A DNA stretch of 64,000 bases. Source: Candidatus Omnitrophota bacterium (GTDB lineage Bacteria > Omnitrophota > Gorgyraeia > Gygaellales > Profunditerraquicolaceae). A program made the translations under genes and the position numbers. Numbering within the stretch: the first letter of the stretch is position 1; the number at the start of each line of letters is the position of its first letter. Under the pieces are notes generated by a model, which saw nothing but the letters and a program-made list of their open reading frames with translations, did no database searches and was not told the origin of the DNA. The stretch covers positions 64,343 to 128,342 of the forward strand of contig JBAZTA010000004.1 in assembly GCA_041662125.1 (NCBI GenBank). The letters run 5' to 3'. Positions 1 through 64,000 of the stretch are shown one piece after another.

Positions 1-146
1 AACGGCTCCCCGCTCTGGGAAACCTGAACTTCTATAAATTGACCGGGCCTTGCCTCCGCCGCAACCATTGGAGACAATAAAGACATTCTATAATAATTTT
101 GCGCCACCGCCGTATTGCTCACTACCTGCGCTTTTTCCTGAAACAT
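1..146 (-). CDS. pyrK: Dihydroorotate dehydrogenase electron-transfer subunit PyrK, N-terminal fragment running off the window edge.
   Basis: Reverse-strand translation from the ATG at 146 gives MFQEKAQVVSNTAVAQNYYRMSLLSPMVAAEARPGQFIEVQVSQSGEP. This matches the PyrK N-terminus, including the PGQF motif. It lies directly downstream of mutM in the pyr cluster. Confidence 0.55.
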   Translation of the reverse strand, partial: MFQEKAQVVSNTAVAQNYYRMSLLSPMVAAEARPGQFIEVQVSQSGEP

Positions 147-160
147 TGCTTTCTTCATGG

Positions 161-961
161 TCATTTCTGGCATCGGGGGCAAAAATACGTTCCTCGCCCG
201 CTCAGCGCTGTTCTTTTCACTACTGTTTTACAAACCAGGCAGGGCTTTCCTTCCCGGCCATAAACTTTATGGTATTTTACATAATCCCCGGCTGCGCCTG
301 AAAGCTGCACATACTGGTCGATTGAAGAACCTTTGTGTTGTATAGCTTCCTTCAGGGTATCTTTGATCTCTTTAAAAAGCAATTCTTTTTCTTTATCTGT
401 AAGGTTATGAGCTGGCCGCGCAGGATTGATCCTTGACCTGAATAATGCCTCAGCCGCATAGAGATTTCCTATGCCCGAAAGAAATGTTTGGTCCATCAAT
501 AACGGCTTTATCCTGGTCTTCTTGCCGCCGAGCATGACTTTAAATCTATCGCTGTCAATATCAAAAGGCTCAGGCCCCAGCCCTTGGATGAATTTCAGAT
601 TTTTCCAATCATTAATTAACCGCAACTCCCCAAAGAGGCGGCGGTCATTAAAATCTAACAATTTCCCATCTGAAAATTTAAAACTGACGCGGCTCGCCGC
701 TGCATTACCAGGGTAAACCAACTGTCCGGTCATCTTCAAATGCACGGCAAGTGATTTGCCTGAAGACAATTCCAGGATCAAAAGCTTGCCCTTACGAAGA
801 ATGTTTTTTATGGTATTGTTTTTTATTTCTTTAACAAAAGCTTCCTTCTTCGGCTCGCGGATAACCCGGGGATTATTAATAATGACATCAATGATCTTCT
901 TTCCCAGGAGCGCTTTTTCCAATTCCCGCTTTATAGTTTCTACTTCAGGTAACTCCGGCAT
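161..961 (-). CDS. mutM: Formamidopyrimidine-DNA glycosylase (Fpg/MutM).
   Basis: N-terminal MPELPEVETI, with catalytic Pro2 and Glu3. C-terminal zinc finger CLVC...CPRCQK. Length 266 aa. Confidence 0.9.
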   Translation of the reverse strand: MPELPEVETIKRELEKALLGKKIIDVIINNPRVIREPKKEAFVKEIKNNTIKNILRKGKLLILELSSGKSLAVHLKMTGQLVYPGNAAASRVSFKFSDGKLLDFNDRRLFGELRLINDWKNLKFIQGLGPEPFDIDSDRFKVMLGGKKTRIKPLLMDQTFLSGIGNLYAAEALFRSRINPARPAHNLTDKEKELLFKEIKDTLKEAIQHKGSSIDQYVQLSGAAGDYVKYHKVYGREGKPCLVCKTVVKRTALSGRGTYFCPRCQK

Positions 962-972
962 CGCCTTACTCC

Positions 973-1362
973 TTAACTTACCTTGATCCAGACTTCCCGG
1001 TTACGCGGGCCATCACTTTCGCAAAAATATATCCCCTGCCATGTACCCAGCATAAGCTGATTATTTTCAACTATGACTGTCAATGAAGGGCCGAATAGAG
1101 AAGATTTAATATGGCTGTCTGAATTACCTTCTTGATGGGCATAACCGGCGTTTTCAGGAATGAGTTTATTGAGTGTTTTAACAATGTCCGCCTTCACTGA
1201 CGGATCGGCATTCTCATTGATCGTTAAACCTGCTGTTGTATGCGGACAAAACACGACACAGAGGCCGTCGCTAACTTTACTTTGCTCAACAATTTTGAGA
1301 ACCTTCTCTGTTATATCAAGCAATTCAACGCGGTTATTTGTTTTTAGCTTTAGCTTTTCCAC
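973..1362 (-). CDS. YjbQ/UPF0047 family protein (secondary thiamine-phosphate synthase-like).
   Basis: 129 aa. Motif GLCVVFCPHTTAGLTINENADPSV is typical of the YjbQ family. Confidence 0.75.
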   Translation of the reverse strand: MEKLKLKTNNRVELLDITEKVLKIVEQSKVSDGLCVVFCPHTTAGLTINENADPSVKADIVKTLNKLIPENAGYAHQEGNSDSHIKSSLFGPSLTVIVENNQLMLGTWQGIYFCESDGPRNREVWIKVS

Positions 1363-1368
1363 TTTACC

Positions 1369-3057
1369 CTAAGCCACCTTACTATTCTTACTCTTTAACT
1401 TAATCGAAGGGTTTACCCTAAGCCCCTTCTTTTTAACATTACGCCCCTGAGACCTGTGACCCGTGACTTTTCTATGGTATTCCTGCAACGACTTAACACC
1501 CAGATTCTCTTTAACCAGCGCCTCAATCCCGTTGACCGTGGCCTGCGCTCCGGAAATCGTAGTCGTGTAAGCGATATTATAGGTGATAACACAGGAACGG
1601 ATCTTAACTTCATCCTGGCGGGGGATCCTTCCCGAAGGAGTATTGATCACCATTTGGATTTTGCCGTCTTTCATAAAATCAACCACGTTCGGCCTGCCCT
1701 CGGCTATCTTCGGAAGGATCTTTACGGAAATATTGTTTTGTTTGAGTGCCGCGGCAGTGCCGGAAGTAGACAAAATATGAAACCCAAGATCCTGAAGTTT
1801 CTTGGCGATAAAAACGATCGCGCGTTTATCCTTATCCCTGACGGAAATAAAAACATTTCCGCTGCGGGGAAGCTTCTGGCCCGCAGCAAGCTGGCTCTTG
1901 ACAAATGCCCTGCCGAAATCAACATCGATCCCCATGACTTCACCGGTCGATTTCATTTCCGGACTCAGGATAACATCGACTCCCGGGAAACGGTTAAACG
2001 GAAAAACTGATTCTTTTACCGCGACGTGTTGCGGAATAATCTCCTGAGTAAAACCGAGATCCTTAAGCTTTTCACCCAGCATAACCTTGGTTGCCAGTTT
2101 TGCCAACGGCACGCCGATCACTTTCGAAACAAACGGGACAGTCCGTGAGGCGCGGGGATTTACTTCCAAGACATAAACCTTATCATCTTTGATGGCGTAT
2201 TGCACATTCATAAGCCCTAAGACATTCAACTCTCGGGCCATCTTATAGGTCGATTCCCTGACTTTATCCAACAGGTCTTTCGATAAGGTATACGTCGGAA
2301 GCGTCATCGCGGAATCTCCGGAATGAATTCCTGCCTCCTCAATATGTTCCATAATGCCGCCGATAACAAAAGACTCCCCGTCACCGATCAAGTCCACATC
2401 AACCTCAATAGCATCTTCCAGGAATTTGTCTATCAAAACAGGGTGGTCACCGGAAACACGGGCTGCTTCAATAATGAATTTCTCCAGCATGCTTTCTTCA
2501 TAGACGATTTCCATTGCCCGCCCGCCCAGGACATACGACGGCCTGACTAAAACCGGATACCCTATTTTGCGCGCCACCTGGGAAGCCTCCTCATAATTAA
2601 ACGCCGTACCGTTCTGCGGCTGCAGGAGGTTTAATTTCTCAAGCATCTGTTTAAATCTTTTTCTATCTTCAGCAATATCGATAGCGTCAGCGCTGGTCCC
2701 CAGTATATTGACGCCTGCTTTACGAAGCGGTACCGCCAAATTAAGAGGGGTTTGCCCACCAAACTGGACGATCGCTCCCATCGGCTTTTCCGCTTCAATG
2801 ATCGCCATAATATCTTCAAACGTAAGCGGCTCAAAATAGAGGCGGTCGGAGGTATCATAATCAGTCGATACGGTTTCAGGATTACAATTTACCATAATGC
2901 TCTCCACTCCCTCTTCCCGCAGAGCATAGGCGGCATGACAGCAGCAATAATCAAATTCGATCCCCTGGCCGATACGATTGGGCCCACCTCCCAGGATCAC
3001 AACTTTCTTTTTTGGAGTATCGTTTAATTCTTTTTTATTTTGATGTTGATCCTGCAC
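1369..3057 (-). CDS. carB: Carbamoyl-phosphate synthase large subunit, C-terminal half only (second ATP-grasp plus MGS-like domain). This is a split carB.
   Basis: [26 protein letters not shown]...[24 protein letters not shown] aligns to E. coli CarB from residue ~553 onward. The C-terminal MGS-like domain is present. Length 562 aa against ~1070 aa for a full CarB. Confidence 0.9.
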
Positions 3058-3334
3058 AAAAACCTCCTAACCTCATGATTTATTATATGGTCACCGGCAA
3101 CCGAACACCTTTTAAATTTGTCCCGCCTCGTAAGATGTGTAAAAATTCTCTTCGATAATTTTTGCACACTCGGCGGGATAATTTGGCAATACTATTGCCG
3201 AGGCAAATTTATGCGCCTGGCGGGAATTAAGCTCCACACGCTTTTATCTAGCGCAATCCTTCGAAGCTACACCGCAGCTTTACCTGTCGATTAGCGTAGA
3301 AGGGCGAACCTTTTCCCCGCGTATTTTAAAGTAG

Positions 3335-3406
3335 TGCGCCTGGCGGGAATCGAACCTGCACACCCAGCTCCGGAGGCTGGTGCCCTATCCTTTGGGCCAC
3401 AGGCGC
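3335..3406 (-). tRNA. tRNA-Arg (anticodon CCG).
   Basis: The reverse complement folds as a cloverleaf: acceptor GCGCCUG/CAGGCGC, D-arm GCCCAAAGGAUAGGGC, anticodon loop CUCCGGA (CCG), T-loop UUCGAUU. No encoded CCA. Confidence 0.85.
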
Positions 3407-3407
3407 A

Positions 3408-4649
3408 TTAAAATAAACTCAATTGCTGCTCTTGGGCTTCCGGTTTTGAATCTTTTCCGCCAAAAATCGAAATGACACCATACTCTCCGTCATAACCTGC
3501 TTTAATACTGACTTTCCCTTCGCGTACCCGTAACACCCCTTCGGCAATACGTTTAGGCAAGCCTCTCTGCAGCTCTTCCCGGGAAGCCCTCAACAATATA
3601 TCAAATTCCGTGCCGAATTTTGCCACCAGGCTCATATATTCACGCTCAACAGAAACAGAAGCCTTCGCTACTCCTTTTGCTTCCGCAATGATCTCATCAA
3701 AGGGGATCAAGCTCTTAAAAGGGACAGTTATTTTCGGCACATACCCTTCCGGCCGGTCTGCAAGCTGCGCAACACGATTCATTACCCCGACAGTAACCGG
3801 TTTTCCGCACTTTGGGCACTTCCCCTTATTCTTTTTCGTTTCTTCCGGTGATAAACGGCTTTCGCAGAGGCGATGCCCGTCAAAATGATATTTCCCTTCT
3901 TCAGGAAAAAACTCTATCGTGTATAAAAACCTTTTATTATCTTTAGTCCTTAAAACATCACGGATCGTTTTGTAATCCAGCTCGCAATTGAAAACATTTG
4001 CCTCACGGCCTATCTTTTGAGGAGAATGAGAATCGCTGTTGGATACCAGGCTGAAGCGGTCTAAAGCGCTTAACCGCCAATTCATCGCCGGGTCACTCGA
4101 CAACCCCGTCTCCAGGGCGAATATTTTTGGAGCCTGGTCCTCAAAACAATCTTCTATCCTATCAAATCCCGACATAGAGCCGAATACAGAAAACCAGGGA
4201 GTCCAGATATGCCCGGGAATAACCATGCAATTTTCATCAATATCAAAAACAATGCGCGCAAGTTCTGCCGCATCCAGGCCTAAGATCGGACGGCCGTCCG
4301 ATGCCAGGTTCCCGCAGCGGGAAAGCCTCTGGTTTATCGTATCGGTTGTTTTAAACGAAGGGCTTATTACTATAGTATGGACGCGATACGTCCTGTTGTT
4401 CTTGGAATAAATACTGCTGATCTCGGATGTTAAAATAAAATAGATACCGTTATATTTAAAGAGCCCGTTTCCCAGGTCTTCAAGCTTATTCTTAAGCTCC
4501 TCAAGCCACAAATGATAGGTAAAATCCCCGGTTCCCATCAACGTAACACCTTTAAGCTTGGCCCATTGAGCAATATGTTCAACGTCCATATTACGGCTGG
4601 TAGCCCGGCTGTATTTAGAGTGGATATGAAAATCAGCAATAAATTCCAT
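3408..4649 (-). CDS. PHP-domain nuclease with an internal Cys4 zinc finger (endonuclease Q-like, TIGR00375-like).
   Basis: N-terminal FHIHSKYSRATSRNM PHP motif. Central CESRLS...KCPKCGKP zinc ribbon. Length 413 aa, similar to archaeal/bacterial EndoQ. Confidence 0.55.
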   Translation of the reverse strand: MEFIADFHIHSKYSRATSRNMDVEHIAQWAKLKGVTLMGTGDFTYHLWLEELKNKLEDLGNGLFKYNGIYFILTSEISSIYSKNNRTYRVHTIVISPSFKTTDTINQRLSRCGNLASDGRPILGLDAAELARIVFDIDENCMVIPGHIWTPWFSVFGSMSGFDRIEDCFEDQAPKIFALETGLSSDPAMNWRLSALDRFSLVSNSDSHSPQKIGREANVFNCELDYKTIRDVLRTKDNKRFLYTIEFFPEEGKYHFDGHRLCESRLSPEETKKNKGKCPKCGKPVTVGVMNRVAQLADRPEGYVPKITVPFKSLIPFDEIIAEAKGVAKASVSVEREYMSLVAKFGTEFDILLRASREELQRGLPKRIAEGVLRVREGKVSIKAGYDGEYGVISIFGGKDSKPEAQEQQLSLF

Positions 4650-4699
4650 AATCGTTATTATCGTTATGTTTGTTAATATCGTTAAACGAAAGTAACGAA

Positions 4700-5152
4700 T
4701 TAACCTATTATCTCTTTTAATATACTACTGGCCTTGCCCCAATGTGTCCCCTGCCAATAGATCCGTGAGCATTTTTCACAGATAAAAAACTTCTCCTGGG
4801 TTTGGAAAACATATTCCGGGACAAGAGCTTTTATCTCTGCTTTATCTTTAGGCTTTAAGGCTGTATTACAGAGCGTACACCTGGTAAACATCATACCAGA
4901 AACCGGCTCAATACTCAATGTTTTTAACAGTTCCGCAACCTGTTCTTTGAGCTTCTCATTTTTGATAACAATGATCCGCACACCCCTGGATTGCGGAAGA
5001 TTATGATTACGCGTGATAATGATCCTGCTATCCTGTAATGCCTGGAGCATTAATGAACCGCTCTTATCGCCTTTAAAGTATTCTGTGTCGTAACCTAAGA
5101 TCCTCAACCAAGTTAGAAGCCTGCCTAATTCTTTGGTCAAAAGAAATTTCAT
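4700..5152 (-). CDS. Mut7-C RNase domain protein (PF01927).
   Basis: MKFLLTKELGRLLTWLRILGYDT at the N-terminus and CTLCN...CEKC at the C-terminus are typical of Mut7-C. The start is probably the internal Met 10 codons into the listed ORF. Confidence 0.6.
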   Translation of the reverse strand: MKFLLTKELGRLLTWLRILGYDTEYFKGDKSGSLMLQALQDSRIIITRNHNLPQSRGVRIIVIKNEKLKEQVAELLKTLSIEPVSGMMFTRCTLCNTALKPKDKAEIKALVPEYVFQTQEKFFICEKCSRIYWQGTHWGKASSILKEIIG

Positions 5153-5197
5153 CTGCGTGAATCCTCTAAGGAAACAAAGCAAAAGATAAAAGGGATA

Positions 5198-6478
5198 TTA
5201 CCCGGCGCTCTGATACGCCAACTTGCCGTTACAAATCGTATAGATAACTACCCCTGAGAGGTTCTTTCCCAGAAACGCGGAATTTTTAGACAGGGAGGCG
5301 ATATTTTCTTTTTGCACGCTCCACTTTTGATCCGGAGAAACAACAATGATATCGGCATCACTACCGCTCGATAATGTCCCTTTATTAATGCCTAATATCC
5401 GCGCCGGGTTCAATGACAATGCGGCCACCAGAACATCCCAGCTTATGATACCAGGAGAAACCAATTCAGTGATACTAACCGCTAATTCGGTTTCTAAGCC
5501 GATAACACCGAATTCCGCGCGGTCAAATTCAATTGCTTTTTCATGCTCGGTATGCGGAGCATGGTCAGAAGCAATCACATCTATCGTTCTATCTTTTAAC
5601 CCTTTTTTAATTGCCTCGACATCCGCTCTCGAGCGCAGCGGCGGATTCATCTTTAAATTCGTATCGTAGCCAAGCAAAAACTCTTCACTCAGCGAGAAAT
5701 AATGCGGGGCAGTCTCAGCAGTGACCCGGACACCTCTTTTCTTGGCGCGGGCAATGATTTCCACCGATTCCTTACAGCTGACATGGGCGATATGGACCGG
5801 GGCAGCAGTATTCTCTGCCAATTGGATATCCCGCTCAACCCTCGTATATTCCGATTCCCGGGAAATACCCCGCACCCCAAGCCGCGTCGAAATACTGCCA
5901 AGGTTGATCACCCCTCCCGCGCTTAACGACTTATCTTCACAATGGCAAATAACCGCCACGTTGCAGCGCAAGGCGCTTTTCAAGGCTTCCAGCATTACCT
6001 GTTCCGACTCAACCGATGAACCATCGTCAGAAATCGCAACAATCCCCTGCTTCTTAAGCGCAGCTATATCAGTTAATTCTTTTCCTAACCTGCCTTTAGT
6101 AATAGCGCCACAGATAAAAACATTTGCATGCGCGCTCTTGGCAATGATCCCCTGCAAGATACCTATCCGCTCAAGCGTATCCATGGGTGGATTTGTATTC
6201 GGCATTGCCAAAACACTGGTAACCCCGCCTTTAAGCGCGGCATGAGTGCCGGAAGCAATTGTTTCTTTATCTTCCCGTCCCGGTTCACGCAAATGCACAT
6301 GCATATCGACCAATCCCGGCATAACGACTTTTCCGGAAGCGTCAATAACGGTATCCGCTTTTGCTTTTATGCCAATAGCAACCTCAGCTATTAAGGTATC
6401 TTCCACCAAAACATCGCATACCTTATCTATTTTATTTGCCGGGTCGACCACGCGGCCGTTTTTAATCAGTATTTTCAT
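5198..6478 (-). CDS. pyrC: Dihydroorotase.
   Basis: PGLVDMHVHLREPG metal-binding motif. 426 aa. Overlaps the pyrB stop. Confidence 0.9.
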   Translation of the reverse strand: MKILIKNGRVVDPANKIDKVCDVLVEDTLIAEVAIGIKAKADTVIDASGKVVMPGLVDMHVHLREPGREDKETIASGTHAALKGGVTSVLAMPNTNPPMDTLERIGILQGIIAKSAHANVFICGAITKGRLGKELTDIAALKKQGIVAISDDGSSVESEQVMLEALKSALRCNVAVICHCEDKSLSAGGVINLGSISTRLGVRGISRESEYTRVERDIQLAENTAAPVHIAHVSCKESVEIIARAKKRGVRVTAETAPHYFSLSEEFLLGYDTNLKMNPPLRSRADVEAIKKGLKDRTIDVIASDHAPHTEHEKAIEFDRAEFGVIGLETELAVSITELVSPGIISWDVLVAALSLNPARILGINKGTLSSGSDADIIVVSPDQKWSVQKENIASLSKNSAFLGKNLSGVVIYTICNGKLAYQSAG

Positions 6479-7406
6479 GTTTTTTGTCTTGCCCCTGCGC
6501 TACCAGAAAAAGCACTGCCATACGCACAGCAATTCCATTGGTCACCTGCTCCAGAATAACTGAATTCGCCCCATCAGCGACTTCACTGGAAATTTCTATC
6601 CCCCGGTTTAAAGGCCCGGGATGCATCACAATAATATTCTTTTTTGCTTTTTGCAACCGCTCTTTGGTGATCCCGAAATTCTTAAAATATTCCACCTGTT
6701 TCGGAAAAGCATTTTCTCCGTCGCGCTCAAATTGCATGCGCAGGACATTCACAGCATCGGCGTTATGCAATGCTTCTTCTATATCGTGAGAAACCCTCAC
6801 TCCCATTTCTTCGATCGCCGGAGGGATCAATATCTTAGGGGCGCATACCGTAACCTCTGCCCCCAACTTTATCAAACCCCAGATATTAGAACGCGCTACC
6901 CTGGAATGCGCGATATCTCCGACAATACTGACCTTAAGCCCTTGGATATTCCCGAGTTTTTCTTTTAACGTAAACATATCCAGGAGTGCCTGGGTCGGAT
7001 GCTCATGCCAGCCGTCACCGGCATTGACAACACTGATATGTAAATGTTTTGCCAGCATCATCGCCGCGCCGGAATAATTATGGCGTATCACGATGATATC
7101 GGCATTGAGCGCTTGAATATTGGTGCCGGTATCAATAAGCGTCTCGCCTTTTTTTACGCTGGATGTTTCTGTCTCAATATTGATAACATCGGCGGATAAA
7201 CGCTTTGCCGCTACCTCAAAAGAGACCCGGGTCCGGGTTGAAGGCTCATAGAAAAGGTTCACCACCGTTTTGCCGCGCAGCGCAGGGACTTTTTTGATCT
7301 CACGCGTTGAGACTTCTTTAAAGGAATCTGCCGTTGATAAAATAAGCTCTATCTCTTCCCTGCTTAAATCATCCAGCCCCAAGAGATCTTTGCGTGTCCA
7401 AACCAT
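6462..7406 (-). CDS. pyrB: Aspartate carbamoyltransferase catalytic subunit.
   Basis: STRTR carbamoyl-phosphate binding motif (FYEPSTRTRVSFE) and HPGP/HPLP-like motifs. 314 aa. Confidence 0.95.
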   Translation of the reverse strand: MVWTRKDLLGLDDLSREEIELILSTADSFKEVSTREIKKVPALRGKTVVNLFYEPSTRTRVSFEVAAKRLSADVINIETETSSVKKGETLIDTGTNIQALNADIIVIRHNYSGAAMMLAKHLHISVVNAGDGWHEHPTQALLDMFTLKEKLGNIQGLKVSIVGDIAHSRVARSNIWGLIKLGAEVTVCAPKILIPPAIEEMGVRVSHDIEEALHNADAVNVLRMQFERDGENAFPKQVEYFKNFGITKERLQKAKKNIIVMHPGPLNRGIEISSEVADGANSVILEQVTNGIAVRMAVLFLVAQGQDKKHENTD

Positions 7407-7409
7407 GCG

Positions 7410-7949
7410 TTACTCTTTCTTTACCAGCAGCGCTTCATCCGCACCGTCTACTTCCATTAAACGAACCTCAACCGTCTCATGCAAAGAGGTAGGAATATTC
7501 TTTCCCACGTAATCAGGCCGTATCGGCAATTCCCGGTGCCCGCGGTCAATGAGCACTGCCAGCTGTATTGAACGGGGCCTGCCTAAATCTATCAACGCAT
7601 CTAACGCCGCGCGGATAGTCCGCCCCGTATATAAAACATCATCCACTAAAACCACATTCTTATCGGCTATGTCAAAATCGATCTCGGTCTTATGTACCAC
7701 CGGTTGAGAGCTCGTGAGTGAAAGGTCATCGCGGTACAATGTTATATCCAATATTCCCACCGGGATCTCTTTTTCATCAATAGTTTTAATAGCGGCCTTT
7801 AAACGCTCAGCCAAATAAACTCCGCGGCTGCGGATCCCCACGAGACAGAGATCATCAGTCCCTTTATTTTTTTCCAGGATCTCATGGGCAATACGCACAA
7901 TACTGCGGCGGATCGCTTCTTTATCTAACAACTTTGATTTGTCGGGCAT
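7410..7949 (-). CDS. pyrR: Bifunctional pyrimidine operon regulator / uracil phosphoribosyltransferase PyrR.
   Basis: 179 aa. PRTase motif [18 protein letters not shown]-terminal [18 protein letters not shown] is typical of PyrR. Confidence 0.9.
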
Positions 7950-8002
7950 GATCGTTATTTTCGTTTAGTTCGTTAATGTCGTTAGTATCGTTTCCCTTTA
8001 CG

Positions 8003-8212
8003 TTCGCTTACGCTCCTGAGAGACTCTGTTTTCCCTCGCGTAAACGCTTGAAAATTTCGCAGAAATTTTCTACGCACGCTTCGGGATATTTCGGCCATAC
8101 AACTTACGTTCGCTTATGCTATTGAGAGGTTCCGTTTTCCCTTGCCTAAACGCTTAGTAATTTCTTCGAAATTACTTGCGCAGGCTTTGGGATTAATTCG
8201 CGGACGCTAAAG
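8003..8212. repeat. Two tandem ~105-bp imperfect direct repeats (~75% identical), each holding an internal perfect palindrome.
   Basis: R1 (8003-8105) and R2 (8108-8212) both start ttacgttcgctta. The internal palindromes are gaaaatttc-gca-gaaattttc in R1 and gtaatttc-ttc-gaaattac in R2, which are compensatory variants. Confidence 0.6.
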
Positions 8213-8285
8213 TATAGCTTTAGCGTCCGCGAATTAAAAAAAATCCCAACGGCTTATTACGCAGTTGGGATATGATTTTTTAAGG
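8198..8285. terminator. A 16-bp perfect hairpin followed by a second hairpin flanked by A8 and T-rich runs. It could terminate either strand or act as the pyr leader attenuator on the minus strand.
   Basis: ttcgcggacgctaaag-tata-gctttagcgtccgcgaa, then aaaaaaaa, then atcccaac-ggcttattacgca-gttgggat, then atgatttttt. Confidence 0.5.
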
Positions 8286-8354
8286 TCGTGGACCATATTT
8301 CTCTACCTTGCCAGCTTCTCATGAGCCGACTTAAAGGTCTCCTGTATTTAAATA

Positions 8355-8384
8355 AATATACCACCTCTTGGCGTGTTTGTCAAG
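8355..8384 (-). promoter_or_regulatory. Sigma70-like promoter reading leftwards into the pyrR-pyrB-pyrC leader.
   Basis: Minus strand: TTGACA (8384-8379), 18-nt spacer, TATATT (8360-8355). This would give a ~400-nt leader ahead of pyrR. Confidence 0.4.
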
Positions 8385-8538
8385 GTAAATAGCGGCATTA
8401 ATAAGACCGGGACTTATCAATAATAAAACGCGACCGTTCAAGTCCCGGTCTTAGTTATATGGATTAAGTTCAGTTAGCGGGTGACGAGGCATGTTTCGAG
8501 CGATGACGCGAGAAACATGCCTCGGCAGGACCCGCTAC

Positions 8539-8617
8539 CTCGTAAAAATAAAAAGAAGGGGTGCTCAAGAGACGTCCTATGGGGGCTGATAAACCAAAGG
8601 GCGGGAACACCCCTTCT
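8539..8617 (-). terminator. Intrinsic terminator of the giant gene.
   Basis: On the minus strand, just after the TAA stop at 8625-8627: stem AGAAGGGGUG, a ~44-nt loop, stem CACCCCUUCU, then UUUUUAUUUUU. Confidence 0.6.
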
Positions 8618-8624
8618 ATACTAC

Positions 8625-11600
8625 TTATTGTTCTATTGTCACCGGCTCCTTAGCCGTAAACGCGATCTTTGTAAGGGCAACCTGCAAGTCACCTGCCGGC
8701 TTATCCGATTCCAATAAAGCCAGGAAATCCCTGAAAGCCGATTCAGTAGGTTTAAGTTGATCTTCTTCCAGCCTTAAGATATCCGCGATGCAGGCAAGCA
8801 CTTTTTCAACCTGCGGGTTAATATCATCTTTGAAACAACAAGCCTCTAAATATTCCTTGATCCTGTCGCTGGCGGGAATAATCCCTGCCTGGATCATATC
8901 TTGTATTTGCTGCCATTCTTCATTGAGATTAACATTCTCGAAACGGCTCAAAGGCGGTACCACATTCATCCCCGGGACATTCATCGGCTGCGTGACAATA
9001 GGCAACGCTCGCAAATCAATACCTCCGGGCTTAAGCGGGCTTGAAGATAACAATTTGACTGAAGAACCGGATTTTTTGAGTTCAAATGATCCAGCTAACT
9101 CTTTGTTTAAAACATTTCGCACCTCTGCTTGCCCCTGAGGATCAACAATAATATCTACTGCATTTTCTGAATACGGTATTTTCTCCATGACTTTAACACC
9201 GGTGGAATTTAAATATTTTTCAATATCAGTTACATTCAAAACCCCCGCTATTTCATTTGCGGGATAAATAATGAAAGCATTCCAGTCGCCGCTATTCATA
9301 AAAGGCCCTAAAACGCGTTCAATGTATGCGTGCGTCTTTTCTGCCATAGGCGCCAAATGAGCAAGCGCCATTTCCCCGGTCTGCGTATTATACCCTGCGA
9401 CCGCCATACAGGTGATCAAACTAGCGATGCAAGGCTTTTGTCCTATTCCCTGGGTTTTATCCGGGGCTACAATATCAGGGGTTAACTTCAATTGTTCCGC
9501 GACACCCTTCATTTGTCCTTCCCGCCTCTGCTGTCCACCTGCCTCTTGCATCATTTCTCCTACACTTTCCACACCCTGGGTCAACGCAACTTCAAGGAAT
9601 TGTTGATAAAGCTTTACCATATTCTCATCAGTGTCGGCTTTCCTAAGATTTACTTCCTGGCTGCCATAGACCCAACGTATCAACCATTCCTGATGGCCCG
9701 ACAAAGACGCTTGCGTATCTTCAAAAAGGCCTAACCTGCCCGGCACGCCATTCTTTTCAACAGAGTGATATAATGAGTGAAATTCTTTAAACTCTTCCAT
9801 AAGAGATCCCAAAGAAGGGATATTTGATAACGGCGACCCCGCAGATTGATTTTTTGAAAGAACAAAAATAGGAGGAGCTTGATTATCCGGGCTTGCATTA
9901 ATTCTTCCTATGAGCATATAAGGCTCTACCAACTTCAGGTCTGCGAAATCCCCCCATTCATTATGCAAAAATTCGAAAACAGCCGGGAATATTTCATCTT
10001 CCCTTAATTCTCCCCGCGCCCTTAATTCTTCAGACATAAGATTGCAAGCCTTACTTATAATTAAGGAAAAACTATTGAGAAGCTTAAACGGCGCGACGCT
10101 ATAATCATAGTTCTCGATTATTTGAGCGACTTCTTGATGATACTCAACATATACCGCAATATCTATATCGCTGAACGATGAATCATAAACACCCTTAAAT
10201 CCGTTATTTTTAAGCCTGCCTCCGGTCATATAAAGCCTCATTTCACCGGGATCCGTAATACCTAATTCTTTGAGAAAGTTCTGCGCCTCTTCTAAAATCA
10301 ACCGCCCGGCCCTTAATAAATTATCGCCGCTAAAAACAGTGACAAAACTACGAGCGGAACTCCTGGCTATCCGGTCGGAAGAATCAAACTGCCCCCGGGT
10401 AAAGGAGAGCATATCCTGTATCTTGGCTTTAACCACAGCCTCCTCTTCAGGAGTTACTCCTTCAAGAAAGCCGGAATTTTCTGTATTAGCTATCGGGCTG
10501 CTGGTGGTTTTCGTCATCTTAAACATGATCCGACGCGATAATTCCTTGTCCCAAGAATGAACCGCAAGCTCTACAGCCCTTAAACCGGGAGGAACAAATT
10601 TCCGGCTTTCCAGCGTATTACCAACTATAGCGATCCCGATATCTGATAAATGATCCTCAATGCCGTTTAAAAGACGCGTATAATCTGTCACGCCTATTTG
10701 ATAAGCTCCCTCCATTTTAACCTGCGAATCATATACCGCATTGGGCGAATTAAAATAGATAAAATCATACTTACCGCTTACTGTTTCAAATTCCTTCTCC
10801 TTTTCCACTTTATGCACAAAAACTTCCGCATCATTGCTCCCGGGGAATAAAAGGTTAAGATTAAATTTCGTATTCTCCACCGCTTCTTGAAGTATATCAA
10901 TGGCATCAATGCGTATGCGTAACCCCGCGTCTTTTACCTGGGCATAGGCAGTCAACGCATCGACCCCGGTCCCCGAACCGATCACTAATATACGAATACT
11001 ATCTCTACCCTGAGACTTCAATTGTTTTATAACAGCCGGCAATGCTTCTTTATCTTTAATAAACTCCGCGGAATATAAAGAAAGTCCATAGTCAAAAACC
11101 GGAGAATAAACAGCCGTATGGCGCGCCATGACCCCTTTATACATAAGCTTTCTTAACATGCGGTAAGCTTCCTGGTCACGGGTACCGCCGATAACCTGAT
11201 ACTCATTTTCTTTAATTATTTCTTCTAATGCGGCAATTTCCTCTTTTTCTTTTAACACCGGCCTGCGCAAAATCCGGCTTATATACCCTGAGATAATCGG
11301 CGAGCCGGCGGCAACGGTATCAGAACTAAGATTTTCAACTCTCTTCAACGCATCTACCACAACACCAAGGATCTCAGAAAGCCCTAATAAGCTTATTTCG
11401 GTATCCAGGCGCATAAAATGAACATTTTTAAAAAACGCATATTTTTCCTGTAACTTTACAATATTTTCTTTGTTGATGAAAAAGGTCCCTCCCCTGAAAT
11501 CAAAAACAATATCAACTTGTCCCGGCTCATACGCTGAAAGTTCTTTTAAAAATTTATCTAACGTTGCGCCTGTATTGATATCGTTTTCACAGAGTATTAC

Positions 11601-14600
11601 TTTTTTCCCGCGTAATTCTTCCGGATTGATCGGACGGCCGGTACGGCTGTCTTTCCTCCAGGCAAAATCAGGCCGGCCCACCCTTGTTTCCCCGTTCACA
11701 TGAACATCGGCTAACGTTGTCGCAAGCCCCATTAAATCAAACATGGCCGCAGTAAAAGCGCCTGCGCCAGCAATACCAATAGCAATATCATATACCTGGT
11801 TCAGATCCCGCAGCTGTTTTGATTGCGTATCGTATCGCAAATCATAAATTGCAAGAAGCGACTTTAGCCACTTGTAAACAAGGATCTCTGAATCAGCTAA
11901 ACCAAATCGTTTTTTCATATACGACTGTTCAACAAAACCGTTCACTATCTTTTCCTTTATTTCATCATTAAACATATCTTGATGCACAAGGTACCGGAAT
12001 TCCAACCCCTGGATTATAGTATCGTAATTATCTCCTTCATTATTCTTTATATCGTTTTTCAAGTTATCAAATCTTATCTTTACCTGCAACAAGTCCTCAG
12101 CCGAAACCGCTGATTTTATATCAGCCATCAGTATCTCTAACCGGGGAGAATATTTTTGAAGTTTTTCTTTTTCGCTCGCGGAGGAACTCGCGAGATTGCC
12201 TTGAGCCAACGGCGAGCCGGCTGATCTTGTTTCAAACCGCTCTGCTCTCCTGAGCCATTCGGAAATCTTCTTTTGATCGCCGTCACCGACTTCCACTGCA
12301 CCGTTATCTTTTGAATGCACAAGCAATATCTTGCGCTGCTGACCGAGCGCCTGTAAAAATTCAGAGCCTTCCACTGCTTTTTGCAATTGATCTACGGTAA
12401 GATGAAAACCCGCCGGAAAACCATTTTCTGAGATAAGGATTGAGTTTTCTCCATTGGGGTCCTGAGTTTTTAGTTTGTCCGCTGCCCAGGTAAAATCATC
12501 CATAGAGCTGGTATCAACAACATAGCCAATATTGCCCATGTTAGAAGTAACCACAAAACCATAGGTAGCAATAGGGTGGCTTTGATGATTACGAAACACG
12601 ATTGTTACACCTAACCCTTTATCAATAAATTCTATCTCATCTTTCCCGTTTTTCTCAAAACCACGCTCAACTTTCTCATTCTGTAATAATGCTCTTGCCC
12701 ATTGCCGGGAGAAGCCTTGAGCCTCTTGGAGAGTCCTCTTTTCATAAGTTTCTCCACCAAGCAAGTAAGCCGCGATGACTTCTATTAAGTCATCTTTTAC
12801 TTCTTGCGTCATAATTAAATCGTATGTATTGATTTTTCCATTAGCCTTTCTTACAATGTATTGCATGTTTTTTCCCTGGCCCTCTTGTGCCGCTTCAATT
12901 TTCGATTCAGAGAATTGCTCAATAATGAATTGCACAAATCCGGCATTATGGTCAGTGTGATTATGCGTCAATATCCAACGAGAGGGGAGTAATTTTTCCG
13001 CCTTGAGATTAACGTATGCTTCAAGTGAAGGATCCACAAAAATACTTTCTGTTCCGATATTGATAAGAAAATTGGTCACATCTTCTTCTGACAAGGCATC
13101 ATTGACGCCCATAAACGTAACCGACACCGTACCTGCAGGACGATTGTGATATCGATCAAACTGTTCCGGCGTAAAATTCCCTGTTTTATGGACGTGTTCA
13201 TCCTTATTTGTATCGCGTTTACGAGAAACTATCTCCTGCTCTTTTACCTCATTGCCATAACGCTCTATAAATTTATAATTTTCTCCATCTTTTACAACCT
13301 CGACCTCCACATCTCTACCATCTTCACTTAAAACCGTAAATTTCGTCTTGTTTTCCAAGTTTATAATGTTATACGGATTATCTTTTTCCAGTGCCAAGGC
13401 GCTCACCAAAGAAGCGACAAAGCCGTTACTTTTCTTGATCGCAAGGTCTAAAAGCATCTGCACAGCCAAAGCCTCTCGTTCATTATTAACGACAATATAG
13501 GTCGGCCTGATTGCCAAGTTGTCCACCAGTCGAAAACCCTTGGCCTTCAACGATTCATCATTTTTTGGCACAGAAGAAACACGAGAAGCCTCGTAAAATA
13601 GATTACCGAATAAAATAAACTGCAGGTCAGCGCCGTCATAGCCTTGTCCAAACCCAGGGATAACAATTTGTGGGGTTTCCTGCTGTTTATTACTAAATGA
13701 GGGGGAGCCGTTTACAACGACCAGCTTTGATAGCGCAAGCTCACTTCGCGATCCCTCTTCCGCCTTATTTTGCAGCGGCGAGCCGGACGATCTCTGTCTA
13801 AGATTATAACCAAAAACCTGCGCTGCGAACGAAGCAGATTCGCTCAAAAATGCTTCCCGCAATGATGGGTGATTGCGTTTCTTGAGCTCTTCCTGAGCGA
13901 ATTCCTCAATAACTTCACCGGAGACTCCTACGGGCATTTTCTTGACGATCTCACCTGCCATCTTTTTTGCAACGTTGGATGTACAATCTAAAAACAACCT
14001 TGCAACTATTTCCTGGCCGCTGAAATTTGCAAAAGGTGTTAAAGCGATAAAGTTATTTTTTATTTCTTCGAAATTTGCTGAACGGATAGCGGCGTAAAGA
14101 AACTGGCGCAGCGGCATTTTCTTGTAAGCCGCTAATTCCATACATAACCCGGCAAAAACGCTTGTTTCTCCAACAATATCCAAGACTTTCTTTTCCTTTG
14201 AGTAGCATAAATTCTCCGCGGGAATATCCATTATATTATCGCCGCTGACAATATAACTGCAAAGCTCGTCGCGAAAACGCCTGAATCCTCGCGTTAGTTC
14301 CTCGCCCTGTTCATTAATATTCTTAAGGGAGCCTGTCCTTTCAAGGAAAAACCATATAATGTGGCTTAATTCATGCATGATATTTTCCTTCTTGAAATCA
14401 CCGGCTGATTTAATGATAAAACTGGGCTCCTGGGGCTTTGAACGCAGATGAGCAACTGCCTGGCTGCTCGCAAGCACTCCTCCGACTTTTTCCGAAAACT
14501 GCTTATAATAACCGGCGTCTATCTCTAAAACCGGAATTCCCGCGTATCGGGTAAAGCTAATCTTCCCCTGCGCTTCGGCAATAAACGCATCGGCTTTATC

Positions 14601-17600
14601 TGTCGTAATCCCTTCTGAAACTAAAAACATCCTCAAAAGCTCCTGGGGCTGTATAACTTCCGCTTGAGCATTATTTTTCCTTAATTCAACCTCTAATTTC
14701 TCAACGGCTTTTTGATAGAAATTTCTGAGGCCGGCAGGAAAACCTGACTCCGCGATAAGTACGAGTATTTTTGCTTCTTTTTCTGCCTCTGAACTATTTT
14801 CTAAAAGGATCTCCAGCGCCCCGCTATAAAAGCGGCCATGGAAATCCGCAAGCTTCTGTAAATATCCAGGGTTCAGTGGACTTTTATTTTGCAGTGGCGA
14901 AGCGGATGCTTTCGCTGATACCGCAGATCCGGTGGAGAATGGCTGCTGCAATAAAACTTCGCGGTAATCTTTTAAGCTTTGAATATCCTCCTTAAGCATT
15001 TCTCTATCAGATGTATCCAATGAATCGCCAAACCCAACCAATATCCTTGCCAACGCTTTCTCAAGCTTATCAATGACACTTTTAACCTGTTCGACTTTTG
15101 AAGGTTCCCCCTGATACTTTGCTTTTAGCGGCCAGCTTTCCTGATCATATACAAACAGAGGTTCAAGATATTCATTTTTTAAATCGCGTAACCTGCTGAT
15201 CGCGACAATTGCTTTTTCTTTCTGCACAACTTCCCGCTCAAGACTTTGTACCATTTCAAGCCGCGGGATGCTTCCGTAAATCGAAGATTTATCTCCCATG
15301 CTCAATAAAACAGGATTAAACGCCCATTCGTTATTCAACCCAAACGGGTTCTCCTTAACAGGTTCGCGAAAAGAAACAAACCCATCAAATGAAACGCTCA
15401 AATCGCCTCTTCCCGCGGGTAAAATCACTAACCCAACCTCAGATGATCTTTCAATTTCAGGCTCAAACTGATCAGCAGCAGCATCGATAGTAAACCATTG
15501 AGACCCCAGCTTGAATAATCCATACGCATGATACCCTGGCTCTCCCTTATTTTTACCCGTATTAACCAAAACCGCGCTTTCTTTACCAAGGGCTTCCTGC
15601 AGCCACTGGATAACATCCCCGTTCCTAAGCCAGCAGTCATAGCGCACCGCGCTACCAACATCACCGTCTCTCGAATAAGCCTCTTTTTTATCTTTTTCTT
15701 CTAATTTCTCTTTTACTGCCTTAAGCGCAGCCAACACCTTATCCAGCGCTTGTTGATCAACCCCCTTTAAATAATCTCCCCAGCGCGCCATAAAATTTTC
15801 AGGAGTAACCTTAACTCCTTGCAAAAAGTTCCCAAATGTTTGCCAATCAAGGGACACCTCAGCAGCCTCTAAAGAAGCATCTACCGGCGAAGAAGAATTC
15901 TTCACAATCGGGGTTGATTTTAACACTCCGCTCAATTCTTTTTCAATAATGCCCCGGGTATTATTCATATCACCTGACTCGATCATTGCTTTAATCGCGC
16001 GGATCAAAGGCTCATGCTCAACGATCTGACCGTGCCCCTCTGACCCCAGGGCAATCGTAAAAGCTCTTTGTAAATATTCTTGATATTCCGGAGTACGGGG
16101 AGCGTGATAATCATCTTGCACCGCAAAAGACAAAAGGGAATTGACGGAATCCTCAAATCTTGCTTCCCGTCCGCGATTATTCATCTGTGTATTTCCCGGA
16201 TCCTGCGCGCGGGCTATTTCGCGCTGGTCCTGAAATCCTACTAACGCGACAAGCCCCATGGCTATCTGCGGCAGGACCTTAGATGCGCCTGTTGCTTTTA
16301 TCGACCCAAAAGGCGTAGCTGCCAGCTCAATAACCGAGGTTTTACGAAACATCTCTGCGGCTTGGCCACTTGCATTAAGTACTCCATCCCGCAGAATTTT
16401 AGCGCCGTAAGAATGGGCAACAATAACCGTTTCATTCTCCCGATCAGTACCGATATAAAGACTAAGCTGCCTCGATAAAAGAGCGGAAACATCATTGATT
16501 TTATCGAAATAGTTGTATGAAAAAACAGCCAAATTAAATTTACCTTCGAATTCGGAAAGAAATTTATTAAAATAGGATGGAGAGCCATCAGCGCCATGAA
16601 TGAATACAACTGTCGGCCTATCCTGTTGAAACGCGCCTACCTGATATAAGCCCGGAACGCGGGGGATATGCATACTCAGTACGTCTCTGAGGCTCACCTG
16701 GCTTTGCTGTGGCGACTCTATCCGCCCGGAAACACTCAAAGGATAGTTTTGTTTTATTAACGGCCCGCACCCCAATGTCGAAATAGACAACAATACTGTG
16801 CCAAACAATAAAACCGCTGTTTTCTGATACCATGAAGCTTGGCTCAGGGGAGAGGCAGCTGAATCGCTTATAGGAGAGCCTGCTGATCGCTTTTGAGTTA
16901 CTTGTATGCGGTATAAAGAACCATTCTCATCAATAACTAATAAAGCCTTTCTATCAGAAGTAACGCGCAGCATATCATGGTTAGCAGTAAATTTTCCTGT
17001 TTCTCCAACGTATCCCACATATAAAAGCTTCTTTCCTTTATAAATTATATCTCTGGAACCCGTCATCACGAGAATGTTGTCTTTGAACCCATCAAGAAAG
17101 CCTTGAGGATTGGGGCCCTGCACGTTTAAAGTAAGTCCTTGGTATTCGGCTAATTCGGGGCTGACCACATATTGCAAAGTAAGTTCCCAAACTTTTCTGG
17201 CTCTTTCATAATCAAGTATGCGCGAAGATTCATTCCACTCTTTTTTTAAATCACTTTGCGAATATTGGCGCGCTGCGTCTTGCGTTTGTTGTCCGTATGA
17301 TTGGCCTTGTACCGGTGAGATCAAAGGACTAACGGGGTTTATAAGCAGCGTCACAGCCAGGATAGCAGCTGACAAGAATTTACTGATCCCGTTCTGCCCC
17401 GGAGCTACCAATGCTGAAGATGCTTTTACCGGCGAGCCGAAAGATTGATTTTCTTCCGTTACAGCTTCTGCGGCGCCTGAAACAAAATAATGCCTGATCC
17501 CATCAGCAATATTCTTCGATCTTTTCTTAAAAGAGCCTTTCTCCTCCATCAGTTTTTCAACGGTATCATTCGTAACCCTCGGGTCCTGATATTGATAAAG

Positions 17601-20600
17601 CCGCTCCTGAAGCTTTTTTAGCTGCTCAGAGGAGAGCAGGACCATGAGTCGAGGCAATATCTTTTCCACATTAGACGCAGAAACCCCATAATAAAAGAGC
17701 ATTTCAATAATAAACTCATCAAGAGAGCCCGGGATAGTTTTGCCCGGGTCAATTATCCTCAGCGCCCCCGTTTCCTTCTCAAGCATAATATTATTACTAT
17801 GCAGGTCCAAAGACATCCTGCCGTCAAGGACAATTTGCTTATTCAAAACGAAAAAATACCTGGCTAAGAACTCGCTCACGTTTTTTGCCAGCGTTTCAGT
17901 AATAATATTCTTATTGGGCTGCGTTTCACTCAATATCTTATAATCCTTATCCCATCTCAATAAAGCATCCAGCAGCTCAACTAAAGAATCCAAAAAAGCA
18001 GCATTTTTTGCAACCATTAACTGCACCGTCCTTATTTTCATAAGGGTGCTTTTTACTTGCTCTGCGGCATCTCCCGTAGTTATACGCTCTTGCCTCAACA
18101 ATCCTTGCACAATATTTCTTAATTCTTTGTTGCCGGCGATTAAGCCGCACAATGTATCGACCTGCCCCAGCGTAAATCCATCCACAAACTCTTCAACAAG
18201 CACTGTCAGGTATTCGCCGGAATCAAATTTCGTCTCGGAATACTCATATCCACCGGGGGCCGAAGAATTAGCCTGCAAATAAAACACTTTCCCCAGATTG
18301 GGGACAAAACCCGTGCCCCAAAGATCGTTCAGGACCTCTTCTTCTCCTTCTTCAAACATCGCCTCATTTTGAGCCGGCAATTTCAGCGCTACGCTGAAAG
18401 CCTTAACCTCTCCATCATTATTAACGATATCGACCTTAAAAGCATGTTTATTCGCTCCCGACGCAAGATAACCTATGGAAAGTTTTGCTATATCAGCGAA
18501 TGTAAAATTAAAACTAAGCTTTGCCAGAATATCATTTATACTATCCGGCTTATATTTCGCCAGAAATTGTGTGACTTTTTCTGCCTCCCGAGCAACTTTC
18601 CCCTGTTCTGCCGCAGACAAGACGGCCCCTTCCCCCCATGTTCCTCCCGGAGAGGTCATCCTCGATTCAATAATAGGCCCCAGATTATCGGCAGAATCGC
18701 TCATCGGCGAGCCGGCGGATTTTCTTGATGAAAAAAACGATAAGTCAGCGATTGGCCGGTTATCCCAGGACTGAAGATCATTCTGGGATGTCCACTCTTT
18801 AATGGAAGCCGCCATTTGACGGGCACCGGACTCCAAGAATTTCCAAACCATATCCGGAGTAATCGCCAATAGTTTTTTATCATTAAGGGAAACATCACGG
18901 TATTGCGCATTTTCAGGCCATAGCTCTTTCTTATGAATAATATTTTGGATATCTTCCTTATGGCTCAGAATGAACGCGCTTATTTTTTCAGCTGCCTGGA
19001 TATACGCTTCCTTATTCCCCCGCAAACGGTAACCTTCCCCATTATAAGAATGTTCAATATCCTGAAAGTCTCTTTGGTAATAAAGCGGAGCCAAAGCAGT
19101 ATCAAAATCAAAAGGTATTAATGCGCCGTCTTTACTAAGATATTCCCGGTCATTTTGATATAACAAGAGGCCGCAATACATGTCAAGAAGGGCATTATTT
19201 TTTAACGCGGCTATGTTTTGCGATTCTTCCTGGTCACCAAGTAACCTGCTTTTTACCGCGGCCGCTCCCGGGATATATTCCGTCGCAATTATACTCTCTG
19301 AGCTCTCATCCAATGTGAAGACGCGGACCAGAGGCAATAAGACCGAAGAGCCCTGGAACGATCTATCTTTCAGCATTAACGCAAGCAACTCGCGGGCGAA
19401 CAAAGACCTTTTCCCGTTCTCCCGCAAAGTATAATAAATTGCCGTATCTTCGCTTTGAACCATCATTGCGGTATTTATTTCATTTTTTGCGACAAAGAGT
19501 TTTAAGGATCCCGAAGCATTCTCTTCTCCTTCAATTGCGATAACATTAAAACCTTTACTCGAATCCAAAGACAAGCCCTTAACGAGTGATTCGATGTTTT
19601 GTTGTTTACCTGACCCGGGGACCTGGGCAATAATCCATATCTTTTTCCCATCACCGATTGTTTGCCGCCAAGGATCTTTTGGCAATACTGTAGCAGGAAC
19701 ATATCCGTTCTTTAGAGCCAGGGAAACGGTTTTTTCATCAGCAATGGGCGAAGAGCTCTTTTTTACTTTTACAGCCGGCTTTATAGGAGGTGTTTTGACC
19801 GGCGCCTTAAGAGACGTTTTAACAGGCGCCTTAATTGAAGCTTTCACAGGAACAGGAGCTGCTTTCACAGGGCCGGGAGATTTTTGTTGAGCAGGCTGAT
19901 CAACCTGTCCATTCTTGAGGGCAGCCTCAGCTACTGAGGCTATAACATAATAATCAAAAGATTCTTGCGGAACTGCTTTCTTAAAAACGACCATGGGGCC
20001 TGCGTTATAGATAATGCTGCTACGCTGCGACCTGGAAAGATTAAAAAAATGAGGAGATTTATGGCTCAGGAAATCGACATATCTTTGAACCCGAAAACAG
20101 TAAATAGCCGCCCCTAATTCATAATGCGCCTTTGCAGGGAGCTTATCCATCGTTGCCCCGAACGGGTTTTTTTGTTTGGCATCCTTTTTGTATTTCTTAT
20201 ATATATCCCCATATTTCTTGAATGGCTTTAATATTTCATATGCGGCCCTTTCTTCTTTTGTCATTTTATTTGTTTTATTTACTTTGTCATTTTCTTCTTT
20301 TTGCGCCAATTCGTCTATAAACTGCATTAAATCTCTAAAAGCTATCTCTCTGATCTGCATCAACCCTTTAGCCCCTTGAGAAGAGGTAGCTGTCAGGACT
20401 TGCCCTATATTTTCAATACCGGCAATGATCTCCAAATGCACAGGCATTACTTCTTGCGAAATAACATTGCTTGCCTTTCCTTTTTCTACCATATTCCTAA
20501 AAACTGTCCGGGCCTCTTTCGACAATTTATTTCTAACAACCCCGACAACTGCGGCAGACCTCTGAAGTACTGCTTTATTGATACCGGTGAAATTATTCGC

Positions 20601-22040
20601 TGGCAAAGCCTGAGGAACGGGTTTTCGCACAACCTGCGTATTTATCAAATCCTGATGAGCTAACTGGGAAGGAGAAAAAAGCATTGCTACAAACAAACCG
20701 ATCGAAGAAAACTTTTTTATCTGGTCACCGACATTTTGTAAGAATGATCTCTGCTGCTTCGCCGGCGTCTTGGCAATCGCGGAAGAACTGGCATTTCCTT
20801 CTTGAGAGACGGATGCAGGTTGGTCTATAAATACCGGAACATCGCTTTTTAACTCTATTCGAACAGAGGGATGTTCTACTGTCCCGCCTTCTACGAAAAA
20901 TGATATGCCTTTATCCTGGAATCGTGCAAGAGGGGAACTGCCTGCGCGTGAATGCCCGACAATCGAAGATACCACAAAAGACGACGCCCCGGGGAAAGGC
21001 ACCTGAAAGTCGGTTAAATTCATCCCTCCGGAAAAATAACTTCTGATCGACTGCCCCATCGGAGTAGAAACAGGGATTTTAATATTATATTCGCCGTCTT
21101 TAAACGACCTTTGATACTCCTTAAAATAGGTAGTCTTTGACCAGGGGGTTTGTGACGTCAAACCGTTTAAATTCTTTTTATCGATCATCCAGGAATATAA
21201 TCCGCCTTTTCCGTAAAAACGCGCCTTAAACCATTGCGCCATGATCAATGAATAATATACCTGCCTTAAAGGAGCATATCGTTTGGCAGTATTAACGTCT
21301 TTGGTAATTTTAGGGATGATGCGCTCTCTGATCAGTTGCGAAGCGTATTCATTTAAAGCCTTAAGCCGGTCATCCTCAAAATTGTAAACAGCCGATCCCT
21401 TAAGGTAATCCTGCTCCAGCATTACTTTAAGCGTTGCTTTATAGATATAGGCATTATCATTTGCCTCGCGAATGATGATCTCATTGGGAACGATCCACGG
21501 CCTGGTTAAGGTGGGAATAGTTATATTATCCGAGCCTAAAAGCTCTTCTGCTTTCTTGTATAATTTATCCCAATACTCTTTTCCTTCAGGGGTTTCAGGA
21601 GAAGTAAATTGCGCGGTATCTTTTTTAAGCTGAAGATCCGCTTCCAGAAGGACTTTACCGAGATCGGTCTTAGCCAATAAAGGGTCGATGATATTATCTT
21701 CGGCGTCCGGCCGTAAGTTAACCCAAAAAGAGTCATTGGGCAGGCTAATACCGATAAAGAAATAATTCAAGATTGTTTTAGTCGTGTCCTCAAGGGCAGG
21801 TTTATTTAAATTCCTGGCGTCGCCTTTATCTAAAAGAAGGCTAAAGTTATTGTTAAGGTTATCATAGGAAAGATAGCGTAAGTGCAAGGGCCGGAATTTG
21901 TCCTGGATGAGAGTATTACGCAGCTGCGCGAAATGGCCGGAAATATCCAACTGCCCGGCAATTTGCGCAAAACCGGACTGTTCAAAGAAAAAGCAAAAAG
22001 ACAGAAAAATAGCGATACATCTTATAACTTTTCTTGGCAT
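8625..22040 (-). CDS. Giant secreted multidomain protein (4471 aa) with an N-terminal signal peptide and multiple unrelated enzyme-like modules.
   Basis: A single uninterrupted ORF. The N-terminus MPRKVIRCIAIFLSFCFFFEQSGFAQIAG is signal-peptide-like. Motifs recognised: kinase-like DLHSNNIML...RIIDPG (~17745-17810), alpha/beta-hydrolase AHSYG (~16405), HELSH (~14360), MBL THNHTDH (~12950), PRTase-like VILCENDINTGAT (~11580), SAM-MTase ILVIGSGTGVD (~10970), nucleotidyltransferase GG...SDIDIAVYV (~10150-10230), and an APVK repeat (~19740-19880). Confidence 0.85.
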   Translation of the reverse strand: MPRKVIRCIAIFLSFCFFFEQSGFAQIAGQLDISGHFAQLRNTLIQDKFRPLHLRYLSYDNLNNNFSLLLDKGDARNLNKPALEDTTKTILNYFFIGISLPNDSFWVNLRPDAEDNIIDPLLAKTDLGKVLLEADLQLKKDTAQFTSPETPEGKEYWDKLYKKAEELLGSDNITIPTLTRPWIVPNEIIIREANDNAYIYKATLKVMLEQDYLKGSAVYNFEDDRLKALNEYASQLIRERIIPKITKDVNTAKRYAPLRQVYYSLIMAQWFKARFYGKGGLYSWMIDKKNLNGLTSQTPWSKTTYFKEYQRSFKDGEYNIKIPVSTPMGQSIRSYFSGGMNLTDFQVPFPGASSFVVSSIVGHSRAGSSPLARFQDKGISFFVEGGTVEHPSVRIELKSDVPVFIDQPASVSQEGNASSSAIAKTPAKQQRSFLQNVGDQIKKFSSIGLFVAMLFSPSQLAHQDLINTQVVRKPVPQALPANNFTGINKAVLQRSAAVVGVVRNKLSKEARTVFRNMVEKGKASNVISQEVMPVHLEIIAGIENIGQVLTATSSQGAKGLMQIREIAFRDLMQFIDELAQKEENDKVNKTNKMTKEERAAYEILKPFKKYGDIYKKYKKDAKQKNPFGATMDKLPAKAHYELGAAIYCFRVQRYVDFLSHKSPHFFNLSRSQRSSIIYNAGPMVVFKKAVPQESFDYYVIASVAEAALKNGQVDQPAQQKSPGPVKAAPVPVKASIKAPVKTSLKAPVKTPPIKPAVKVKKSSSPIADEKTVSLALKNGYVPATVLPKDPWRQTIGDGKKIWIIAQVPGSGKQQNIESLVKGLSLDSSKGFNVIAIEGEENASGSLKLFVAKNEINTAMMVQSEDTAIYYTLRENGKRSLFARELLALMLKDRSFQGSSVLLPLVRVFTLDESSESIIATEYIPGAAAVKSRLLGDQEESQNIAALKNNALLDMYCGLLLYQNDREYLSKDGALIPFDFDTALAPLYYQRDFQDIEHSYNGEGYRLRGNKEAYIQAAEKISAFILSHKEDIQNIIHKKELWPENAQYRDVSLNDKKLLAITPDMVWKFLESGARQMAASIKEWTSQNDLQSWDNRPIADLSFFSSRKSAGSPMSDSADNLGPIIESRMTSPGGTWGEGAVLSAAEQGKVAREAEKVTQFLAKYKPDSINDILAKLSFNFTFADIAKLSIGYLASGANKHAFKVDIVNNDGEVKAFSVALKLPAQNEAMFEEGEEEVLNDLWGTGFVPNLGKVFYLQANSSAPGGYEYSETKFDSGEYLTVLVEEFVDGFTLGQVDTLCGLIAGNKELRNIVQGLLRQERITTGDAAEQVKSTLMKIRTVQLMVAKNAAFLDSLVELLDALLRWDKDYKILSETQPNKNIITETLAKNVSEFLARYFFVLNKQIVLDGRMSLDLHSNNIMLEKETGALRIIDPGKTIPGSLDEFIIEMLFYYGVSASNVEKILPRLMVLLSSEQLKKLQERLYQYQDPRVTNDTVEKLMEEKGSFKKRSKNIADGIRHYFVSGAAEAVTEENQSFGSPVKASSALVAPGQNGISKFLSAAILAVTLLINPVSPLISPVQGQSYGQQTQDAARQYSQSDLKKEWNESSRILDYERARKVWELTLQYVVSPELAEYQGLTLNVQGPNPQGFLDGFKDNILVMTGSRDIIYKGKKLLYVGYVGETGKFTANHDMLRVTSDRKALLVIDENGSLYRIQVTQKRSAGSPISDSAASPLSQASWYQKTAVLLFGTVLLSISTLGCGPLIKQNYPLSVSGRIESPQQSQVSLRDVLSMHIPRVPGLYQVGAFQQDRPTVVFIHGADGSPSYFNKFLSEFEGKFNLAVFSYNYFDKINDVSALLSRQLSLYIGTDRENETVIVAHSYGAKILRDGVLNASGQAAEMFRKTSVIELAATPFGSIKATGASKVLPQIAMGLVALVGFQDQREIARAQDPGNTQMNNRGREARFEDSVNSLLSFAVQDDYHAPRTPEYQEYLQRAFTIALGSEGHGQIVEHEPLIRAIKAMIESGDMNNTRGIIEKELSGVLKSTPIVKNSSSPVDASLEAAEVSLDWQTFGNFLQGVKVTPENFMARWGDYLKGVDQQALDKVLAALKAVKEKLEEKDKKEAYSRDGDVGSAVRYDCWLRNGDVIQWLQEALGKESAVLVNTGKNKGEPGYHAYGLFKLGSQWFTIDAAADQFEPEIERSSEVGLVILPAGRGDLSVSFDGFVSFREPVKENPFGLNNEWAFNPVLLSMGDKSSIYGSIPRLEMVQSLEREVVQKEKAIVAISRLRDLKNEYLEPLFVYDQESWPLKAKYQGEPSKVEQVKSVIDKLEKALARILVGFGDSLDTSDREMLKEDIQSLKDYREVLLQQPFSTGSAVSAKASASPLQNKSPLNPGYLQKLADFHGRFYSGALEILLENSSEAEKEAKILVLIAESGFPAGLRNFYQKAVEKLEVELRKNNAQAEVIQPQELLRMFLVSEGITTDKADAFIAEAQGKISFTRYAGIPVLEIDAGYYKQFSEKVGGVLASSQAVAHLRSKPQEPSFIIKSAGDFKKENIMHELSHIIWFFLERTGSLKNINEQGEELTRGFRRFRDELCSYIVSGDNIMDIPAENLCYSKEKKVLDIVGETSVFAGLCMELAAYKKMPLRQFLYAAIRSANFEEIKNNFIALTPFANFSGQEIVARLFLDCTSNVAKKMAGEIVKKMPVGVSGEVIEEFAQEELKKRNHPSLREAFLSESASFAAQVFGYNLRQRSSGSPLQNKAEEGSRSELALSKLVVVNGSPSFSNKQQETPQIVIPGFGQGYDGADLQFILFGNLFYEASRVSSVPKNDESLKAKGFRLVDNLAIRPTYIVVNNEREALAVQMLLDLAIKKSNGFVASLVSALALEKDNPYNIINLENKTKFTVLSEDGRDVEVEVVKDGENYKFIERYGNEVKEQEIVSRKRDTNKDEHVHKTGNFTPEQFDRYHNRPAGTVSVTFMGVNDALSEEDVTNFLINIGTESIFVDPSLEAYVNLKAEKLLPSRWILTHNHTDHNAGFVQFIIEQFSESKIEAAQEGQGKNMQYIVRKANGKINTYDLIMTQEVKDDLIEVIAAYLLGGETYEKRTLQEAQGFSRQWARALLQNEKVERGFEKNGKDEIEFIDKGLGVTIVFRNHQSHPIATYGFVVTSNMGNIGYVVDTSSMDDFTWAADKLKTQDPNGENSILISENGFPAGFHLTVDQLQKAVEGSEFLQALGQQRKILLVHSKDNGAVEVGDGDQKKISEWLRRAERFETRSAGSPLAQGNLASSSASEKEKLQKYSPRLEILMADIKSAVSAEDLLQVKIRFDNLKNDIKNNEGDNYDTIIQGLEFRYLVHQDMFNDEIKEKIVNGFVEQSYMKKRFGLADSEILVYKWLKSLLAIYDLRYDTQSKQLRDLNQVYDIAIGIAGAGAFTAAMFDLMGLATTLADVHVNGETRVGRPDFAWRKDSRTGRPINPEELRGKKVILCENDINTGATLDKFLKELSAYEPGQVDIVFDFRGGTFFINKENIVKLQEKYAFFKNVHFMRLDTEISLLGLSEILGVVVDALKRVENLSSDTVAAGSPIISGYISRILRRPVLKEKEEIAALEEIIKENEYQVIGGTRDQEAYRMLRKLMYKGVMARHTAVYSPVFDYGLSLYSAEFIKDKEALPAVIKQLKSQGRDSIRILVIGSGTGVDALTAYAQVKDAGLRIRIDAIDILQEAVENTKFNLNLLFPGSNDAEVFVHKVEKEKEFETVSGKYDFIYFNSPNAVYDSQVKMEGAYQIGVTDYTRLLNGIEDHLSDIGIAIVGNTLESRKFVPPGLRAVELAVHSWDKELSRRIMFKMTKTTSSPIANTENSGFLEGVTPEEEAVVKAKIQDMLSFTRGQFDSSDRIARSSARSFVTVFSGDNLLRAGRLILEEAQNFLKELGITDPGEMRLYMTGGRLKNNGFKGVYDSSFSDIDIAVYVEYHQEVAQIIENYDYSVAPFKLLNSFSLIISKACNLMSEELRARGELREDEIFPAVFEFLHNEWGDFADLKLVEPYMLIGRINASPDNQAPPIFVLSKNQSAGSPLSNIPSLGSLMEEFKEFHSLYHSVEKNGVPGRLGLFEDTQASLSGHQEWLIRWVYGSQEVNLRKADTDENMVKLYQQFLEVALTQGVESVGEMMQEAGGQQRREGQMKGVAEQLKLTPDIVAPDKTQGIGQKPCIASLITCMAVAGYNTQTGEMALAHLAPMAEKTHAYIERVLGPFMNSGDWNAFIIYPANEIAGVLNVTDIEKYLNSTGVKVMEKIPYSENAVDIIVDPQGQAEVRNVLNKELAGSFELKKSGSSVKLLSSSPLKPGGIDLRALPIVTQPMNVPGMNVVPPLSRFENVNLNEEWQQIQDMIQAGIIPASDRIKEYLEACCFKDDINPQVEKVLACIADILRLEEDQLKPTESAFRDFLALLESDKPAGDLQVALTKIAFTAKEPVTIEQ

Positions 22041-22250
22041 GGTAAAGCGAATAAAATTTTTATACTTCTCTGTTTATTGTTGGTTTATCAGCCTTAAGAC
22101 AAGTATGCAATAATAAGGGAAGGAATAGCCAGCTTTTTCGACGGAAAATTGAAAGCGCTTTCAGGAAAATTGCGAAGAAATGACAAAAAATTTGAATATT
22201 TGTCACAAGTTGCGTGGGACAAGACACAAATAACTGGATTACTATATAAT

Positions 22251-22420
22251 GAACGGGTGGCTTGGACTGCTTTCGAACGGGGCATAAAGGCAAGGAGCGG
22301 GCACGGTGTCCGAGTGAAACGAGGACGAGCGACGCAGCCGACCTGAGTGCAGCCACGCCACGCCGGGGCGTGGCAAACGTCCCCGCGAGAAACAGTCCAA
22401 GACAGGACCCGTTCACTAAT
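22251..22420. ncRNA. Candidate structured RNA (~170 nt) with a long closing helix and a GC-rich internal hairpin. Strand and identity are undetermined.
   Basis: 5' gaacgggtggcttggactg (22251-22269) pairs with 3' cagtccaagacaggacccgttc (22399-22420). Internal perfect hairpin gccacgcc-gg-ggcgtggc (22357-22374). Local GC is far above that of the surrounding intergenic DNA. Confidence 0.3.
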
Positions 22421-22559
22421 AAAAACTGACAGATTTATTTCAAAATAAATCGAACCGTCCCCTATTCTCCCGAAATGCCAAAGACCATTGGCGTAAAAAT
22501 CGTGCTTAAGCGAAAAAACCGACAGATTTATTTAAAAAGGAATTGAGGAAAACAGAGAA

Positions 22560-23213
22560 TTAGATAATGACTACGAACTCACCGCGGGGTTTTTGCTGCG
22601 TAAACTGCTCTAAAAGCAAGCTTGCCGGGCCGCGTTTTACCTCTTCAAACTTTTTGGTAAGTTCGCGGGCACAGACAACTTCTTTTTCACCAAAAATATC
22701 ACGGATGTCTTCTAAAGTCTTAAGGATACGATGGCAAGATTCATAAAAAACAATGGTGCATTCCAAAGTTGCAAGCTCCTTCAACCGGTTATGCCGGGAA
22801 ATTGCTTTATTGGAAAGAAAACCTTCAAAAACGAATTTATGGCTGGGCTTGCCGGAAAGAACCAAGGCGTTCACAAAAGCCGTTGGCCCGGGAATGCAGG
22901 TAATTTCTATATTATTCTCTAAAGCCGCATTGATCAGGTGATATCCGGGATCAAGTATTCCCGGAGTTCCGGCATCAGAAACAAGGGCGATATTTTTTCC
23001 CTCTTTAAGCAGCCCCAGAATATGTTCACCTTTAATGATCCGGTTATGCTGAAAGTAACTGGTGGTCGCAACGTGGATATCATAATGATTGAGTAGAATT
23101 CTGGTATGGCGGGTATCTTCGCAGGCGATCAAATCAACGGATTTTAGAACTTCGATGGCGCGTAATGTTATATCTTTGAGATTACCTATAGGTGTGGCGA
23201 CTATGAATAACAT
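22560..23213 (-). CDS. rsmI: 16S rRNA (cytidine1402-2'-O)-methyltransferase RsmI.
   Basis: MLFIVATPIGNLKDITLRAIEVLKSVDLIACEDTRHT, a tetrapyrrole-methylase fold. 217 aa. Confidence 0.9.
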   Translation of the reverse strand: MLFIVATPIGNLKDITLRAIEVLKSVDLIACEDTRHTRILLNHYDIHVATTSYFQHNRIIKGEHILGLLKEGKNIALVSDAGTPGILDPGYHLINAALENNIEITCIPGPTAFVNALVLSGKPSHKFVFEGFLSNKAISRHNRLKELATLECTIVFYESCHRILKTLEDIRDIFGEKEVVCARELTKKFEEVKRGPASLLLEQFTQQKPRGEFVVII

Positions 23214-23250
23214 TGTTTAGTCCGTTAGTTTCGTTACGAAATTAACGGCT

Positions 23251-25089
23251 TTATTCTACAGTAACTGACTTTGCAAGGTTACGCGGCTGGTCAACATCAC
23301 AACCACGCTTCACCGCAATATGATAGGCGATCAACTGTAACGGAAGCACCACCAACAAGGGAGAAAACAATTCATTGCATTTCGGAATATAAATAACTTC
23401 TTTGGTCTGTAATTTTATCTTTGTATCATTGTTGCTGGCGATAGCGATTATCTTTCCCTTGCGGGCACGGATCTCCTGAAGGTTAGAGATCATCTTTTCA
23501 TAGATATGAGAATCGATGGTAATACAGACGACCGCGCGGTATTCATCAATGAGCGCAATAGGGCCATGCTTCATTTCACCGGCAGCATATCCTTCGGCGG
23601 GGATATAGGAGATCTCTTTTAACTTCAGCGCCCCCTCAAGGGCGGACGGAAAATTAACATTCCTGCCCAAGAACAAAAATGAACCAAAGTGCGAATGCCG
23701 CCGAGCTAAGCTTCCAATAGCATTTTGATTTTTTAAGATCTCTTCCTGTTGTTTGGGGATCCGGCGTAACTCTTCGATATATTTATTGATCTTCTCCGCA
23801 GGCAGTATATTCCTGATCTGGGCCAGGTAAAGCGCAAACAAATACAATGCGGCCAATTGCGCAGTATATGCCTTAGTGGAGGCAACGCCGATCTCAGGGC
23901 CGGCATGGGTATAAATCACGCCGTCTGATTCCCGGGTCAAGGTCGAGCCTAAAACATTGCATACGCACAATACCGATGCCCCCAGCTTTTTCGCCTGCCT
24001 GATACCTGCCAAAGTATCGGCTGTTTCTCCTGACTGGCTGATAGCAATGACGAGAGTACCCTCATCAATCAGCAAGTCCCGGTACCTGAATTCACTGGAA
24101 ACATCAACTACTGTTGTGATCGCGCAGACAGATTCTAAAACATACTTTCCGACAAACCCCGCATGATAGGCTGTACCGCAGGCAACGATCGCGATATTCT
24201 TAATATTTTTAAACCGCTCCGGGGAAATCTTTAATTCTTCAAAATACACCTGGTTAGTATCTTTGTGGATGCGGGAGCTGATCAAATTCTCAATGACCCG
24301 GGGCTGCTCATTAAGCTCCTTAAGCATAAAATGTTTATAGCCCTGCTTCTCTGCCTGGGTTATATCCCAGGTAATTTTAACCGGTTTTTTAATGATTTCT
24401 TTGCCGCTTAAATCGGAAATCTTATACGCGTCTTTGGTCAAAACCACCACCTCATTTTCTTCCAGAAAAATGATCTCATTGGTGGAATCCAAGATCGCAG
24501 GGACATCCGAAGCAAAGAAATTCTCATTCTTCCCCACGCCTAAAATCAATGGGCTTCCCAACCGGGTGGCAACAAGCTTATCCGGTTCTTTATTACACAT
24601 TGCCACGATAGCAAAAGCCCCCTCTAATTTAGCAATAGTTTTTTTAAGCGCATCCTCTAAGCTGCAATTTTTCAAAAATTTCTCTAACAAATGAACAATG
24701 ACTTCAGTATCAGTCTGGCTTTTAAAGGTGTGGCCTTCTTTGATCAACTCGGTTTTGAGTTTTGCGTAATTTTCGATAATACCGTTATGCACCACGGCAA
24801 TCTCATTGCCGCAATCATTATGCGGATGAGCGTTAATCTGGTTAGGCGCGCCGTGGGTTGCCCAGCGCGTATGCGCAATACCAATGGTCCCGGTAAGTGC
24901 TTTTTTATGGAGCAGTTTTTCTAAGGCGCTGATCTTGCCGGGTGATTTGCGGATAGAAATAGCTTTTTTGCCGGACAAAAGCACGGCGATACCGCTTGAA
25001 TCATACCCGCGATACTCAAGCCGCCTTAAACCACTGATCAGCAACGGTTGCGCTTGCCTTTCTCCGACATATCCAACGATACCGCACAT
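23251..25089 (-). CDS. glmS: Glutamine--fructose-6-phosphate aminotransferase.
   Basis: MCGIVGY N-terminal nucleophile start, two SIS domains, C-terminal ...KSVTVE. 612 aa. Confidence 0.95.
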   Translation of the reverse strand: MCGIVGYVGERQAQPLLISGLRRLEYRGYDSSGIAVLLSGKKAISIRKSPGKISALEKLLHKKALTGTIGIAHTRWATHGAPNQINAHPHNDCGNEIAVVHNGIIENYAKLKTELIKEGHTFKSQTDTEVIVHLLEKFLKNCSLEDALKKTIAKLEGAFAIVAMCNKEPDKLVATRLGSPLILGVGKNENFFASDVPAILDSTNEIIFLEENEVVVLTKDAYKISDLSGKEIIKKPVKITWDITQAEKQGYKHFMLKELNEQPRVIENLISSRIHKDTNQVYFEELKISPERFKNIKNIAIVACGTAYHAGFVGKYVLESVCAITTVVDVSSEFRYRDLLIDEGTLVIAISQSGETADTLAGIRQAKKLGASVLCVCNVLGSTLTRESDGVIYTHAGPEIGVASTKAYTAQLAALYLFALYLAQIRNILPAEKINKYIEELRRIPKQQEEILKNQNAIGSLARRHSHFGSFLFLGRNVNFPSALEGALKLKEISYIPAEGYAAGEMKHGPIALIDEYRAVVCITIDSHIYEKMISNLQEIRARKGKIIAIASNNDTKIKLQTKEVIYIPKCNELFSPLLVVLPLQLIAYHIAVKRGCDVDQPRNLAKSVTVE

Positions 25090-25179
25090 ATGAACACCTC
25101 GTGTGATTTTTTGATTAAACCTTCAGGATATTCCTTCGTAGCCCTACCATTATTTTACTTGCTGGAGGGCGAAGAAGAA

Positions 25180-25254
25180 CGTCCCCAACCGGATTTGAAC
25201 CGGTGTCGAAAGCTTGAAAAGCTTTTGTCCTAGGCCAGGCTAGACGATGGGGAC
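25180..25254 (-). tRNA. tRNA-Glu (anticodon TTC).
   Basis: The reverse complement is GTCCCCATCGTCTAGCCTGGCCTAGGACAAAAGCTTTTCAAGCTTTCGACACCGGTTCAAATCCGGTTGGGGACG. Acceptor GUCCCCA/UGGGGAC, anticodon loop UUUUCAA, T-loop UUCAAAU. Confidence 0.85.
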
Positions 25255-25380
25255 ATATCTATGTAAGTTTTAAAGATAAGGTTTTATAGCTGAGAAATTA
25301 AAAAAAAACGGCGGAATTAACAACCGATTTTATAGTATACACTATGGCCCAAAAAAAGTCAAATCGCAAAACGCTCTTTT

Positions 25381-27813
<2,433 letters not shown>

Positions 27814-27847
27814 ATCTGCCGTGTTGGTTTAGTTCGCCTTGGCGAAA

Positions 27848-30627
<2,780 letters not shown>

Positions 30628-30629
30628 TG

Positions 30630-31724
30630 TTAGCCTAAGCGCATCGGCAGCACGATATAAACGTAGCCATCCGTGCGAATAACGCCGGGTTTCTCCGCTC
30701 CGCCTAATTCAAACTCAACCTTTTCATCCGGAAGATTCTTTAAAACATCAATAATATAATTCGGATTAAAACCGATCACGATCTCCTTACCGTGATACTC
30801 GATTGCCACCTCTTCCCGGGATTCTCCGATATCGGGGGTCGATTTTGACACCACGAGTTTATCTTTAAAAACCTCGTATTTTACTGCCTGATAATCAGGA
30901 GTGGCGAGTAATGAAGCGCGTTTGACCGCGACCAGGAATTTTTCCCTATCGATCTTTATTTTATTTTCAGAAACTGGCGGTACGACCTGGCGGTAATCAG
31001 GGAACTCTCCTTCAATAAGCCGGGAAATAATGATCACATTGCCAAAATCAAATAAGACCTGATTGGTGCTGATAATCAGCGATACCTCCCCCTCATCTTT
31101 GAGATTACGGCTTAATTCCTGGATCGTTTTAACCGGAACAATAAAATGGAGATCTTTATTACTATTCTGTTTTAATTTATTTTCAATAATCGCTAATCGT
31201 TTTCCATCCGTGGCAACCAAAACCAGGTTATTATGGGTAATCTTAAATAATATGCCATTTAAAATATACCTGGTTTCGTCAAAAGAAACCGCAAATGATG
31301 TCAAATGCAACATCCGTTTTAATGCCGCTTGTTCTAATTTTATTACTTCTTTATCTTTAAACTCAGGTAATTTTGGGAATTCTTCCGCGGATAACCCTAA
31401 AATCTTAAATTGGCATAAACTAGTATCAATGATCACTGAATTATTTTTCTTGGTACTGATCTCTGTTTCATCATCCGGTAATTCTTTAATAATATTTCCA
31501 AATCTTCGCGCGGGGATTGTTATCGCCCCAGGTTCTTTTATATCAACAGGGATTACACAACTTATCCCGATATTTAAATCTGTGGCGGTCAGCCGTAAAT
31601 TATTTTGATATGTTTCAAGAAGGATGTTGGATAGTATTGGTAATGTTGCTTTTGTGGTAATAATATTTTGAATTATTTCAATACCATTAAGTAAAATTTC
31701 TTTTTTAACCTTAAATTTCATCAC
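30630..31724 (-). CDS. dnaN: DNA polymerase III beta sliding clamp.
   Basis: MKFKVKKEILLNGIEIIQNIITTKATLPILSNILLE. 364 aa. C-terminal ...IVLPMRLG. Confidence 0.93.
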   Translation of the reverse strand: MMKFKVKKEILLNGIEIIQNIITTKATLPILSNILLETYQNNLRLTATDLNIGISCVIPVDIKEPGAITIPARRFGNIIKELPDDETEISTKKNNSVIIDTSLCQFKILGLSAEEFPKLPEFKDKEVIKLEQAALKRMLHLTSFAVSFDETRYILNGILFKITHNNLVLVATDGKRLAIIENKLKQNSNKDLHFIVPVKTIQELSRNLKDEGEVSLIISTNQVLFDFGNVIIISRLIEGEFPDYRQVVPPVSENKIKIDREKFLVAVKRASLLATPDYQAVKYEVFKDKLVVSKSTPDIGESREEVAIEYHGKEIVIGFNPNYIIDVLKNLPDEKVEFELGGAEKPGVIRTDGYVYIVLPMRLG

Positions 31725-31883
31725 TTACCCCCAGGTTACAGCCGCCCTATTGCTTTTAATATATTAAAAGATTAATACCGTAATAGCCGTAATAATAGTG
31801 TGGTTGCTTATCTGTGCACACAGCCATAATAGATATGTTTCAAGGATGTTACAAGAAAAATAAACACGGGATAACTTCTGTAT

Positions 31884-33218
31884 TTAGTGTTGAATGACCT
31901 TGATAATCCTGTTAACCTTGTCTAATAAGTCTTCATTCTTTTTTAATTCTGTTTTTATTTTTGAATAAGAATGCAAAACCGTCGTATGGTCTTTACCCCC
32001 AAAAAAAGTCCCGATCTCCGGCAGGGATAATTCGGTCATCTCCCTGCTTAAATACATGGCGACCTGCCGGGGCAAGACAATATTTTTATTACGTTTCTTT
32101 GTTTTTAAATCCTGCAGCGACATTCCGAATTCTTCTACAACACAGCGCTGGATGAAATCGATGGTTATGGTTTTTTTGGTCTCCTTTAAAAGGTCTTTTA
32201 ATACTTCTTTGACTAAATCGATCGTGATCGCCTTTTCTTCTAAAAGCGAATACGCGATGACCCTGATCAGCGCTCCCTCTAATTCCCTGATATTGGTTTT
32301 GATCAGTTGTGCTATAAAAAAGATTACTTCATCGGGCACTGCAATGGGTTCCCGTTCGATTTTCTTTTTCAAGATCGCCACGCGAGTTTCTAAGTCCGGC
32401 GGCTGGATATCCGTAGTCAGCCCCCAGCTGAACCTTGATACCAGGCGGTCCTGGAGGTTAGCGATTTCTTTGGGCGGCCGGTCGGAGGATATGATGATCT
32501 GTTTATGCGCGTCATATAGAGTGTTAAAGGTATGGAAGAATTCTTCCTGGGTTGATTCTTTCCCGGCAATAAAATGGATATCGTCAATCACCAGCACGTC
32601 GGCATGGCGGTAGCGCTGCCGGAAAGCCGAGGTAGCGTGGTGCTGGATAGCGTCAATGAGCTCGTTGGTGAAACGTTCAGATGCGATATAGCAGATCTTC
32701 ATATGAGAATTTTTACTTTTTATCTGGTGGCATATTGCCTGGATCAAATGCGTTTTTCCCAGCCCAACCCCTCCGTAAATAAAAAGCGGGTTATACGCTT
32801 TTGCCGGCGATTCGGCGACTGCCATTGAATAGGCGTGCGCGTGGCGGTTGGAATGCCCCACGACAAAATTGTCAAAGGTATAGCGGGGATTTAAGAATAG
32901 GCTGTCGGGAAGTTCTTGAATGGAAGTTTTTATTTTTTCAAGCGTCGGTTTTGCCGAGGAATCTTTTAATTTCAAATTTGTTTCGATAATAAAAGTGACC
33001 TCTTCTGTGGTGGCTTGTTGGATCGCCTCCTGGATAATAAGTTTATAATGTTTATCTATCCAGTCTCGAAAAAAATTATCCGGGGCTTCGAGGATGAGAG
33101 TGTTTCCCCTGCCCTCCTTCGGTTTTAAAGGATCGATCCAGGTCTCAAAAACAGTGTCCCCTAACTTGCTTTTTAAATATTCGGAAACTGTCTTCCAATC
33201 TTTGTGGATATCGAACAT
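31884..33218 (-). CDS. dnaA: Chromosomal replication initiator protein DnaA.
   Basis: Walker A GGVGLGKTHL, AAA+ box VLVIDDIHF, and a C-terminal DNA-binding domain (VAMYLSREMTELSLPEIG). 444 aa. Confidence 0.95.
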   Translation of the reverse strand: MFDIHKDWKTVSEYLKSKLGDTVFETWIDPLKPKEGRGNTLILEAPDNFFRDWIDKHYKLIIQEAIQQATTEEVTFIIETNLKLKDSSAKPTLEKIKTSIQELPDSLFLNPRYTFDNFVVGHSNRHAHAYSMAVAESPAKAYNPLFIYGGVGLGKTHLIQAICHQIKSKNSHMKICYIASERFTNELIDAIQHHATSAFRQRYRHADVLVIDDIHFIAGKESTQEEFFHTFNTLYDAHKQIIISSDRPPKEIANLQDRLVSRFSWGLTTDIQPPDLETRVAILKKKIEREPIAVPDEVIFFIAQLIKTNIRELEGALIRVIAYSLLEEKAITIDLVKEVLKDLLKETKKTITIDFIQRCVVEEFGMSLQDLKTKKRNKNIVLPRQVAMYLSREMTELSLPEIGTFFGGKDHTTVLHSYSKIKTELKKNEDLLDKVNRIIKVIQH

Positions 33219-33620
33219 GTTTTTGTCTCGCGGTTAGTTTTTGGCGTTGTTCTATACACAATTTATGCACACCTTGCATAAGTCTGTGTACATCGGCTAG
33301 TAACTCGGCCTGGTAATGGTGCTTACGATCCAATAAAAGGCGGGACATCAGAATAACTTTTGCGCAATCCCTCGACTTCGGAAATTCCGGGCTTTCATAG
33401 ACTGTTTTTTCAGTCACGTGCATACAGAATCCGCTCAAACCTTAAATCGTATTTTGTATTATACAATATTTTTTCCGGCAGTCAACAAAAATAAAATGGC
33501 CTGCGTCCTTTTGACAGGGAATTATCTTGACCTTCGAAATTTAATATGTTAGAATTGCACAAAAGAAAGATGCTTTCTTGTTTTTCATATCAGATTTTAT
33601 CTGGGATGAAACTATATGCA
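33219..33620. other. Candidate oriC. The dnaA-rpmH intergenic region carries DnaA-box-like 9-mers and an AT-rich stretch.
   Basis: TTATGCACA (33263-33271) matches TTATNCACA exactly. cTATACACA (33252-33260) matches 8/9. TTATACAAT (33459-33467) matches 8/9. AT-rich tattttgtattatacaatatttttt (33450-33475). Confidence 0.5.
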
Positions 33621-33649
33621 TTGACTTGTGTTATATTTGTGCTATAATT
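33621..33649 (+). promoter_or_regulatory. Sigma70 promoter for rpmH.
   Basis: TTGACT (33621-33626), 17-nt spacer, TATAAT (33644-33649). The RBS aaggagag lies 8 nt before the ATG. Confidence 0.6.
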
Positions 33650-33714
33650 TTTGATTCATAAAAATTCAACCAGGAATAATAAATGTTTTATTAAAGTAAA
33701 GGAGAGTTTTAGAG

Positions 33715-33852
33715 ATGAAGAAACATCTTAAGACACCGTCTATAATTAAAGGGAAACGCTGTCACGGGTTCCGTCAAAAAATGTCTACCAAGGCAGGCAG
33801 GGATGTGCTTTCGAGCCGCCGAAGAAAAGGGAGAAAAAGACTCGCGGTATAA
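33715..33852 (+). CDS. rpmH: 50S ribosomal protein L34 (45 aa). It is below the 60-aa cutoff of the ORF track.
   Basis: Translation [45 protein letters not shown] matches L34 (HGFR...GR.VL..RR.KGRK.L). Confidence 0.85.
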
Positions 33853-34068
33853 ATGGCGCAAAAAATCATTATTTATCTGCTGAGCTTTTATCAAAAACAT
33901 GTCAGTGGCGCGCTTCCGCCTTCCTGCAGGTTTATGCCTACATGTTCAGAATATACCAAGCAGGCCATTATAAAATACGGTTTTTTAAGGGGAAGCATAT
34001 TGGGCGCAAAACGCTTATTTCGTTGCCATCCTTTGAGCAAAAAATCAGGTTATGATCCTTTAATATAA
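33853..34068 (+). CDS. yidD: Membrane protein insertion efficiency factor YidD.
   Basis: LLSFYQKHVSGALPPSCRFMPTCSEYTKQAI...RCHPLSKKSGYDPL is the conserved YidD signature. Its ATG abuts the rpmH stop (TAAATG). Confidence 0.85.
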   Translation: MAQKIIIYLLSFYQKHVSGALPPSCRFMPTCSEYTKQAIIKYGFLRGSILGAKRLFRCHPLSKKSGYDPLI

Positions 34069-34090
34069 AAACTTTTTACGGAGAAACTTT

Positions 34091-35617
34091 ATGGAAAAAC
34101 GTTTATTATTGGCCATTGGGCTATCTTTATTAGTATTAACATTATGGTCAAACTTAATGTTAAAATCATCACCGACTACTGTTACTGCGCCTACAGTGAG
34201 CGCTATTTCTACATTTAAGCAAGCAGATGCTCCTCAAGCGATTCAGATTGGACAAAAACAAGATGCTAATATCCCAATAGCCCAGGATTATTTAACTTTT
34301 GAAAGAGATTTTGGTTCTGTAGTGTTTATTGAAACACAGGCCGCCATTAAAGAAGTCACATTTAATCAGTATCAAAAGTTTCAATACCCTCTTAAATATG
34401 GATTATTATTAAATGACGGCGAATATAACTATAAAAAGCAATCTTCATCAGAAAATGAGATTGTTTTTGTCCAATCTGACGAAAATAAAAAGATTATAAA
34501 ACGATTTATTTTCTCTAAAGTTGGTTATAGTGTCGATTTAGAGATTGAGATTCAAAATTTGTCGAATAAACCTTTAAAAATGAATCTGCCCTTGGTGTTG
34601 GGTGTTTTTGATTTTAATAATAAAGAGGAGTCTCGTTTCCAAGATGTAAGTATTGAAACGACGGAAAGGACTTTGCGTCCAGGTTTGCGCAAAGATGCCG
34701 AATTTAATGATATAAGGTTTTTAGGGATGCGTGATCGCTATTTTTGCACAATTGTTGAGCCGCTTGATAAGGGATTCTCTGGTTTTGTTAAAAAAATTAA
34801 CGCAAATGAGTCAGAGGTTGGATTATTGCCGCAGGAAACCATTATTGCTCCAGCGCAAAAACTCGTAAAAGGTTTTCGTGTTTATATTGGGCCTCAAGAT
34901 TCCGGCATTATAGGAAAAATTAAGCCGGAATGGACCGTTGTTATGTATTATGGGACATTTGATATCATAGCTAAGGTGTTGTTGCAGGTATTAGAAGTGC
35001 TCTTTAAGATTTTTCATAATTGGGGAGTAGCAATAATCGTTTTGAGCTTGTTAGTTTATGTAGTTCTTTTTCCTTTATCAATGAAGCAGATGCGTTCAAT
35101 GAAACAAATGCAAGCATTGCAACCTTTGATAGAATCTTTGAGAGAAACTTGCAAAGATAACCCCCAAAAATTAAATAAAGAAACGTTGGAATTGTACAAA
35201 AAACACAAGGTTAATCCTTTTAGCGGATGTTTGCCAATGATTTTACAACTACCAATATTCTTTTCTTTATATCAAGCTATTATGAGATTAATATCACTTA
35301 AGGGAGCACACTTTTTATGGATTAAAGATTTATCACAACCGGATAGATTATTTTTGTTGCCGACCAGCTTGCCGGTTATTAGTAATGAATTCAATGTTTT
35401 GCCTATTTTAATGGCAATCGGTATGTTTGTGCAGCAGAAGGCTTCTGCGACAAGCACGAGTTCCGCATCTGCTGAGCAACAAAAAATAATGATGATCGTA
35501 TTTCCTATTATGTTTGGTTTCATTTTTTATCGTATGCCATCGGGATTAGTTTTATATTGGTTTGTTAATAGCGCTTTGATGTTGGCATATCAATTAAAAC
35601 TTTCAAAAAATAAATGA
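34091..35617 (+). CDS. yidC: Membrane protein insertase YidC.
   Basis: 508 aa. Large periplasmic domain, then the conserved C-terminal TM core (GCLPMILQLPIFFSLYQAI...LYWFVN). Confidence 0.9.
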   Translation: MEKRLLLAIGLSLLVLTLWSNLMLKSSPTTVTAPTVSAISTFKQADAPQAIQIGQKQDANIPIAQDYLTFERDFGSVVFIETQAAIKEVTFNQYQKFQYPLKYGLLLNDGEYNYKKQSSSENEIVFVQSDENKKIIKRFIFSKVGYSVDLEIEIQNLSNKPLKMNLPLVLGVFDFNNKEESRFQDVSIETTERTLRPGLRKDAEFNDIRFLGMRDRYFCTIVEPLDKGFSGFVKKINANESEVGLLPQETIIAPAQKLVKGFRVYIGPQDSGIIGKIKPEWTVVMYYGTFDIIAKVLLQVLEVLFKIFHNWGVAIIVLSLLVYVVLFPLSMKQMRSMKQMQALQPLIESLRETCKDNPQKLNKETLELYKKHKVNPFSGCLPMILQLPIFFSLYQAIMRLISLKGAHFLWIKDLSQPDRLFLLPTSLPVISNEFNVLPILMAIGMFVQQKASATSTSSASAEQQKIMMIVFPIMFGFIFYRMPSGLVLYWFVNSALMLAYQLKLSKNK

Positions 35618-35811
35618 ATAAGCGAAAAAGTCTTGAAATAGAAGAGAAAACCGTTGAGAGCGCAATTAAAAAAGCTCTTGAGGAATTGAAATTAGATAGA
35701 AGCCAGGTTAAGATTGAGATACTTTGTGAGGAAAAGAAGGGGTTGTTTGGAATGGCTGGCGCAAAGTTAGCAAAAATAAGAGTTACAGTGCTTCATCAAA
35801 AGAAAATCTGA
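35614..35811 (+). CDS. Jag/KhpB N-terminal (Jag_N) domain-only protein.
   Basis: 65 aa, directly after yidC. Motif VESAIKKALEELKLDRSQVKIEIL is Jag_N-like. No KH or R3H domains follow. Confidence 0.5.
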   Translation: MNKRKSLEIEEKTVESAIKKALEELKLDRSQVKIEILCEEKKGLFGMAGAKLAKIRVTVLHQKKI

Positions 35812-35863
35812 GGGGAAAATAAAATTGTTCCGCGTGGAACAATTTGTAACCTTATGAGCCACA

Positions 35864-36715
35864 ATGGGTAAGATTATAGCGATTTGTAATCAAAAAGGGG
35901 GAACAGGTAAAACTACATCAGCTGTTAATATTGCTGTGTATGTTGCATTGAATAACAAGCGAGTTTTGTTAATTGATCTTGACCCCCAAGCAAATGCCAC
36001 GAGTGGTGTTGGTATTAATAGGCATAATATTAAGCAAAGTACATATCATGTTTTACTTGAAGAATTAGGTATCAATGAAGTGTTGCAGAAAACAGCGATT
36101 GAGAATTTGTTTTTAGCTCCTTCGAATTTAGATTTAACAGGCGCAGAGATTGAGTTGGTTGGAACATTGGGAAGGGAATATAGGCTTAAAAGAGCCTTAA
36201 TCAAGATCAAAGATGAATTTGATTATATTTTTATTGATTCTCCTCCGACTCTAGGGTTACTCACTATCAATGGATTATGCGCTGCTGATTCCTTGTTAAT
36301 CCCGGTGCAATGTGAATTTTACGCGTTAGAAGGGTTAACTCAACTTATGAACACAATAGAGCTGGTGAGAAATAATTTAAATCCTAATTTATCCATCGAG
36401 GGAGTTTTTCTTACTATGGCTGATTTTCGTACCAATCTGAGCAAGGAAGTGATCCAAGAAGTAAGAAATTATTTTAAGGAGAAAGTGTATCAAACGGTGA
36501 TCCCCCGCAGTATCCGTTTGGGTGAAGCCCCAAGTTTTGGTAAGCCCATAGCATTATATGATAAAGATTGTATTGCCGCAGTGAAGTACGAAGAATTAAG
36601 TAAGGAAATTATGGGAATATTGGTAAAATCTGACAGATTGGACATTTCTGAAGCTAAAAATGTTGATAAAACTCAAGAAGGGACTGGGGAGTTAGATGGA
36701 AAACACAACGGATAG
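35864..36715 (+). CDS. parA: Chromosome partitioning ATPase ParA/Soj.
   Basis: Deviant Walker A KGGTGKTT. 283 aa. Confidence 0.93.
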   Translation: MGKIIAICNQKGGTGKTTSAVNIAVYVALNNKRVLLIDLDPQANATSGVGINRHNIKQSTYHVLLEELGINEVLQKTAIENLFLAPSNLDLTGAEIELVGTLGREYRLKRALIKIKDEFDYIFIDSPPTLGLLTINGLCAADSLLIPVQCEFYALEGLTQLMNTIELVRNNLNPNLSIEGVFLTMADFRTNLSKEVIQEVRNYFKEKVYQTVIPRSIRLGEAPSFGKPIALYDKDCIAAVKYEELSKEIMGILVKSDRLDISEAKNVDKTQEGTGELDGKHNG

Positions 36716-37559
36716 AAAAGCGTTAGGTAAAGGTATTAATGCGTTAATTCCACAAAAAGAATCCATTCATGAAGAAAAAATAATCTTTTTGGCTATTGAC
36801 CAGATCAAGCCCAATCCTTACCAGCCGCGCGAAGATTTTGAGCCGCAGAGTTTGGAGGAATTAACCCAATCCATAAAAGAAAAAGGAGTTATCCAGCCGA
36901 TCCTGGTAAGGCAGCGCGGGGAGCAGTATGAGCTTATCGCGGGTGAACGCAGGTTTCGCGCAGCCAGCGCATTAAACTTAAAAGAGATCCCGGTTATCGT
37001 TAAGAATGTTGACGACAGGGATTCATTAGAATTGTCTCTGATTGAAAATATTCAGCGGCAAAACCTTAATCCCGTCGAAGAAGCGCGCGCCTACCATTAC
37101 CTTATTGAAAAATATCAATTGACTCAGGATGAGGTTAGCGATGTGTTAGGAAAATCAAGGGCTACCGTGGCAAATATTCTGCGGTTACTGAAATTACCTA
37201 TAGAAATTCAGGATGAAATTAAAAAGGGGAGAATTTCTTTTGCCCACGGCAGAGCACTGCTTGAAGTCGCTGATGTTAATAGACAGCGGCGCCTGGTTCA
37301 GGACATTATTGCTAAGTCTTTATCTGTTAGAGAGTTAGAGTCAATGATTAAAACGAACAGGCCGCGAAAAGCTAAAATTCTGCCAACAGCGCAAGCAAGT
37401 GAGCCATATGTAGTAGCATTAGAAGAGCGTCTGCAGCAGTTTTTGGCAACAAAAATAAGGATCACCAGGAAAAAGAAGCGGGGGCATATTCTGATTGAAT
37501 TTTATTCTCAAGAAGACTTGGAGAGGATCATCCACACAATACAAGGAGCGGGAAAATAA
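36696..37559 (+). CDS. parB: Chromosome partitioning protein ParB/Spo0J.
   Basis: ParB box IQPILVRQRGEQYELIAGERRFRAA, plus an HTH region. 287 aa. Confidence 0.93.
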   Translation: MENTTDRKALGKGINALIPQKESIHEEKIIFLAIDQIKPNPYQPREDFEPQSLEELTQSIKEKGVIQPILVRQRGEQYELIAGERRFRAASALNLKEIPVIVKNVDDRDSLELSLIENIQRQNLNPVEEARAYHYLIEKYQLTQDEVSDVLGKSRATVANILRLLKLPIEIQDEIKKGRISFAHGRALLEVADVNRQRRLVQDIIAKSLSVRELESMIKTNRPRKAKILPTAQASEPYVVALEERLQQFLATKIRITRKKKRGHILIEFYSQEDLERIIHTIQGAGK

Positions 37560-38062
37560 TGAATCAGGCAGTTTTAATTCTCATTAAGCCGGATGGATTA
37601 AAGAAATCTTTGACCGGCAACATCTTGACGAGGCTCTCGGAAACAAAATTAGAAATTGTTGCCGCAAAGATGGTCAGGGTTTCTAAAGAGTTGGGAGAAG
37701 AGCATTATCAGCACCTTAAAGATAAGCCGTTTTTTGGAGAGCTGATACGCTATATCCAGGGTGAATTGCATAACCGCCATAAAGTCATGGCGCTTATTTA
37801 TTGGGGGAAAGACGCTATTTCCAAATGCAGGGAATTAGCCGGCGCCACGAATCCCGAAGAAGCGGAATCTACGTCAATCAGGGGCTCGTATGGCAGGATA
37901 ACGACGGAAGGTGTGTATGAGAACGTGATCCATGCTTCTGCTAATCCCGAAGACGCTGAGCGGGAGATCAAGCTGTGGTTTGAGCCGTCGGAAGTCATCG
38001 TTGAGCTGTATCCGAAAAAGGAGATAGTTGTTAAAGAGTTAAAACGCATCGTCTGGGCATAA
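37559..38062 (+). CDS. ndk: Nucleoside-diphosphate kinase.
   Basis: LILIKPDGL..., active-site region NVIHASANPEDAEREIKLWF. 167 aa. Confidence 0.88.
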   Translation: MNQAVLILIKPDGLKKSLTGNILTRLSETKLEIVAAKMVRVSKELGEEHYQHLKDKPFFGELIRYIQGELHNRHKVMALIYWGKDAISKCRELAGATNPEEAESTSIRGSYGRITTEGVYENVIHASANPEDAEREIKLWFEPSEVIVELYPKKEIVVKELKRIVWA

Positions 38063-38083
38063 GCGGTGTAAACAAGGGATACT

Positions 38084-38926
38084 ATGAAGAAAACAAAAGT
38101 AATTCAAAGCATGACCGGTTTTGGCAGCCAAGAGGCACAGATCCCGTTGTTTGGGGCAATAAGTTTTGAGTTGCGCAGCATTAACCATAAAGGGATGGAG
38201 GTGGTCATCCATCTTCCCGACGGATACGCGTCGCTTGAAGCAAAGATAAAAAAAGAAATTGAAGCCAAGATCAGGCGGGGGCGCATCACCTGTTCCATGT
38301 CTATCGTCGGCGGAAAAGCCAGCCGAGTTTTTTTCAATAAGGATCTCCTGAAGGAGTATCTGGGCGCCTGCAAAGATATTCGCAGCCGTTTTAAGGTTAA
38401 AGGCGAAGCAAGCCTTGATACGCTCTTGCATTTACCCGGGGTAGTGTCTCTGGTGGAAAATAAGGTCTACGCGCAACAGATATGGCCGCGGTTAAAAAAA
38501 ATAGCGGTTGCGGCGATTGATGACCTGGTGGCAACCCGCAAAAAAGAAGGGGAAGCCCTCTATAACCATGTTATCTCTGTTGCCAAGTCTCTCGATGAAA
38601 CGCTTAATGTGATTAAAAGCCGTTTTAAGAAATCGGTAGGCGAAAGGTTGTCAAAAATCAAGACTGATGATGAACGTGTCGGATTCTTGAAAGATTCCGA
38701 TATAACCGAAGAGGTCGAGCGGCTTTCGTTTCATATTAATAATTTTCAGGATATCTTGCAGAAGAACGGCCCGATAGGGAAAGAATTGGATTTTATCGCG
38801 CAAGAGATGCAGCGTGAAGCAAATACCATGGCGGCAAAGTCGTGTGATGTGGGTATTTCAGCAAAAGTGATCTATGTTAAAAGCCAGATTGAGAAAATAA
38901 GGGAACAGTTGCAGAATATCGAGTGA
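38084..38926 (+). CDS. yicC: YicC/YloC family endoribonuclease.
   Basis: N-terminal MTGFG motif (VIQSMTGFGSQEA). 280 aa, with the conserved C-terminal DUF1732 region. Confidence 0.85.
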   Translation: MKKTKVIQSMTGFGSQEAQIPLFGAISFELRSINHKGMEVVIHLPDGYASLEAKIKKEIEAKIRRGRITCSMSIVGGKASRVFFNKDLLKEYLGACKDIRSRFKVKGEASLDTLLHLPGVVSLVENKVYAQQIWPRLKKIAVAAIDDLVATRKKEGEALYNHVISVAKSLDETLNVIKSRFKKSVGERLSKIKTDDERVGFLKDSDITEEVERLSFHINNFQDILQKNGPIGKELDFIAQEMQREANTMAAKSCDVGISAKVIYVKSQIEKIREQLQNIE

Positions 38927-38972
38927 GGTTGTTACGCGCACACGAATAAAAACGAAGAAAAATCTAAAGTGC

Positions 38973-39563
38973 CTGCGCGCGCAGGAAGGCAGGATATTTG
39001 TTATTTCCGGGCCCTCGGGGTCGGGGAAAACGACCCTGGTCAAAGCGCTGTTAGCGGACCGGGGTTTGCGCCGGAAGTTGGTGCGGTCAATTTCATTTAC
39101 GACGCGGCCGCAGCGTTCGTGTGAAAAAAATAGGCGCGACTATTTTTTTATCACCGAAAATGAATTTATACGCAGGCGCTCGGAAAAGAAAATCCTTGAA
39201 TGGACGCGATATTTAGGGTATTATTACGGGACGCCTCGGGATACGACTGAGCGTTATTTGAAACAAGGCCGTAGTATCGTTTTGTGCCTGGATTTTAAAG
39301 GGGCGCGCAGGCTGAAGAAGCTTTATCCGGCTGCCGCAGTTACGGTGTTTGTCCGTCCTTCTTCGGTGGAAGATTTATCGCAGAGAATAGAAGGCAGAAG
39401 CCGTAATACCGATAAAGCGGAGATCAAAAAGCGGCTTAAGCTTGCCGAGAAGGAGATGCTGCGGGCGGGCCAGTACGATTATTGTGTAGTTAATAAGAAG
39501 TTTGATGTAGCGGTGCAAGAGCTCAAAAGAGTGATCCTGAAAGAAATAAAAAGAACTGTGTAA
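38973..39563 (+). CDS. gmk: Guanylate kinase. The start is uncertain because there is no canonical start codon upstream of the P-loop.
   Basis: The in-frame translation upstream of the listed TTG start (39066) reads ...RAQEGRIFVISGPSGSGKTTLVKALL. This is the Gmk P-loop region and must belong to the protein. Confidence 0.75.
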   Translation: MRAQEGRIFVISGPSGSGKTTLVKALLADRGLRRKLVRSISFTTRPQRSCEKNRRDYFFITENEFIRRRSEKKILEWTRYLGYYYGTPRDTTERYLKQGRSIVLCLDFKGARRLKKLYPAAAVTVFVRPSSVEDLSQRIEGRSRNTDKAEIKKRLKLAEKEMLRAGQYDYCVVNKKFDVAVQELKRVILKEIKRTV

Positions 39564-39567
39564 TGAG

Positions 39568-39783
39568 GTGTCTATGGCGTATATTGATTTGGAAAGGCTT
39601 TTAGAAAAAAGCGGCGGGTCGATTTATAAGTTAGTAGTCCTGGCATCCCGAAGAGCCCTCGAGGTTTCCGAGGGGAAACCTAAGCTTGTTGAAGTGATCA
39701 GTTCCATGAAGCCTTCATGTGTTGCCCTGCAGGAAATTGCCGAAGGCAAAGTGTGGTATAAAAAAGCTGCCGCGGCAAAATAA
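39568..39783 (+). CDS. rpoZ: DNA-directed RNA polymerase subunit omega.
   Basis: 71 aa, YKLVVLASRRALEV motif. It follows gmk as in the conserved gmk-rpoZ pair. Confidence 0.85.
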   Translation: MSMAYIDLERLLEKSGGSIYKLVVLASRRALEVSEGKPKLVEVISSMKPSCVALQEIAEGKVWYKKAAAAK

Positions 39784-39833
39784 GCAATTTTTCTAACGCT
39801 CACCCGGAATAGGATGTTTGATGAGCAAGGGTA

Positions 39834-40373
39834 ATGATGGGAAATAAGCATGTTATTGTAGGAGTGACCGCAGGAATCGCTATTTATAAGGCCTGTGAGG
39901 TCGTCCGCCAGCTTAAGAATCTCAAGCTATCAGTAACGGTAGTCATGACCAAAGAGTCGGAAGAATTTATTAAGCCGGCTCTTTTTCGCACCCTTTCAGG
40001 TAACAAGGTATACCAGGGGTTATTTGATGATCCCCAAACCTGGGAGATCGAACATGTCTCTTTAGCTGAGCAAGCCGCGGGAGTCGTGATTGTGCCGGCG
40101 ACAGCAAATATTATTGGGAAGCTCGCCAGCGGTATTTGTGACGATCTTTTAACATGCGTAGTCTCTGCGACAAAAGCGCCCGTGTTGATTTGTCCGGCAA
40201 TGAATGAAAACATGTATACGAACAGGATCGTTCAGGATAATATAAAAAAATTAAAATCGGTTGGATATAGATTTGTTGAACCAAGAATCGGCAGGCTTGC
40301 CTGCGGTAAGACGGGTATTGGCTGTTTAGCAGAAGTTGAAACGATAGTAAAATCGTTACAAAAGCTGATTTAG
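39834..40373 (+). CDS. coaC: Phosphopantothenoylcysteine decarboxylase (flavoprotein, CoaC domain only).
   Basis: HVIVGVTAGIAIYKACEVVRQLK, a flavoprotein fold, and PAMNENMY. 179 aa, with no CoaB ligase domain attached. Confidence 0.8.
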   Translation: MMGNKHVIVGVTAGIAIYKACEVVRQLKNLKLSVTVVMTKESEEFIKPALFRTLSGNKVYQGLFDDPQTWEIEHVSLAEQAAGVVIVPATANIIGKLASGICDDLLTCVVSATKAPVLICPAMNENMYTNRIVQDNIKKLKSVGYRFVEPRIGRLACGKTGIGCLAEVETIVKSLQKLI

Positions 40374-40377
40374 GTTT

Positions 40378-40452
40378 GGCGACGTAGCCAAGTGGCAAGG
40401 CAGCTGTCTGCAAAACAGCTATTCAGCGGTTCGAATCCGCTCGTCGCCTCCA
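40378..40452 (+). tRNA. tRNA-Cys (anticodon GCA).
   Basis: GGCGACGTAGCCAAGTGGCAAGGCAGCTGTCTGCAAAACAGCTATTCAGCGGTTCGAATCCGCTCGTCGCCTCCA. Anticodon loop CUGCAAA, discriminator U, encoded CCA. Confidence 0.85.
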
Positions 40453-40517
40453 TATAAATTTTCCGATGCCGTAGCGAGCGGAGTGTAAAGTAATTATTAG
40501 AGAAGAATAGATCATCC

Positions 40518-40600
40518 GGGCAAGTGGTGGAATGGCATACACGATAGACTTAAAATCTATTGGCTGAAAGGCTGTGAGGGTCCGACTCCCTCCTTGCCCA
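40518..40600 (+). tRNA. Probable class II tRNA-Leu (anticodon TAA), with an atypical T-loop and variable arm.
   Basis: Acceptor GGGCAAG/CUUGCCC. Anticodon stem-loop AUAGA-CUUAAAA-UCUAU. Long variable region. T-arm GAGGG-UCCGACU-CCCUC, with UCC in place of the usual UUC. Confidence 0.55.
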
Positions 40601-40703
40601 TAAAATTTTATGTATTCGTCGGAGCGCCGCTTGAAGAAAAGATTTGGGCTCATGGTTCGACGGTGCTCACCATTCGCCCTGCGATATGTAAAGTAAGAGA
40701 TTT

Positions 40704-40780
40704 GGGCTCATAGCTCAGTTGGTTAGAGCGTTGCGTTGACATCGCAAAGGTCTGAGGTTCAAGTCCTCATGGGCCCACCA
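40704..40780 (+). tRNA. tRNA-Val (anticodon GAC).
   Basis: GGGCTCATAGCTCAGTTGGTTAGAGCGTTGCGTTGACATCGCAAAGGTCTGAGGTTCAAGTCCTCATGGGCCCACCA. Canonical cloverleaf with encoded CCA. Confidence 0.9.
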
Positions 40781-40851
40781 CTCGACGCGCCGCATGCGCG
40801 GCTTGCTCATGGTAAACCACGTCCGAGTCGATGAGCAGAAAGTAAAAAAGT

Positions 40852-41922
40852 ATGGATAAGATCGATTTAGGGCCGATGCAGAACCTTATTAATGATCCTC
40901 AGGTTTCTGAGATCATGATTAACGGCCCGAAGAAAGTTTTCGCGGAGAAAAAAGGCAAGAAGATCCTGACCGATGTCAGTTTTTCCGGTGAAGAAGAACT
41001 GCGCGCTTTGATCGACCGCATGTTTAGCGCTTCAAGCAAAAGAGTTGATGTCGACATCCCGTATGCCGATGTCTGTATGGATGACGGCACGCGTATTAAT
41101 GTCATCATCCCTCCCTTGTCGCGTTTTGGAATAAGTGTTACGTTTCGGAAATTTTCCCAGGAAATCAAAACCCTTGAGGATCTTATTAAGAATGGCACTT
41201 TAACGCAGAAGGCTGCCGATCTTTTGATCGCTTGTATCAAAGGGAAAGTGAATATGATCTTTTCCGGAGGCACCGGCGTTGGTAAGACAACCACGCTGCA
41301 GGTCTTATCCCGGTGTTGCCTGCCGGAAGAACGCGTGATCACCATTGAAGATGCGGCGGAATTGCGTTTGGAGCAGGAAAACGTTATTTCTCTGGAAACC
41401 AGGGCAGCGGATAAAAATGGCAAGGGAGAAATTACGATCCGGGATTTGATCCGTAATGCCCTGCGCATGTCCCCCGACCGGATTATTATCGGAGAGGTCC
41501 GGGGGGGAGAAGCTATTGATATGATCCAGGCAATGGCGACGGGCCATACCGGAACTATCGGTATAATTCATGGGAACTCTCCCCGGGATGTTCTTGCCCG
41601 CTTGGAGACGATGGTTCTTATGTCGGGGTTACAGTTGCCTCTGTCGGAGATCAGGAAAATGATCTGCTCAACGATCAATATCATCGTGCACCAGGAGCGT
41701 ATGAGGGATGGGGTCCGCAGGGTTACCTATATTACTGAAGTCAGAGGCATTGAACGCGAAGAGATTGTTTTCAATGATTTATTTACGTTCCAAACAGATT
41801 CTATCGGAGAAAACGGGGTTATTGTGGGGGCATTAAAACCTACGATGCGGTATTATCCCTTGTTTTTCCAGCGATTCCAGAAGCAGGGGCTGCTCTCCAG
41901 CGACGTATTGACGAAAGGGTAA
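40852..41922 (+). CDS. CpaF/TadA-like type II/IV secretion-system ATPase, an orphan in this locus.
   Basis: Walker A GGTGVGKTT, Walker B/Asp box, and His box. 356 aa. No other pilus or secretion genes are adjacent. Confidence 0.8.
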   Translation: MDKIDLGPMQNLINDPQVSEIMINGPKKVFAEKKGKKILTDVSFSGEEELRALIDRMFSASSKRVDVDIPYADVCMDDGTRINVIIPPLSRFGISVTFRKFSQEIKTLEDLIKNGTLTQKAADLLIACIKGKVNMIFSGGTGVGKTTTLQVLSRCCLPEERVITIEDAAELRLEQENVISLETRAADKNGKGEITIRDLIRNALRMSPDRIIIGEVRGGEAIDMIQAMATGHTGTIGIIHGNSPRDVLARLETMVLMSGLQLPLSEIRKMICSTINIIVHQERMRDGVRRVTYITEVRGIEREEIVFNDLFTFQTDSIGENGVIVGALKPTMRYYPLFFQRFQKQGLLSSDVLTKG

Positions 41923-41924
41923 TA

Positions 41925-43667
41925 ATGGATTTAGAGGTATTACGGCATTCTTGTTCTCATATTATGGCTGCGGCCGTGCAGGCGTTGTGGCCGCAGGTAA
42001 AATTGGGTATCGGCCCTTCTATTGAAGACGGGTTTTATTATGACTTTGAGAAAAAGGAGCCGTTTACAGACGAAGATTTAGTCCAGATCGAGCAAAAGAT
42101 GCGCCAGATCATTGAAAAGAACGAGCCTTTCATCAGGCAGGAACTTTCAAAAGCAGAGGCGCAGGAATTATTCCAGCGGTTAGGCCAGCAGTATAAAGTC
42201 GAATTGATCCGCGATATCGCCGATACTACGGTTTCGGTCTATAAGACGGGCGATGATTTTGTCGATCTCTGCCGCGGGCCGCACGTAGAATCTACCGGAA
42301 AAATAAAGGTGTTCAAACTATTATCGGTCGCAGGAGCGTATTGGCATGGCATTGAGACCAATCCTATGCTGCAAAGGATCTATGGCACTTGTTTTCAGAC
42401 GCAAGAAGAGTTGGGTGCCTACCTGAAGGTCATCCAGGACAGTAAACTCTATGACCATAGAAAGCTCGGGCCGTCACTGGAATTCTTTGATATTTATCAG
42501 GAAGAAGCAGGGGCAGGCCTGGTTTTTTATCATCCTAAAGGCGCGCTTTTGCGCAAGATCATCGAGGATTATGAGAAAAATGAGCATTTAAAAAGAGGGT
42601 ACCAGCTGGTCATAACCCCGCATATCATGCAGGCAGAATTGTGGCACCAGTCGGGGCATTACGAATATTACCGGGAGAACATGTATACCCTCAAAGTCGA
42701 TGACAAGGAATTTGTCCTCAAGCCGATGAATTGCCCGGGACATATCCTGATCTATAAATCGAAAAGCCGCAGTTACCGGGAACTTCCGATACGATTTTTC
42801 GAGTTGGGGACGGTCTACCGGTATGAAAAGGCGGGGGTATTGCATGGGCTCTTGCGTGTCCGCGGCTTTACCCAGGATGATGCCCATATTTTTTGCCTGC
42901 CAGCACAGTTAAAAACGGAGATAAAAGCGATCGTTGAATTTGTTTTTTCTACCATGAAAACGTTTGGCTTTGATTCAATGGGGATCGAATTAAGCACCCG
43001 TCCGGAAAAATCTATCGGCAGCGACCAGGATTGGGCGGACGCAACCGCGGGTCTTGAGGAATCACTTAAAGATCTGGGCCTCTCCTATGAAGTCAATGAA
43101 GGCGAGGGGGCGTTTTACGGCCCGAAGATCGATATTAAATTAAAGGACGCGCTTAAGCGCTCCTGGCAGTGCGCAACCATCCAGTGCGACTTTGCGTTGC
43201 CGAAGCGTTTTAACCTGAAATATGCCGATGCTGACGGAAGCATGAAGCAGCCGATCATGCTGCACCGGGTTTTATTAGGCAGCCTTGAGCGGTTCATCGC
43301 CTGCTTGATCGAACATTACGCGGGGACATTGCCGTTATGGTTATCGCCGACGCAAGTGGCGATTATTCCGATCAAAGAAAGCGTTTATGAATATGGCTGT
43401 ACGGTTAAAGCGGCTTTAGAAAACCAGTTGATCCGCGTGGAAGTGGATAACAGGAACGAAACACTGGACAAACGGATACGCGAGGCGGAGCTTGCGAAAA
43501 TTCCTTACATCCTTGTTTTGGGGGAACGGGAAGCTAAGCAGAACACCGTATCGCTGCGGAAAAAAGGCCTGGGAAACCAAGGCGTCATTTCCCTCGAAGA
43601 TTTGATTAAAAAATTAAAAGAAGAAATAGATAACAAAATTGTCACAGACCAAGTGCGGAAAGAATAA
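41925..43667 (+). CDS. thrS: Threonine--tRNA ligase lacking the N-terminal TGS domain.
   Basis: It starts at the editing (second N-terminal) domain: RHSCSHIMAAAVQALWP aligns to E. coli ThrRS residue ~64. Class II motifs are present. 580 aa. Confidence 0.93.
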   Translation: MDLEVLRHSCSHIMAAAVQALWPQVKLGIGPSIEDGFYYDFEKKEPFTDEDLVQIEQKMRQIIEKNEPFIRQELSKAEAQELFQRLGQQYKVELIRDIADTTVSVYKTGDDFVDLCRGPHVESTGKIKVFKLLSVAGAYWHGIETNPMLQRIYGTCFQTQEELGAYLKVIQDSKLYDHRKLGPSLEFFDIYQEEAGAGLVFYHPKGALLRKIIEDYEKNEHLKRGYQLVITPHIMQAELWHQSGHYEYYRENMYTLKVDDKEFVLKPMNCPGHILIYKSKSRSYRELPIRFFELGTVYRYEKAGVLHGLLRVRGFTQDDAHIFCLPAQLKTEIKAIVEFVFSTMKTFGFDSMGIELSTRPEKSIGSDQDWADATAGLEESLKDLGLSYEVNEGEGAFYGPKIDIKLKDALKRSWQCATIQCDFALPKRFNLKYADADGSMKQPIMLHRVLLGSLERFIACLIEHYAGTLPLWLSPTQVAIIPIKESVYEYGCTVKAALENQLIRVEVDNRNETLDKRIREAELAKIPYILVLGEREAKQNTVSLRKKGLGNQGVISLEDLIKKLKEEIDNKIVTDQVRKE

Positions 43668-43707
43668 GCCGCTTATTATTCCGTGATTTTGGCGCGACAG
43701 GGAGGAG

Positions 43708-44271
43708 ATTGCAATTAAAAAATTTATACGAATAAACGAAAGGATCCGCGTACCGCAAGTGAGGCTGGTTGGGGCAGAAGGAAGTCAGTTGGGTGTGGTT
43801 TCTATTGAGAAAGCTCAGGAGTTGGCAACTCAGGCGGCGTTAGACCTGGTTGAAGTAGCCCCGCAGGCAAATCCTCCGGTCTGCCGTATCATGGATTTCA
43901 GCAAGTTTAAATATGACCAGGAGAAAAAAGAGCGCGAAGCAAAGAAGCACCAGCGCCAGAGCCGGCTTAAAGAGATCCGCCTGCATCCTAATATCGATGA
44001 GCATGACCTGCAGGTAAAAGTAAGGCAGGCGATCGGGTTCTTGAATAAAAAAGACAGAGTGAAGATCGATCTTTTCTTCAAAGGCAGGCAGATGGAGCAT
44101 ATGGACCTGGGGAGAAAAGTTTTAGATAAATTTATCAGTGATACGCAGAATGACGCGCTGGTGGAAAAAGAGCCTTCCTTGGAAGGGCGGATTATTTCAT
44201 TAGTGCTTGCTCCTAAAAAGGGCGATCTCAAGAGTGTCGCGAGTCCCGCGAAAAAAGAGGAAAAAAGTTAA
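43708..44271 (+). CDS. infC: Translation initiation factor IF-3 with an AUU start codon.
   Basis: RBS gggaggag, then ATT at 43708. Translation IAIKKFIRINERIRVPQVRLVGAEGSQLGVVS... matches the IF3 N-terminus. The listed ORF begins only at an internal GTG. Confidence 0.88.
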   Translation: MAIKKFIRINERIRVPQVRLVGAEGSQLGVVSIEKAQELATQAALDLVEVAPQANPPVCRIMDFSKFKYDQEKKEREAKKHQRQSRLKEIRLHPNIDEHDLQVKVRQAIGFLNKKDRVKIDLFFKGRQMEHMDLGRKVLDKFISDTQNDALVEKEPSLEGRIISLVLAPKKGDLKSVASPAKKEEKS

Positions 44272-44293
44272 ACTATCGAGGCTGGAGTGTAAA

Positions 44294-44494
44294 ATGAAAA
44301 AGTTAAAGACCAAAAAGGGAGTTGCAAAAAGGTTTAAATTCACCAAAAAAGGAAAAATCAAATATAAGGCCTGCGGAAAGGGCCATCTTTTGACCAACAA
44401 AAAATCTTCACGGATACGGAGGCTGCGCAAAGCAGGTGTCTTAGAGGCATGCAAGGAAGTGAAGTATCTAAAACGCATGCTGCCCTACGGTTAA
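44294..44494 (+). CDS. rpmI: 50S ribosomal protein L35.
   Basis: MKKLKTKKGVAKRFKFTKKGKIKYKACGKGHLLTNKKSSRIRRLRK... is typical L35. The real start is the ATG at 44294, inside the longer listed ORF. Confidence 0.85.
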   Translation: MKKLKTKKGVAKRFKFTKKGKIKYKACGKGHLLTNKKSSRIRRLRKAGVLEACKEVKYLKRMLPYG

Positions 44495-44544
44495 TCATGC
44501 GCGTATAACGGGAAAATAATAAAAGAAGTTTTAAGGAGGATTCG

Positions 44545-44901
44545 ATGGCAAAGATTAAACATAGCGTTGCAACACGCAAGCGTAAGAAGAAATTACTGAA
44601 ACAAACAAAAGGTTATTTTGGCGACCGCAGCAAGCAGTTCCAGCAGGCGCGGCGCGCGCTTGCCCAGGCGTTAGAATACAGTTATCGTGACCGGCGCACC
44701 AAAAAACGTGATTTTCGCAGGCTTTGGATCGCCCGTATTAATGCCGCTTGCCGTCAAGAGGGTATGCCCTATAGCGTATTTATGAAGGGCATGAAGAGCG
44801 CCGGAGTGGGATTAGACCGGAAGATCCTTGCCGAGCTTGCGGTAAAGGAAACCGTGGTATTTAAAAAACTCTTAGAAATTGCGAAAAAACCCAAAGCATA
44901 A
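44545..44901 (+). CDS. rplT: 50S ribosomal protein L20.
   Basis: MAKIKHSVATRKRKKKLLKQTKGYFGDRSK... 118 aa. Confidence 0.93.
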   Translation: MAKIKHSVATRKRKKKLLKQTKGYFGDRSKQFQQARRALAQALEYSYRDRRTKKRDFRRLWIARINAACRQEGMPYSVFMKGMKSAGVGLDRKILAELAVKETVVFKKLLEIAKKPKA

Positions 44902-44936
44902 CTGATTTTTGTAGATAAAAACATTCCGTAAAAAAT

Positions 44937-45581
44937 ATGTTTATTATTATTGTGGGATGCGGCAGGGTAGGGGCAGAACTCGCTAAATTGTTATCGAGCG
45001 AAGGCCATAATATAGCGATCATTGACAAGAATCGGGCGTCATTCGACCGTTTAGGCAATGCGTTTAATGGCTTGGTCTTGATCGGCAACGGTTTTGACCT
45101 TGATCTGCTGAAACAGGCGGGCATAGAAAAAGCAGACGCATTTTGCGCGGTCACCAACGGCGATAATACGAATTTAGTCGCCGCCCAGGTCGCGCAAAAA
45201 ATATTTAAAGTCCCGAAAGTGCTGGCTCGCGTGTATGACCCGCAGCGCGCCCATATTTATAGCGCCTTAGGGTTGAATATCATAAGCGGGACTATCCTAT
45301 TTGCTGCGATGCTGCGCGATAAGATCGTTGAGAGCCGTTTTTCGAGTTACTTGATTGAAAGCAATGAAATAGGGGTTATCGAGATCGAGGTTAAAAACGG
45401 GCTGGTGAATAAAAAAATACAGGATATCAATATCCCTCAAGAGTTTCTGGTTGTGGCGATCCGCCGGTTGGATGGGGTTGTCATCCCGGAACCAAAGACG
45501 GTACTCAAGGATAAAGATATTTTAATGGCGGTAGTCAAAGTTACCAGTTTAGCTAAAATCAAGGAAGCATTTAAATTGTAA
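44937..45581 (+). CDS. trkA: Trk/Ktr K+ transport NAD-binding regulatory subunit (TrkA-N plus TrkA-C).
   Basis: MFIIIVGCGRVGAELAKLL Rossmann motif. 214 aa. Confidence 0.85.
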   Translation: MFIIIVGCGRVGAELAKLLSSEGHNIAIIDKNRASFDRLGNAFNGLVLIGNGFDLDLLKQAGIEKADAFCAVTNGDNTNLVAAQVAQKIFKVPKVLARVYDPQRAHIYSALGLNIISGTILFAAMLRDKIVESRFSSYLIESNEIGVIEIEVKNGLVNKKIQDINIPQEFLVVAIRRLDGVVIPEPKTVLKDKDILMAVVKVTSLAKIKEAFKL

Positions 45582-45587
45582 GGTAAG

Positions 45588-46256
45588 GTGTCTATGTATA
45601 TTATTATCGTAGGCGCGGGGAAAGTCGGGTATTTCTTAGCTAAGAGGCTGTGTTTAAGTAAACACACCATTAGCATTATCGATAAAGATAAGCAGATCTG
45701 CGAAGATATCGCCAGAGAATTAGAAGCGCTTGTTATTAACGGAGATGGTTGTGATCCGGTAGTCTTGGAAGAAGCAGGCGGGGCGCGCGCCGATGTGCTT
45801 GCTTCAGTCACCGGAGAAGATGAAGATAACCTGATCATTTGCCAGCTTGCCAAACAAAAATTCAAGATCCATCGTACGATCGCCCGCGTGAACAATCCCG
45901 ATAATGAGCATATTTTTTCCGAACTGGGGATCGATATCCCCGTTGATTCGACCAAGATCATCGCTAAGATCGTCGAGGAAGAAGTTTCTTTTTCCGACTT
46001 TGTGAACTTGATGAGCTTTAAGCGGGGGAAGCTTGCGATCGTGCGCGTCGACCTCCCCGAAGATTCTCCGGTCATCAATAAAGAGATAAAAAACGTCCAT
46101 CTTCCGCAGAATTCAGTCCTGGTCTCGGTTGTGCGGGGGGAAGAGGTCATTGTCCCCAAAGGAGATACCATCCTTAAGCCGGGAGACGATGTCATTGCCA
46201 TTACTTCTATCGGTAACGAACCGCAACTTTTAAATTTACTGGTCGGGAGATTGTGA
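45588..46256 (+). CDS. trkA: Second Trk/Ktr NAD-binding regulatory subunit.
   Basis: MYIIIVGAGKVGYFLAKRL Rossmann motif. 222 aa. Confidence 0.85.
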   Translation: MSMYIIIVGAGKVGYFLAKRLCLSKHTISIIDKDKQICEDIARELEALVINGDGCDPVVLEEAGGARADVLASVTGEDEDNLIICQLAKQKFKIHRTIARVNNPDNEHIFSELGIDIPVDSTKIIAKIVEEEVSFSDFVNLMSFKRGKLAIVRVDLPEDSPVINKEIKNVHLPQNSVLVSVVRGEEVIVPKGDTILKPGDDVIAITSIGNEPQLLNLLVGRL

Positions 46257-46257
46257 G

Positions 46258-46377
46258 ATGAAGATAACGCCTCTCATGAACATAATTGCCGGTATCGCCG
46301 TTGAGGTCGTATACGCGGCAACTATCATCCTTTCAGCGTTGATAACCTGCCTTATTGTAACGTCGATAAAAATATGA
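46258..46377 (+). CDS. Unannotated 39-aa single-TM hydrophobic peptide between trkA and trkH.
   Basis: ATG at 46258, 1 nt after the trkA stop. Translation MKITPLMNIIAGIAVEVVYAATIILSALITCLIVTSIKI. Its TGA overlaps the trkH ATG (ATGA). Confidence 0.35.
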   Translation: MKITPLMNIIAGIAVEVVYAATIILSALITCLIVTSIKI

Positions 46378-47876
46378 TCCTGCGGCCGAATGTAGATGAT
46401 GTCAAAATAATCGGGTATTATTTAGGCAGAGTTATCCTCGGCCTGGGGCTGACGATGATCATCCCGGTCATTCTCGGCCTTTGCCTGGGAGAGGCTAATC
46501 CGGTGCTCGATTTTATTATCAGCCTTGAGATCACCCTCATCTTCGGTTTATTGCTGACCAAGATCTGCGCGACCGACAAAGATATGGGCTGGATGCACGG
46601 GATGATTGTGGTCTCCCTTTCCTGGCTGGCGGCAACGCTGGCAGGGGCTTTACCGCTGGTCTTAAGCGGCCATTGGAATTCATACCTTGATGCCTGTTTT
46701 GACGCCATGTCGGGTTTCGCGACAACCGGTTTGACCTTAGTACAAAATCTTGACCATCTTTCGTATACGCATAATCTCTGGCGGCATTTGATCATGTTCA
46801 TCGGCGGCCAGGGTATTGTTATTGTCGCGCTTTCATTCCTGGTCAAAGGAGGAAGCGGCGCTTTAAAGATGTATTTCGGGGAGGGCCGCGACGAAAAGAT
46901 CATGCCGAACGTTATTAATACCAGCCGTTTTATCTGGCTGGTAAGCATTGTTTTCCTGGTTTTAGGCACGCTCGCTTTGGGGGTTGTCAGTTTATTAAAC
47001 GGCATGAAGCCGTTCAATAGTTTTTTTCACGGCGCCTGTATCTTTATGGCGGCGTTTGACACCGGAGGATTTGCGCCGCAATCGCAAAATATACTGTATT
47101 ATCACAGCTTGCCGTACGAGATCATTACCGTCATTATTATGATACTCGGGGCGATAAATTTTAAGCTCCATTATCATGTCTGGATGGGCAACCGTAAAGA
47201 GATCATAAGAAATATAGAGACCATTACTTTATTTGTTACGGTCTTTATTACTTTTTTCGTGGTTGCCCTGGGTTTGGCGCAAACCGGCGTTTATCCGCAG
47301 GCGCTCATGTTGTTCCGTAAAGGTTTTTATCAGCTGATCTCCGGCCATACCGGCACGGGGTATCAGACGCTTTATCCGTCGCAATTCATCAACGATTGGA
47401 ACCACCTGGCGCTGGTGGCGCTTATTTGCGCCATGGGGCTGGGTGGGGCGGTTTGTTCGACCACCGGTGCCATCAAGATGCTGCGTGTCGGCATTATTTT
47501 TAAGGCGCTCATCCAGGATATTAAACGGATCATGATGCCGGAGAAAGCCGTTGTCTTGCAGAAAATGCACCATATTAAAGAGGTCTTTCTGGCCGATAAA
47601 CAGGTGCGCGTGGTTTTCCTGATCACTCTGTCGTATCTGTTGCTTTATGGCGCCGGGGCAATGGTAGGGATGTGGTATGGCTTCCCTTTTTTAAATTCGC
47701 TGTTTGAATCTACCTCCGCGGCGGCAAACGTCGGTTTATCGTGCGGCGTGACGAGCGTTTCTATGCCTGCGGGGCTAAAGTTGACCTATATCGCGCAGAT
47801 GTGGGCAGGCAGGCTTGAGTTCATGTCGATATTTACGCTGCTCGGCTTTTTTGTCGCCGCGGTGAAAGGGAAGTAA
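46374..47876 (+). CDS. trkH: TrkH/KtrB family K+ transporter membrane subunit.
   Basis: 500 aa, multi-pass, with selectivity-filter-like segments (MSGFATTGLT, AAFDTGGFA, TSAAANVGLS). Confidence 0.85.
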   Translation: MILRPNVDDVKIIGYYLGRVILGLGLTMIIPVILGLCLGEANPVLDFIISLEITLIFGLLLTKICATDKDMGWMHGMIVVSLSWLAATLAGALPLVLSGHWNSYLDACFDAMSGFATTGLTLVQNLDHLSYTHNLWRHLIMFIGGQGIVIVALSFLVKGGSGALKMYFGEGRDEKIMPNVINTSRFIWLVSIVFLVLGTLALGVVSLLNGMKPFNSFFHGACIFMAAFDTGGFAPQSQNILYYHSLPYEIITVIIMILGAINFKLHYHVWMGNRKEIIRNIETITLFVTVFITFFVVALGLAQTGVYPQALMLFRKGFYQLISGHTGTGYQTLYPSQFINDWNHLALVALICAMGLGGAVCSTTGAIKMLRVGIIFKALIQDIKRIMMPEKAVVLQKMHHIKEVFLADKQVRVVFLITLSYLLLYGAGAMVGMWYGFPFLNSLFESTSAAANVGLSCGVTSVSMPAGLKLTYIAQMWAGRLEFMSIFTLLGFFVAAVKGK

Positions 47877-48418
47877 TGCGAAAATACCACACTTTTTGCT
47901 TTTTGCCGTCCTTCGCTAATTTGCATCTAAAGTTTCGGTGTAGCTTCGGAGGGCTTCGCTTTTTACTTTTAACTTTTGCCTTTTTATCTTTACGCTCAAC
48001 GGCTTTCGCCGCGCCTTTATCAAGCGACGAATTGATCTCCAATGCCAAAGGATATGACGGCAAGCCCGTTACCTTTGCGGGGGAAGTTATTGGTGATATA
48101 ATGGCCAGAGGCGCTCACGCCTGGGTCAATATCAATGACGGTAAGAACGCGATCGGCATCTGGATGCCGGGGGAGCTTGCGAAAAAGATACAGTTTACCG
48201 GTAGTTACAGGTTTATAGGAGATTGGGCCGAAATAACCGGCGTTTTCCATCGCGCCTGCCCGGAGCACGGGGGGGACATGGATATCCACGCGCAGGCTAT
48301 AGAAAAAATAAATGCCGGCCGCCGGAAAGAAGAGAAGTTCAATAATGAAAAAAAGAACCTGGCGCTACTTTTGTTCGGCATATTGGGGTTAGTATGGATA
48401 TTGAAGCTATTAAAATAA
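47876..48418 (+). CDS. Hypothetical exported or membrane-anchored protein.
   Basis: 180 aa. Signal-like N-terminal hydrophobic region (LLLTFAFLSLRSTAFA). C-terminal TM LALLLFGILGLVWIL. Its start overlaps the trkH stop (TAATG). Confidence 0.45.
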   Translation: MRKYHTFCFLPSFANLHLKFRCSFGGLRFLLLTFAFLSLRSTAFAAPLSSDELISNAKGYDGKPVTFAGEVIGDIMARGAHAWVNINDGKNAIGIWMPGELAKKIQFTGSYRFIGDWAEITGVFHRACPEHGGDMDIHAQAIEKINAGRRKEEKFNNEKKNLALLLFGILGLVWILKLLK

Positions 48419-49404
48419 ATATAGACGCGGAAATCCAGGGCCTTGCTTCTCTTGAGGCCTTAGAAGAATTGCGGGTAAAATATCTGGGGAGGAAGGGTGT
48501 GCTTGCCGAGCTTACGGGGTCTATCCCCGCGCTTCCTGTTGAGCAGCGCGCCGGTTTCGGACAGAGCGTCAACGCTCTCAAGAATAAGATCGCCCTTTTA
48601 ATTGAAGAAAAAAAGAAATTGTTAGCGGTGCCCGCGGCCGGGGGGCCGGCAGAGCGTGTTGATATCGGGATGCCGGGGATCGTTCATGAGCCGGGCCGTC
48701 TTCATCCGCTGACGCAGATAACGCGGGAAATTTGCGCGATTTTCACCCGGATGGGGTTTTCCATAATTGAAGGCCCTGAAGTAGAAACAGAGTTCAATAA
48801 TTTTACCGGGCTTAATATTCCCCTGGAGCATCCTTCACGCGAAGCCTTCGACACCTTTTACCTCAAGGCCGATAACCTTTTACTGCGCAGCCACACTTCT
48901 CCTGTCCAGATCCGGGTGATGAAGGAAAAAAAGCCGCCGCTGGCTGTCGTTGTGCCCGGGAGGGTTTACCGTCCGGATGCGGTAGATGCGTCGCACTCCT
49001 TCATGTTCCATCAGATCGAAGGGTTTATCGTGGACAAGAATATTAAGTTTTCAGACCTCAAAGGGATATTGGAGTTTTTCGCGAAACAAGTTTTCGGGCA
49101 GGATATCCTGATGCGTTTTCGGCCGCACTTTTTCCCTTTTACCGAGCCCTCGGCGGAAATGGATATTTCCTGTATTATGTGTAAGGGTAAAGGCTGTTCG
49201 GTCTGCGGCAGGAAGGGTTGGCTGGAAGTCCTGGGTTCGGGGATGATTCATCCCAATGTTTTTAAACATGTCGGGTATGACCCTAAAAAATATTCCGGGT
49301 TTGCTTTCGGGATGGGCGTTGAGCGGATCGCTATGCTCAAATACGGGATCAATGATATCCGCTTGTTTTATGAAAATGATTTACGCTTCCTCAAACAATT
49401 TTAG
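48394..49404 (+). CDS. pheS: Phenylalanine--tRNA ligase alpha subunit.
   Basis: Class II motifs (FRPHFFPFTEPSAE; GSGMIHPNV). 336 aa. Confidence 0.93.
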   Translation: MDIEAIKINIDAEIQGLASLEALEELRVKYLGRKGVLAELTGSIPALPVEQRAGFGQSVNALKNKIALLIEEKKKLLAVPAAGGPAERVDIGMPGIVHEPGRLHPLTQITREICAIFTRMGFSIIEGPEVETEFNNFTGLNIPLEHPSREAFDTFYLKADNLLLRSHTSPVQIRVMKEKKPPLAVVVPGRVYRPDAVDASHSFMFHQIEGFIVDKNIKFSDLKGILEFFAKQVFGQDILMRFRPHFFPFTEPSAEMDISCIMCKGKGCSVCGRKGWLEVLGSGMIHPNVFKHVGYDPKKYSGFAFGMGVERIAMLKYGINDIRLFYENDLRFLKQF

Positions 49405-49419
49405 ATATTCGGCAAAAAT

Positions 49420-51468
49420 ATGAAACTTACCTATAATTGGTTAAAAGAATTTGTTGATATTACGATCTCCCCGCAGGCGTTGGCTGATAAGCTGACCATG
49501 GCCGGTTTAGAGGTGACGTCTTTGGAAGCGCGGGACGGAGACACGGTCATTGAAATAGAGATTACCTCTAATCGCCCCGATTGGTTGAGTGTTGTCGGTA
49601 TCGCGCGGGAAGTGGCGGCGATTACGGGTAAAAAACTAAAATTGTCGCAAGACACAAGACACAAGACACAAGAGAAAAAGAAGCCGGCAGACAGCGGAGT
49701 GAACCGTTTTGACATTACGATTGAAGATAAAAAGGACTGCCCGCTGTATACCGCGCGGATCATTAGCGGGGTGAAGGTTGAGCCTTCTCCTGAGTGGTTA
49801 CGCAGCCGCCTGGAACTTATCGGCTGCCGCAGCGTCAATAATATCGTCGATATCACGAATTATATTTTATTTACCTGGGGAGAGCCGTTGCACGCGTTCG
49901 ACCTTGATACCCTGAACCGGGAATCTATTGTTGTCCGGCGCGCCAAGATGGGTGAAAAAATGCTGATGATCAACGGCCAGGAGAAACAGCTCGATCCGGG
50001 TATATTGGTGATCGCCGACCGGCAAAAGCCCGTCGCGGCAGCAGGGGTGATGGGCAGTAAAGAAACAGAAGTGTCCGAAAAGACTAAAAATATTCTTTTA
50101 GAAGCAGCTGTGTTCGATCCTGTTGTGGTCCGCCGCGGCCGCCAGGCTTTGGGGCTGCAGAGCGAGTCAGCCTATCGCTTTGAGCGGGGCGTTGACAGAG
50201 AGAATGCCGATCTTTCATCGCAAAAAGCGGTTGCCTTGATAGGGGAATTAGCCGGCGGTGAGTGTGTGCTGGCAAAACATGCGGGCGCTTTGAAAACCCC
50301 GGAAAAGCAGGTAGCATTGGAATTAGAAACCCTTAACCGTCTCCTGGGCGTTGTGATTGAGCCGGCAAAGATAAAGCGTATTTTAATATCCCTGGGATTT
50401 AAGGTCTCGGCTAAGTCGAAAGGTGTTTTGACCGCCGGCGTCCCGTCGTTCCGCCAGGATGTGTCCGTCGACAGGGACCTGGTTGAGGAGGCCGCGCGGA
50501 TCTTCGGGTATGAAAATATTCCGACGAGCCTGCCTGCTTTCATCGCGCAGGCGCAGTATACCAATTCATTGGATAATACTGATTTTATAAAGGATTGTTT
50601 AACGAGTTTAGGGCTTTTTGAGGCGGTGACATACAGCCTTGTTGATGAGGCTTTCCTGCGAAAATCCGGTATCAGCCCTATTGAACCGGTAGCGTTGCAA
50701 AATCCATTGAGTGAGGAGCAGGGAGTATTGCGTACGACGCTCATCCCGAGTTTGTTGCGTTGTGTCGCCGGAAACCTTAATCAAAATCAGGGGTTGGTCA
50801 ATATTTTTGAAGTGGCGCATGTTTTTTCTCGCGAAGGCGCGCAGGTCATAGAAAAGCCGGTTGTAAGTTTTGTTTTATGCGGGACAAGAAATTTTTGGCT
50901 TGCCCAAGGCCGCGTTAAAGATGAAATGGGGGTTTTACATGGTAAAGGGATCATAGAAACCATTTTTGCCCATGCCGGAATTCGCGAGTATGGTTTTCAG
51001 GCAACAGAAGGCGGTTCCACAATCGATGTCGTGATCGGGAAAGAGCCCGTCGGTAAAATATATATATTGCGTAAGAGCGCGTGTGAGCAATTCCAGATCA
51101 AAAACAGGGAAGTTTTCGCCGCAGAACTTTCTTTAGATAAGATTTTCGCAGCGGCTGATTTCAAAAAGAAATTCAAGCCCTTGCCTATGTATCCCGCGAT
51201 TTCCCGGGATTTAAGCTTTGTTATAAAAGCTGATGTTCCGGTAGCCGAGATTTTAAGCGCGATCAAAGAAAAGGCGGGGCCATTCCTGCGGGATGCTTCA
51301 ATCGTTGACTGTTATCAGGGTAAGCAAATTCCCGCCGGATTTAAAGGTTTGACTATTTCCTGCCTTTATCGTTGGGATGAAGGAACGCTGACTGAAACTC
51401 AAATAGCGCCTCTTCATACAGCTGCTTCGGAAGTTTTACGTGAACGTTTTTCCGCTGTGTTGAGGTGA
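49420..51468 (+). CDS. pheT: Phenylalanine--tRNA ligase beta subunit (short form, 682 aa).
   Basis: MKLTYNWLKEFVDI B1 start, B3/B4 and B5 domains, and a C-terminal FDX-ACB domain. It appears to lack the N-terminal OB tRNA-binding insertion. Confidence 0.92.
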   Translation: MKLTYNWLKEFVDITISPQALADKLTMAGLEVTSLEARDGDTVIEIEITSNRPDWLSVVGIAREVAAITGKKLKLSQDTRHKTQEKKKPADSGVNRFDITIEDKKDCPLYTARIISGVKVEPSPEWLRSRLELIGCRSVNNIVDITNYILFTWGEPLHAFDLDTLNRESIVVRRAKMGEKMLMINGQEKQLDPGILVIADRQKPVAAAGVMGSKETEVSEKTKNILLEAAVFDPVVVRRGRQALGLQSESAYRFERGVDRENADLSSQKAVALIGELAGGECVLAKHAGALKTPEKQVALELETLNRLLGVVIEPAKIKRILISLGFKVSAKSKGVLTAGVPSFRQDVSVDRDLVEEAARIFGYENIPTSLPAFIAQAQYTNSLDNTDFIKDCLTSLGLFEAVTYSLVDEAFLRKSGISPIEPVALQNPLSEEQGVLRTTLIPSLLRCVAGNLNQNQGLVNIFEVAHVFSREGAQVIEKPVVSFVLCGTRNFWLAQGRVKDEMGVLHGKGIIETIFAHAGIREYGFQATEGGSTIDVVIGKEPVGKIYILRKSACEQFQIKNREVFAAELSLDKIFAAADFKKKFKPLPMYPAISRDLSFVIKADVPVAEILSAIKEKAGPFLRDASIVDCYQGKQIPAGFKGLTISCLYRWDEGTLTETQIAPLHTAASEVLRERFSAVLR

Positions 51469-51473
51469 TTTTT

Positions 51474-51686
51474 CTTGACTATTTCCCTTCGGTGTGATAT
51501 ATTATTATCAGTAGAGGAAGTTAAAAAATATCCCTGCGGTGTACGTTGGATAATTTGATGATTGGTGAACCAACACCTTAATCAGGGGAGCTAAAACTCT
51601 CTTATCGCTTTGGCGTTTAAGAGGCGGTTCCCACCTGTAACCAAATCGGTTCACACCCATCATGTCTAACGGCACGGTGGGGTTTT
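51474..51686 (+). ncRNA. Candidate small RNA, defined by a promoter and an intrinsic terminator, between pheT and the next gene.
   Basis: TTGACT (51474-51479), 17-nt spacer, TATATT. About 160 nt later comes stem cccacc...ggtggg followed by T9 (51678-51686). No plausible ORF lies inside. Confidence 0.3.
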
Positions 51687-51869
51687 TTTTTGCGCCAGAA
51701 AGGCGCATACCCCACGCAATACCGATTAGCGTGGGGTATGCCGCCACACCAATGAGGCGGGGTGGGGGTGTAAGCAGGGCTAAATCACCTTGAAAACATA
51801 AAGGTTGCGGCAATATCTAAACCGTGATAAAATTTATACTTAAGAGCCAAGATATATAAGAGGTCACGC

Positions 51870-52520
51870 ATGATTGTTACACAGCAAAAAACAATACCAG
51901 AGATAAGTGATAGCCTCAAAGGCTGTAAAAAAATATTTCTCGTTGGCTGCGGCGAATGCGCCACTACCTGTAAAACCGGCGGTAAAAACGAGATTGAAGA
52001 GATGAAAAAGCAGTTGGAATCCCGCGGTTTTATCGTCGTCGGAAGCTGTGTCCCCGATGCCCCCTGCGTTGCCGCGCAAATAAAGACAGAATATGCCAAG
52101 CAGATGAAAGCTTTGCGGGAAGCAGAAGCGATTGTAGTCCTCTCCTGTGGTTTAGGCGTGCAATCCGCTAAAGATAATGACCGTCTGGGGTTGTTTGTGG
52201 TGCCTGCCTGTAATAGTTTATTTGGCGCAGTTGTTGACGCTCAGGGGAGTTTTATTGAAAAATGTTCTTTATGTGGCGCTTGTGTTTTACAGGATACGGC
52301 GGCAATTTGTCCGGTCACCTTATGCGCGAAAGGTTTATTGAACGGTCCCTGCGGAGGAGCGGATAAAGGCAAATGCGAAGCGGATAAAGATAAAGATTGC
52401 GCCTGGATCTTGATTTACCGCGAGCTTGAGAAAAAGAACCTCCTTGAAAGATTAAAGGTGATTCAACCTCCGAAAGATCATAAAAAAACAGCTAAACCGC
52501 GTAAAATAAGTGTCCAATAA
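51870..52520 (+). CDS. Methylene-tetrahydrofolate reductase C-terminal domain-like (MetV-like) Cys-rich protein.
   Basis: Cys clusters LVGCGECATTC, CSLCGAC and NGPCGG. 216 aa. The adjacent gene is a folate enzyme. Confidence 0.5.
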   Translation: MIVTQQKTIPEISDSLKGCKKIFLVGCGECATTCKTGGKNEIEEMKKQLESRGFIVVGSCVPDAPCVAAQIKTEYAKQMKALREAEAIVVLSCGLGVQSAKDNDRLGLFVVPACNSLFGAVVDAQGSFIEKCSLCGACVLQDTAAICPVTLCAKGLLNGPCGGADKGKCEADKDKDCAWILIYRELEKKNLLERLKVIQPPKDHKKTAKPRKISVQ

Positions 52521-52525
52521 AAAAC

Positions 52526-53107
52526 ATGAACGCACACATACAAGAGCCCGTAGTTCTTAAAGATGTAGCATTGACAAAACAGGTATTTCGTAATAAAATT
52601 TTAGTAAAGCTAAAAAGACAGAAGGAGGAAGACCGCGTTTTAAAGAGTCGGAAAATCAAAGAAAAGCTTTTTAGTGAAACAGTGTTCCATAAGGCAAAGA
52701 TAGTAATGTTTTATATATCGGTGGTTGGCGAGGTGGATACAACGGAAATGATAAAAGAAGCGCAAATCTTAGGTAAGATGGTCCTGGTACCTGTTTGTTG
52801 GAATAGAACTATAGTAGCCTGTTTGTTGGATAATAAGGCAAAACTTCAGAAAGGCCCGTACGGTATATGGGAACCGGCGGTTAAGAAGCCTATTCCTGGA
52901 GAAAGTTTGGGCCTTGTCATTGTGCCGGGGCTGGCCTTTAATAAAAAAGGCAATCGATTAGGCCGCGGCAAAGGCTATTATGACCGCTTCTTGAGCAGCA
53001 TTCCTCCGAAAGTAACCTCTATCGGCTTGGCATTTGACTTTCAGATACTGCCGAGTATCCCTTCTACTCCCACTGACGTAAGCGTTGACAAAGTTATATT
53101 TGCCTAA
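52526..53107 (+). CDS. 5-formyltetrahydrofolate cyclo-ligase.
   Basis: GLAFNKKGNRLGRGKGYYDRFL is the 5-FCL signature. 193 aa. Confidence 0.8.
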   Translation: MNAHIQEPVVLKDVALTKQVFRNKILVKLKRQKEEDRVLKSRKIKEKLFSETVFHKAKIVMFYISVVGEVDTTEMIKEAQILGKMVLVPVCWNRTIVACLLDNKAKLQKGPYGIWEPAVKKPIPGESLGLVIVPGLAFNKKGNRLGRGKGYYDRFLSSIPPKVTSIGLAFDFQILPSIPSTPTDVSVDKVIFA

Positions 53108-53298
53108 AATCAACGGACGTACTTGGGTAAACGAGCAAGCAGAAACAACACTTGCAATCTCAACAGTAAACCAAAGATACAACGGCAATGCCATGGCATT
53201 AAAGCGTCAGATCACCTTGAAAATGGCATCAGTTGTGAGCTATTTCGTGTTAAAGGTGTTAGTTTTAACACGATAGTTTGAAGGAGGTTGATTAATCG

Positions 53299-54855
53299 AT
53301 GTTGATGAATATAATTATTTTTATTGTTATTGCCTCAGGCGCGGCATTTTTGGGCTATTTTCTGAGGCGTTATGTTGCTGAAAAAAAGATCCAGGACGCC
53401 GAGACTACGGCAAAACATATCCTGGAACAGGCTAAGAAAGAAGTAGAAGACCGGCGCCGCGGCGCGGAGTTGGAAGCAAAGGATCTCTTGTATCGGATGA
53501 GGCAGGACTTTGAGAAAGAGACTAAAGATCGGCGTCAGGAAATATTTAATTTAGAGAAACGGCTTACCCAGAAAGAGGAAAATATTGACCGCAGGCTTGA
53601 CCTGTTGGAAAAGAAAGAAAGAGAAATAGAACAACGCCAGGATGGCGTTAAGCGCCAGGAAGAAGGGGTGAAAGCAAAAGATACCCAGCTGCATATGCTC
53701 ATCGCGGAAGAAAAAGAAAGGCTGCAAAAAATATCTTCGCTTTCCGTTGAAGAGGCGCGGCAGATCTTGCTGAGCCGGTTAAACGATGAATTAAACGCTG
53801 AGAAAGCGATTTTGATAAAACGGCAGGAAGAAGAGCTGCGCAGTGTCGCCGACAAAAAAGCTAAGGAGATTATAAGCCTTTCCATCCAGCGTTGCGCCGC
53901 AGACCACGCGGTTGAGTCAACGGTAAGCGTGGTGACACTTCCCAGCGACGAAATGAAAGGCAGGGTCATCGGGCGTGAAGGGCGTAATATCCGCGCCTTT
54001 GAAATGGCAACAGGCGTTGATGTTATTATTGATGATACCCCTGAAGCGGTAACCTTGTCCTGTTTTGACACAGTGCGCAGGGAAATCGCGCGTTTGAGCC
54101 TGGAAAAATTGATCAATGACGGCAGGATCCATCCGGGGAGGATTGAAGAAGTCGTTGAGAAAACAAAACAGGAGATGGATGAGAAGATCCGGGAGGAAGG
54201 TGAGCGCGCCGCTTTTGATGCAGGAGTTGACGGGTTGCATGTCGAAATAATCAAGTTGTTAGGGCGCCTGAAGTACCGGACCAGTTTCGGTCAGAATGCC
54301 CTGCAGCATTCCAAAGAAGTTTCTTTTCTTATCGGAGTCATGGCTTCGGAATTAGGGTTGGATTTTAAACTGGCAAAACGTATTGGTTTACTGCATGATA
54401 TCGGTAAGGCCGTTGATCATCAGGTCGAAGGTACGCACGCCAAGCTCGGGGCTGACTTAGCTAAGAAATTTAATGAGTCTCTCGAAGTCGTCCATGCGAT
54501 TGAAGCGCACCACGAAGAAGCAGAGGCGAAAAGTTTTTACGCTGTTTTGGCTGTAGCGGCTGATGCTATTAGCGCCGCCCGTCCTGGTGCCCGCAGGGAA
54601 ACACTTGAAACATACATTAAACGGCTGGATAAGCTTGAGTCTATCGCGAATGTTTTTAAGGGTGTCGAAAAATCATTCGCTATTCAGGCCGGGCGTGAGA
54701 TCAGGGTTGTTGTGCAGCCGGAGAAGATCTCGGATAATGACGCGGTCAATCTTGCCAGAGAGATCCGGAAAAAGATCGAAGAAGGCATGGAATATCCCGG
54801 GCAGATTAAAGTAACCGTGATCCGTGAAACCAGGGCGATTGAGTACGCGAAATAA
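53299..54855 (+). CDS. rny: Ribonuclease Y.
   Basis: N-terminal TM, coiled coil, KH domain ([11 protein letters not shown]) and HD domain (LLHDIGKA...H). 518 aa. Confidence 0.92.
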
Positions 54856-54858
54856 TAT

Positions 54859-55644
54859 ATGAATATACTTTTTATCGGCGATATCGTCGGCAGCCCCGGC
54901 AGGGAGGCGATCAAACAGCTGGTGCCCGGGCTCAAGAAAAAATACGCGCTTGATTTTGTGATCGCAAACGCTGAAAATGCTGCCGGCGGCTCAGGTGTAA
55001 ACGCGCGGGTTGCGAGTGAGCTTTTTGATGCCGGCGTTGATGTTCTGACAACCGGCGACCATATTTGGAAAAAGAAAGAAATTTTTGAGATCATCAAAGA
55101 AGAAAACCGTATTGTGCGCCCGCTTAATTTTCCTATTGGTGCTCCCGGTTCGGGCTTTAGAATTTATACCTTGAAAAATGGAGCAAAGCTTGGTGTTATC
55201 AATGTTTTGGGCAGGGTTTTTATGGAACCGTTGGAATGCCCTTTTCGTACGAGCAGGGAAGCGGTAGAAGAAATATCTAAAACAACGCGTAATATCATTG
55301 TTGATATCCACGCTGAGGCAACCTCAGAAAAAATAGCGCTCGGTTGGTATCTCGACGGTAAGGTTTCAGCGGTCCTGGGGACCCATACCCATATTCAGAC
55401 CGCGGATGAGAAGATCCTGCCTCAGGGAACCGCCTACCTGACGGATGCGGGCATGACGGGGCCGTATGATTCAGTTATCGGCAGACGGGTAGAAAATGTT
55501 TTGGAAAGGTTTCTGACTTCGGTGCCGGTACGTTTTGAAGTGGCTGAAGGCAATATTCAACTTCACGGCGCGGTAATGGCAATCGATGAAAATACCGGTA
55601 AGGCGCAATCGATTGTTAGAATACAAAAAAAGCTACATGAATAA
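54859..55644 (+). CDS. ymdB: YmdB-type metallophosphoesterase (TIGR00282).
   Basis: MNILFIGDIVG...VIANAENAAGGSGV. 261 aa. The rny-ymdB pair is conserved. Confidence 0.9.
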   Translation: MNILFIGDIVGSPGREAIKQLVPGLKKKYALDFVIANAENAAGGSGVNARVASELFDAGVDVLTTGDHIWKKKEIFEIIKEENRIVRPLNFPIGAPGSGFRIYTLKNGAKLGVINVLGRVFMEPLECPFRTSREAVEEISKTTRNIIVDIHAEATSEKIALGWYLDGKVSAVLGTHTHIQTADEKILPQGTAYLTDAGMTGPYDSVIGRRVENVLERFLTSVPVRFEVAEGNIQLHGAVMAIDENTGKAQSIVRIQKKLHE

Positions 55645-57604
55645 CCTCAACGTATTTTCCCGCAATCAATCTCCAGTGGCGATAGTTTTGTGCGTTTTGT
55701 GTTTGAGCGCATGGTTTTCTTCGATGATTCCAGCACCTGTTGTTTTAGCGCAAGACCAGGATCTTGAGTTTAGTATTGATGTTGCTTCAAATGTCAGCGT
55801 CCTGCCTCCTCTTTTTAATCCGAGCATCGACCTGAGCGGCCGCGGGTATCATAATGATCTTTCCTGGCCGCAAGAGCTTGCGGCAAAGAATGTTTTGGAA
55901 TCCTGGTCGACCGATGTCGGTTTTAAGGGGATGTACCGGCTGCAATATAACTTGTGGCAGATCAGCCAGCTTGCCAAAGATAAAGAGGCGCAGGATAAGT
56001 TGATCGCGAATTACGATTGGATCATTAAGAAGATCAGCGATGCCGGCGGGATTGTGATCCTTGACCTCTTCGGTATGCCGCCGGGTTTAGGGAAGGTCCT
56101 CGATAAAAAAAGCGCGCCCTGGAACGTGAATGCTTTTAAAAAGCTCATCAAGGGGAAGATCAGGGACCTGAGCTGTAATAAAAAATATAATGTTTGGTAT
56201 GAGGTCTGGAGCGCTCCTGACCTGGGCGATTTTTTCTTAGGCAGAAAACAGGAGTATTTAAACCTCTACAAAGCAGTCGCGGAAGCCGTGCGGGAACTAG
56301 AAGATGAAACCAAGGTTTCTATCCCTCTGGGGGGCCCCAGCTCGAGCTGGTGGTTTCAGAATTTCGACGGTAACGCTATTGTCAACCCCGAGAATAGCCT
56401 TATCTATGAATTGATCAAATTTTGTTTCCGTTACAAATTGCCGCTTGATTTTATTACCTGGCATGCGTATTCGACTGACCCTTCGGTAGAGAGGGAGATA
56501 ACCTCATATAATAAAACGCCTTCTGCCCTGGTGCGGGACTGGCTTTCTTATTTTAAGCTGAATAAAGATATCCCCCTTATCGTCGATGAATGGAATTTTG
56601 ACAGCGGTGATAATGTCCTTTCCGAACGAAAAGAAAATTCGTTCGTCTGCGCCAGTTATATCCCCAGCAGGATCAAGAATATGTATAAAGCCGGCCTTGA
56701 TTACCAGTTATTCTTTTCGCTGGAAGATTTTCAGGACAACCAGGAAGGGGTAAAGCGTAATGTCGGGATTTTCTGGTTTGAACAGGACGCTTCAAAGTAC
56801 CAGGGCGGCCATAAATCGATTTATAATATGTTCCGCATGCTTTCGCGCCTGGGTAATACTTTGGTCGTGTCGACGTCAAAATCTAACGACGAATTTATCG
56901 ACTTGATCGCCACAAAAAAAGAAGAAGAAGTTATTATCCTGATCTATAATTATATTGATCCGGATATTTTTACCAATTACCTGACGAGAAATATCGCCAG
57001 TTTAAATAAGGCGGAGCGGGCTATTATGGTCAATCTCCTTAATCAGGACCAGCTCAAGAAGATCATGCGCAAGGAATTGGATTTTTCCCGCATACGCGCT
57101 TACAATAATTATAATAAAGTCAAAAACATACTTAAACGCGCTCAAGAGTTAAATGACCGCGCCACAAAATTCAAGTTTTACGCGCGCAAGATCGATGTCA
57201 CGATTAAAAATCTTAACCGTTTGAAGGCCTCCGGGGATGTTCCTCGCCAGGACCAATCCTCTGCCGTGGCGGAAAAGGAAAAATATATATACCAACGTTA
57301 TATCATTGATTCTTCCTGTAGTATGAATTGTAATTTTGTCCCCATAGAAGAAAAAGAAATCACGGTTAACGGCAATTATCTGGAGTCGTTTATCATTAAT
57401 CCTTATTCGGTTAATATGATTATTTTAAAGAAAAAACCCAAAGAACCTGAGCCGCCTGCCGCAGTTGTCCAAGAGCAAAAAACAGCGGAAACTCCCGCAG
57501 TCCCGGAAGAATTAAGCGGGGAAAAATCTGCCGCTCCTGTTGCGCAAGAGGCTTCGGAAAACAAAAACGAGATTGATCAGGGGGAGGATAGTGAAAGAAA
57601 ATAG
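55637..57604 (+). CDS. Hypothetical secreted protein, possibly a TIM-barrel glycoside-hydrolase-like fold, with a low-complexity acidic/Pro C-terminus.
   Basis: Signal peptide MNNLNVFSRNQSPVAIVLCVLCLSAWFSSMIPAPVVLA. Motifs YEVWSAPD and IVDEWNF loosely resemble GH clan-A acid/base and nucleophile regions. The start is probably the internal Met at 55637. Confidence 0.4.
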   Translation: MNNLNVFSRNQSPVAIVLCVLCLSAWFSSMIPAPVVLAQDQDLEFSIDVASNVSVLPPLFNPSIDLSGRGYHNDLSWPQELAAKNVLESWSTDVGFKGMYRLQYNLWQISQLAKDKEAQDKLIANYDWIIKKISDAGGIVILDLFGMPPGLGKVLDKKSAPWNVNAFKKLIKGKIRDLSCNKKYNVWYEVWSAPDLGDFFLGRKQEYLNLYKAVAEAVRELEDETKVSIPLGGPSSSWWFQNFDGNAIVNPENSLIYELIKFCFRYKLPLDFITWHAYSTDPSVEREITSYNKTPSALVRDWLSYFKLNKDIPLIVDEWNFDSGDNVLSERKENSFVCASYIPSRIKNMYKAGLDYQLFFSLEDFQDNQEGVKRNVGIFWFEQDASKYQGGHKSIYNMFRMLSRLGNTLVVSTSKSNDEFIDLIATKKEEEVIILIYNYIDPDIFTNYLTRNIASLNKAERAIMVNLLNQDQLKKIMRKELDFSRIRAYNNYNKVKNILKRAQELNDRATKFKFYARKIDVTIKNLNRLKASGDVPRQDQSSAVAEKEKYIYQRYIIDSSCSMNCNFVPIEEKEITVNGNYLESFIINPYSVNMIILKKKPKEPEPPAAVVQEQKTAETPAVPEELSGEKSAAPVAQEASENKNEIDQGEDSERK

Positions 57605-58919
57605 AGGTATAGGACAGGACCTTTTTTCTCAACCCGATGAAAAATCACCCCGGCATATTCTCTCGGTGTCTGAAATTACCCAGGGTATAAAGTTTACCCT
57701 GGAAAGTACCTTTAGCGAAGTCTGGGTGGAAGGGGAGATCTCCGGCGTATCGAAGATTTCCACCGGAACGGTCTTTTTTTCTTTAAAAGACGATAAAAGT
57801 ATTTTAAAATGCGTGATATTCTATTCTTTTTCCCGCGCGCTCAAAGCTGAGATTAAGGATGGGATGAAGGTGATTTGTTTTGGGCGCGTGAGCGTTTATG
57901 AGAAAGACGGGAAATATCAGCTTTATGTTGAAAAGATCGAGCCCAAAGGGATCGGGAGCCTGCAATTAGCGCTGGAACAGTTGAAGGAAAAACTGGAAAA
58001 AGAAGGATTATTTGCCCTTGAGCATAAAAAACCTATTCCCTATCTTCCGGCGCGTATCGGGGTCGTAACCTCTGCGACGGGTGCGGCGATCCGTGATATG
58101 TTGAAGGTCCTCGATGAGCGTTTTAGGGATGTGCACATCATTATTAATCCTGTGCGCGTTCAGGGGGAGGGGGCAAAAGAAGAGATAGCTTCAGCAATTA
58201 CTGAGTTTAATACCTGGGGCAATATTGATGTGATGATCGTCGGGCGCGGAGGGGGTAGTATCGAAGACTTATGGGCCTTTAATGAAGAGATTGTTGCCAG
58301 GGCAATATACCAGTCAGCGATCCCGGTGATTTCCGCGGTCGGCCATGAGCGCGATTGGACGATCGCTGACCTTGTCGCCGATAAGCGCGCGGCAACCCCT
58401 TCGGTCGCCGCAGAAATGGTTATCCCTAAGAAAGAAGATTTGCAGGAGCAATTGGAAGGTTTAGTAAAACAGCTCAAGAGGTCGCTATCGGATATTTCTC
58501 TTGGCTTTCAGGAAGACTTGGACAGCCTGGCGCACCGTTTGCGGCTGGCAAGCGATCACGCGTTGGAATTAAACGCTCAACATCTGGAATCAACGATAAA
58601 AAAACTTGCCTTGCTTAATCCGGTTATCCTGATCCCTCAATACAAAACAAAAGTGCTTGATTTAGCAAAGCAGATGTCTGTTGGCATGAAGCATCTGTTT
58701 GCGTTGAAAGAATCAGGTTTTACCAAGGCAATAGAAAAATTAGCGAACTTGAATCCTTTGAATATCCTCTCGCGCGGCTATAGCGTCACCTTTAAGCTTC
58801 CCGAATTAAGCGTTGTGAAAGACGCCTTTGCGCTTAAGAAGCACGATGCCATTAAAACGCGGTTCCAGCGGGGAACCGTGATAAGCAGGGTTGAAGAGGT
58901 TGAGAGGGATGGGGCATAA
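57591..58919 (+). CDS. xseA: Exodeoxyribonuclease VII large subunit.
   Basis: The OB-fold region EVWVEGEISGVSKISTGTVFFSLKDD aligns to the E. coli XseA N-terminus. The likely start is the GTG at 57591, after the RBS ggggagga. Confidence 0.88.
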   Translation: MKENRGIGQDLFSQPDEKSPRHILSVSEITQGIKFTLESTFSEVWVEGEISGVSKISTGTVFFSLKDDKSILKCVIFYSFSRALKAEIKDGMKVICFGRVSVYEKDGKYQLYVEKIEPKGIGSLQLALEQLKEKLEKEGLFALEHKKPIPYLPARIGVVTSATGAAIRDMLKVLDERFRDVHIIINPVRVQGEGAKEEIASAITEFNTWGNIDVMIVGRGGGSIEDLWAFNEEIVARAIYQSAIPVISAVGHERDWTIADLVADKRAATPSVAAEMVIPKKEDLQEQLEGLVKQLKRSLSDISLGFQEDLDSLAHRLRLASDHALELNAQHLESTIKKLALLNPVILIPQYKTKVLDLAKQMSVGMKHLFALKESGFTKAIEKLANLNPLNILSRGYSVTFKLPELSVVKDAFALKKHDAIKTRFQRGTVISRVEEVERDGA

Positions 58920-58973
58920 GCGCCAGAGGCATGGCTCATTCAAAGTCAAAAGTAAGGAATATAGGGGGGAAGA

Positions 58974-59234
58974 ATGTCGGAGACAAAGTTTGAAGACGCG
59001 TTAAAGAAACTGGAAAAAATAGTCGAAGACCTGGAAAAAGGCGATTTGTCGCTTGATGAAGCATTAAAAAAATATCAGGACGGCATTGAGCTGTCGCGCC
59101 TGTGTTCAACGCGCCTGGAAACAGCGAAGAAAAAGATCGATATGCTGGTAAAGAATAAAAAAGGCGAATTCGAATTAAAGGCGTTTGACGAGACAGAGAT
59201 GGAAGAAGACAATGATAAAAAAAGAGATACCTAA
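58974..59234 (+). CDS. xseB: Exodeoxyribonuclease VII small subunit.
   Basis: FEDALKKLEKIVEDLEKGDLSLDEALKKYQDGIEL. 86 aa. Confidence 0.85.
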   Translation: MSETKFEDALKKLEKIVEDLEKGDLSLDEALKKYQDGIELSRLCSTRLETAKKKIDMLVKNKKGEFELKAFDETEMEEDNDKKRDT

Positions 59235-61113
59235 ACCTTCTGTAGCTTCGTGCGGCTGCCGCGTGTCCCTTGATTCTATAGAGTGCCCGGCGGACCTGAA
59301 AAAGCTCACCTTTGAACAACTGTCTCAATTGGCCGCGCAGGTACGTTCGCGCATGATCGATGTTGTTTCCAAGAACGGCGGCCATTTAGCTTCCAGCCTC
59401 GGAACGGTAGAGTTGATCATGGCGCTGCATTATTGTTTTAACGCGCCTGAAGATAAGATCGTTTTTGACGTCGGCCACCAGGCCTACGCGCATAAAATAC
59501 TGACCGGCCGCAACAAGAATTTTGATAGCTTACGGAAGTACCAGGGAATAACGGGCTTCCCCTGTAAAGAAGAATCTCCCTACGATATTTTTACTACCGG
59601 ACACTCCTCCAACGCTATTTCACTGGCGCTCGGGTTAGTAGCCGCCCGGGACAGCCAGAAGCAGTCGTATAGAGTTGCCGCGGTCATCGGCGACGGCTCC
59701 TTGAGCGGGGGTTTATGTTTTGAGGGCTTGAATAACGCGGGCCACTTGAAAAAAGATATCCTCATCGTTTTGAATACTAATGAATTAAGTATCGCTCCTA
59801 ATGTCGGCTCATTAAGCACCTATCTGAACAAGGTCATTTCTTTGCCGCTCTATAACCGCTTCAGGGATTCTCTGGAAGGTTTTGTGAAATCGCGTATCCC
59901 TAAAGGCCGTCGCTTGATCACTATCGCCAATAAATTTGAAGAAGGCTTGAAGGGGCTTTTTGTCCCGGGAATGCTCTTTGAAGAATTAGGCTTTCGTTAT
60001 TTCGGCCCCTTCGACGGGCATAACCTGCACACGCTTATCCCGGCGCTCAAGAACATCCTGAATATTAAAGGGCCGCGGCTGGTGCATATCATTACTAAGA
60101 AGGGCAAAGGCTATACCCCGGCGGAAAATGACCCGGTGCGTTTCCACAGCGCCGGTCCTTTTGAAATAGCTACCGGCAAGCCATTAGCCGGCAATACCTC
60201 AGGAGTGAAGAGCTACACGGAAATTTTTAGTGATAAAATCGTTTCTTTGGCAGAAAAGAACCCCAAGATCATGGCGATCACTGCCGCGATGCCTGAAGGC
60301 ACGGGGTTGGATAAATTCCGGGACCGTTTTCCGGAAAGATTCTTTGATGTGGGGATTGCGGAGGCTCACGCGGTTTGTTTTGCCGGCGGTTTAGCTGCCG
60401 GCGGTTTTAAGCCGGTTGTTGCGGTATACTCTACTTTTCTGCAGCGGGCAATCGATCAGATCGTTGAAGATGTAGCGCTGCAAAAATTACCGGTAGTTTT
60501 CGCGCTTGACCGCGCTGGTGTTGTGGGAGAAGATGGGGCAACGCATCAGGGTATTTTTGATATCGCGTTTTTGCGCACTATCCCGAACCTGACGATCATG
60601 GCGCCTATTAACGCGGAAGAATTTGAAAAAATGCTTGAGTTTGCCGTGGGATTAGATACGCCGGCAGTGATACGATACCCTAAAGCGGCATGCCCCCTGG
60701 CGTTGGCGCCGGTAAGCGCTATAGAAAAAGGCAAAGCTGAAATAGTCAGGGCCGGAAAAAATTGCTGCCTTATTGCTTTAGGGAGCATGGTAGTTCCTGC
60801 CTGTGAAGCTGCCGTTTTGTTAGAGAAACAAGGGATTTACGTTACGGTTATTAACGCGCGTTTTGTAAAACCATTAGATACTGTTTTATTTAAGAACGTC
60901 GAGGAAAAGTACAAATATATATTTAGTATAGAAGAAGGGGTTGTTGAGGGTGGCTTTGGAAGCGCGGTCAGCGAAGTAATTAATAAGCCTGTGATCAAAA
61001 TAGGCCTGCCTTCGGAATTCCTCCAGCACGGTAAAAGAGAGATTTTATTAGAGAAGCACGGATTGACGAAAGAAGGTATCGTTAAGACCGTAATTAACAA
61101 GACCCGGTCTTGA
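59212..61113 (+). CDS. dxs: 1-deoxy-D-xylulose-5-phosphate synthase.
   Basis: GHLASSLGTVEL and VGHQAYAHKILTGR TPP-binding motifs. The probable start is the Met at 59212, overlapping the xseB 3' end. Confidence 0.93.
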   Translation: MIKKEIPKPSVASCGCRVSLDSIECPADLKKLTFEQLSQLAAQVRSRMIDVVSKNGGHLASSLGTVELIMALHYCFNAPEDKIVFDVGHQAYAHKILTGRNKNFDSLRKYQGITGFPCKEESPYDIFTTGHSSNAISLALGLVAARDSQKQSYRVAAVIGDGSLSGGLCFEGLNNAGHLKKDILIVLNTNELSIAPNVGSLSTYLNKVISLPLYNRFRDSLEGFVKSRIPKGRRLITIANKFEEGLKGLFVPGMLFEELGFRYFGPFDGHNLHTLIPALKNILNIKGPRLVHIITKKGKGYTPAENDPVRFHSAGPFEIATGKPLAGNTSGVKSYTEIFSDKIVSLAEKNPKIMAITAAMPEGTGLDKFRDRFPERFFDVGIAEAHAVCFAGGLAAGGFKPVVAVYSTFLQRAIDQIVEDVALQKLPVVFALDRAGVVGEDGATHQGIFDIAFLRTIPNLTIMAPINAEEFEKMLEFAVGLDTPAVIRYPKAACPLALAPVSAIEKGKAEIVRAGKNCCLIALGSMVVPACEAAVLLEKQGIYVTVINARFVKPLDTVLFKNVEEKYKYIFSIEEGVVEGGFGSAVSEVINKPVIKIGLPSEFLQHGKREILLEKHGLTKEGIVKTVINKTRS

Positions 61114-61180
61114 CCTGAAGTTTTAAATTATAGATAAGACCGGGTCTTGAAATATCTTGAAATATTGTTAATTTTAAAAC

Positions 61181-61384
61181 ATGGCTAAGATAACGATTGA
61201 TAGGAATAGATGTAAGGGGTGTTTATTATGCATCCGGTTTTGTCCTAAAGGCGCACTGCTGGTGGATAAAGATTTAAACGTCCGGGGGTTAAGGCCGGTC
61301 AAGTTCAAAAATGATGCTGACTGTTTGGGGTGCATGCTGTGCGCCTTGATGTGCCCGGATTGTTGTATTGAGGTGTTTAAGTAA
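61181..61384 (+). CDS. 2-oxoacid:ferredoxin oxidoreductase delta subunit (2x[4Fe-4S] ferredoxin).
   Basis: Two CxxCxxCxxxCP-like motifs (CKGCLLCIRFCP; CLGCMLCALMCP). 67 aa. Confidence 0.8.
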   Translation: MAKITIDRNRCKGCLLCIRFCPKGALLVDKDLNVRGLRPVKFKNDADCLGCMLCALMCPDCCIEVFK

Positions 61385-62458
61385 ATGAGTAAAAAAATAC
61401 TGATGACGGGGAATGAAGCAATTGCCGCCGGAGCGATCCAGGCGGGATGCCGCTTTTACGCGGGTTACCCGATTACTCCTCAAAATGAGTTGATCGCCTA
61501 TATGGCAAAGTATATGCCGCAGGCAAACGGCATATTTATTCAGGCGGAATCGGAATTAGCCGCGATCAATATGGTCTTTGGCGCGGCTGCGGCTGGCGCG
61601 CGGGCAATGACTTCGTCTTCCAGTCCTGGGATGAGCCTGAAGCAAGAAGGGATTTCTTATATCGCAGGCGCAGAGTTACCCGCGGTCATTGTGAATATGA
61701 TGCGCGGCGGGCCTGGGTTAGGCAATATTGCCCCCTCCCAGTCGGATTATTTTCAGGCGACCCGCTGCGGCCACGGCGATTATCACGCGATCGTCTTAGC
61801 GCCTTCAACGGTGCATGAGGCGTATTATGGCATGCGAGAAGCTTTTGATCTGGCGGATAAATACCGTAACCCCGTTATTGTCCTGGGAGATGGAATGCTG
61901 GGGCAAATGATGGAGCCGTTAGAGGTTGCGCAGGCAGCAGCTGAAAGTAGTAAGTACAAAAAACCCTGGGCATTGAGTGGATGCCTTGGCCGCGCGCCCA
62001 ATGTCGTTAAATCATTTTATTTACATGAAGGAAAATTAGAAGAATTTAATTTGCTTTTGCAAAAAAAATACAAGCGGATCAAAGAAAAAGAGCAGCGCGC
62101 TGAAGTTATCCTGGCGGATGATGCCGAGATCGTTTTGGTCGCTTATGGCTCGATGGCGCGTATCGCTAAAGCCGCGGTGAAAACTTTACGCGCTCAAGGT
62201 ATCAAAGCCGGATTGATCCGTCCGATCAGCTTATGGCCTTTTCCCGAAACCATATTCCGGAAATTATCTGCCGGCAGGAAAAAACGCTCATTGCTTGTTG
62301 TGGAAATGTCTTACGGCCAGATGATCGAAGATGTCCGTTTATCAGTAGGCGACAGGTTCCCGGTTGAGTTTCTGGGGCGCGGAGGCGGCGGAGTGCCGTC
62401 GGAAAAAGAGATCATCGCGAAAGTCAAGCACGTAACAGGTAAAAAATTACATCGATGA
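61385..62458 (+). CDS. 2-oxoacid:ferredoxin oxidoreductase alpha subunit.
   Basis: MTGNEAIAAGAIQAGCRFYAGYPITPQNE. 357 aa. Confidence 0.85.
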   Translation: MSKKILMTGNEAIAAGAIQAGCRFYAGYPITPQNELIAYMAKYMPQANGIFIQAESELAAINMVFGAAAAGARAMTSSSSPGMSLKQEGISYIAGAELPAVIVNMMRGGPGLGNIAPSQSDYFQATRCGHGDYHAIVLAPSTVHEAYYGMREAFDLADKYRNPVIVLGDGMLGQMMEPLEVAQAAAESSKYKKPWALSGCLGRAPNVVKSFYLHEGKLEEFNLLLQKKYKRIKEKEQRAEVILADDAEIVLVAYGSMARIAKAAVKTLRAQGIKAGLIRPISLWPFPETIFRKLSAGRKKRSLLVVEMSYGQMIEDVRLSVGDRFPVEFLGRGGGGVPSEKEIIAKVKHVTGKKLHR

Positions 62459-63179
62459 AAAAAATATACAGCCACCCACAATCGTTACGTACGGTTTCAA
62501 CGCACTATTGCCCCGGCTGCGGGCATGGTATAGCCCATCGGCTTATAGCCGAAGTTATTGATGATCTCGATATCCGGGAACGCGTGATCGCGGTAGCTCC
62601 TGTCGGCTGCGCGGTGGTTGCCTATGATTATTGGGATTTTGATTGTTCGGAAGCAGCACACGGCCGGGCGCTCGCTGTGGCAACCGCAATAAAGCGAGTG
62701 CGGCCGCAGAATATTGTCTTTACTTACCAGGGCGATGGAGATTTAGCGGCGATAGGGGCTAATGAAACCATTCATGCCGCTAACCGCGGAGAGAACCTGA
62801 CGGTCATTTTTATTAATAATGCCATTTACGGGATGACCGGCGGACAGATGGCGCCGACAACACTTTTGCAGCAAAAGACGGCAACGACTCCGCTGGGCAG
62901 GGATGCCTCTCTTCAAGGGTATCCGCTTAAAATTTCAGAGATGCTGGCTTTATTGAACGGCGTTAAATACGTTGAACGTGTTTCTATACATACGCCTCAG
63001 GAAGTAATAAAAACTAAAAAAGCGATTAAACAGGCGTTCCAGAACCAGATCGACGGTATCGGTTTTTCGCTGGTTGAGATCATATCGCCGTGCCCGACGT
63101 ATTGGGAAATGCCGCCGGTTCAGGCGCTTGATTGGATAAAGGATTGTATGCTCAAAGAATTTCCTTTAGGAAGAATTAA

Positions 63180-63183
<4 letters not shown>
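62455..63183 (+). CDS. 2-oxoacid:ferredoxin oxidoreductase beta subunit (TPP-binding).
   Basis: CPGCGHG start and a GDG...N TPP motif. 242 aa. Confidence 0.85.

Positions 63184-64000
<817 letters not shown>

Follow-up and report, generated by a model that had tools for sequence, protein, structure and literature searches.

The REP, BIME and REPIN sequences of Enterobacteria and Pseudomonas are short palindromic units without coding capacity, scattered over intergenic spacers that are mostly transcribed. They occur as tandem or inverted mosaics with conserved linkers, their hairpins are held by covariation, and individual copies are present or absent among close relatives. The BOX elements of Streptococcus pneumoniae are modular (boxA-boxB(n)-boxC) with an internal module that can be reiterated in tandem, have a stable predicted secondary structure, and lie in 5' or 3' untranslated regions near genes without including an ORF. 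MITEs, such as the Correia elements of Neisseria, are 150–300 bp long, fall into several subfamilies, are co-transcribed with their neighbours and insert next to stop codons and ribosome-binding sites. The PyrR attenuator of the Bacillus subtilis pyr operon (Rfam RF00515) has a hairpin close to the promoter, with a UUUAA bulge and a loop rich in purines, and then an intrinsic terminator, with pyrR downstream.

The window analysed here is a stretch of 64,000 nucleotides from a Candidatus Omnitrophota bacterium. A preliminary description identified two tandem repeats in it, R1 and R2, in the leader of a pyrR gene, and considered that they might be either a non-canonical pyr regulatory element or an unrelated tandem small repeat of the MITE or REP kind. 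In our analysis, R1 and R2 are very probably a tandem pair of partly decayed units, and the modular palindromic repeat family to which they belong is dispersed through the Omnitrophota. Read on the minus strand of the window, a full unit consists of module A, a linker (GAAUUnA) and module B, and many copies have in addition a second, inverted A-type hairpin.

The repeats appear to work like REP/BIME, BOX or MITE elements, a resemblance that falls short of established membership. The features listed above for REP/BIME/REPIN sequences are all found in this family, the dispersal being that across genomes and metagenomes. It differs from them in being longer (~60 nt plus 25–110 nt) and bipartite, with no sequence similarity. 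Furthermore, a GTAG or CGTC tag is not evident in the family consensus, there is no RAYT transposase in the three intervals between inverted A modules inspected here, and the large loop of one module is kept phylum-wide. With BOX and similar modular repeats (ERIC/IRU, RUP) the family shares a modular build, a tandem internal module and gene-near copies, but the host phylum is another one, the sequences are unrelated and module B is hypervariable, not conserved. The size range, subfamilies, co-transcription and insertion sites of MITEs are also seen here, and full copies have inverted terminal A and A' arms (AATGAG...CTCATT). However, there is no unambiguous combination of a terminal inverted repeat with a target duplication (the flanking 5-mers TCAAA, TTAAA and TTGAA are an exact match in some copies only), many copies are half elements or arrays, and the loci examined contained no parent insertion sequence.

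R1 and R2 lie, as first proposed, inside the ~400-nt leader of a minus-strand operon consisting of pyrR (7949..7410), pyrB and a pyrC-like gene, which is followed by a Mut7-C RNase gene, a gene for 413 aa, a tRNA-Arg gene and a split carB. Past the terminator, the order on the minus strand is A0, B1 (R2), A1, B1 (R1), A2, AACGA tract and ATG. The features are listed below.

8355..8383, minus strand: sigma-70-type promoter of the pyrR operon (TTGACA-17-TATATT, TG-extended, 11 of 12 matches), kept in L001 and L003
8236..8341, minus strand: probable PyrR-type attenuator, made up of the binding hairpin GACCUUUAAGUCGGCUCAUGAGAAGCUGGCAAGGU followed by an intrinsic terminator; RF00515 match
8244–8250 / 8264–8270 (plus coordinates): stem of the attenuator terminator, with a U8 tract at 8243..8236
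8193..8237: copy A0, a perfect 20-bp inverted repeat with a 5-nt loop; module A stem without the conserved loop, arms 100 % complementary
8138..8192, minus strand: module B hairpin of subtype B1 (R2 palindrome), consensus fold; B1 profile match at 8201..8135
8093..8120, minus strand: copy A1, a partial module A with loop AGCAUAAGCGAACG and 3' arm GUAAGUUGUAUGGCC, without the 5' arm
8032..8086, minus strand: module B hairpin of subtype B1 (R1 palindrome), consensus fold; B1 profile match at 8089..8029
7998..8016, minus strand: copy A2, a module A loop fragment GGAGCGUAAGCGAACGUAA with no stem arms; exact 19-mer, covariance model match at 8016..8002
7951..7992, minus strand: AACGA tract that repeats every 9 nt (TRF periods 9 and 18) and reaches the pyrR ATG; not of the repeat family
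7410..7949, minus strand: pyrR, 179 aa, first gene of pyrR-pyrB-pyrC (Pfam PF00156 and PF14681; homologues named PyrR)
3121..3199, plus strand: third, diverged copy, with a B2-type hairpin (3121–3178) and a stripped module A stem, ggcaata-c-tattgcc (3185–3199)

The minus-strand promoter of the preliminary description (8383..8355) holds up, and the same text noted that the leader transcript has no canonical PyrR-binding loop. This is literally true but misleading. The conclusion that the transcript is without a PyrR element is wrong in substance because, though the loop is not the textbook one, the RF00515 model has a match upstream of the repeats. In a permissive Rfam scan of 7900–8700 (both strands, up to E 10), this match covered 8341..8236 of the minus strand with 37.1 bits and an E value of 0.0024, the gathering score of 54 not being reached. 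It begins ~10 nt 3' of the promoter and ends in a hairpin followed by eight U. In L005, one of the orthologous loci, there is an RF00515 match of 27.8 bits at the same relative position, and the stem exhibits U-G/C-G/G-U exchanges among the window, L001, L003 and L005. There is consequently a promoter before it, an intrinsic terminator after it and pyr genes downstream, and it is conserved with compensatory changes. All the elements of the B. subtilis attenuator described above, from the promoter-proximal hairpin to the downstream pyrR, have a counterpart here. Differences lie in the loop, which is CUCAUGAGAAG and not ARUCCAGAGAGGYU, in the score below the gathering threshold, and in the distance from terminator to start codon, which in this clade is ~290 nt with the inserted repeats. 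Hence, 8341..8236 is probably a divergent PyrR attenuator, with a sub-threshold Rfam score and the correct context.

The repeats sit 3' of the attenuator terminator, between it and the pyrR start codon, and in the same scan the PyrR model had no match inside 7998–8235 on either strand. A plus-strand sequence that had been put forward as a near match to the PyrR loop (gcTCCTGAGAGACT, 8016–8029) can be set aside as it is on the non-mRNA strand, is not kept in R2 and has no Rfam match; by position, it is the decayed left arm of a module A. Immediately before pyrR, the AACGA tract includes five pattern matches where 0.02 are expected and is kept in the orthologues, and it contains no Shine-Dalgarno sequence before the pyrR ATG.

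The tandem repeats themselves are real. TRF reported an array at 7998–8193 with a period of 106, 1.8 copies, 77 % matches, no indels and a score of 252, and a repeat search of the window found 90-nt copies at 7998–8087 and 8104–8193 that share 78 % identity. The extent originally given, 8003–8212, has to be corrected at its end, as the R1/R2 homology stops at ~8193, not 8212, and the tail is part of a separate perfect 20-bp inverted repeat (8193–8212 / 8218–8237), the left arm of which is the last 16–19 nt of R2. The unit boundaries chosen at that time are also offset from those of the element: the sequence ttacgttcgctta corresponds to the module A loop in reverse complement, and the palindromes form the apex of module B. 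Both palindromes are perfect, exactly as described, with 8050–8058 and 8062–8070 enclosing a gca loop in R1, and 8157–8164 and 8168–8175 enclosing a ttc loop in R2, where the stem grows to 9 bp at 8156/8176.

When the two units were folded together with RNAalifold, each formed a 55-nt hairpin (8032–8086 and 8138–8192) on either strand. On the minus strand this has the form UCCC-(3)-4 bp-4 bp-bulge-9 bp-loop-...-GGGA, that of R2 being UCCC AAA GCCUGCGC A AGUAAUUUC GAA GAAAUUACU AA GCGU UU AGGC AA GGGA. The two hairpins differ at 14 positions, nine of them paired and five in the loop or bulges, and no pair is broken; the nine paired differences are made up of four double compensatory pairs and one change from U-G to C-G. 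Two G.U pairs occur on the minus strand only, which is the pyrR mRNA strand, and there is no U-tract 3' of either hairpin. Covariation had been thought to preserve either an RNA hairpin or a dyad protein-binding site; the hairpin stands, extended to 55 nt, and the dyad is very improbable as the arms vary freely.

The R1 and R2 hairpins share only 74.5 % identity with one another, whereas each is 90.9 % identical to unlinked copies (R1 to that in L100, R2 to those in L074 and L097). Among 94 family members, 73 are nearer to R1 than R2 is, and 70 are nearer to R2 than R1 is. A B1 profile built from unlinked copies matched R1 with an E value of 3.4e-17 and R2 with 3.6e-17 and had no other match in the window (nhmmer). 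As both units are nearer to unlinked copies than to each other, their compensatory differences did not originate in this leader. They separate two variants that pre-existed in the family, and are ordinary module B covariation. Derivation of R1 and R2 from a gene fragment was also considered, as the minus strand encodes P[EK]AC..NF.EI.KRL..GK, which resembles the N-terminus of XRE/HTH proteins. It was ruled out: the differences between the units are spread 7/7/6 over the three codon positions and thus carry no coding signature, a period of 106 cannot be divided by 3, an in-frame start is missing, and the minus strand has no listed ORF here.

The longest block common to R1, R2 and the copies in L001 and L003 is a 19-mer, GGAGCGTAAGCGAACGTAA on the minus strand. 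In a species-representative genome collection, it was found in 27 genome stretches, ~23 of which are from Omnitrophota MAGs or MAGs labelled Planctomycetales/Planctomycetia. One of the stretches with the latter label is the same contig as L003. The remaining four matches (Nitrospirae, Hyphomicrobiales, Arenimonas and Flavobacteriaceae) have flanks without similarity and fit chance, for which the estimate is ~4 matches in 596 Gb on two strands. The 23 stretches share flanks of 60–80 nt, with the arrangement AAATGAGGCCATAACTTACG-GAGCGTAAGCGAA-CGTAAGTTATATGGCC-GAATTTGA-CCC[variable palindrome]GGG-TTTAATTCG, and the contexts are unrelated to pyrimidine genes, three copies following 6S RNA and the rest lying beside assorted genes. 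The left arm of the R1/R2 hairpin, used as a pattern with five positions free, was found in 92 stretches of a metagenome collection, beside tRNAs, 6S RNA and many different genes. Neither the 19-mer nor the left-arm pattern matched viral contigs, and a phage origin was rejected on this basis. The suggestion of an unrelated small repeat of the MITE or REP type is thus borne out by many dispersed copies, the finding that the preliminary description itself had named as counting against a regulatory element.

Several copies of the family can be present in a single locus of 8–13 kb. Tandem A-B-A-B arrays are also found in L026, L068, L124 and L003, so that a tandem arrangement such as that in the window is a habit of the family. 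No Rfam family corresponds to the repeats or to intact elements, the only matches being spurious ones of hairpin type far below threshold. A literature search found no paper that joins Omnitrophota with REP, MITE or REPIN, or that contains the 13-mer, and the main Omnitrophota genomics paper (PMC10066038) is silent on repeats. The repeat family appears to be undescribed.

Module A is a hairpin of ~60 nt in which the lower stem covaries, the upper stem (CUUACG/CGUAAG) is conserved and the loop is GA-GC-GUAA-GC-GAA, that is, a GNRA tetraloop on a 2-bp stem with G/A-rich internal-loop residues beside it. In a hand alignment of 20 copies, 10 of 21 pairs are represented by at least two Watson-Crick types. 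A covariance model built from 12 copies found 34 instances in 24 loci, and in the resulting alignment 98.9 % of cells are paired, 14 of 21 pairs include double changes and none of 500 shuffles scored as high; however, the model itself shaped this alignment, and since the copies share ancestry, covariation counts exceed the true number of independent changes. Non-Watson-Crick pairs in module A favour G.U on one strand by 8 to 2.

Module B is a UCCC...GGGA hairpin, 22 to 108 nt long, with an interior that is variable between copies yet always paired; it folds in every case, the z-scores relative to shuffled sequences being –3 to –8. Subtypes common to several genomes are CCCTTGACA..., CCCAGCACTAATTTT... 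and the R1/R2 type. In the last of these, the free pattern positions are always matched by the unconstrained right arm, the counts, position by position, being CG 37 / GC 21 / TA 2, GC 55 / TA 4, TA 44 / AT 11 / GC 7 and AT 42 / CG 15 / TA 5. G.T occurs in 43 of 64 copies and A.C in none. Several module B copies include TTGACA or TTTACA in the right arm and a TA-rich hexamer 17 nt on. A role for module B as an outward promoter was set aside, as the copies in the window lack this arrangement and the downstream genes are mostly on the opposite strand.

At its left end (AAATGAG), the element overlaps the stop codon of the gene before it or comes after this codon, and in many full copies the 3' inverted A-like hairpin is followed by CTCATT(A/G)AAGGAGG-N5-8-ATG of the next gene. 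No intact element is present in the window and the covariance model matches there are weak, which is evidence against the dispersed-repeat reading. Module A is represented by fragments only (8093–8120, 7998–8016 and 8193–8237), with scores of 16–18 bits and E values of 0.1–0.2; for A0, the match is at 8237..8189 (17.7 bits, E 0.095). A1 has a match to the module A profile at 8120..8081 (E ~1e-6), and >40 nt here are near-identical to copies in L030, after 6S RNA, and L016.

The PyrR of the window is 100 % identical to the protein of an Omnitrophota MAG. Where PyrR is 91–92 % identical to that of the window (L001/L002, L003 and L004), the loci are syntenic with the window and carry the repeat block, in a rearranged form, between the terminator and the ATG. 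The distal hairpin of these loci has R1-type arms, and in L001, L003 and L004 the pyrR-proximal hairpin is without its 24-nt apex. In L001 and L003, an intact module A, a larger hairpin with a 13-nt loop (GAGCGTAAGCGAA), takes the place of the 20-bp palindrome of the window (A0). Where PyrR is 80 % identical (L005–L008), the repeat block is absent without trace and the end of the terminator is 14 nt before the ATG. As it is present with rearrangements in the one group and absent from the other, the repeat block is a clade-limited insertion that evolves by indels. The repeats are dispensable for a pyrR leader since the next clade is without them. Their retention over ~8–9 % PyrR divergence is consistent with a local effect of the repeat block on mRNA stability or translation, and there may be one.

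These comparisons suggest that one element entered the pyrR leader of a single sub-clade, between the attenuator terminator and the start codon, and that it was then partly duplicated in tandem or the site was struck a second time. Erosion since would have been by hairpin deletions together with palindrome-forming events, and the 20-bp palindrome of the window does resemble a template-switch event in which the right arm and part of the linker were copied leftward. The upstream PyrR attenuator would carry the pyrimidine control of the operon, and the only expected consequence of the repeats would be ~290 nt more of structured 5' untranslated region on read-through transcripts. The family would spread or persist as a non-autonomous element, in the manner of REP/BIME/REPIN, BOX or MITE sequences, with no specific role in pyrimidine regulation. 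Its hairpins may be needed in a single-stranded DNA intermediate or in a transcript, as the form that gets recognised; alternatively, template switching inside hairpins could regenerate the palindromes and account for the pairing that is kept.

The conservation of module A across species is far above that of its neighbours and far above what a purely selfish repeat would need, raising the question of whether the family serves its hosts. It could be a phylum-wide structured Omnitrophota element with a host or quasi-host function in which module A docks a dedicated protein, though we consider this unlikely. As partner one can envisage a domesticated transposase of the HUH type or a factor in RNA processing, with module B kept as structure only. 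If this were true, the stop-to-RBS arrays would be intercistronic processing, stability or insulation modules in compact genomes and, in the pyrR leader, the repeats would uncouple the attenuator from translation initiation.

Rather improbable, in our view, is the more general proposal that the family is not genomic baggage and has a host function exerted in RNA or as a protein-binding site, for which the roles would be intercistronic mRNA processing or stabilising modules, insulators or terminators and, in the pyrR leader, stability or translation of the read-through transcript. In its favour, the loop and upper stem of module A are near-invariant across species with PyrR <80 % identical, and the loop resembles an RNA motif. 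At the site between 6S RNA and a rarA-like gene, module A has been retained in three or more species, with a module B that is entirely different and still pairs, which points to selection or a recurrent insertion hot spot. Many copies are located exactly between a stop codon and the next Shine-Dalgarno sequence (CUCAUURAAGGAGG-N-AUG), and the non-Watson-Crick pairs of modules A and B are mostly G.U on one strand. However, descent from a master copy may explain the G.T signal without selection, and orientation relative to the flanking genes is inconsistent, with canonical module A copies co-oriented in 19 of 22 cases and the B1 subtype antisense by 23 to 4 (both counts from simple ORF calls), so that the G.U-compatible strand is often not the mRNA strand. 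Assignment of a functional strand via the G.U pairs was for this reason given up: it is suggestive, clashes with the orientation of B1 relative to genes and is confounded by shared ancestry. Copies also decay freely, by apex deletions, loss of arms and presence or absence between close relatives. Lastly, no mobilising or binding protein was found in the three intervals between inverted A pairs that were inspected. These carry ordinary genes, including those for LemA-like and Fe-S proteins, and the idea of a transposase or autonomous element in this position was dropped.

That R1 and R2 are a pyrimidine-specific cis-regulatory RNA, acting as an additional attenuator or as a non-canonical element for the binding of PyrR or a nucleotide, is very improbable. 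They are in the 5' leader of pyrR on the sense strand and form a structured, covarying hairpin, and a third related hairpin is found upstream of another pyrimidine gene, the split carB. Against this, the modules occur at >100 unrelated loci, the 92 metagenome loci of the hairpin subtype among them, the repeats are missing from the pyrR leader of the 80 % clade, and close orthologues differ by indels, three having lost the apex of the proximal copy and L001 lacking the carB-side copy. Neither strand of the repeats has an Rfam PyrR match, a real PyrR-type site being upstream, and neither hairpin is followed by a U-tract. It is scarcely credible that the palindromes, which are perfect dyads of 9 bp spaced by 3 bp, serve a DNA-binding regulator as two operators, given that the dyads differ at three of nine positions per arm, that arms change freely family-wide with the pairing kept, which indicates intrastrand pairing and not a protein reading a fixed sequence, that pairing runs through G.U pairs and bulges to 55 nt, and that the sites are downstream of both promoter and terminator.

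Perfect compensatory covariation between neighbouring repeats here mimicked a new pyr riboswitch-like element when it was inherited from a dispersed family, and the true regulator, the PyrR attenuator just upstream, was overlooked, which calls for caution. As posed, R1 and R2 are ordinary, and the family behind them is moderately interesting. It merits a model for the annotation of Omnitrophota MAGs as it occupies many short intergenic spacers and is open to being mistaken for regulatory RNA. Gene calls can also be distorted by the family because its copies overlap with stop codons and lie directly against ribosome-binding sites; one ORF in L012 terminates within module A. If functional, it would be a tractable entry into the RNA and DNA biology of an uncultivated, ultra-small phylum, with a strongly conserved hairpin as a handle for finding the partner protein.

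The third, diverged copy lies between tRNA-Arg and the split carB and was recognised from a weak profile match together with its fold. At the orthologous site, L001 lacks this hairpin, and the comparison of filled and empty sites fits a TA duplication or a slippage deletion alike. The same type of hairpin is also present in L042, L060, L092, L108 and L035.

The interval upstream of pyrR, the first gene of the minus-strand pyrR-pyrB-pyrC operon, was compared between the window, the orthologous loci L001 and L003, and L005, a relative locus with a less similar PyrR. The window features described first are as follows.

8625-22040, minus strand: giant ORF (4471 aa) that directly precedes the pyr operon
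8545-8625, minus strand: block of ~80 nt, GGGGTGTTCCCGCCCTTTGGTTTATCAGCCCCCATAGGACGTCTCTTGAGCACCCC, directly past the giant ORF stop
8397-8458 and 8472-8540: two long hairpins (region 8394-8540), in the stretch separating the giant gene from the pyrR promoter
7951-7992 and 4652-4683, minus strand: AACGA tract (9958-9998 and 13314-13336 in L001; 5719-5750 and 9072-9112 in L003)

Giant ORFs of 2796 to >6400 aa are likewise present at the orthologous loci; this is in line with the description of such ORFs in Omnitrophota (PMC10066038). The ~80-nt block is identical across the window, L001 and L003 and still recognisable in L005. On its pyrR side the sequence is wholly unlike among these relatives. 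The block includes internal complementarity (AGAAGGGGTGCTC / GAACACCCCTTCT) and has no match in Rfam.

At the site of the two long hairpins, L001 carries unrelated sequence. The loop of the second, GAGCG-ATGAC-GCGA, is similar to that of module A, the hairpin with a conserved GNRA-capped loop in the dispersed Omnitrophota A/B repeat family, and both hairpins give weak scores with the module A model (E 3-4). Both probably represent older members of this family that have decayed. The hairpins that follow the 6S RNA gene lie at the site where an intact A/B element is present, between 6S RNA and a rarA-like gene, in three other Omnitrophota species; they are possibly a decayed copy.

51528-51687: 6S RNA gene (Rfam, 59.7 bits)
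51690-51780: hairpins after the 6S RNA, GGCATACCCCACG...CGTGGGGTATGCC

Two further features belong to other genome stretches.

L012, 1868-2407, minus strand: ORF running into module A
L011 (a Hyphomicrobiales MAG), 2428-2516: two tandem units, GAGCG(C/T)AAGCGAACGTAAAAAAG

The L012 ORF crosses module A's left end and is terminated by the TAA of the conserved loop, so that its product ends in ...EGITYGA. Stop codons can therefore come from the repeat, which can change protein C-termini or gene calls. The L011 units, which adjoin GC-rich hairpins, are a different repeat, and the 17-19-mer that it has in common with the A/B family may reflect chance or a distant relationship.

The AACGA motifs recur at a strict 9-nt period and abut the start codons of pyrR and of a 413-aa MJ0043_C-like gene, neither of which is preceded by a Shine-Dalgarno sequence. 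The pattern has five matches in the window (0.02 expected); both sites are kept in L001 and L003, and it is scarce elsewhere. The tract may serve to enhance translation or to bind a protein. In contrast to pyrR, the carB ORF has a strong Shine-Dalgarno sequence.

1369-3057, minus strand: carB, 562-aa ORF
3213-3230 versus 3334-3352, minus strand: 16-nt copy of the tRNA-Arg 3' end, ATTCCCGCCAGGCGCA

The carB gene is split: of the carbamoyl-phosphate synthetase large subunit, this ORF encodes the C-terminal half alone. The second copy of the tRNA-Arg 3' end lies ~120 bp downstream of the gene itself, and the intervening 120 bp are missing in L001. It has the look of a scar left by an element that had integrated into the 3' end of the tRNA.

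Follow-up and report, generated by a model that had tools for sequence, protein, structure and literature searches.

Capped cassette proteins of Omnitrophota: a 4,471-residue chain of enzyme-like modules between conserved termini

Related cassette systems and giant proteins

The MARTX toxins of Vibrio and its relatives carry conserved termini around effector cassettes that are reshuffled by recombination and separated at defined short sites. Their other hallmarks are Gly-rich repeats, a C80 protease that is activated by inositol hexakisphosphate, cutting after Leu, and secretion by a type I system. RTX adhesins of the LapA/MpIBP type are built from an N-terminal retention module, a long variable middle of repetitive Ig-like extenders and a C-terminal module that follows a short Gly-Asp motif; their C terminus holds an RTX/T1SS signal and they have no Sec signal peptide. 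We know of no cellular, chromosomal, multi-paralogue polyprotein system of the kind considered below.

Giant multi-enzyme proteins have been described from Omnitrophota, and most of them have a predicted signal peptide or transmembrane (TM) helices (PMC10066038; 10.1101/2023.11.21.568195; 10.64898/2026.06.07.730766). The text of Nielsen & Lui (2026) contains none of the terms 'linker', 'cleav' and 'polyprotein', and it mentions N- and C-terminal parts without conserved caps (10.64898/2026.06.07.730766). The Archaeovorins and Dockerin-type giants of West-Roberts et al. (2023) exceed 30,000 aa, have many TM helices, carry SecA_DEAD, C39 or S8, glycosyltransferase, glycoside hydrolase and dockerin domains, and are encoded next to secretion, pilus and pilZ genes; these authors raised post-translational cleavage into several products (10.1101/2023.11.21.568195).

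Here we analyse a gene for a mosaic protein in a 64-kb stretch of DNA (the window) from a Candidatus Omnitrophota MAG. Its product resembles the clusters of Nielsen & Lui in phylum, in its many unrelated, diverged enzyme-type domains and in having a signal-peptide-like and/or hydrophobic segments, but their catalogue is Pfam-defined and covers proteins of at least 10,000 aa (10.64898/2026.06.07.730766), whereas the present protein, at 4,471 aa, lacks any above-threshold Pfam match. Compared with Pfam-tiled long proteins, the five distinct folds indicated here come through sub-threshold matches alone. With the Archaeovorins and Dockerin-type giants it has in common an origin in Omnitrophota and highly divergent methyltransferase-, hydrolase- and peptidase-type domains, whereas none of their characteristic features (size, domains, neighbours) was found in the protein or its locus (10.1101/2023.11.21.568195).

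Outside the phylum, each similarity comes with a clear difference. The layout recalls that of the RTX adhesins, but the middle consists of enzyme-like modules and the C-terminal GGIDL motif is not an RTX nonapeptide. As in the viral polyproteins of the picornavirus-like, 2A type, one ORF joins proteins of independent origin at short, specific junctions before proline; unlike these, the gene encodes no protease and has no 2A-like upstream context, and cleavage is predicted only. Integron cassette arrays likewise combine a fixed chromosomal platform, fast-turnover, horizontally exchanged cassettes and short recurrent junctions, but the cassettes described here are fused in frame, neither an integrase nor attC-like structures were seen, and a junction spans only about 15 nt.

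The preliminary description of this DNA had raised the idea of a multi-effector toxin, with a comparison to polymorphic-toxin and MARTX effector domains. Conserved termini around recombining enzyme cassettes do follow the logic of MARTX effector mosaics; what is shared is the way of evolving, which is not evidence of membership. A bona fide member of either toxin class is nonetheless extremely improbable, as the defining features are absent: the termini lack Gly-rich repeats, a C80/CPD or other protease domain was not found (no C80 match in Pfam or NCBIfam at E up to 1), and neither cleavage after Leu nor type I secretion has a counterpart. The N terminus carries a Sec-type signal and not a T1SS-only architecture, the C terminus is a conserved domain instead of a variable toxin, the place of an immunity gene downstream is taken by housekeeping pyrR, and PADLOC and PHROG gave no meaningful toxin match.

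The gene, its locus and its family

The ORF spans 8625..22040 on the minus strand and, as first described, runs uninterrupted through 4471 aa to its stop codon. It corresponds to NCBI WDL87_07435 (P0001; 100% identical), and its predicted product has a mass of 498.6 kDa and a pI of 5.7. The gene occupies a conserved chromosomal site about 11 kb from oriC. The order gyrB-gyrA-glmS-TP_methylase-capped gene-pyrR-pyrB-pyrC was found in 28 of 80 loci and additionally in P0002 and L081; here, the gene is flanked by TP_methylase, glmS and gyrA upstream and by pyrR and pyrB downstream. At the gyrB...pyrB locus the capped gene varies from about 1.4 to 4.47 kaa, with almost wholly different cargo. Four independent assemblies have a gene in the same gyrB-gyrA-glmS-methylase-gene-pyrR-pyrB context and reproduce most module junctions; the runs recovered are M1 (N-cap)-M2, M4-M5-M6-M7 and M9 through M14 (C-cap). 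Because independent assemblies reproduce these junctions at the same syntenic locus, assembly chimerism, which had been put forward as the alternative to a single gene, is excluded for most of them. The 13.4-kb gene is confirmed as genuine.

It had been stated that no single known family combines these modules. The protein in fact belongs to a very large and apparently undescribed Omnitrophota family, here named capped cassette proteins, which is defined by N- and C-terminal caps that had escaped notice. A profile of residues 1-365 (the N-cap) matches at least 7,707 protein clusters, and in 150 of the 150 matches listed it aligns to residues 1-350. Capped loci were confirmed in GTDB species representatives in 417 cases; the 80 loci examined come nearly all from Omnitrophota MAGs, with several per genome. 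All 119 giant homologues have the N-cap, at 55-88% identity to that of this protein, and 117 of the 119 have the C-cap. The shortest complete member, of 609 aa, contains little beyond both caps. In 205 members the distance between the end of the C-cap and the C terminus is 0-18 residues, and in almost all of them it is at most 5.

The chain opens with a signal-peptide-like segment (21963..22040, minus strand; aa 1-26) that reads MPRKVIR / CIAIFLSFCFFF / EQSGFA, followed by Q. Read directly from the sequence, the N terminus MPRKVIRCIAIFLSFCFFFEQSGFA ahead of that Q shows the n, h and c regions of a Sec signal peptide and looks like an export signal, in agreement with the preliminary description. 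The segment is kept family-wide, with the consensus ...LLFEQxGFAQVAG. It leads into the N-cap (20946..21962, minus strand; aa 27-365), a conserved family domain of about 320 aa with a folded core at about aa 50-340. At the other end, the C-cap (8628..9044, minus strand; aa 4333-4471) is made up of the junction SSSPL, the sequence GGIDLRALPI, a variable spacer and a five-helix bundle; its GGIDL lies at 9012-9026 and takes the form GGID[LF] in the family. Both caps are globular or helical in character, and neither has a match in Pfam, NCBIfam or solved structures. With no match for the cap folds, the role of both caps is a guess.

A further constant feature lies upstream of the gene. A candidate operator common to the family is the palindrome GAAAGCGCTTTC (22151..22162), which precedes the start codon by 111-122 nt. 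It has a single match in the window; as a family feature, GAAAVCGYTTTC occurs in 52 of the 83 fetched loci, always shortly ahead of the N-cap start and about 100-120 nt before the start codon, with only 2 further matches elsewhere in 1.18 Mb. With its flanking bases, TGAAAGCGCTTTCA, the palindrome has what we take to be the shape of a LacI/CcpA-type site. Invariant columns in the aligned upstream regions of positional orthologues delimit a promoter-like stretch and 5' leader (22082..22130, minus strand). The -35 position reads CTGGCT here and CCTTGAA in the family consensus, the -10-like hexamer CATACT occupies 22102-22107 and GGCTGATAAACC follows at 22082-22093. The -10-like hexamer of the family consensus lies 54-55 nt past the palindrome in 26 of 42 loci, and a generic sigma-70 scan called no site on this strand. 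Given the shared promoter region and the palindromic candidate operator, the members of the family look like one regulon.

Cargo modules, junctions and selection

The cargo between the caps is divided into cassettes by the junction [SA]-A-[SG]-S-P-[VIL], of which the 4471-aa protein has 13. In 120 family proteins the strict pattern was observed 182 times, against 2.7 expected, and the top over-represented 5-mers of family cargo are variants of the junction. About 20% of the family members lack an ASSP-type junction; the junction is therefore typical but not universal. Junctions fall outside Pfam domains: where they precede a domain they lie 3-31 aa before its start, and some come directly after a domain end (P0097, P0073, P0049). 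Homology breakpoints against P0002 and P0003 lie at junctions or no more than 40 aa away. Codon usage at the junctions is biased, with TCG at 49% (background 10%) and CCG at 58% (background 29%).

The modules are described in order from the N-cap, and all coordinates refer to the minus strand. Every motif given in the preliminary description was found, and none lies more than a few tens of bases away from its stated position. M2 (19755..20945; aa 366-762) starts with the junction GSSPL and contains another variant of it, ASSSAI (aa 418), a signal-peptide-like segment at aa 444-455 and an SLT-like set of motifs at aa 540-682 that had not been listed previously (E543, GAKGLMQ 556-562, YNAG 678-681). 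This E...GLMQ...YNAG set is kept in P0003 and L002; in the absence of a Pfam SLT match, the lytic-transglycosylase assignment is at motif level only. M2 also contains the low-complexity repeat noted earlier, K-A-P-V-K, at 19758-19877 (aa 722-761; period 24 nt in Tandem Repeats Finder), and this short array and one 12-nt array are the sole tandem repeats of the gene. M3 (18714..19754; aa 763-1109; junction SSSPI) is an orphan: none of 235 family proteins and 80 loci contained a homologue, and Pfam gave no match.

M4 (17439..18713; aa 1110-1534; junction SAGSPM) is protein-kinase-like. The kinase loop reported earlier lies at 17781-17807 (DLHSNNIML) and 17742-17759 (RIIDPG); kinase-type residues are Lys1220, D1412-x-H-x-x-N1417 and D1431, and the motifs are kept in P0002, L002 and P0007. 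Sub-threshold matches were obtained to Choline_kinase (E 0.015) and a PHROG kinase (E 0.002), and hhalign against the Pfam-verified ABC1 modules of relatives gave a probability of 89% over only 34 columns, in the catalytic loop; dN/dS is 0.21. M5 (16881..17438; aa 1535-1720) starts with FGSPV, has a signal-peptide-like segment at aa 1552-1567, 17 aa on, and is kept in L002 (91% identity, dN/dS 0.23, dS 0.19). M6 (15894..16880; aa 1721-2049; junction SAGSPI) is alpha/beta-hydrolase-like, with HG at aa 1814-1815 and a nucleophile elbow at aa 1875-1879. The elbow had been placed correctly (16404-16418) but misread as G-H-S-Y-G; the sequence is A-H-S-Y-G. The hydrophobic helix described in this region is present at 16770-16820 and ends in a lipobox, STLG-C. 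M6 has a lipoprotein-type signal (aa 1741-1759), the lipobox of which fits the PROSITE pattern. Its match to Abhydrolase_6 (E 0.003) is sub-threshold, the lipobox Cys and the elbow are kept in L002, and dN/dS is 0.22.

M7 (14904..15893; aa 2050-2379; junction SSSPV) is common to P0003/L001 and L002 at 85% identity, with a dS of 0.30-0.32, well under that of the flanking genes. M8 (13785..14903; aa 2380-2752; junction SASPL) is a second orphan, confined to this protein: it has no homologue among the family proteins and loci and no Pfam or PDB match. Its HExxH site stands as described (MHELSHIIW at 14352-14378; HELSH at aa 2556-2560), whereas the metallopeptidase reading is a matter of the motif alone, no profile matching. 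M9 (12219..13784; aa 2753-3274; junction SSGSPL) is metallo-beta-lactamase (MBL)-fold-like. The MBL motif, THNHTDH, lies at 12948-12968 (H-x-H-x-D-H at aa 3026-3031), as had been noted, and is invariant in P0002 and P0003; sub-threshold matches are NCBIfam GloB (E 0.003), Lactamase_B_2 (E 0.012) and PHROG_392, a metal-dependent hydrolase (E 4e-4), and dN/dS is 0.16.

M10 (11307..12218; aa 3275-3578; junction SAGSPL) is phosphoribosyltransferase (PRT)-like, with a PRPP loop at aa 3481-3493. The acidic loop, VILCENDINTGAT, was found at 11562-11600. The match to Pribosyltran (E 0.005) is sub-threshold, and the module is homologous (E 5e-15) to residues 2252-2347 of P0008, which themselves pass the Pfam PF00156 threshold. 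An origin of M10 from the neighbouring pyrR was rejected on comparison with pyrR. M11 (10503..11306; aa 3579-3846; junction AAGSPI) is class-I SAM methyltransferase-like; the motif I sequence ILVIGSGTGVD lies at 10959-10991 (GSGTG), together with a degenerate NPPY-type motif IV (FNSPN). It matches NCBIfam PRK14968 (E 3e-6, below the curated cut-off), has homologues with retained motifs in P0002, P0003 and P0004, and shows a dN/dS of 0.25. In M12 (9840..10502; aa 3847-4067; junction TSSPI), the Pol-beta nucleotidyltransferase-type motif GG-x17-D-I-D is where it had been reported (GG...SDIDIAVYV, 10146-10229) and is kept in P0002 and P0003 (dN/dS 0.33), although the assignment is by motif alone, with no profile match. 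M13 (9045..9839; aa 4068-4332; junction SAGSPL) has a previously unlisted CheD-like Cys...His motif, C...AHLAP, at aa 4208-4231, kept in P0002 and in a P0004 module; it has no Pfam match and the CheD-like label is at motif level.

No profile match in this protein reached its curated cut-off in Pfam, NCBIfam or PHROG; relatives in the capped family carry many significant Pfam domains. For five modules, the kinase-like, alpha/beta-hydrolase, MBL, PRT and methyltransferase modules, sub-threshold profile matches are consistent with the motifs and weakly suggest the assignment.

With dN/dS at 0.08-0.12 in the caps and at 0.13-0.33 in the cargo, the caps and all testable cassettes are under purifying selection. 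In the orthologues, module order is kept while whole modules come and go at junctions, and orthologous modules retain their catalytic-type motifs. The dS of the cargo ranges from 0.19 to 2.8, against 0.65-1.1 for the flanking housekeeping genes and the caps; this discordance indicates cassette exchange. The mosaic of unrelated enzyme-like modules first described is thus genuine, and consists of independently evolving, enzyme-derived modules with a recurring junction between them. The cassettes are formerly separate genes, each with a junction on its N-terminal edge. We regard this capped-cassette architecture and its mode of evolution as very probably correct.

These values also bear on the reading of the ORF as an assembly chimera or as a pseudogene that accumulates junk and is long for no functional reason. 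Such an artefact would fit with the lack of homologues of M3 and M8 in anything searched and with Pfam matches that are all sub-threshold. It is made very improbable by the junction runs that independent assemblies reproduce at the syntenic locus, by 13.4 kb without a stop codon, by modules that are uniform in GC and GC3, by a dN/dS of 0.08-0.33 in every testable module and by the motif residues that orthologous modules keep.

Proposed export and possible processing of the chain

The explanation that we prefer is an exported modular enzyme/effector carrier, possibly processed at its junctions; as a whole, this statement stands about evenly balanced between right and wrong. The entire chain would be synthesised as a single polypeptide and exported by Sec via its N-terminal signal. 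The caps would supply constant functions, for example export, anchoring, assembly or partner recognition, and the variable payload of divergent kinase-, hydrolase-, transferase- and methylase-like cassettes would be active at the cell surface or inside a host or prey cell to which the bacterium is attached. The junctions would delimit the modules and be the likeliest processing sites. A host-dependent or predatory way of life has been predicted for Omnitrophota (PMC10066038; 10.1101/2023.11.21.568195; 10.64898/2026.06.07.730766). Taken separately, the predicted role as an exported payload carrier is put forward tentatively, as somewhat short of an even call, and the predicted cleavage at junctions is doubtful.

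Several observations argue against the exported carrier. No export or anchoring partner was found beside any paralogue group, the neighbours being housekeeping genes. The ATP-, SAM- and PRPP-dependent modules are cytoplasmic in type and outside the cell would be without their cofactors, unless they are delivered to the inside of a different cell. Internal signals of the Sec, lipoprotein and Tat types also fit poorly with a chain already exported from its N terminus, since their positive charges ahead of the hydrophobic core conflict with a translocated N-cap. Also weighing against it are the roughly 20% of members that lack an ASSP-type junction, the unmatched folds of both caps and the sub-threshold standing of every enzyme assignment in this protein. 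As to processing, no protease family match was found in the protein (Pfam, NCBIfam) and no conserved protease neighbour in 80 loci.

Signal-peptide-like segments are enriched past the junctions, being present within 20-40 aa in 24% of cases, against 8% at random positions, and M-x-RR-x-F-L Tat-type signals occur inside the cargo of relatives, in some cases at 15-16 aa from the preceding junction. Immediately past the junction, certain cassettes retain a targeting signal of their own, which is a signal peptide, a lipobox or, in relatives, a Tat motif. These signals support the origin of the cassettes as separate genes; in this protein, the segments of M2 (aa 444-455) and M5 (aa 1552-1567) are additions to the preliminary description.

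Hydrophobic segments of this kind could alternatively be TM anchors of an uncleaved envelope scaffold, a membrane-stitched or surface coat with modules on alternating faces. For Velamenicoccus, whose giant proteins are much larger, such a coat was suggested earlier (10.64898/2026.06.07.730766, section 9; PMC10066038). This protein does have three internal hydrophobic segments, and three anchors would put most of the cofactor-dependent modules on the cytoplasmic side. In the family, however, 58% of members lack any hydrophobic segment beyond the N-cap and in only 11% does one fall within the next 150 aa, so that membrane stitching is not a family property. The segments moreover resemble signal peptides, with charges before the core and in one case a lipobox, and not stop-transfer helices, and the SLT-like module would end up facing the cytoplasm. 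We consider the scaffold improbable.

The same segments can also be read as working signals of a stop-less operon or true polyprotein, made as one chain or by ribosomal skipping at S-S-P and cut in the cytoplasm at ASSP[VIL]. The N-cap, the SLT-like module, M5 and the M6 lipoprotein would then be exported via their own signals, and the kinase-, MBL-, PRT-, methyltransferase- and nucleotidyltransferase-like modules would remain cytoplasmic. Such a scheme removes both the topological conflict of N-terminal and internal signals and the problem of extracellular cofactor-dependent enzymes. It agrees with junctions at native N-terminal domain edges, such as SSP-VKVGINGFG of a GAPDH module, with complete-looking targeting signals after junctions (Tat in relatives; here the lipobox, whose Cys is kept in L002) and with a motif that is short and specific and not a long flexible linker. 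On the other hand, no protease was found, and none is among the conserved neighbours; the scheme leaves unexplained why the same two caps sit on thousands of "operons" and why the frame is kept to the C-cap; and the motif is absent from 20% of members. The extended conservation upstream of the junctions that a 2A-like skipping site needs was looked for and is not present. The internal signals could also be relics of recent capture, given the fast turnover of the cargo. Overall, we consider the polyprotein unlikely.

Were the polyprotein nevertheless correct, which we judge to be unlikely to a similar degree, a sizeable share of the Omnitrophota proteome would be made as chromosomal polyproteins, in which former genes, fused in frame between a constant head and tail and joined by ASSP[VIL], are released by a protease or by skipping before proline, under one LacI-type operator. 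Many of the fused genes would still come with a start Met and a Sec, lipoprotein or Tat signal of their own. This would be a cellular, genome-scale equivalent of viral polyprotein expression, and the "periodic transmembrane helices" of giant Omnitrophota proteins would become internal signal peptides of fused genes. The capped cassette design may be a bacterial form of polyprotein or of effector carrier.

Modules and junctions of the giant protein

The open reading frame at 8625-22040 (minus strand) encodes 4471 aa without interruption, as first described; NCBI lists the identical protein as WDL87_07435, in a MAG of Candidatus Omnitrophota. Thirteen copies of the motif [SGA]-S-P-[ILMV], the majority reading SAGSP[ILM], delimit modules that we call M1 to M14 from the N terminus; M1 (N-cap) and M14 (C-cap) enclose the cargo. 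The preliminary description had seen in this protein a mosaic of unrelated enzyme-like modules. All of its motifs were found, within a few tens of bases of where it had placed them, the sole correction being that the alpha/beta-hydrolase nucleophile elbow, though present, reads AHSYG and not GHSYG. The K-A-P-V-K repeat was also picked up by Tandem Repeats Finder, with a 24-nt period. Profile matches agreed with the motifs but were all sub-threshold: Pribosyltran, Choline_kinase, Abhydrolase_6 and Lactamase_B(_2), a HemK-like methyltransferase and GloB, and a PHROG kinase and metal-dependent hydrolase. The giant protein had no significant match in the PDB. The HExxH and nucleotidyltransferase motifs are present, but these modules are assigned at motif level only; the same level applies to two additional candidates, an SLT-like set (E...GAKGLMQ...YNAG, aa 540-682) and a CheD-like C...AHLAP (aa 4208-4231). 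M10 is homologous to a stretch of the family protein P0008 that passes the Pfam PRT threshold, and M4 aligned with Pfam-verified ABC1 kinase modules at an hhalign probability of 89%, over the catalytic loop only.

Several candidate relationships were rejected. The stretch of P0007, another family protein, that is homologous to M4 is a different region from its ABC1 domain; M10 bears no similarity to the adjacent pyrR, from which it might have derived; no cargo module was found to be copied from another gene of the window or to be an internal duplicate of another module. Membership of a defence system was likewise discarded, the PADLOC matches being low-complexity or sub-threshold.

Across the family of such capped cassette proteins, the strict junction pattern was observed 182 times against 2.7 expected, and ASSPV, SASSP, SSSPV, AGSPV and other variants were the top over-represented 5-mers in the cargo; no extended sequence context was found flanking the motif. 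In relatives with well-recognised enzyme domains the junctions lie outside the domains, often 3-31 aa ahead of the domain start, as in SSP-VKVGINGFG of a GAPDH module. Junction codons are biased relative to background (TCG 49% versus 10%, CCG 58% versus 29%, GCC 56% versus 26%), and the serine codons include AGC and TCT too. Thus, shared ancestry of the junctions and selection at the amino-acid level both seem to act. About 20% of family members are without an ASSP-type motif; in members of this kind (e.g. P0015, P0023 and P0025) another 5-mer, (A)QKDGG, recurs and may be an alternative junction.

Constant caps and exchangeable cargo

An initial homology search returned giant Omnitrophota proteins that matched only ~8% of the query. 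When 119 proteins were mapped module by module, the N-cap (residues 1-365) was matched in all 119 and the C-cap (residues 4333-4471) in 117, while each interior module was matched in only two to four. A profile of the N-cap, built from alignment A1 and searched against 1.84 billion proteins, retrieved 7,707 cluster representatives, 6,389 of them with E < 1e-30; among the matches listed, the N-cap always lay at residues 1-350. Of 235 fetched members, 205 have a C-cap that ends within a few residues of the C terminus; the shortest complete member, at 609 aa, barely exceeds the two caps, and the longest has 7,391 aa. Divergent PGK, TIM, GAPDH, enolase, transketolase and similar enzymes are carried by other members. 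In GTDB species representatives 417 family loci were confirmed, and the 80 loci examined came nearly all from Omnitrophota MAGs, with several loci per genome. An association with viruses was rejected, there being only 2 matches in 2.9 million viral contigs.

Searches of Pfam, NCBIfam and PDB sequences gave no match to either cap. In structure the C-cap is a bundle of five helices, whose matches are generic only; for the N-cap, the top Foldseek rows named the ClyA-type pore former NheA (E 0.19, TM-score 0.13), which we did not count as evidence. A search with the C-cap alone gave only short contig-edge fragments; one match, P0238, is a frameshift-split positional orthologue (a capped gene at the locus between TP_methylase and pyrR). 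At locus L081 (6439-10723), in a MAG other than that of the giant gene, a frameshift divides the positional orthologue into two overlapping ORFs of 1201 aa and 240 aa, the latter with the C-cap; the cause may be a sequencing error, or the gene may really be disrupted. The example of L081 shows that some "C-cap-less" members are frameshift artefacts.

The order gyrB-gyrA-glmS-TP_methylase-[capped gene]-pyrR-pyrB-pyrC was found in 28 of the 80 loci, as well as for P0002 and in L081. At this locus the capped gene encodes about 1.4 to 4.47 kaa, and cargo sharing is almost nil outside the closest relatives. Each of the three closest relatives has part of the module set, and the module order of the giant protein, whose conservation among orthologues had been proposed as a check, is kept in all three: P0002 has M1, part of M2, M4 and M9-M14; P0003 (locus L001) has M1, M2, M7, M9, M11, M12 and M14; L002 has M1, M2 and M4-M7 and then reaches the contig end. 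Homology breaks off at junctions or within 40 aa of them. Since most junctions of the ORF recur in independent assemblies, a chimera is excluded for these; the junction pairs around M3 and M8 (M2-M3-M4 and M7-M8-M9) did not recur there. M3 and M8 are the only modules unique to the giant protein, and base composition is uniform over the modules.

Substitution rates were computed against L001 and L002. For the N-cap and the C-cap, dN/dS was 0.08 and 0.12, and the cargo modules had values of 0.13-0.33, indicating that the cargo is functional protein and not filler; catalytic-type motifs are kept in orthologous and in more distant modules. The dS of the flanking housekeeping genes was 0.65-1.1, with the caps in the same range, whereas that of the cargo ran from 0.19-0.34 (M4, M5, M7) up to 1.2-2.8 (M2, M9, M11). 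This discordance indicates that cassettes were swapped between lineages at different times. The architecture of the family and its mode of evolution are well supported.

The shared upstream region and the surroundings of the gene

The regions upstream of the positional orthologues are conserved for ~110 nt, and the same elements precede paralogues at other loci. In 52 of 83 loci the palindrome GAAAGCGCTTTC is placed ~100-120 nt ahead of the start codon; besides these sites, only 2 occurrences were found in 1.18 Mb of locus sequence. Past the palindrome, at fixed spacing, come the -35-like CCTTGAA and the -10-like [CT]ATACTT, and then a GGCYG...GCC leader element; across L001-L083, the fetched loci, the palindrome and promoter-like elements lie about 100-190 nt upstream of the N-cap starts. 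The window has a single palindrome, at 22151-22162, with the promoter-like elements at 22082-22130. With this shared region, the family looks like one regulon. Together with its flanking bases the palindrome has the form TGnAAnCGnTTnCA, which we take to be the shape of a candidate LacI/CcpA-type operator; judged from the DNA site, a factor of this type is possibly the family-wide regulator.

A second copy of the palindrome in L067 (3441-3452) lies ~2.1 kb upstream of the copy belonging to the capped gene and is not obviously placed before another capped gene. Ahead of the promoter region of the giant gene, an otherwise AT-rich spacer holds a GC-rich island (22270-22400, read on the minus strand) with the inverted repeat GCCACGCCCCGGCGTGGCGTGGC; the island is conserved in L002, could not be aligned in L001 and matched no Rfam family. 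Two copies of AAATAAATCTGTC[GA]GTTTTT, at about 22503-22523 and 22420-22440, also lie upstream of the giant gene.

The stretch 30630-37559 includes the chromosomal replication origin region, with dnaN (30630-31724) and dnaA (31884-33218) on the minus strand, as are gyrB and gyrA, and yidC (34091-35617), parA (35864-36715) and parB (36696-37559) on the plus strand. Gene orientation flips here, around an intergenic region at about 33219-34090, and the cumulative GC skew has its minimum at ~30-32 kb; the giant gene lies ~11 kb from the origin point and is co-oriented with replication. A 6S/SsrS RNA gene at 51528-51687 (plus strand) matched Rfam RF00013 with 59.7 bits, above the gathering score. 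Five tRNA genes are present, three clustered at 40.4-40.8 kb (40378-40777, plus strand) and the others at 25180-25254 and 3335-3406 (both minus strand); one lies between glmS and gyrA.

Possible readings: exported carrier or polyprotein

Hydrophobic signal-peptide-like segments lie within 40 aa after 24% of junctions, compared with 8% at random positions. In the giant protein they are KK-FSSIGLFVAMLF in M2, 25 aa past the junction variant ASSSAI, SK-FLSAAILAVTLLI in M5, 17 aa past its junction, and QK-TAVLLFGTVLLSIS-TLG/C in M6, a lipoprotein-type signal whose cysteine is conserved in L002. Relatives have internal Tat-type signals (MNRRTFLG, MTRRAFLL, SRRDFLK), some of which keep the original methionine, and by their sequences the cassettes look like former genes. 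Such internal targeting signals, and the cytoplasmic-type enzymes, would be better accounted for if the product were a true polyprotein, cut at the junctions, than if it were an exported carrier. This strongest rival reading is, however, without a protease, and it leaves the obligatory caps unexplained. No conserved secretion or protease gene was found near paralogue groups, and a dedicated neighbouring system of either kind was dropped as a candidate, the neighbours being housekeeping genes. In one paralogue group (L017, 4075-7227) the capped gene is preceded by an EF-G homologue, whose ORF from the first Met has ~358 extra residues ahead of the GTPase domain, though the choice of start codon may have produced this extension. 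The homologue brings to mind the EF-Tu/EF-G content that has been reported for Omnitrophota hypervariable regions (10.64898/2026.06.07.730766).

A hydrophobic segment follows soon after the N-cap in 11% of members, and 58% have none anywhere past it, making a general membrane-stitched or sensor topology unlikely. The idea that the N-cap is a periplasmic sensor domain flanked by two TM helices, in the style of sensor kinases, was dropped on the same 11%. The family resembles MARTX and polymorphic toxins in its cassette logic; membership of these groups, with which the preliminary description had proposed comparison, did not hold, as the tested features fail.

We favour the reading that the giant protein is an exported modular carrier, a function that we infer, in which the caps would give constant functions and the cassettes a variable enzyme payload. 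An exported carrier would suit the host-dependent or predatory way of life that has been proposed for Omnitrophota (PMC10066038; 10.1101/2023.11.21.568195; PMC13153191). Multi-enzyme architectures are reported in both papers on Omnitrophota giant proteins, as are divergent domains and periodic TM helices, and in the text searched neither describes caps or junctions (10.64898/2026.06.07.730766; 10.1101/2023.11.21.568195). The searchable literature did not contain the motif strings of the family.

Long multi-enzyme proteins of Omnitrophota were already known, but were regarded as sequence-unique oddities, with function unassigned. The analysis reveals one plan common to at least those of 0.6-7 kaa, with two conserved caps, a specific junction, exchangeable cassettes under purifying selection and a shared candidate operator. 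This common plan covers thousands of protein clusters, with several members per genome at stable chromosomal positions. It offers handles on an uncultivated, possibly predatory phylum: a profile that finds the family, a junction that can be tested for cleavage and a natural experiment in cassette turnover, to which the DNA site TGAAAGCGCTTTCA adds a bait for the putative regulator. If cleavage proved true, it would be a bacterial mode of gene expression without precedent; if not, the family would be a large store of fast-evolving enzyme payloads that are exported and bear on the interaction with host or prey.

Follow-up and report, generated by a model that had tools for sequence, protein, structure and literature searches.

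A very large ORF on the minus strand of the stretch of DNA analyzed here (64,000 nucleotides, hereafter the window) raises the question of why one short Ser-Pro peptide should recur along its product. The giant ORF (8625..22040; 13.4 kb; stop codon at 8625-8627) encodes 4,471 aa and is 100% identical to NCBI WDL87_07435 (P0001) from a Candidatus Omnitrophota MAG. We report that this junction motif really does mark the joints between enzyme modules, both in the giant protein and in thousands of its relatives. We put at slightly better than two in three the probability that the motif is a conserved junction element in capped modular proteins, which form a very large family confined essentially to the Omnitrophota.

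An earlier note on this DNA had reported nine copies, and all nine were found in frame on the minus strand of this single ORF, at positions differing by 1-3 nt. Five others had been missed, giving 14 copies. Written as x-[A/S]-[G/S/A]-S-P-[L/I/V/M], with [GSA]SP[LIMV] as the looser form for counting, the motif was said to return every 200-740 aa, whereas neighbors among all 14 copies lie 186-522 aa from each other, except in one doublet (8 aa).

Recurrence of this kind could reflect chance, low-complexity composition (the linkers are Ser-, Ala- and Pro-rich) or an internally duplicated domain, an explanation that we consider next to impossible. The looser form occurs 14 times in the giant ORF compared to once in the 39 remaining ORFs, which total about 14,800 aa, and a stricter 6-residue form 10 times compared to none, so that the remainder of the window holds 0-1 copies. 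Among 120 homologues, [AS][SG]SP[LIVM] was observed 288 times against 6 expected, and among 114 independent representatives 118 times against 2.9 expected. In the capped family, ASSP[LIVM] and AGSP[LIVM] reach 40-48 times the compositional expectation, and this enrichment is specific to residue order: ASSP[LIVM] occurs 172 times and each of its other 11 permutations 0-19 times, while AGSP[LIVM] occurs 76 times and each of the other 23 permutations 0-5 times. The intragenic duplication suggested earlier was not borne out, because self-BLASTP found no similarity among the modules and therefore only the short junction recurs. Window counts, permutation counts and self-BLASTP thus refute chance, composition and a duplicated domain as the source of the motif. 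These counts show that the junction motif is an ordered peptide with the consensus [S/A]-A-[S/G]-S-P-[V/L/I] and exclude a compositional effect.

The copies can be read against the modules beside them (all on the minus strand; the G/S/A-S-P codons follow each semicolon). Copy 1 (AGSSP-L, aa 367-371, 20928..20942; 20931-20939) stands just past a constant N-terminal domain (N-cap, aa 1-345, 21006..22040), and copy 14 (SSSPL in LLSSSPLKPGG, aa 4332-4336, 9033..9047; 9036-9044) lies 4 residues ahead of the GGIDL of a constant C-terminal domain (C-cap, aa 4338-4471, ~135 aa, 8628..9029). Copy 2 (SSSPI in KKSSSPIADE, aa 762-766, 19743..19757; 19746-19754) falls where homology to P0003 stops, at aa 767. 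Copies 3 (AGSPM, aa 1109-1113, 18702..18716; 18705-18713) and 4 (FGSPV, aa 1534-1538, 17427..17441; 17430-17438) bracket the cargo module of aa 1114-1532 (17445..18701), which has a weak choline/aminoglycoside-kinase-like match at 1315-1431 and is a single block common to P0002 (83%), beginning at aa 1121, with similarity from SSPMS onward, and stopping at aa 1532. The doublet consists of copies 5 (AGSPI, aa 1720-1724, 16869..16883; 16872-16880) and 6 (AASPL in SAASPLSQ, aa 1728-1732, 16845..16859; 16848-16856), and is followed by copy 7 (SSSPV in KNSSSPVDAS, aa 2049-2053, 15882..15896; 15885-15893). Copies 8 (SASPL, then QNK, aa 2379-2383, 14892..14906; 14895-14903) and 9 (SGSPL, then QNK, aa 2752-2756, 13773..13787; 13776-13784) constitute a 24-nt direct repeat, 21/24 identical, at the left and right edges of a variable slot holding the module of aa 2388-2752 (13785..14879). 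The module of aa 2757-3272 (12225..13772; weak metallo-beta-lactamase-fold match at 2991-3067) extends to copy 10 (AGSPL, aa 3274-3278, 12207..12221; 12210-12218), and that of aa 3282-3578 (11307..12197; weak phosphoribosyltransferase match at 3472-3512) to copy 11 (AGSPI, aa 3578-3582, 11295..11309; 11298-11306). Next comes the module of aa 3583-3845 (10506..11294; SAM-methyltransferase match at 3670-3802), and then copy 12 (TSSPI in TKTTSSPIAN, aa 3846-3850, 10491..10505; 10494-10502), where the P0004 block 3597-3839 stops. A P0003 block stops at aa 4068, in copy 13 (AGSPL, aa 4067-4071, 9828..9842; 9831-9839). Copies 3, 10 and 11 carry the exact core GCCGGCTCGCCG, and copies 2, 6, 7, 12 and 14 are those missed earlier.

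Each weak domain match in the giant protein is confined to one inter-motif segment (Pfam/NCBIfam), and Pfam domains in P0035, P0032 and P0044 lie between consecutive motifs in 8/8 cases. The giant protein gave no more than marginal matches in PADLOC, in PHROGs and in a PDB sequence search. Among 1,465 edges of cargo HSPs, 18% are ≤5 aa from a motif compared to 2.8% at random, and the median edge-to-motif distance is 25 aa compared to 114 aa. The proposal that the motifs sit between enzyme modules was thus supported by domain positions, BLAST block edges and cap boundaries, and these data show that the motif adjoins both caps and the borders of cargo modules that recur independently.

Disorder propensity is in the 80th-98th percentile at 12 of the 14 copies. 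Copy 1 lies in a loop of an AF2 model (stretch 337-370, pLDDT <50), and in a model of aa 2740-3860 built from 6 sequences four motifs occupy the lowest-pLDDT coil (21-34). Since this multi-module model is poor (mean pLDDT 45), placement in linkers rests mainly on homology edges rather than on structure. The context upstream of the motif is not conserved. Hydrophobic segments resembling signal peptides or lipoboxes follow two junctions (aa 1552-1574 and 1744-1762, ...LSISTLGC), and junctions are present on either side of predicted membrane segments.

The layout of constant N-cap and C-cap with variable cargo between them extends to the whole family, which is essentially confined to the Omnitrophota. 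An N-cap profile search matched 7,720 representatives of clusters at 50% identity, always at residues 1 to about 350. The N-cap, with a signal-peptide-like start and a conserved domain ending ...IRSYFSGG, occurs in 119/119 of the homologues listed, and its ~320-aa domain gave no fold match in the PDB. The C-cap (GGIDLRALPIVTQP...EWQQIQDMIQAGIIPASDRIKEYLEACC...; family form (K/P)GGID[FLM]RxLP) occurs in 116/119 of the homologues listed and in 82/114 further representatives. In the smallest members, such as P0225, one cargo stands between two motifs. Cargo elsewhere in the family includes methyltransferases, GNAT, HATPase, HEAT repeats and glycolytic enzymes, and often kinases, FHA domains and phosphatases; members with an M48 peptidase have few motifs. 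Copies per protein number 0-1 in 44 of 120 homologues and at least 5 in 51, and motif density tracks N-cap phylogeny (Spearman 0.63). These distributions imply that the motif is a lineage habit and a trait of a sub-family, not an obligatory feature of the family.

Comparison of orthologues showed how modules turn over between the caps. Gene order around the giant gene is conserved (glmS, TP_methylase, giant gene, pyrR, pyrB, pyrC), and its neighborhood consists of housekeeping genes near oriC, with pyrR downstream. PyrB and TP_methylase of the window are 95% and 88% identical to their L003 counterparts, whereas the two giant genes differ by whole modules. In P0003, the L003 protein, both aa 2388-2752 and aa 3282-3578 are missing, with a single hybrid motif at each junction, and in the query 24-nt and 12-nt direct repeats flank these two modules. 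The slot of aa 2380-2753 holds a different module in L005 and P0002 (the DNA comparison used L005). Three close orthologues that share one chromosomal site differ in whole modules, which are present, absent or replaced in frame, with breakpoints inside the 12-24 nt of motif DNA. This result shows module turnover at one syntenic site through joints in the motif itself, and it directly backs the idea, raised in the earlier note, of a hotspot for module-shuffling recombination. Family-wide, the motif stands at both ends of 12 of 54 pure insertions compared to 0.26 expected. We rejected a mechanism resembling target-site duplication as a general one, as flank identity of adjacent copies does not exceed that of non-adjacent copies (p=0.2); insertion leaves no general duplication signature, and we treat the 24-nt SPLQNK pair (aa 2380 and 2753) as a case of its own.

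We then considered whether the DNA is conserved beyond what the peptide dictates. As had been claimed, several copies share an identical core: GGCGAGCCGGC has three exact copies (11299, 12211 and 18706) and one with a single mismatch (13777), all at motif sites and nowhere else in the 64 kb, and four matches were reached in 4/100 shuffles. An unbiased repeat search returned the motif as the top direct-repeat family (7 copies of 16 nt). In the giant gene, the Ser before Pro is TCG in 9/14 copies compared to 16% gene-wide, TCG-CCG encodes 7/14 motif S-P pairs compared to 0/16 other S-P pairs, and the 12-nt cores have pairwise identity above synonymous shuffles (p=0.003). Conservation at the nucleotide level is real and holds family-wide, but codon conservation is partial. 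TCG accounts for 48% of motif copies across 80 loci compared to a 10% background. These results show an additional synonymous preference for GCC-(GGC/TCT)-TCG-CCG at the motif. GC3 is 0.75 in the four core codons compared to 0.36 in the flanks, and tracts of GC-biased gene conversion were ruled out since GC3 rises in those four codons only. A genome-wide Chi-like signal was likewise ruled out, as core 7-8-mers occur only on the coding strand of the giant gene.

Could the element be purely a DNA-level recombination signal whose peptide is functionless? The breakpoints within motif DNA would fit, as would the commonest motif 12-mer, GCCGGCTCGCCG, being common in exact form to 8 genes, and a within-gene nucleotide identity above synonymous shuffles (mean z 2.1, 15 genes). 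However, the 169 motif copies are encoded by 117 distinct 12-mers, the peptide is kept even where N-cap identity is down to 50-60%, and core sub-words are not enriched elsewhere in the window. Moreover, the motif Ser is encoded by TCN as well as by AGY codons, between flanks that drift, which shows that the peptide itself is under selection. We therefore hold this DNA-only explanation, already disfavored, to be very improbable. Homogenization by recombination alone is also insufficient, because TCG is preferred even where neighboring codons differ.

This codon choice might instead act in translation, where a slow UCG-CCG pair would pause the ribosome at each junction, giving one module time to fold or to be targeted ahead of the following one. 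TCG is the rarest Ser codon of the family genes (10%) and yet leads at the motif in 22/26 genes, the bias is limited to the four core codons without raised GC3 in the flanks, and peptide bonds form slowly when Pro is the acceptor. By contrast, GCC, GGC and CCG are not rare, and AGC-CCG is favored in three genes. The amino acids are moreover kept through codons of non-synonymous families, and a pause alone needs no Ser-Pro-hydrophobic sequence. We consider this explanation unlikely.

For the junction element favored here, we propose a layout of N-cap, junction, cargo, junction ... cargo, junction, C-cap, in which the peptide may be a short linear motif, carried by flexible linkers and recognized by some trans-acting factor. 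The repeated GC-rich coding sequence would provide microhomology for recombination at junctions, within the gene and with paralogues, by which cargo cassettes could be deleted, inserted or exchanged with the frame kept. A length of 12-24 nt is short for RecA-type recombination and counts against this model. We identified no protease, transferase or binding domain as reader of the peptide; our best guess, a tentative one, is an endoprotease that would separate the modules.

In a rival explanation, the motif would be primarily a proteolytic processing site, at which a dedicated protease frees the modules of a polyprotein laid out like MARTX toxins or viral polyproteins. A specific, ordered motif that marks each boundary between modules and adjoins both caps, with its peptide under selection, is consistent with processing; the hydrophobic segments after two junctions would make most sense near a new N-terminus, and authors writing on Omnitrophota giant proteins suspect that the chains are cut but state that no cleavage points are known. 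Against this, Pfam, NCBIfam and PDB sequence searches found no protease domain in the giant protein, the N-cap fold is not protease-like, the conserved neighbors are housekeeping genes, M48-peptidase members are poor in motifs, and many family members have no motif. On balance, we regard this explanation as possible but doubtful.

Modification of the linkers at the Ser before Pro, whether O-glycosylation or phosphorylation, seems to us improbable. With its invariant Ser-Pro between a small and a hydrophobic residue, the motif resembles the short sequons that bacterial general O-glycosylation uses in Ala/Ser/Pro-rich linkers, and kinases, FHA domains and phosphatases are frequent among family cargo. 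However, the locus has no associated transferase or kinase, and the Bacteroidota sequon D-[ST]-[AILVMT] is unmatched (Asp precedes Ser in 0/14 copies). Junctions also flank membrane segments on both sides, beyond the reach of a single compartment-specific enzyme.

Known modular systems resemble the junction arrangement in part. Polymorphic toxins carry a short junction peptide (VENN in CdiA, PxxxxDPxGL in Rhs) at the border of constant and variable parts; its conserved DNA is thought to allow module exchange by recombination, and the Rhs junction is also a cleavage site. The giant protein similarly has a short conserved peptide at a constant/variable border, but iterates it up to 14-15 times, among many cargo modules and beside a constant N-cap and C-cap. 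It contains no VENN or DPxGL (DP.GL) strings and no FHA, YD-repeat or pre-toxin domains in Pfam, its gene is followed by pyrR, where a C-terminal toxin would have an adjacent immunity gene, and its cargo resembles ordinary enzymes (methyltransferase, kinase-like, MBL hydrolase, PRTase) rather than toxins. The effector modules of MARTX toxins lie between conserved repeat regions and are released by a cysteine protease domain that cuts at Leu-X in linkers, not at a fixed motif. Both kinds of protein have conserved termini around a variable series of enzyme modules, and in both the modules differ among close relatives, whereas the giant protein has no Peptidase_C80/CPD or RTX (A/B/C) repeats in Pfam and its gene lies in a housekeeping neighborhood near oriC. 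The likeness to autoprocessed toxins thus appears to hold for overall layout only. Like the Pro/Thr/Ser-rich linkers of cellulosomal and other modular enzymes, the junctions are disordered Ser/Pro linkers between independently folding modules; in contrast to those linkers, which are compositional and variable in length, they contain a fixed, ordered 5-residue motif with a synonymous-codon preference. The giant protein also lacks the NPGP of viral 2A-like ribosome-skipping sites (D(V/I)ExNPGP).

From the same phylum come the 'Archaeovorins', Omnitrophota giant proteins of >30,000 aa (genes >90 kb) with a C39/S8 peptidase near the N-terminus and SecA-like domains (West-Roberts et al., 2023, bioRxiv 10.1101/2023.11.21.568195). 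They share with the giant protein a signal peptide plus a few membrane segments, and their cargo resembles in kind that of the capped family, but at 13.4 kb and 4,471 aa it falls below that size criterion, and no C39, S8 peptidase or SecA DEAD/preprotein-binding domain was matched in it by Pfam or NCBIfam at E<=0.1. From the Archaeovorin-type cargo list (methyltransferases, glycosyl transferases/hydrolases, peptidases, NUDIX), a methyltransferase was detected in the giant protein; the other types were not detected there but occur in family members. Papers on Omnitrophota giant proteins suspect processing, which is unproven (10.1101/2023.11.21.568195; 10.64898/2026.06.07.730766), and neither mentions the junction motif, the N- and C-caps or the synteny of the giant gene. 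Literature searches on the motif strings, and on linker or processing signals in this phylum, turned up no relevant work. The capped modular family is undescribed in the literature searched and is defined here.

As a more speculative extension, which as a whole we think rather unlikely, these proteins could be cassette polyproteins in which caps frame enzyme cassettes; the junction DNA would act as an in-frame crossover for the capture, loss and exchange of cassettes among several paralogues per genome, integron-like inside a reading frame, and the junction peptide, with its constrained TCG-CCG codons, as a site where the chain pauses and is then cut to give separate enzymes. Work on Omnitrophota giant proteins has stalled partly over where modules begin and end and whether the chains are cut. 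The motif provides a sequence-only rule for dividing thousands of giant proteins into modules, and a concrete proteomic target in the S-P junctions, as neo-termini or modified Ser. It also gives a mechanism-level handle on fast cargo turnover at a fixed chromosomal site. The study defines a very large family with two uncharacterized cap domains (7,720 clusters at 50% identity), in which the preference for certain synonymous codons at a linker motif, seen family-wide, is unusual.

All copies of the Ser-Pro motif lie in a single minus-strand ORF of 4,471 aa (8625-22040), whose product (the query) is identical to P0001, a homologue-search match annotated as hypothetical in a Candidatus Omnitrophota MAG. 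The nine copies in the earlier note were all recovered, each in the reading frame and off by 1-3 nt at most from its reported position, and five more (KKSSSPI at aa 763, AASPL at aa 1729, NSSSPV at aa 2050, TTSSPI at aa 3847, and SSSPL at aa 4333) bring the total to 14. Two of the copies form a doublet, the other intervals are 186-522 aa, and the consensus is [K/R/Q/N]-x-[S/A]-[A/S]-[G/S]-S-P-[L/I/V/M]. A similar frequency in other Omnitrophota proteins, which would speak against the motif, was not seen within the window: the giant ORF has 14 matches to the loose core [GSA]SP[LIMV], compared to one in the other 39 window ORFs (~14,800 aa). The DNA core GGCGAGCCGGC is present in three exact copies and one with a single mismatch, all at motif sites, and the motif was the top direct-repeat family in an unbiased repeat search.

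A database search returned 227 homologues of 2.5-7.4 kaa, labelled Omnitrophota with few exceptions; each match covers just 7-11% of the query, with 50-75% identity. Mapping of these matches revealed two parts common to the homologues: an N-cap (aa 1 to ~345), which starts with a signal-peptide-like segment and ends in IRSYFSGG, and a C-cap (aa ~4338-4471; window 8628-9029), which opens with (K/P)GGIDFRALPIVTQP. All sequence between the caps is variable cargo, and Pfam domains differ strongly among homologues (glycolytic enzymes, methyltransferases, GNATs, kinases, phosphoesterases, and HEAT repeats). An N-cap profile search of 1.84 billion proteins found 7,720 cluster representatives (50% identity clusters) of ~450 to 7,391 aa, in every case with a match starting at residue 1. 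The shortest complete members consist of the N-cap, one cargo module bracketed by SSP motifs, and the C-cap, as in P0225, an 827-aa homologue with a single methyltransferase. GTDB species representatives contain 415 capped-family loci, nearly all with Omnitrophota or Omnitrophica in their titles and several per genome; JBAZKL01, CAZPNW01, and JACQXK01 have three apiece, and P0106 (locus tag WDL87_08895) is a paralogue of the query within the same MAG. The C-cap, which is without database annotation, begins GGIDF/L-R-x-LP and has conserved Cys residues (EYLxxC...C); one or two further degenerate 'GGIDxS...' copies lie immediately upstream in several relatives. In many members, the N-cap core is followed by another short stretch of conserved sequence, 'GG(T/S)xx(D/N)P...I(E/K)' (window 20928-21030, aa 338-371, in the query), for which a β-hairpin is predicted (aa 372-399, pLDDT 50-60), with motif copy 1 in the disordered loop preceding the hairpin.

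In roughly half of the homologues, the commonest 4-mer is ASSP, AGSP, AASP, or SSP[VIL]. Across the family, the consensus reads [S/A]-A-[S/G]-S-P-[V/L/I/A], with flanks that carry little information. In 120 homologues, [AS][SG]SP[LIVM] was observed 288 times compared to 6 expected from composition (48-fold excess), whereas the same frame with P replaced by A, S, or G showed an excess of just 2-4 fold; in an independent set of 114 representatives, the motif was 40-fold over expectation. The order of residues counts: ASSP[LIVM] (n = 172) compares to 0-19 for each of 11 other orders, and AGSP[LIVM] (n = 76) to 0-5 for each of 23 others. The motif is an ordered motif and a feature of the family; it is genuine, does not arise at random, and extends further than the earlier note stated. 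Its density is lineage-structured, with at least 5 copies in 51 and 0-1 copies in 44 of the 120 homologues, and tracks the density in the nearest N-cap relative (Spearman 0.63).

The proposal that the motifs lie between modules is borne out by cap positions, domain matches, and BLAST block edges. Copy 1 comes after the N-cap, and the final copy is 3-12 residues ahead of the C-cap in most members. Four weak matches in the query (kinase-like, aa 1315-1431; MBL, aa 2991-3067; PRTase, aa 3472-3512; methyltransferase, aa 3670-3802) each fall inside one inter-motif segment, and 8 of 8 Pfam domains lie between successive motifs in the homologues P0035, P0032, and P0044. Likewise, the cargo BLAST blocks shared with three relatives have edges at motif positions (P0002: query aa 1121-1532 and 2752-4471; P0003: aa 2012-2387, 2728-3281, and 3565-4068; P0004: aa 3597-3839). 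Family-wide, 18% of 1,465 unique cargo-block edges are at most 5 aa from a motif compared to 2.8% at random, and the median distance is 25 aa compared to 114 aa. Local disorder propensity is in the 80th-98th percentile at 12 of the 14 query copies, and copy 1 is within an AF2 stretch of pLDDT <50. In an AF2 model of aa 2740-3860, four motifs are in coil (pLDDT 21-34), which lends weak support given the low overall quality of this prediction (mean pLDDT 45).

Two strongly hydrophobic segments, at aa 1552-1574 (window 17319-17387) and aa 1744-1762 (window 16755-16811), each have a junction motif at most ~20 aa before them; the second, with its lipobox-like ...SISTLGC end, resembles a lipoprotein N-terminus stranded mid-chain. 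A repetitive Lys/Pro/Ala/Val-rich stretch (PVKAAPVPVKASIKAPVKTSLKAPVKTPPIKPAVKVKK; aa ~716-761, window 19758-19895) is immediately upstream of motif copy 2, and a similar stretch occurs at the matching place in P0003; a PADLOC match from the query stretch was rejected as spurious.

In the window and in the contigs of P0002 and P0003 (locus L003), the gene is flanked by glmS and a TP_methylase gene on one side and by pyrR-pyrB-pyrC on the other; part of this neighbourhood is present in L001 (P0035) and L002 (P0030), for which the flanks retrieved were shorter and include only some neighbours. PyrB and the methylase are 95% and 88% identical, respectively, between the window and L003, and the giant genes nonetheless differ by entire modules. 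Query aa 2388-2752 are preceded by SASPLQNK and followed by SGSPLQNK, whose coding sequences form a direct repeat of 24 nt (21 of 24 positions identical); this segment is absent from P0003, which has a single hybrid copy at the junction (GCT left-like, CCG...AAG right-like). Query aa 3282-3578 is also absent from P0003, with GCC GGC TCG CCG at both query junctions and one copy in P0003. In L005, a third orthologue, query aa 1092-2374 are retained at 82%, the 2380-2753 slot is occupied by another module that is P0002-like, and the 763-1110 slot differs too. Thus, one motif-delimited slot has three states among close relatives, with its module present in the query, absent in P0003, and replaced in L005. 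Across the family, a strict motif stands at both ends of 12 of 54 clean insertions compared to 0.26 expected (maximum of 4 in 500 shuffles), and two motifs around the insert compared to a single motif in the relative is a frequent pattern. These in-frame indel and replacement breakpoints inside the motif support the recombination hotspot raised in the earlier note. Its suggestion of intragenic duplication is not supported: query modules are not paralogous to one another. Adjacent motif copies show no general excess of flank identity, and so give no sign of insertion by duplication.

The giant gene is 11-24 kb from the chromosomal replication origin region (25381-37559) and is co-oriented with replication. 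This region contains gyrA (25381-27813), gyrB (27848-30325), dnaN (30630-31724), and dnaA (31884-33218) on the minus strand and yidC (34091-35617), parA (35864-36715), and parB (36696-37559) on the plus strand; GC skew switches sign at ~32-34 kb, and genes point away from the 33.2-34.1 kb gap. The 675 nt between the giant gene and pyrR (7950-8624) contain no ORF of at least 150 aa and no Rfam match; L001 and L002 have a small 23S_rRNA_IVP (four-helix-bundle) gene at the equivalent position. Elsewhere, a 6S (SsrS) RNA (51528-51687, plus strand; 59.7 bits, above the Rfam gathering score) is immediately downstream of pheT, and a tRNA-Cys/Leu/Val cluster (40378-40780) is followed by a T2SSE/PilT-type secretion ATPase gene (40852-41922, plus strand) with no apparent relation to the motif finding.

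Ser at both motif positions is encoded by TCN as well as AGY codons, 169 motif copies contain 117 different 12-mers, and the peptide is kept across N-caps that have diverged to 50-60% identity. Together, these results imply selection at the peptide level. The motif would act as a short linear motif, placed within flexible linkers and recognised by some trans-acting factor. An endoprotease that processes the chain ranks first among such readers but is itself doubtful, given that no protease was detected in the query or caps, that the neighbour genes are housekeeping genes, and that the motif is absent in many family members; a modification enzyme seems less probable still.

Codon choice within the motif is also biased. 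In 80 loci from different genomes, motif usage exceeded gene-wide usage for TCG at the Ser before Pro (48% compared to 10%), CCG at Pro (54% compared to 29%), GCC at the preceding Ala (59% compared to 26%), and GGC at Gly (53% compared to 30%). TCG-CCG accounts for 33% of motif S-P pairs compared to 6.7% of the remaining S-P pairs, and the most common 12-mer is the previously reported core GCCGGCTCGCCG (16 copies in 8 genes). TCG is foremost in 22 of the 26 genes with at least 4 copies, and L001, L002, and L080 use AGC-CCG instead. Core nucleotide identity within genes exceeds that of synonymous shuffles (mean z 2.1, 15 genes, p = 7e-4), and does so in the window gene too (p = 0.003). The GC3 increase is limited to the four core codons, and core sub-words are not enriched elsewhere within the window. 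This preference may reflect recombination-driven homogenisation or translational or RNA-level selection; a codon-level pause ranks behind the endoprotease and is about as improbable as a modification enzyme.

We group the motif with those that mark junctions in modular or polymorphic proteins. Its closest analogues include the polymorphic-toxin junction motifs (VENN and DPxGL) in function and MARTX toxins in layout, but membership of the query in either group is excluded because the defining domains and motifs are absent. Published Omnitrophota giant proteins have phylum and cargo style in common with the query, which lacks their defining size, C39/S8 peptidase, and SecA-like domains; in a limited literature collection, neither the work on these proteins nor a motif-string search mentioned the motif or caps. 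We conclude that the motif is ordered and marks junctions at the edges of modules and caps, where in-frame indel and replacement breakpoints fall, with selection on its peptide and a codon preference. Its repeated coding sequence would provide microhomology for in-frame cassette turnover, and capped-family paralogues within a genome are potential donors for module exchange.
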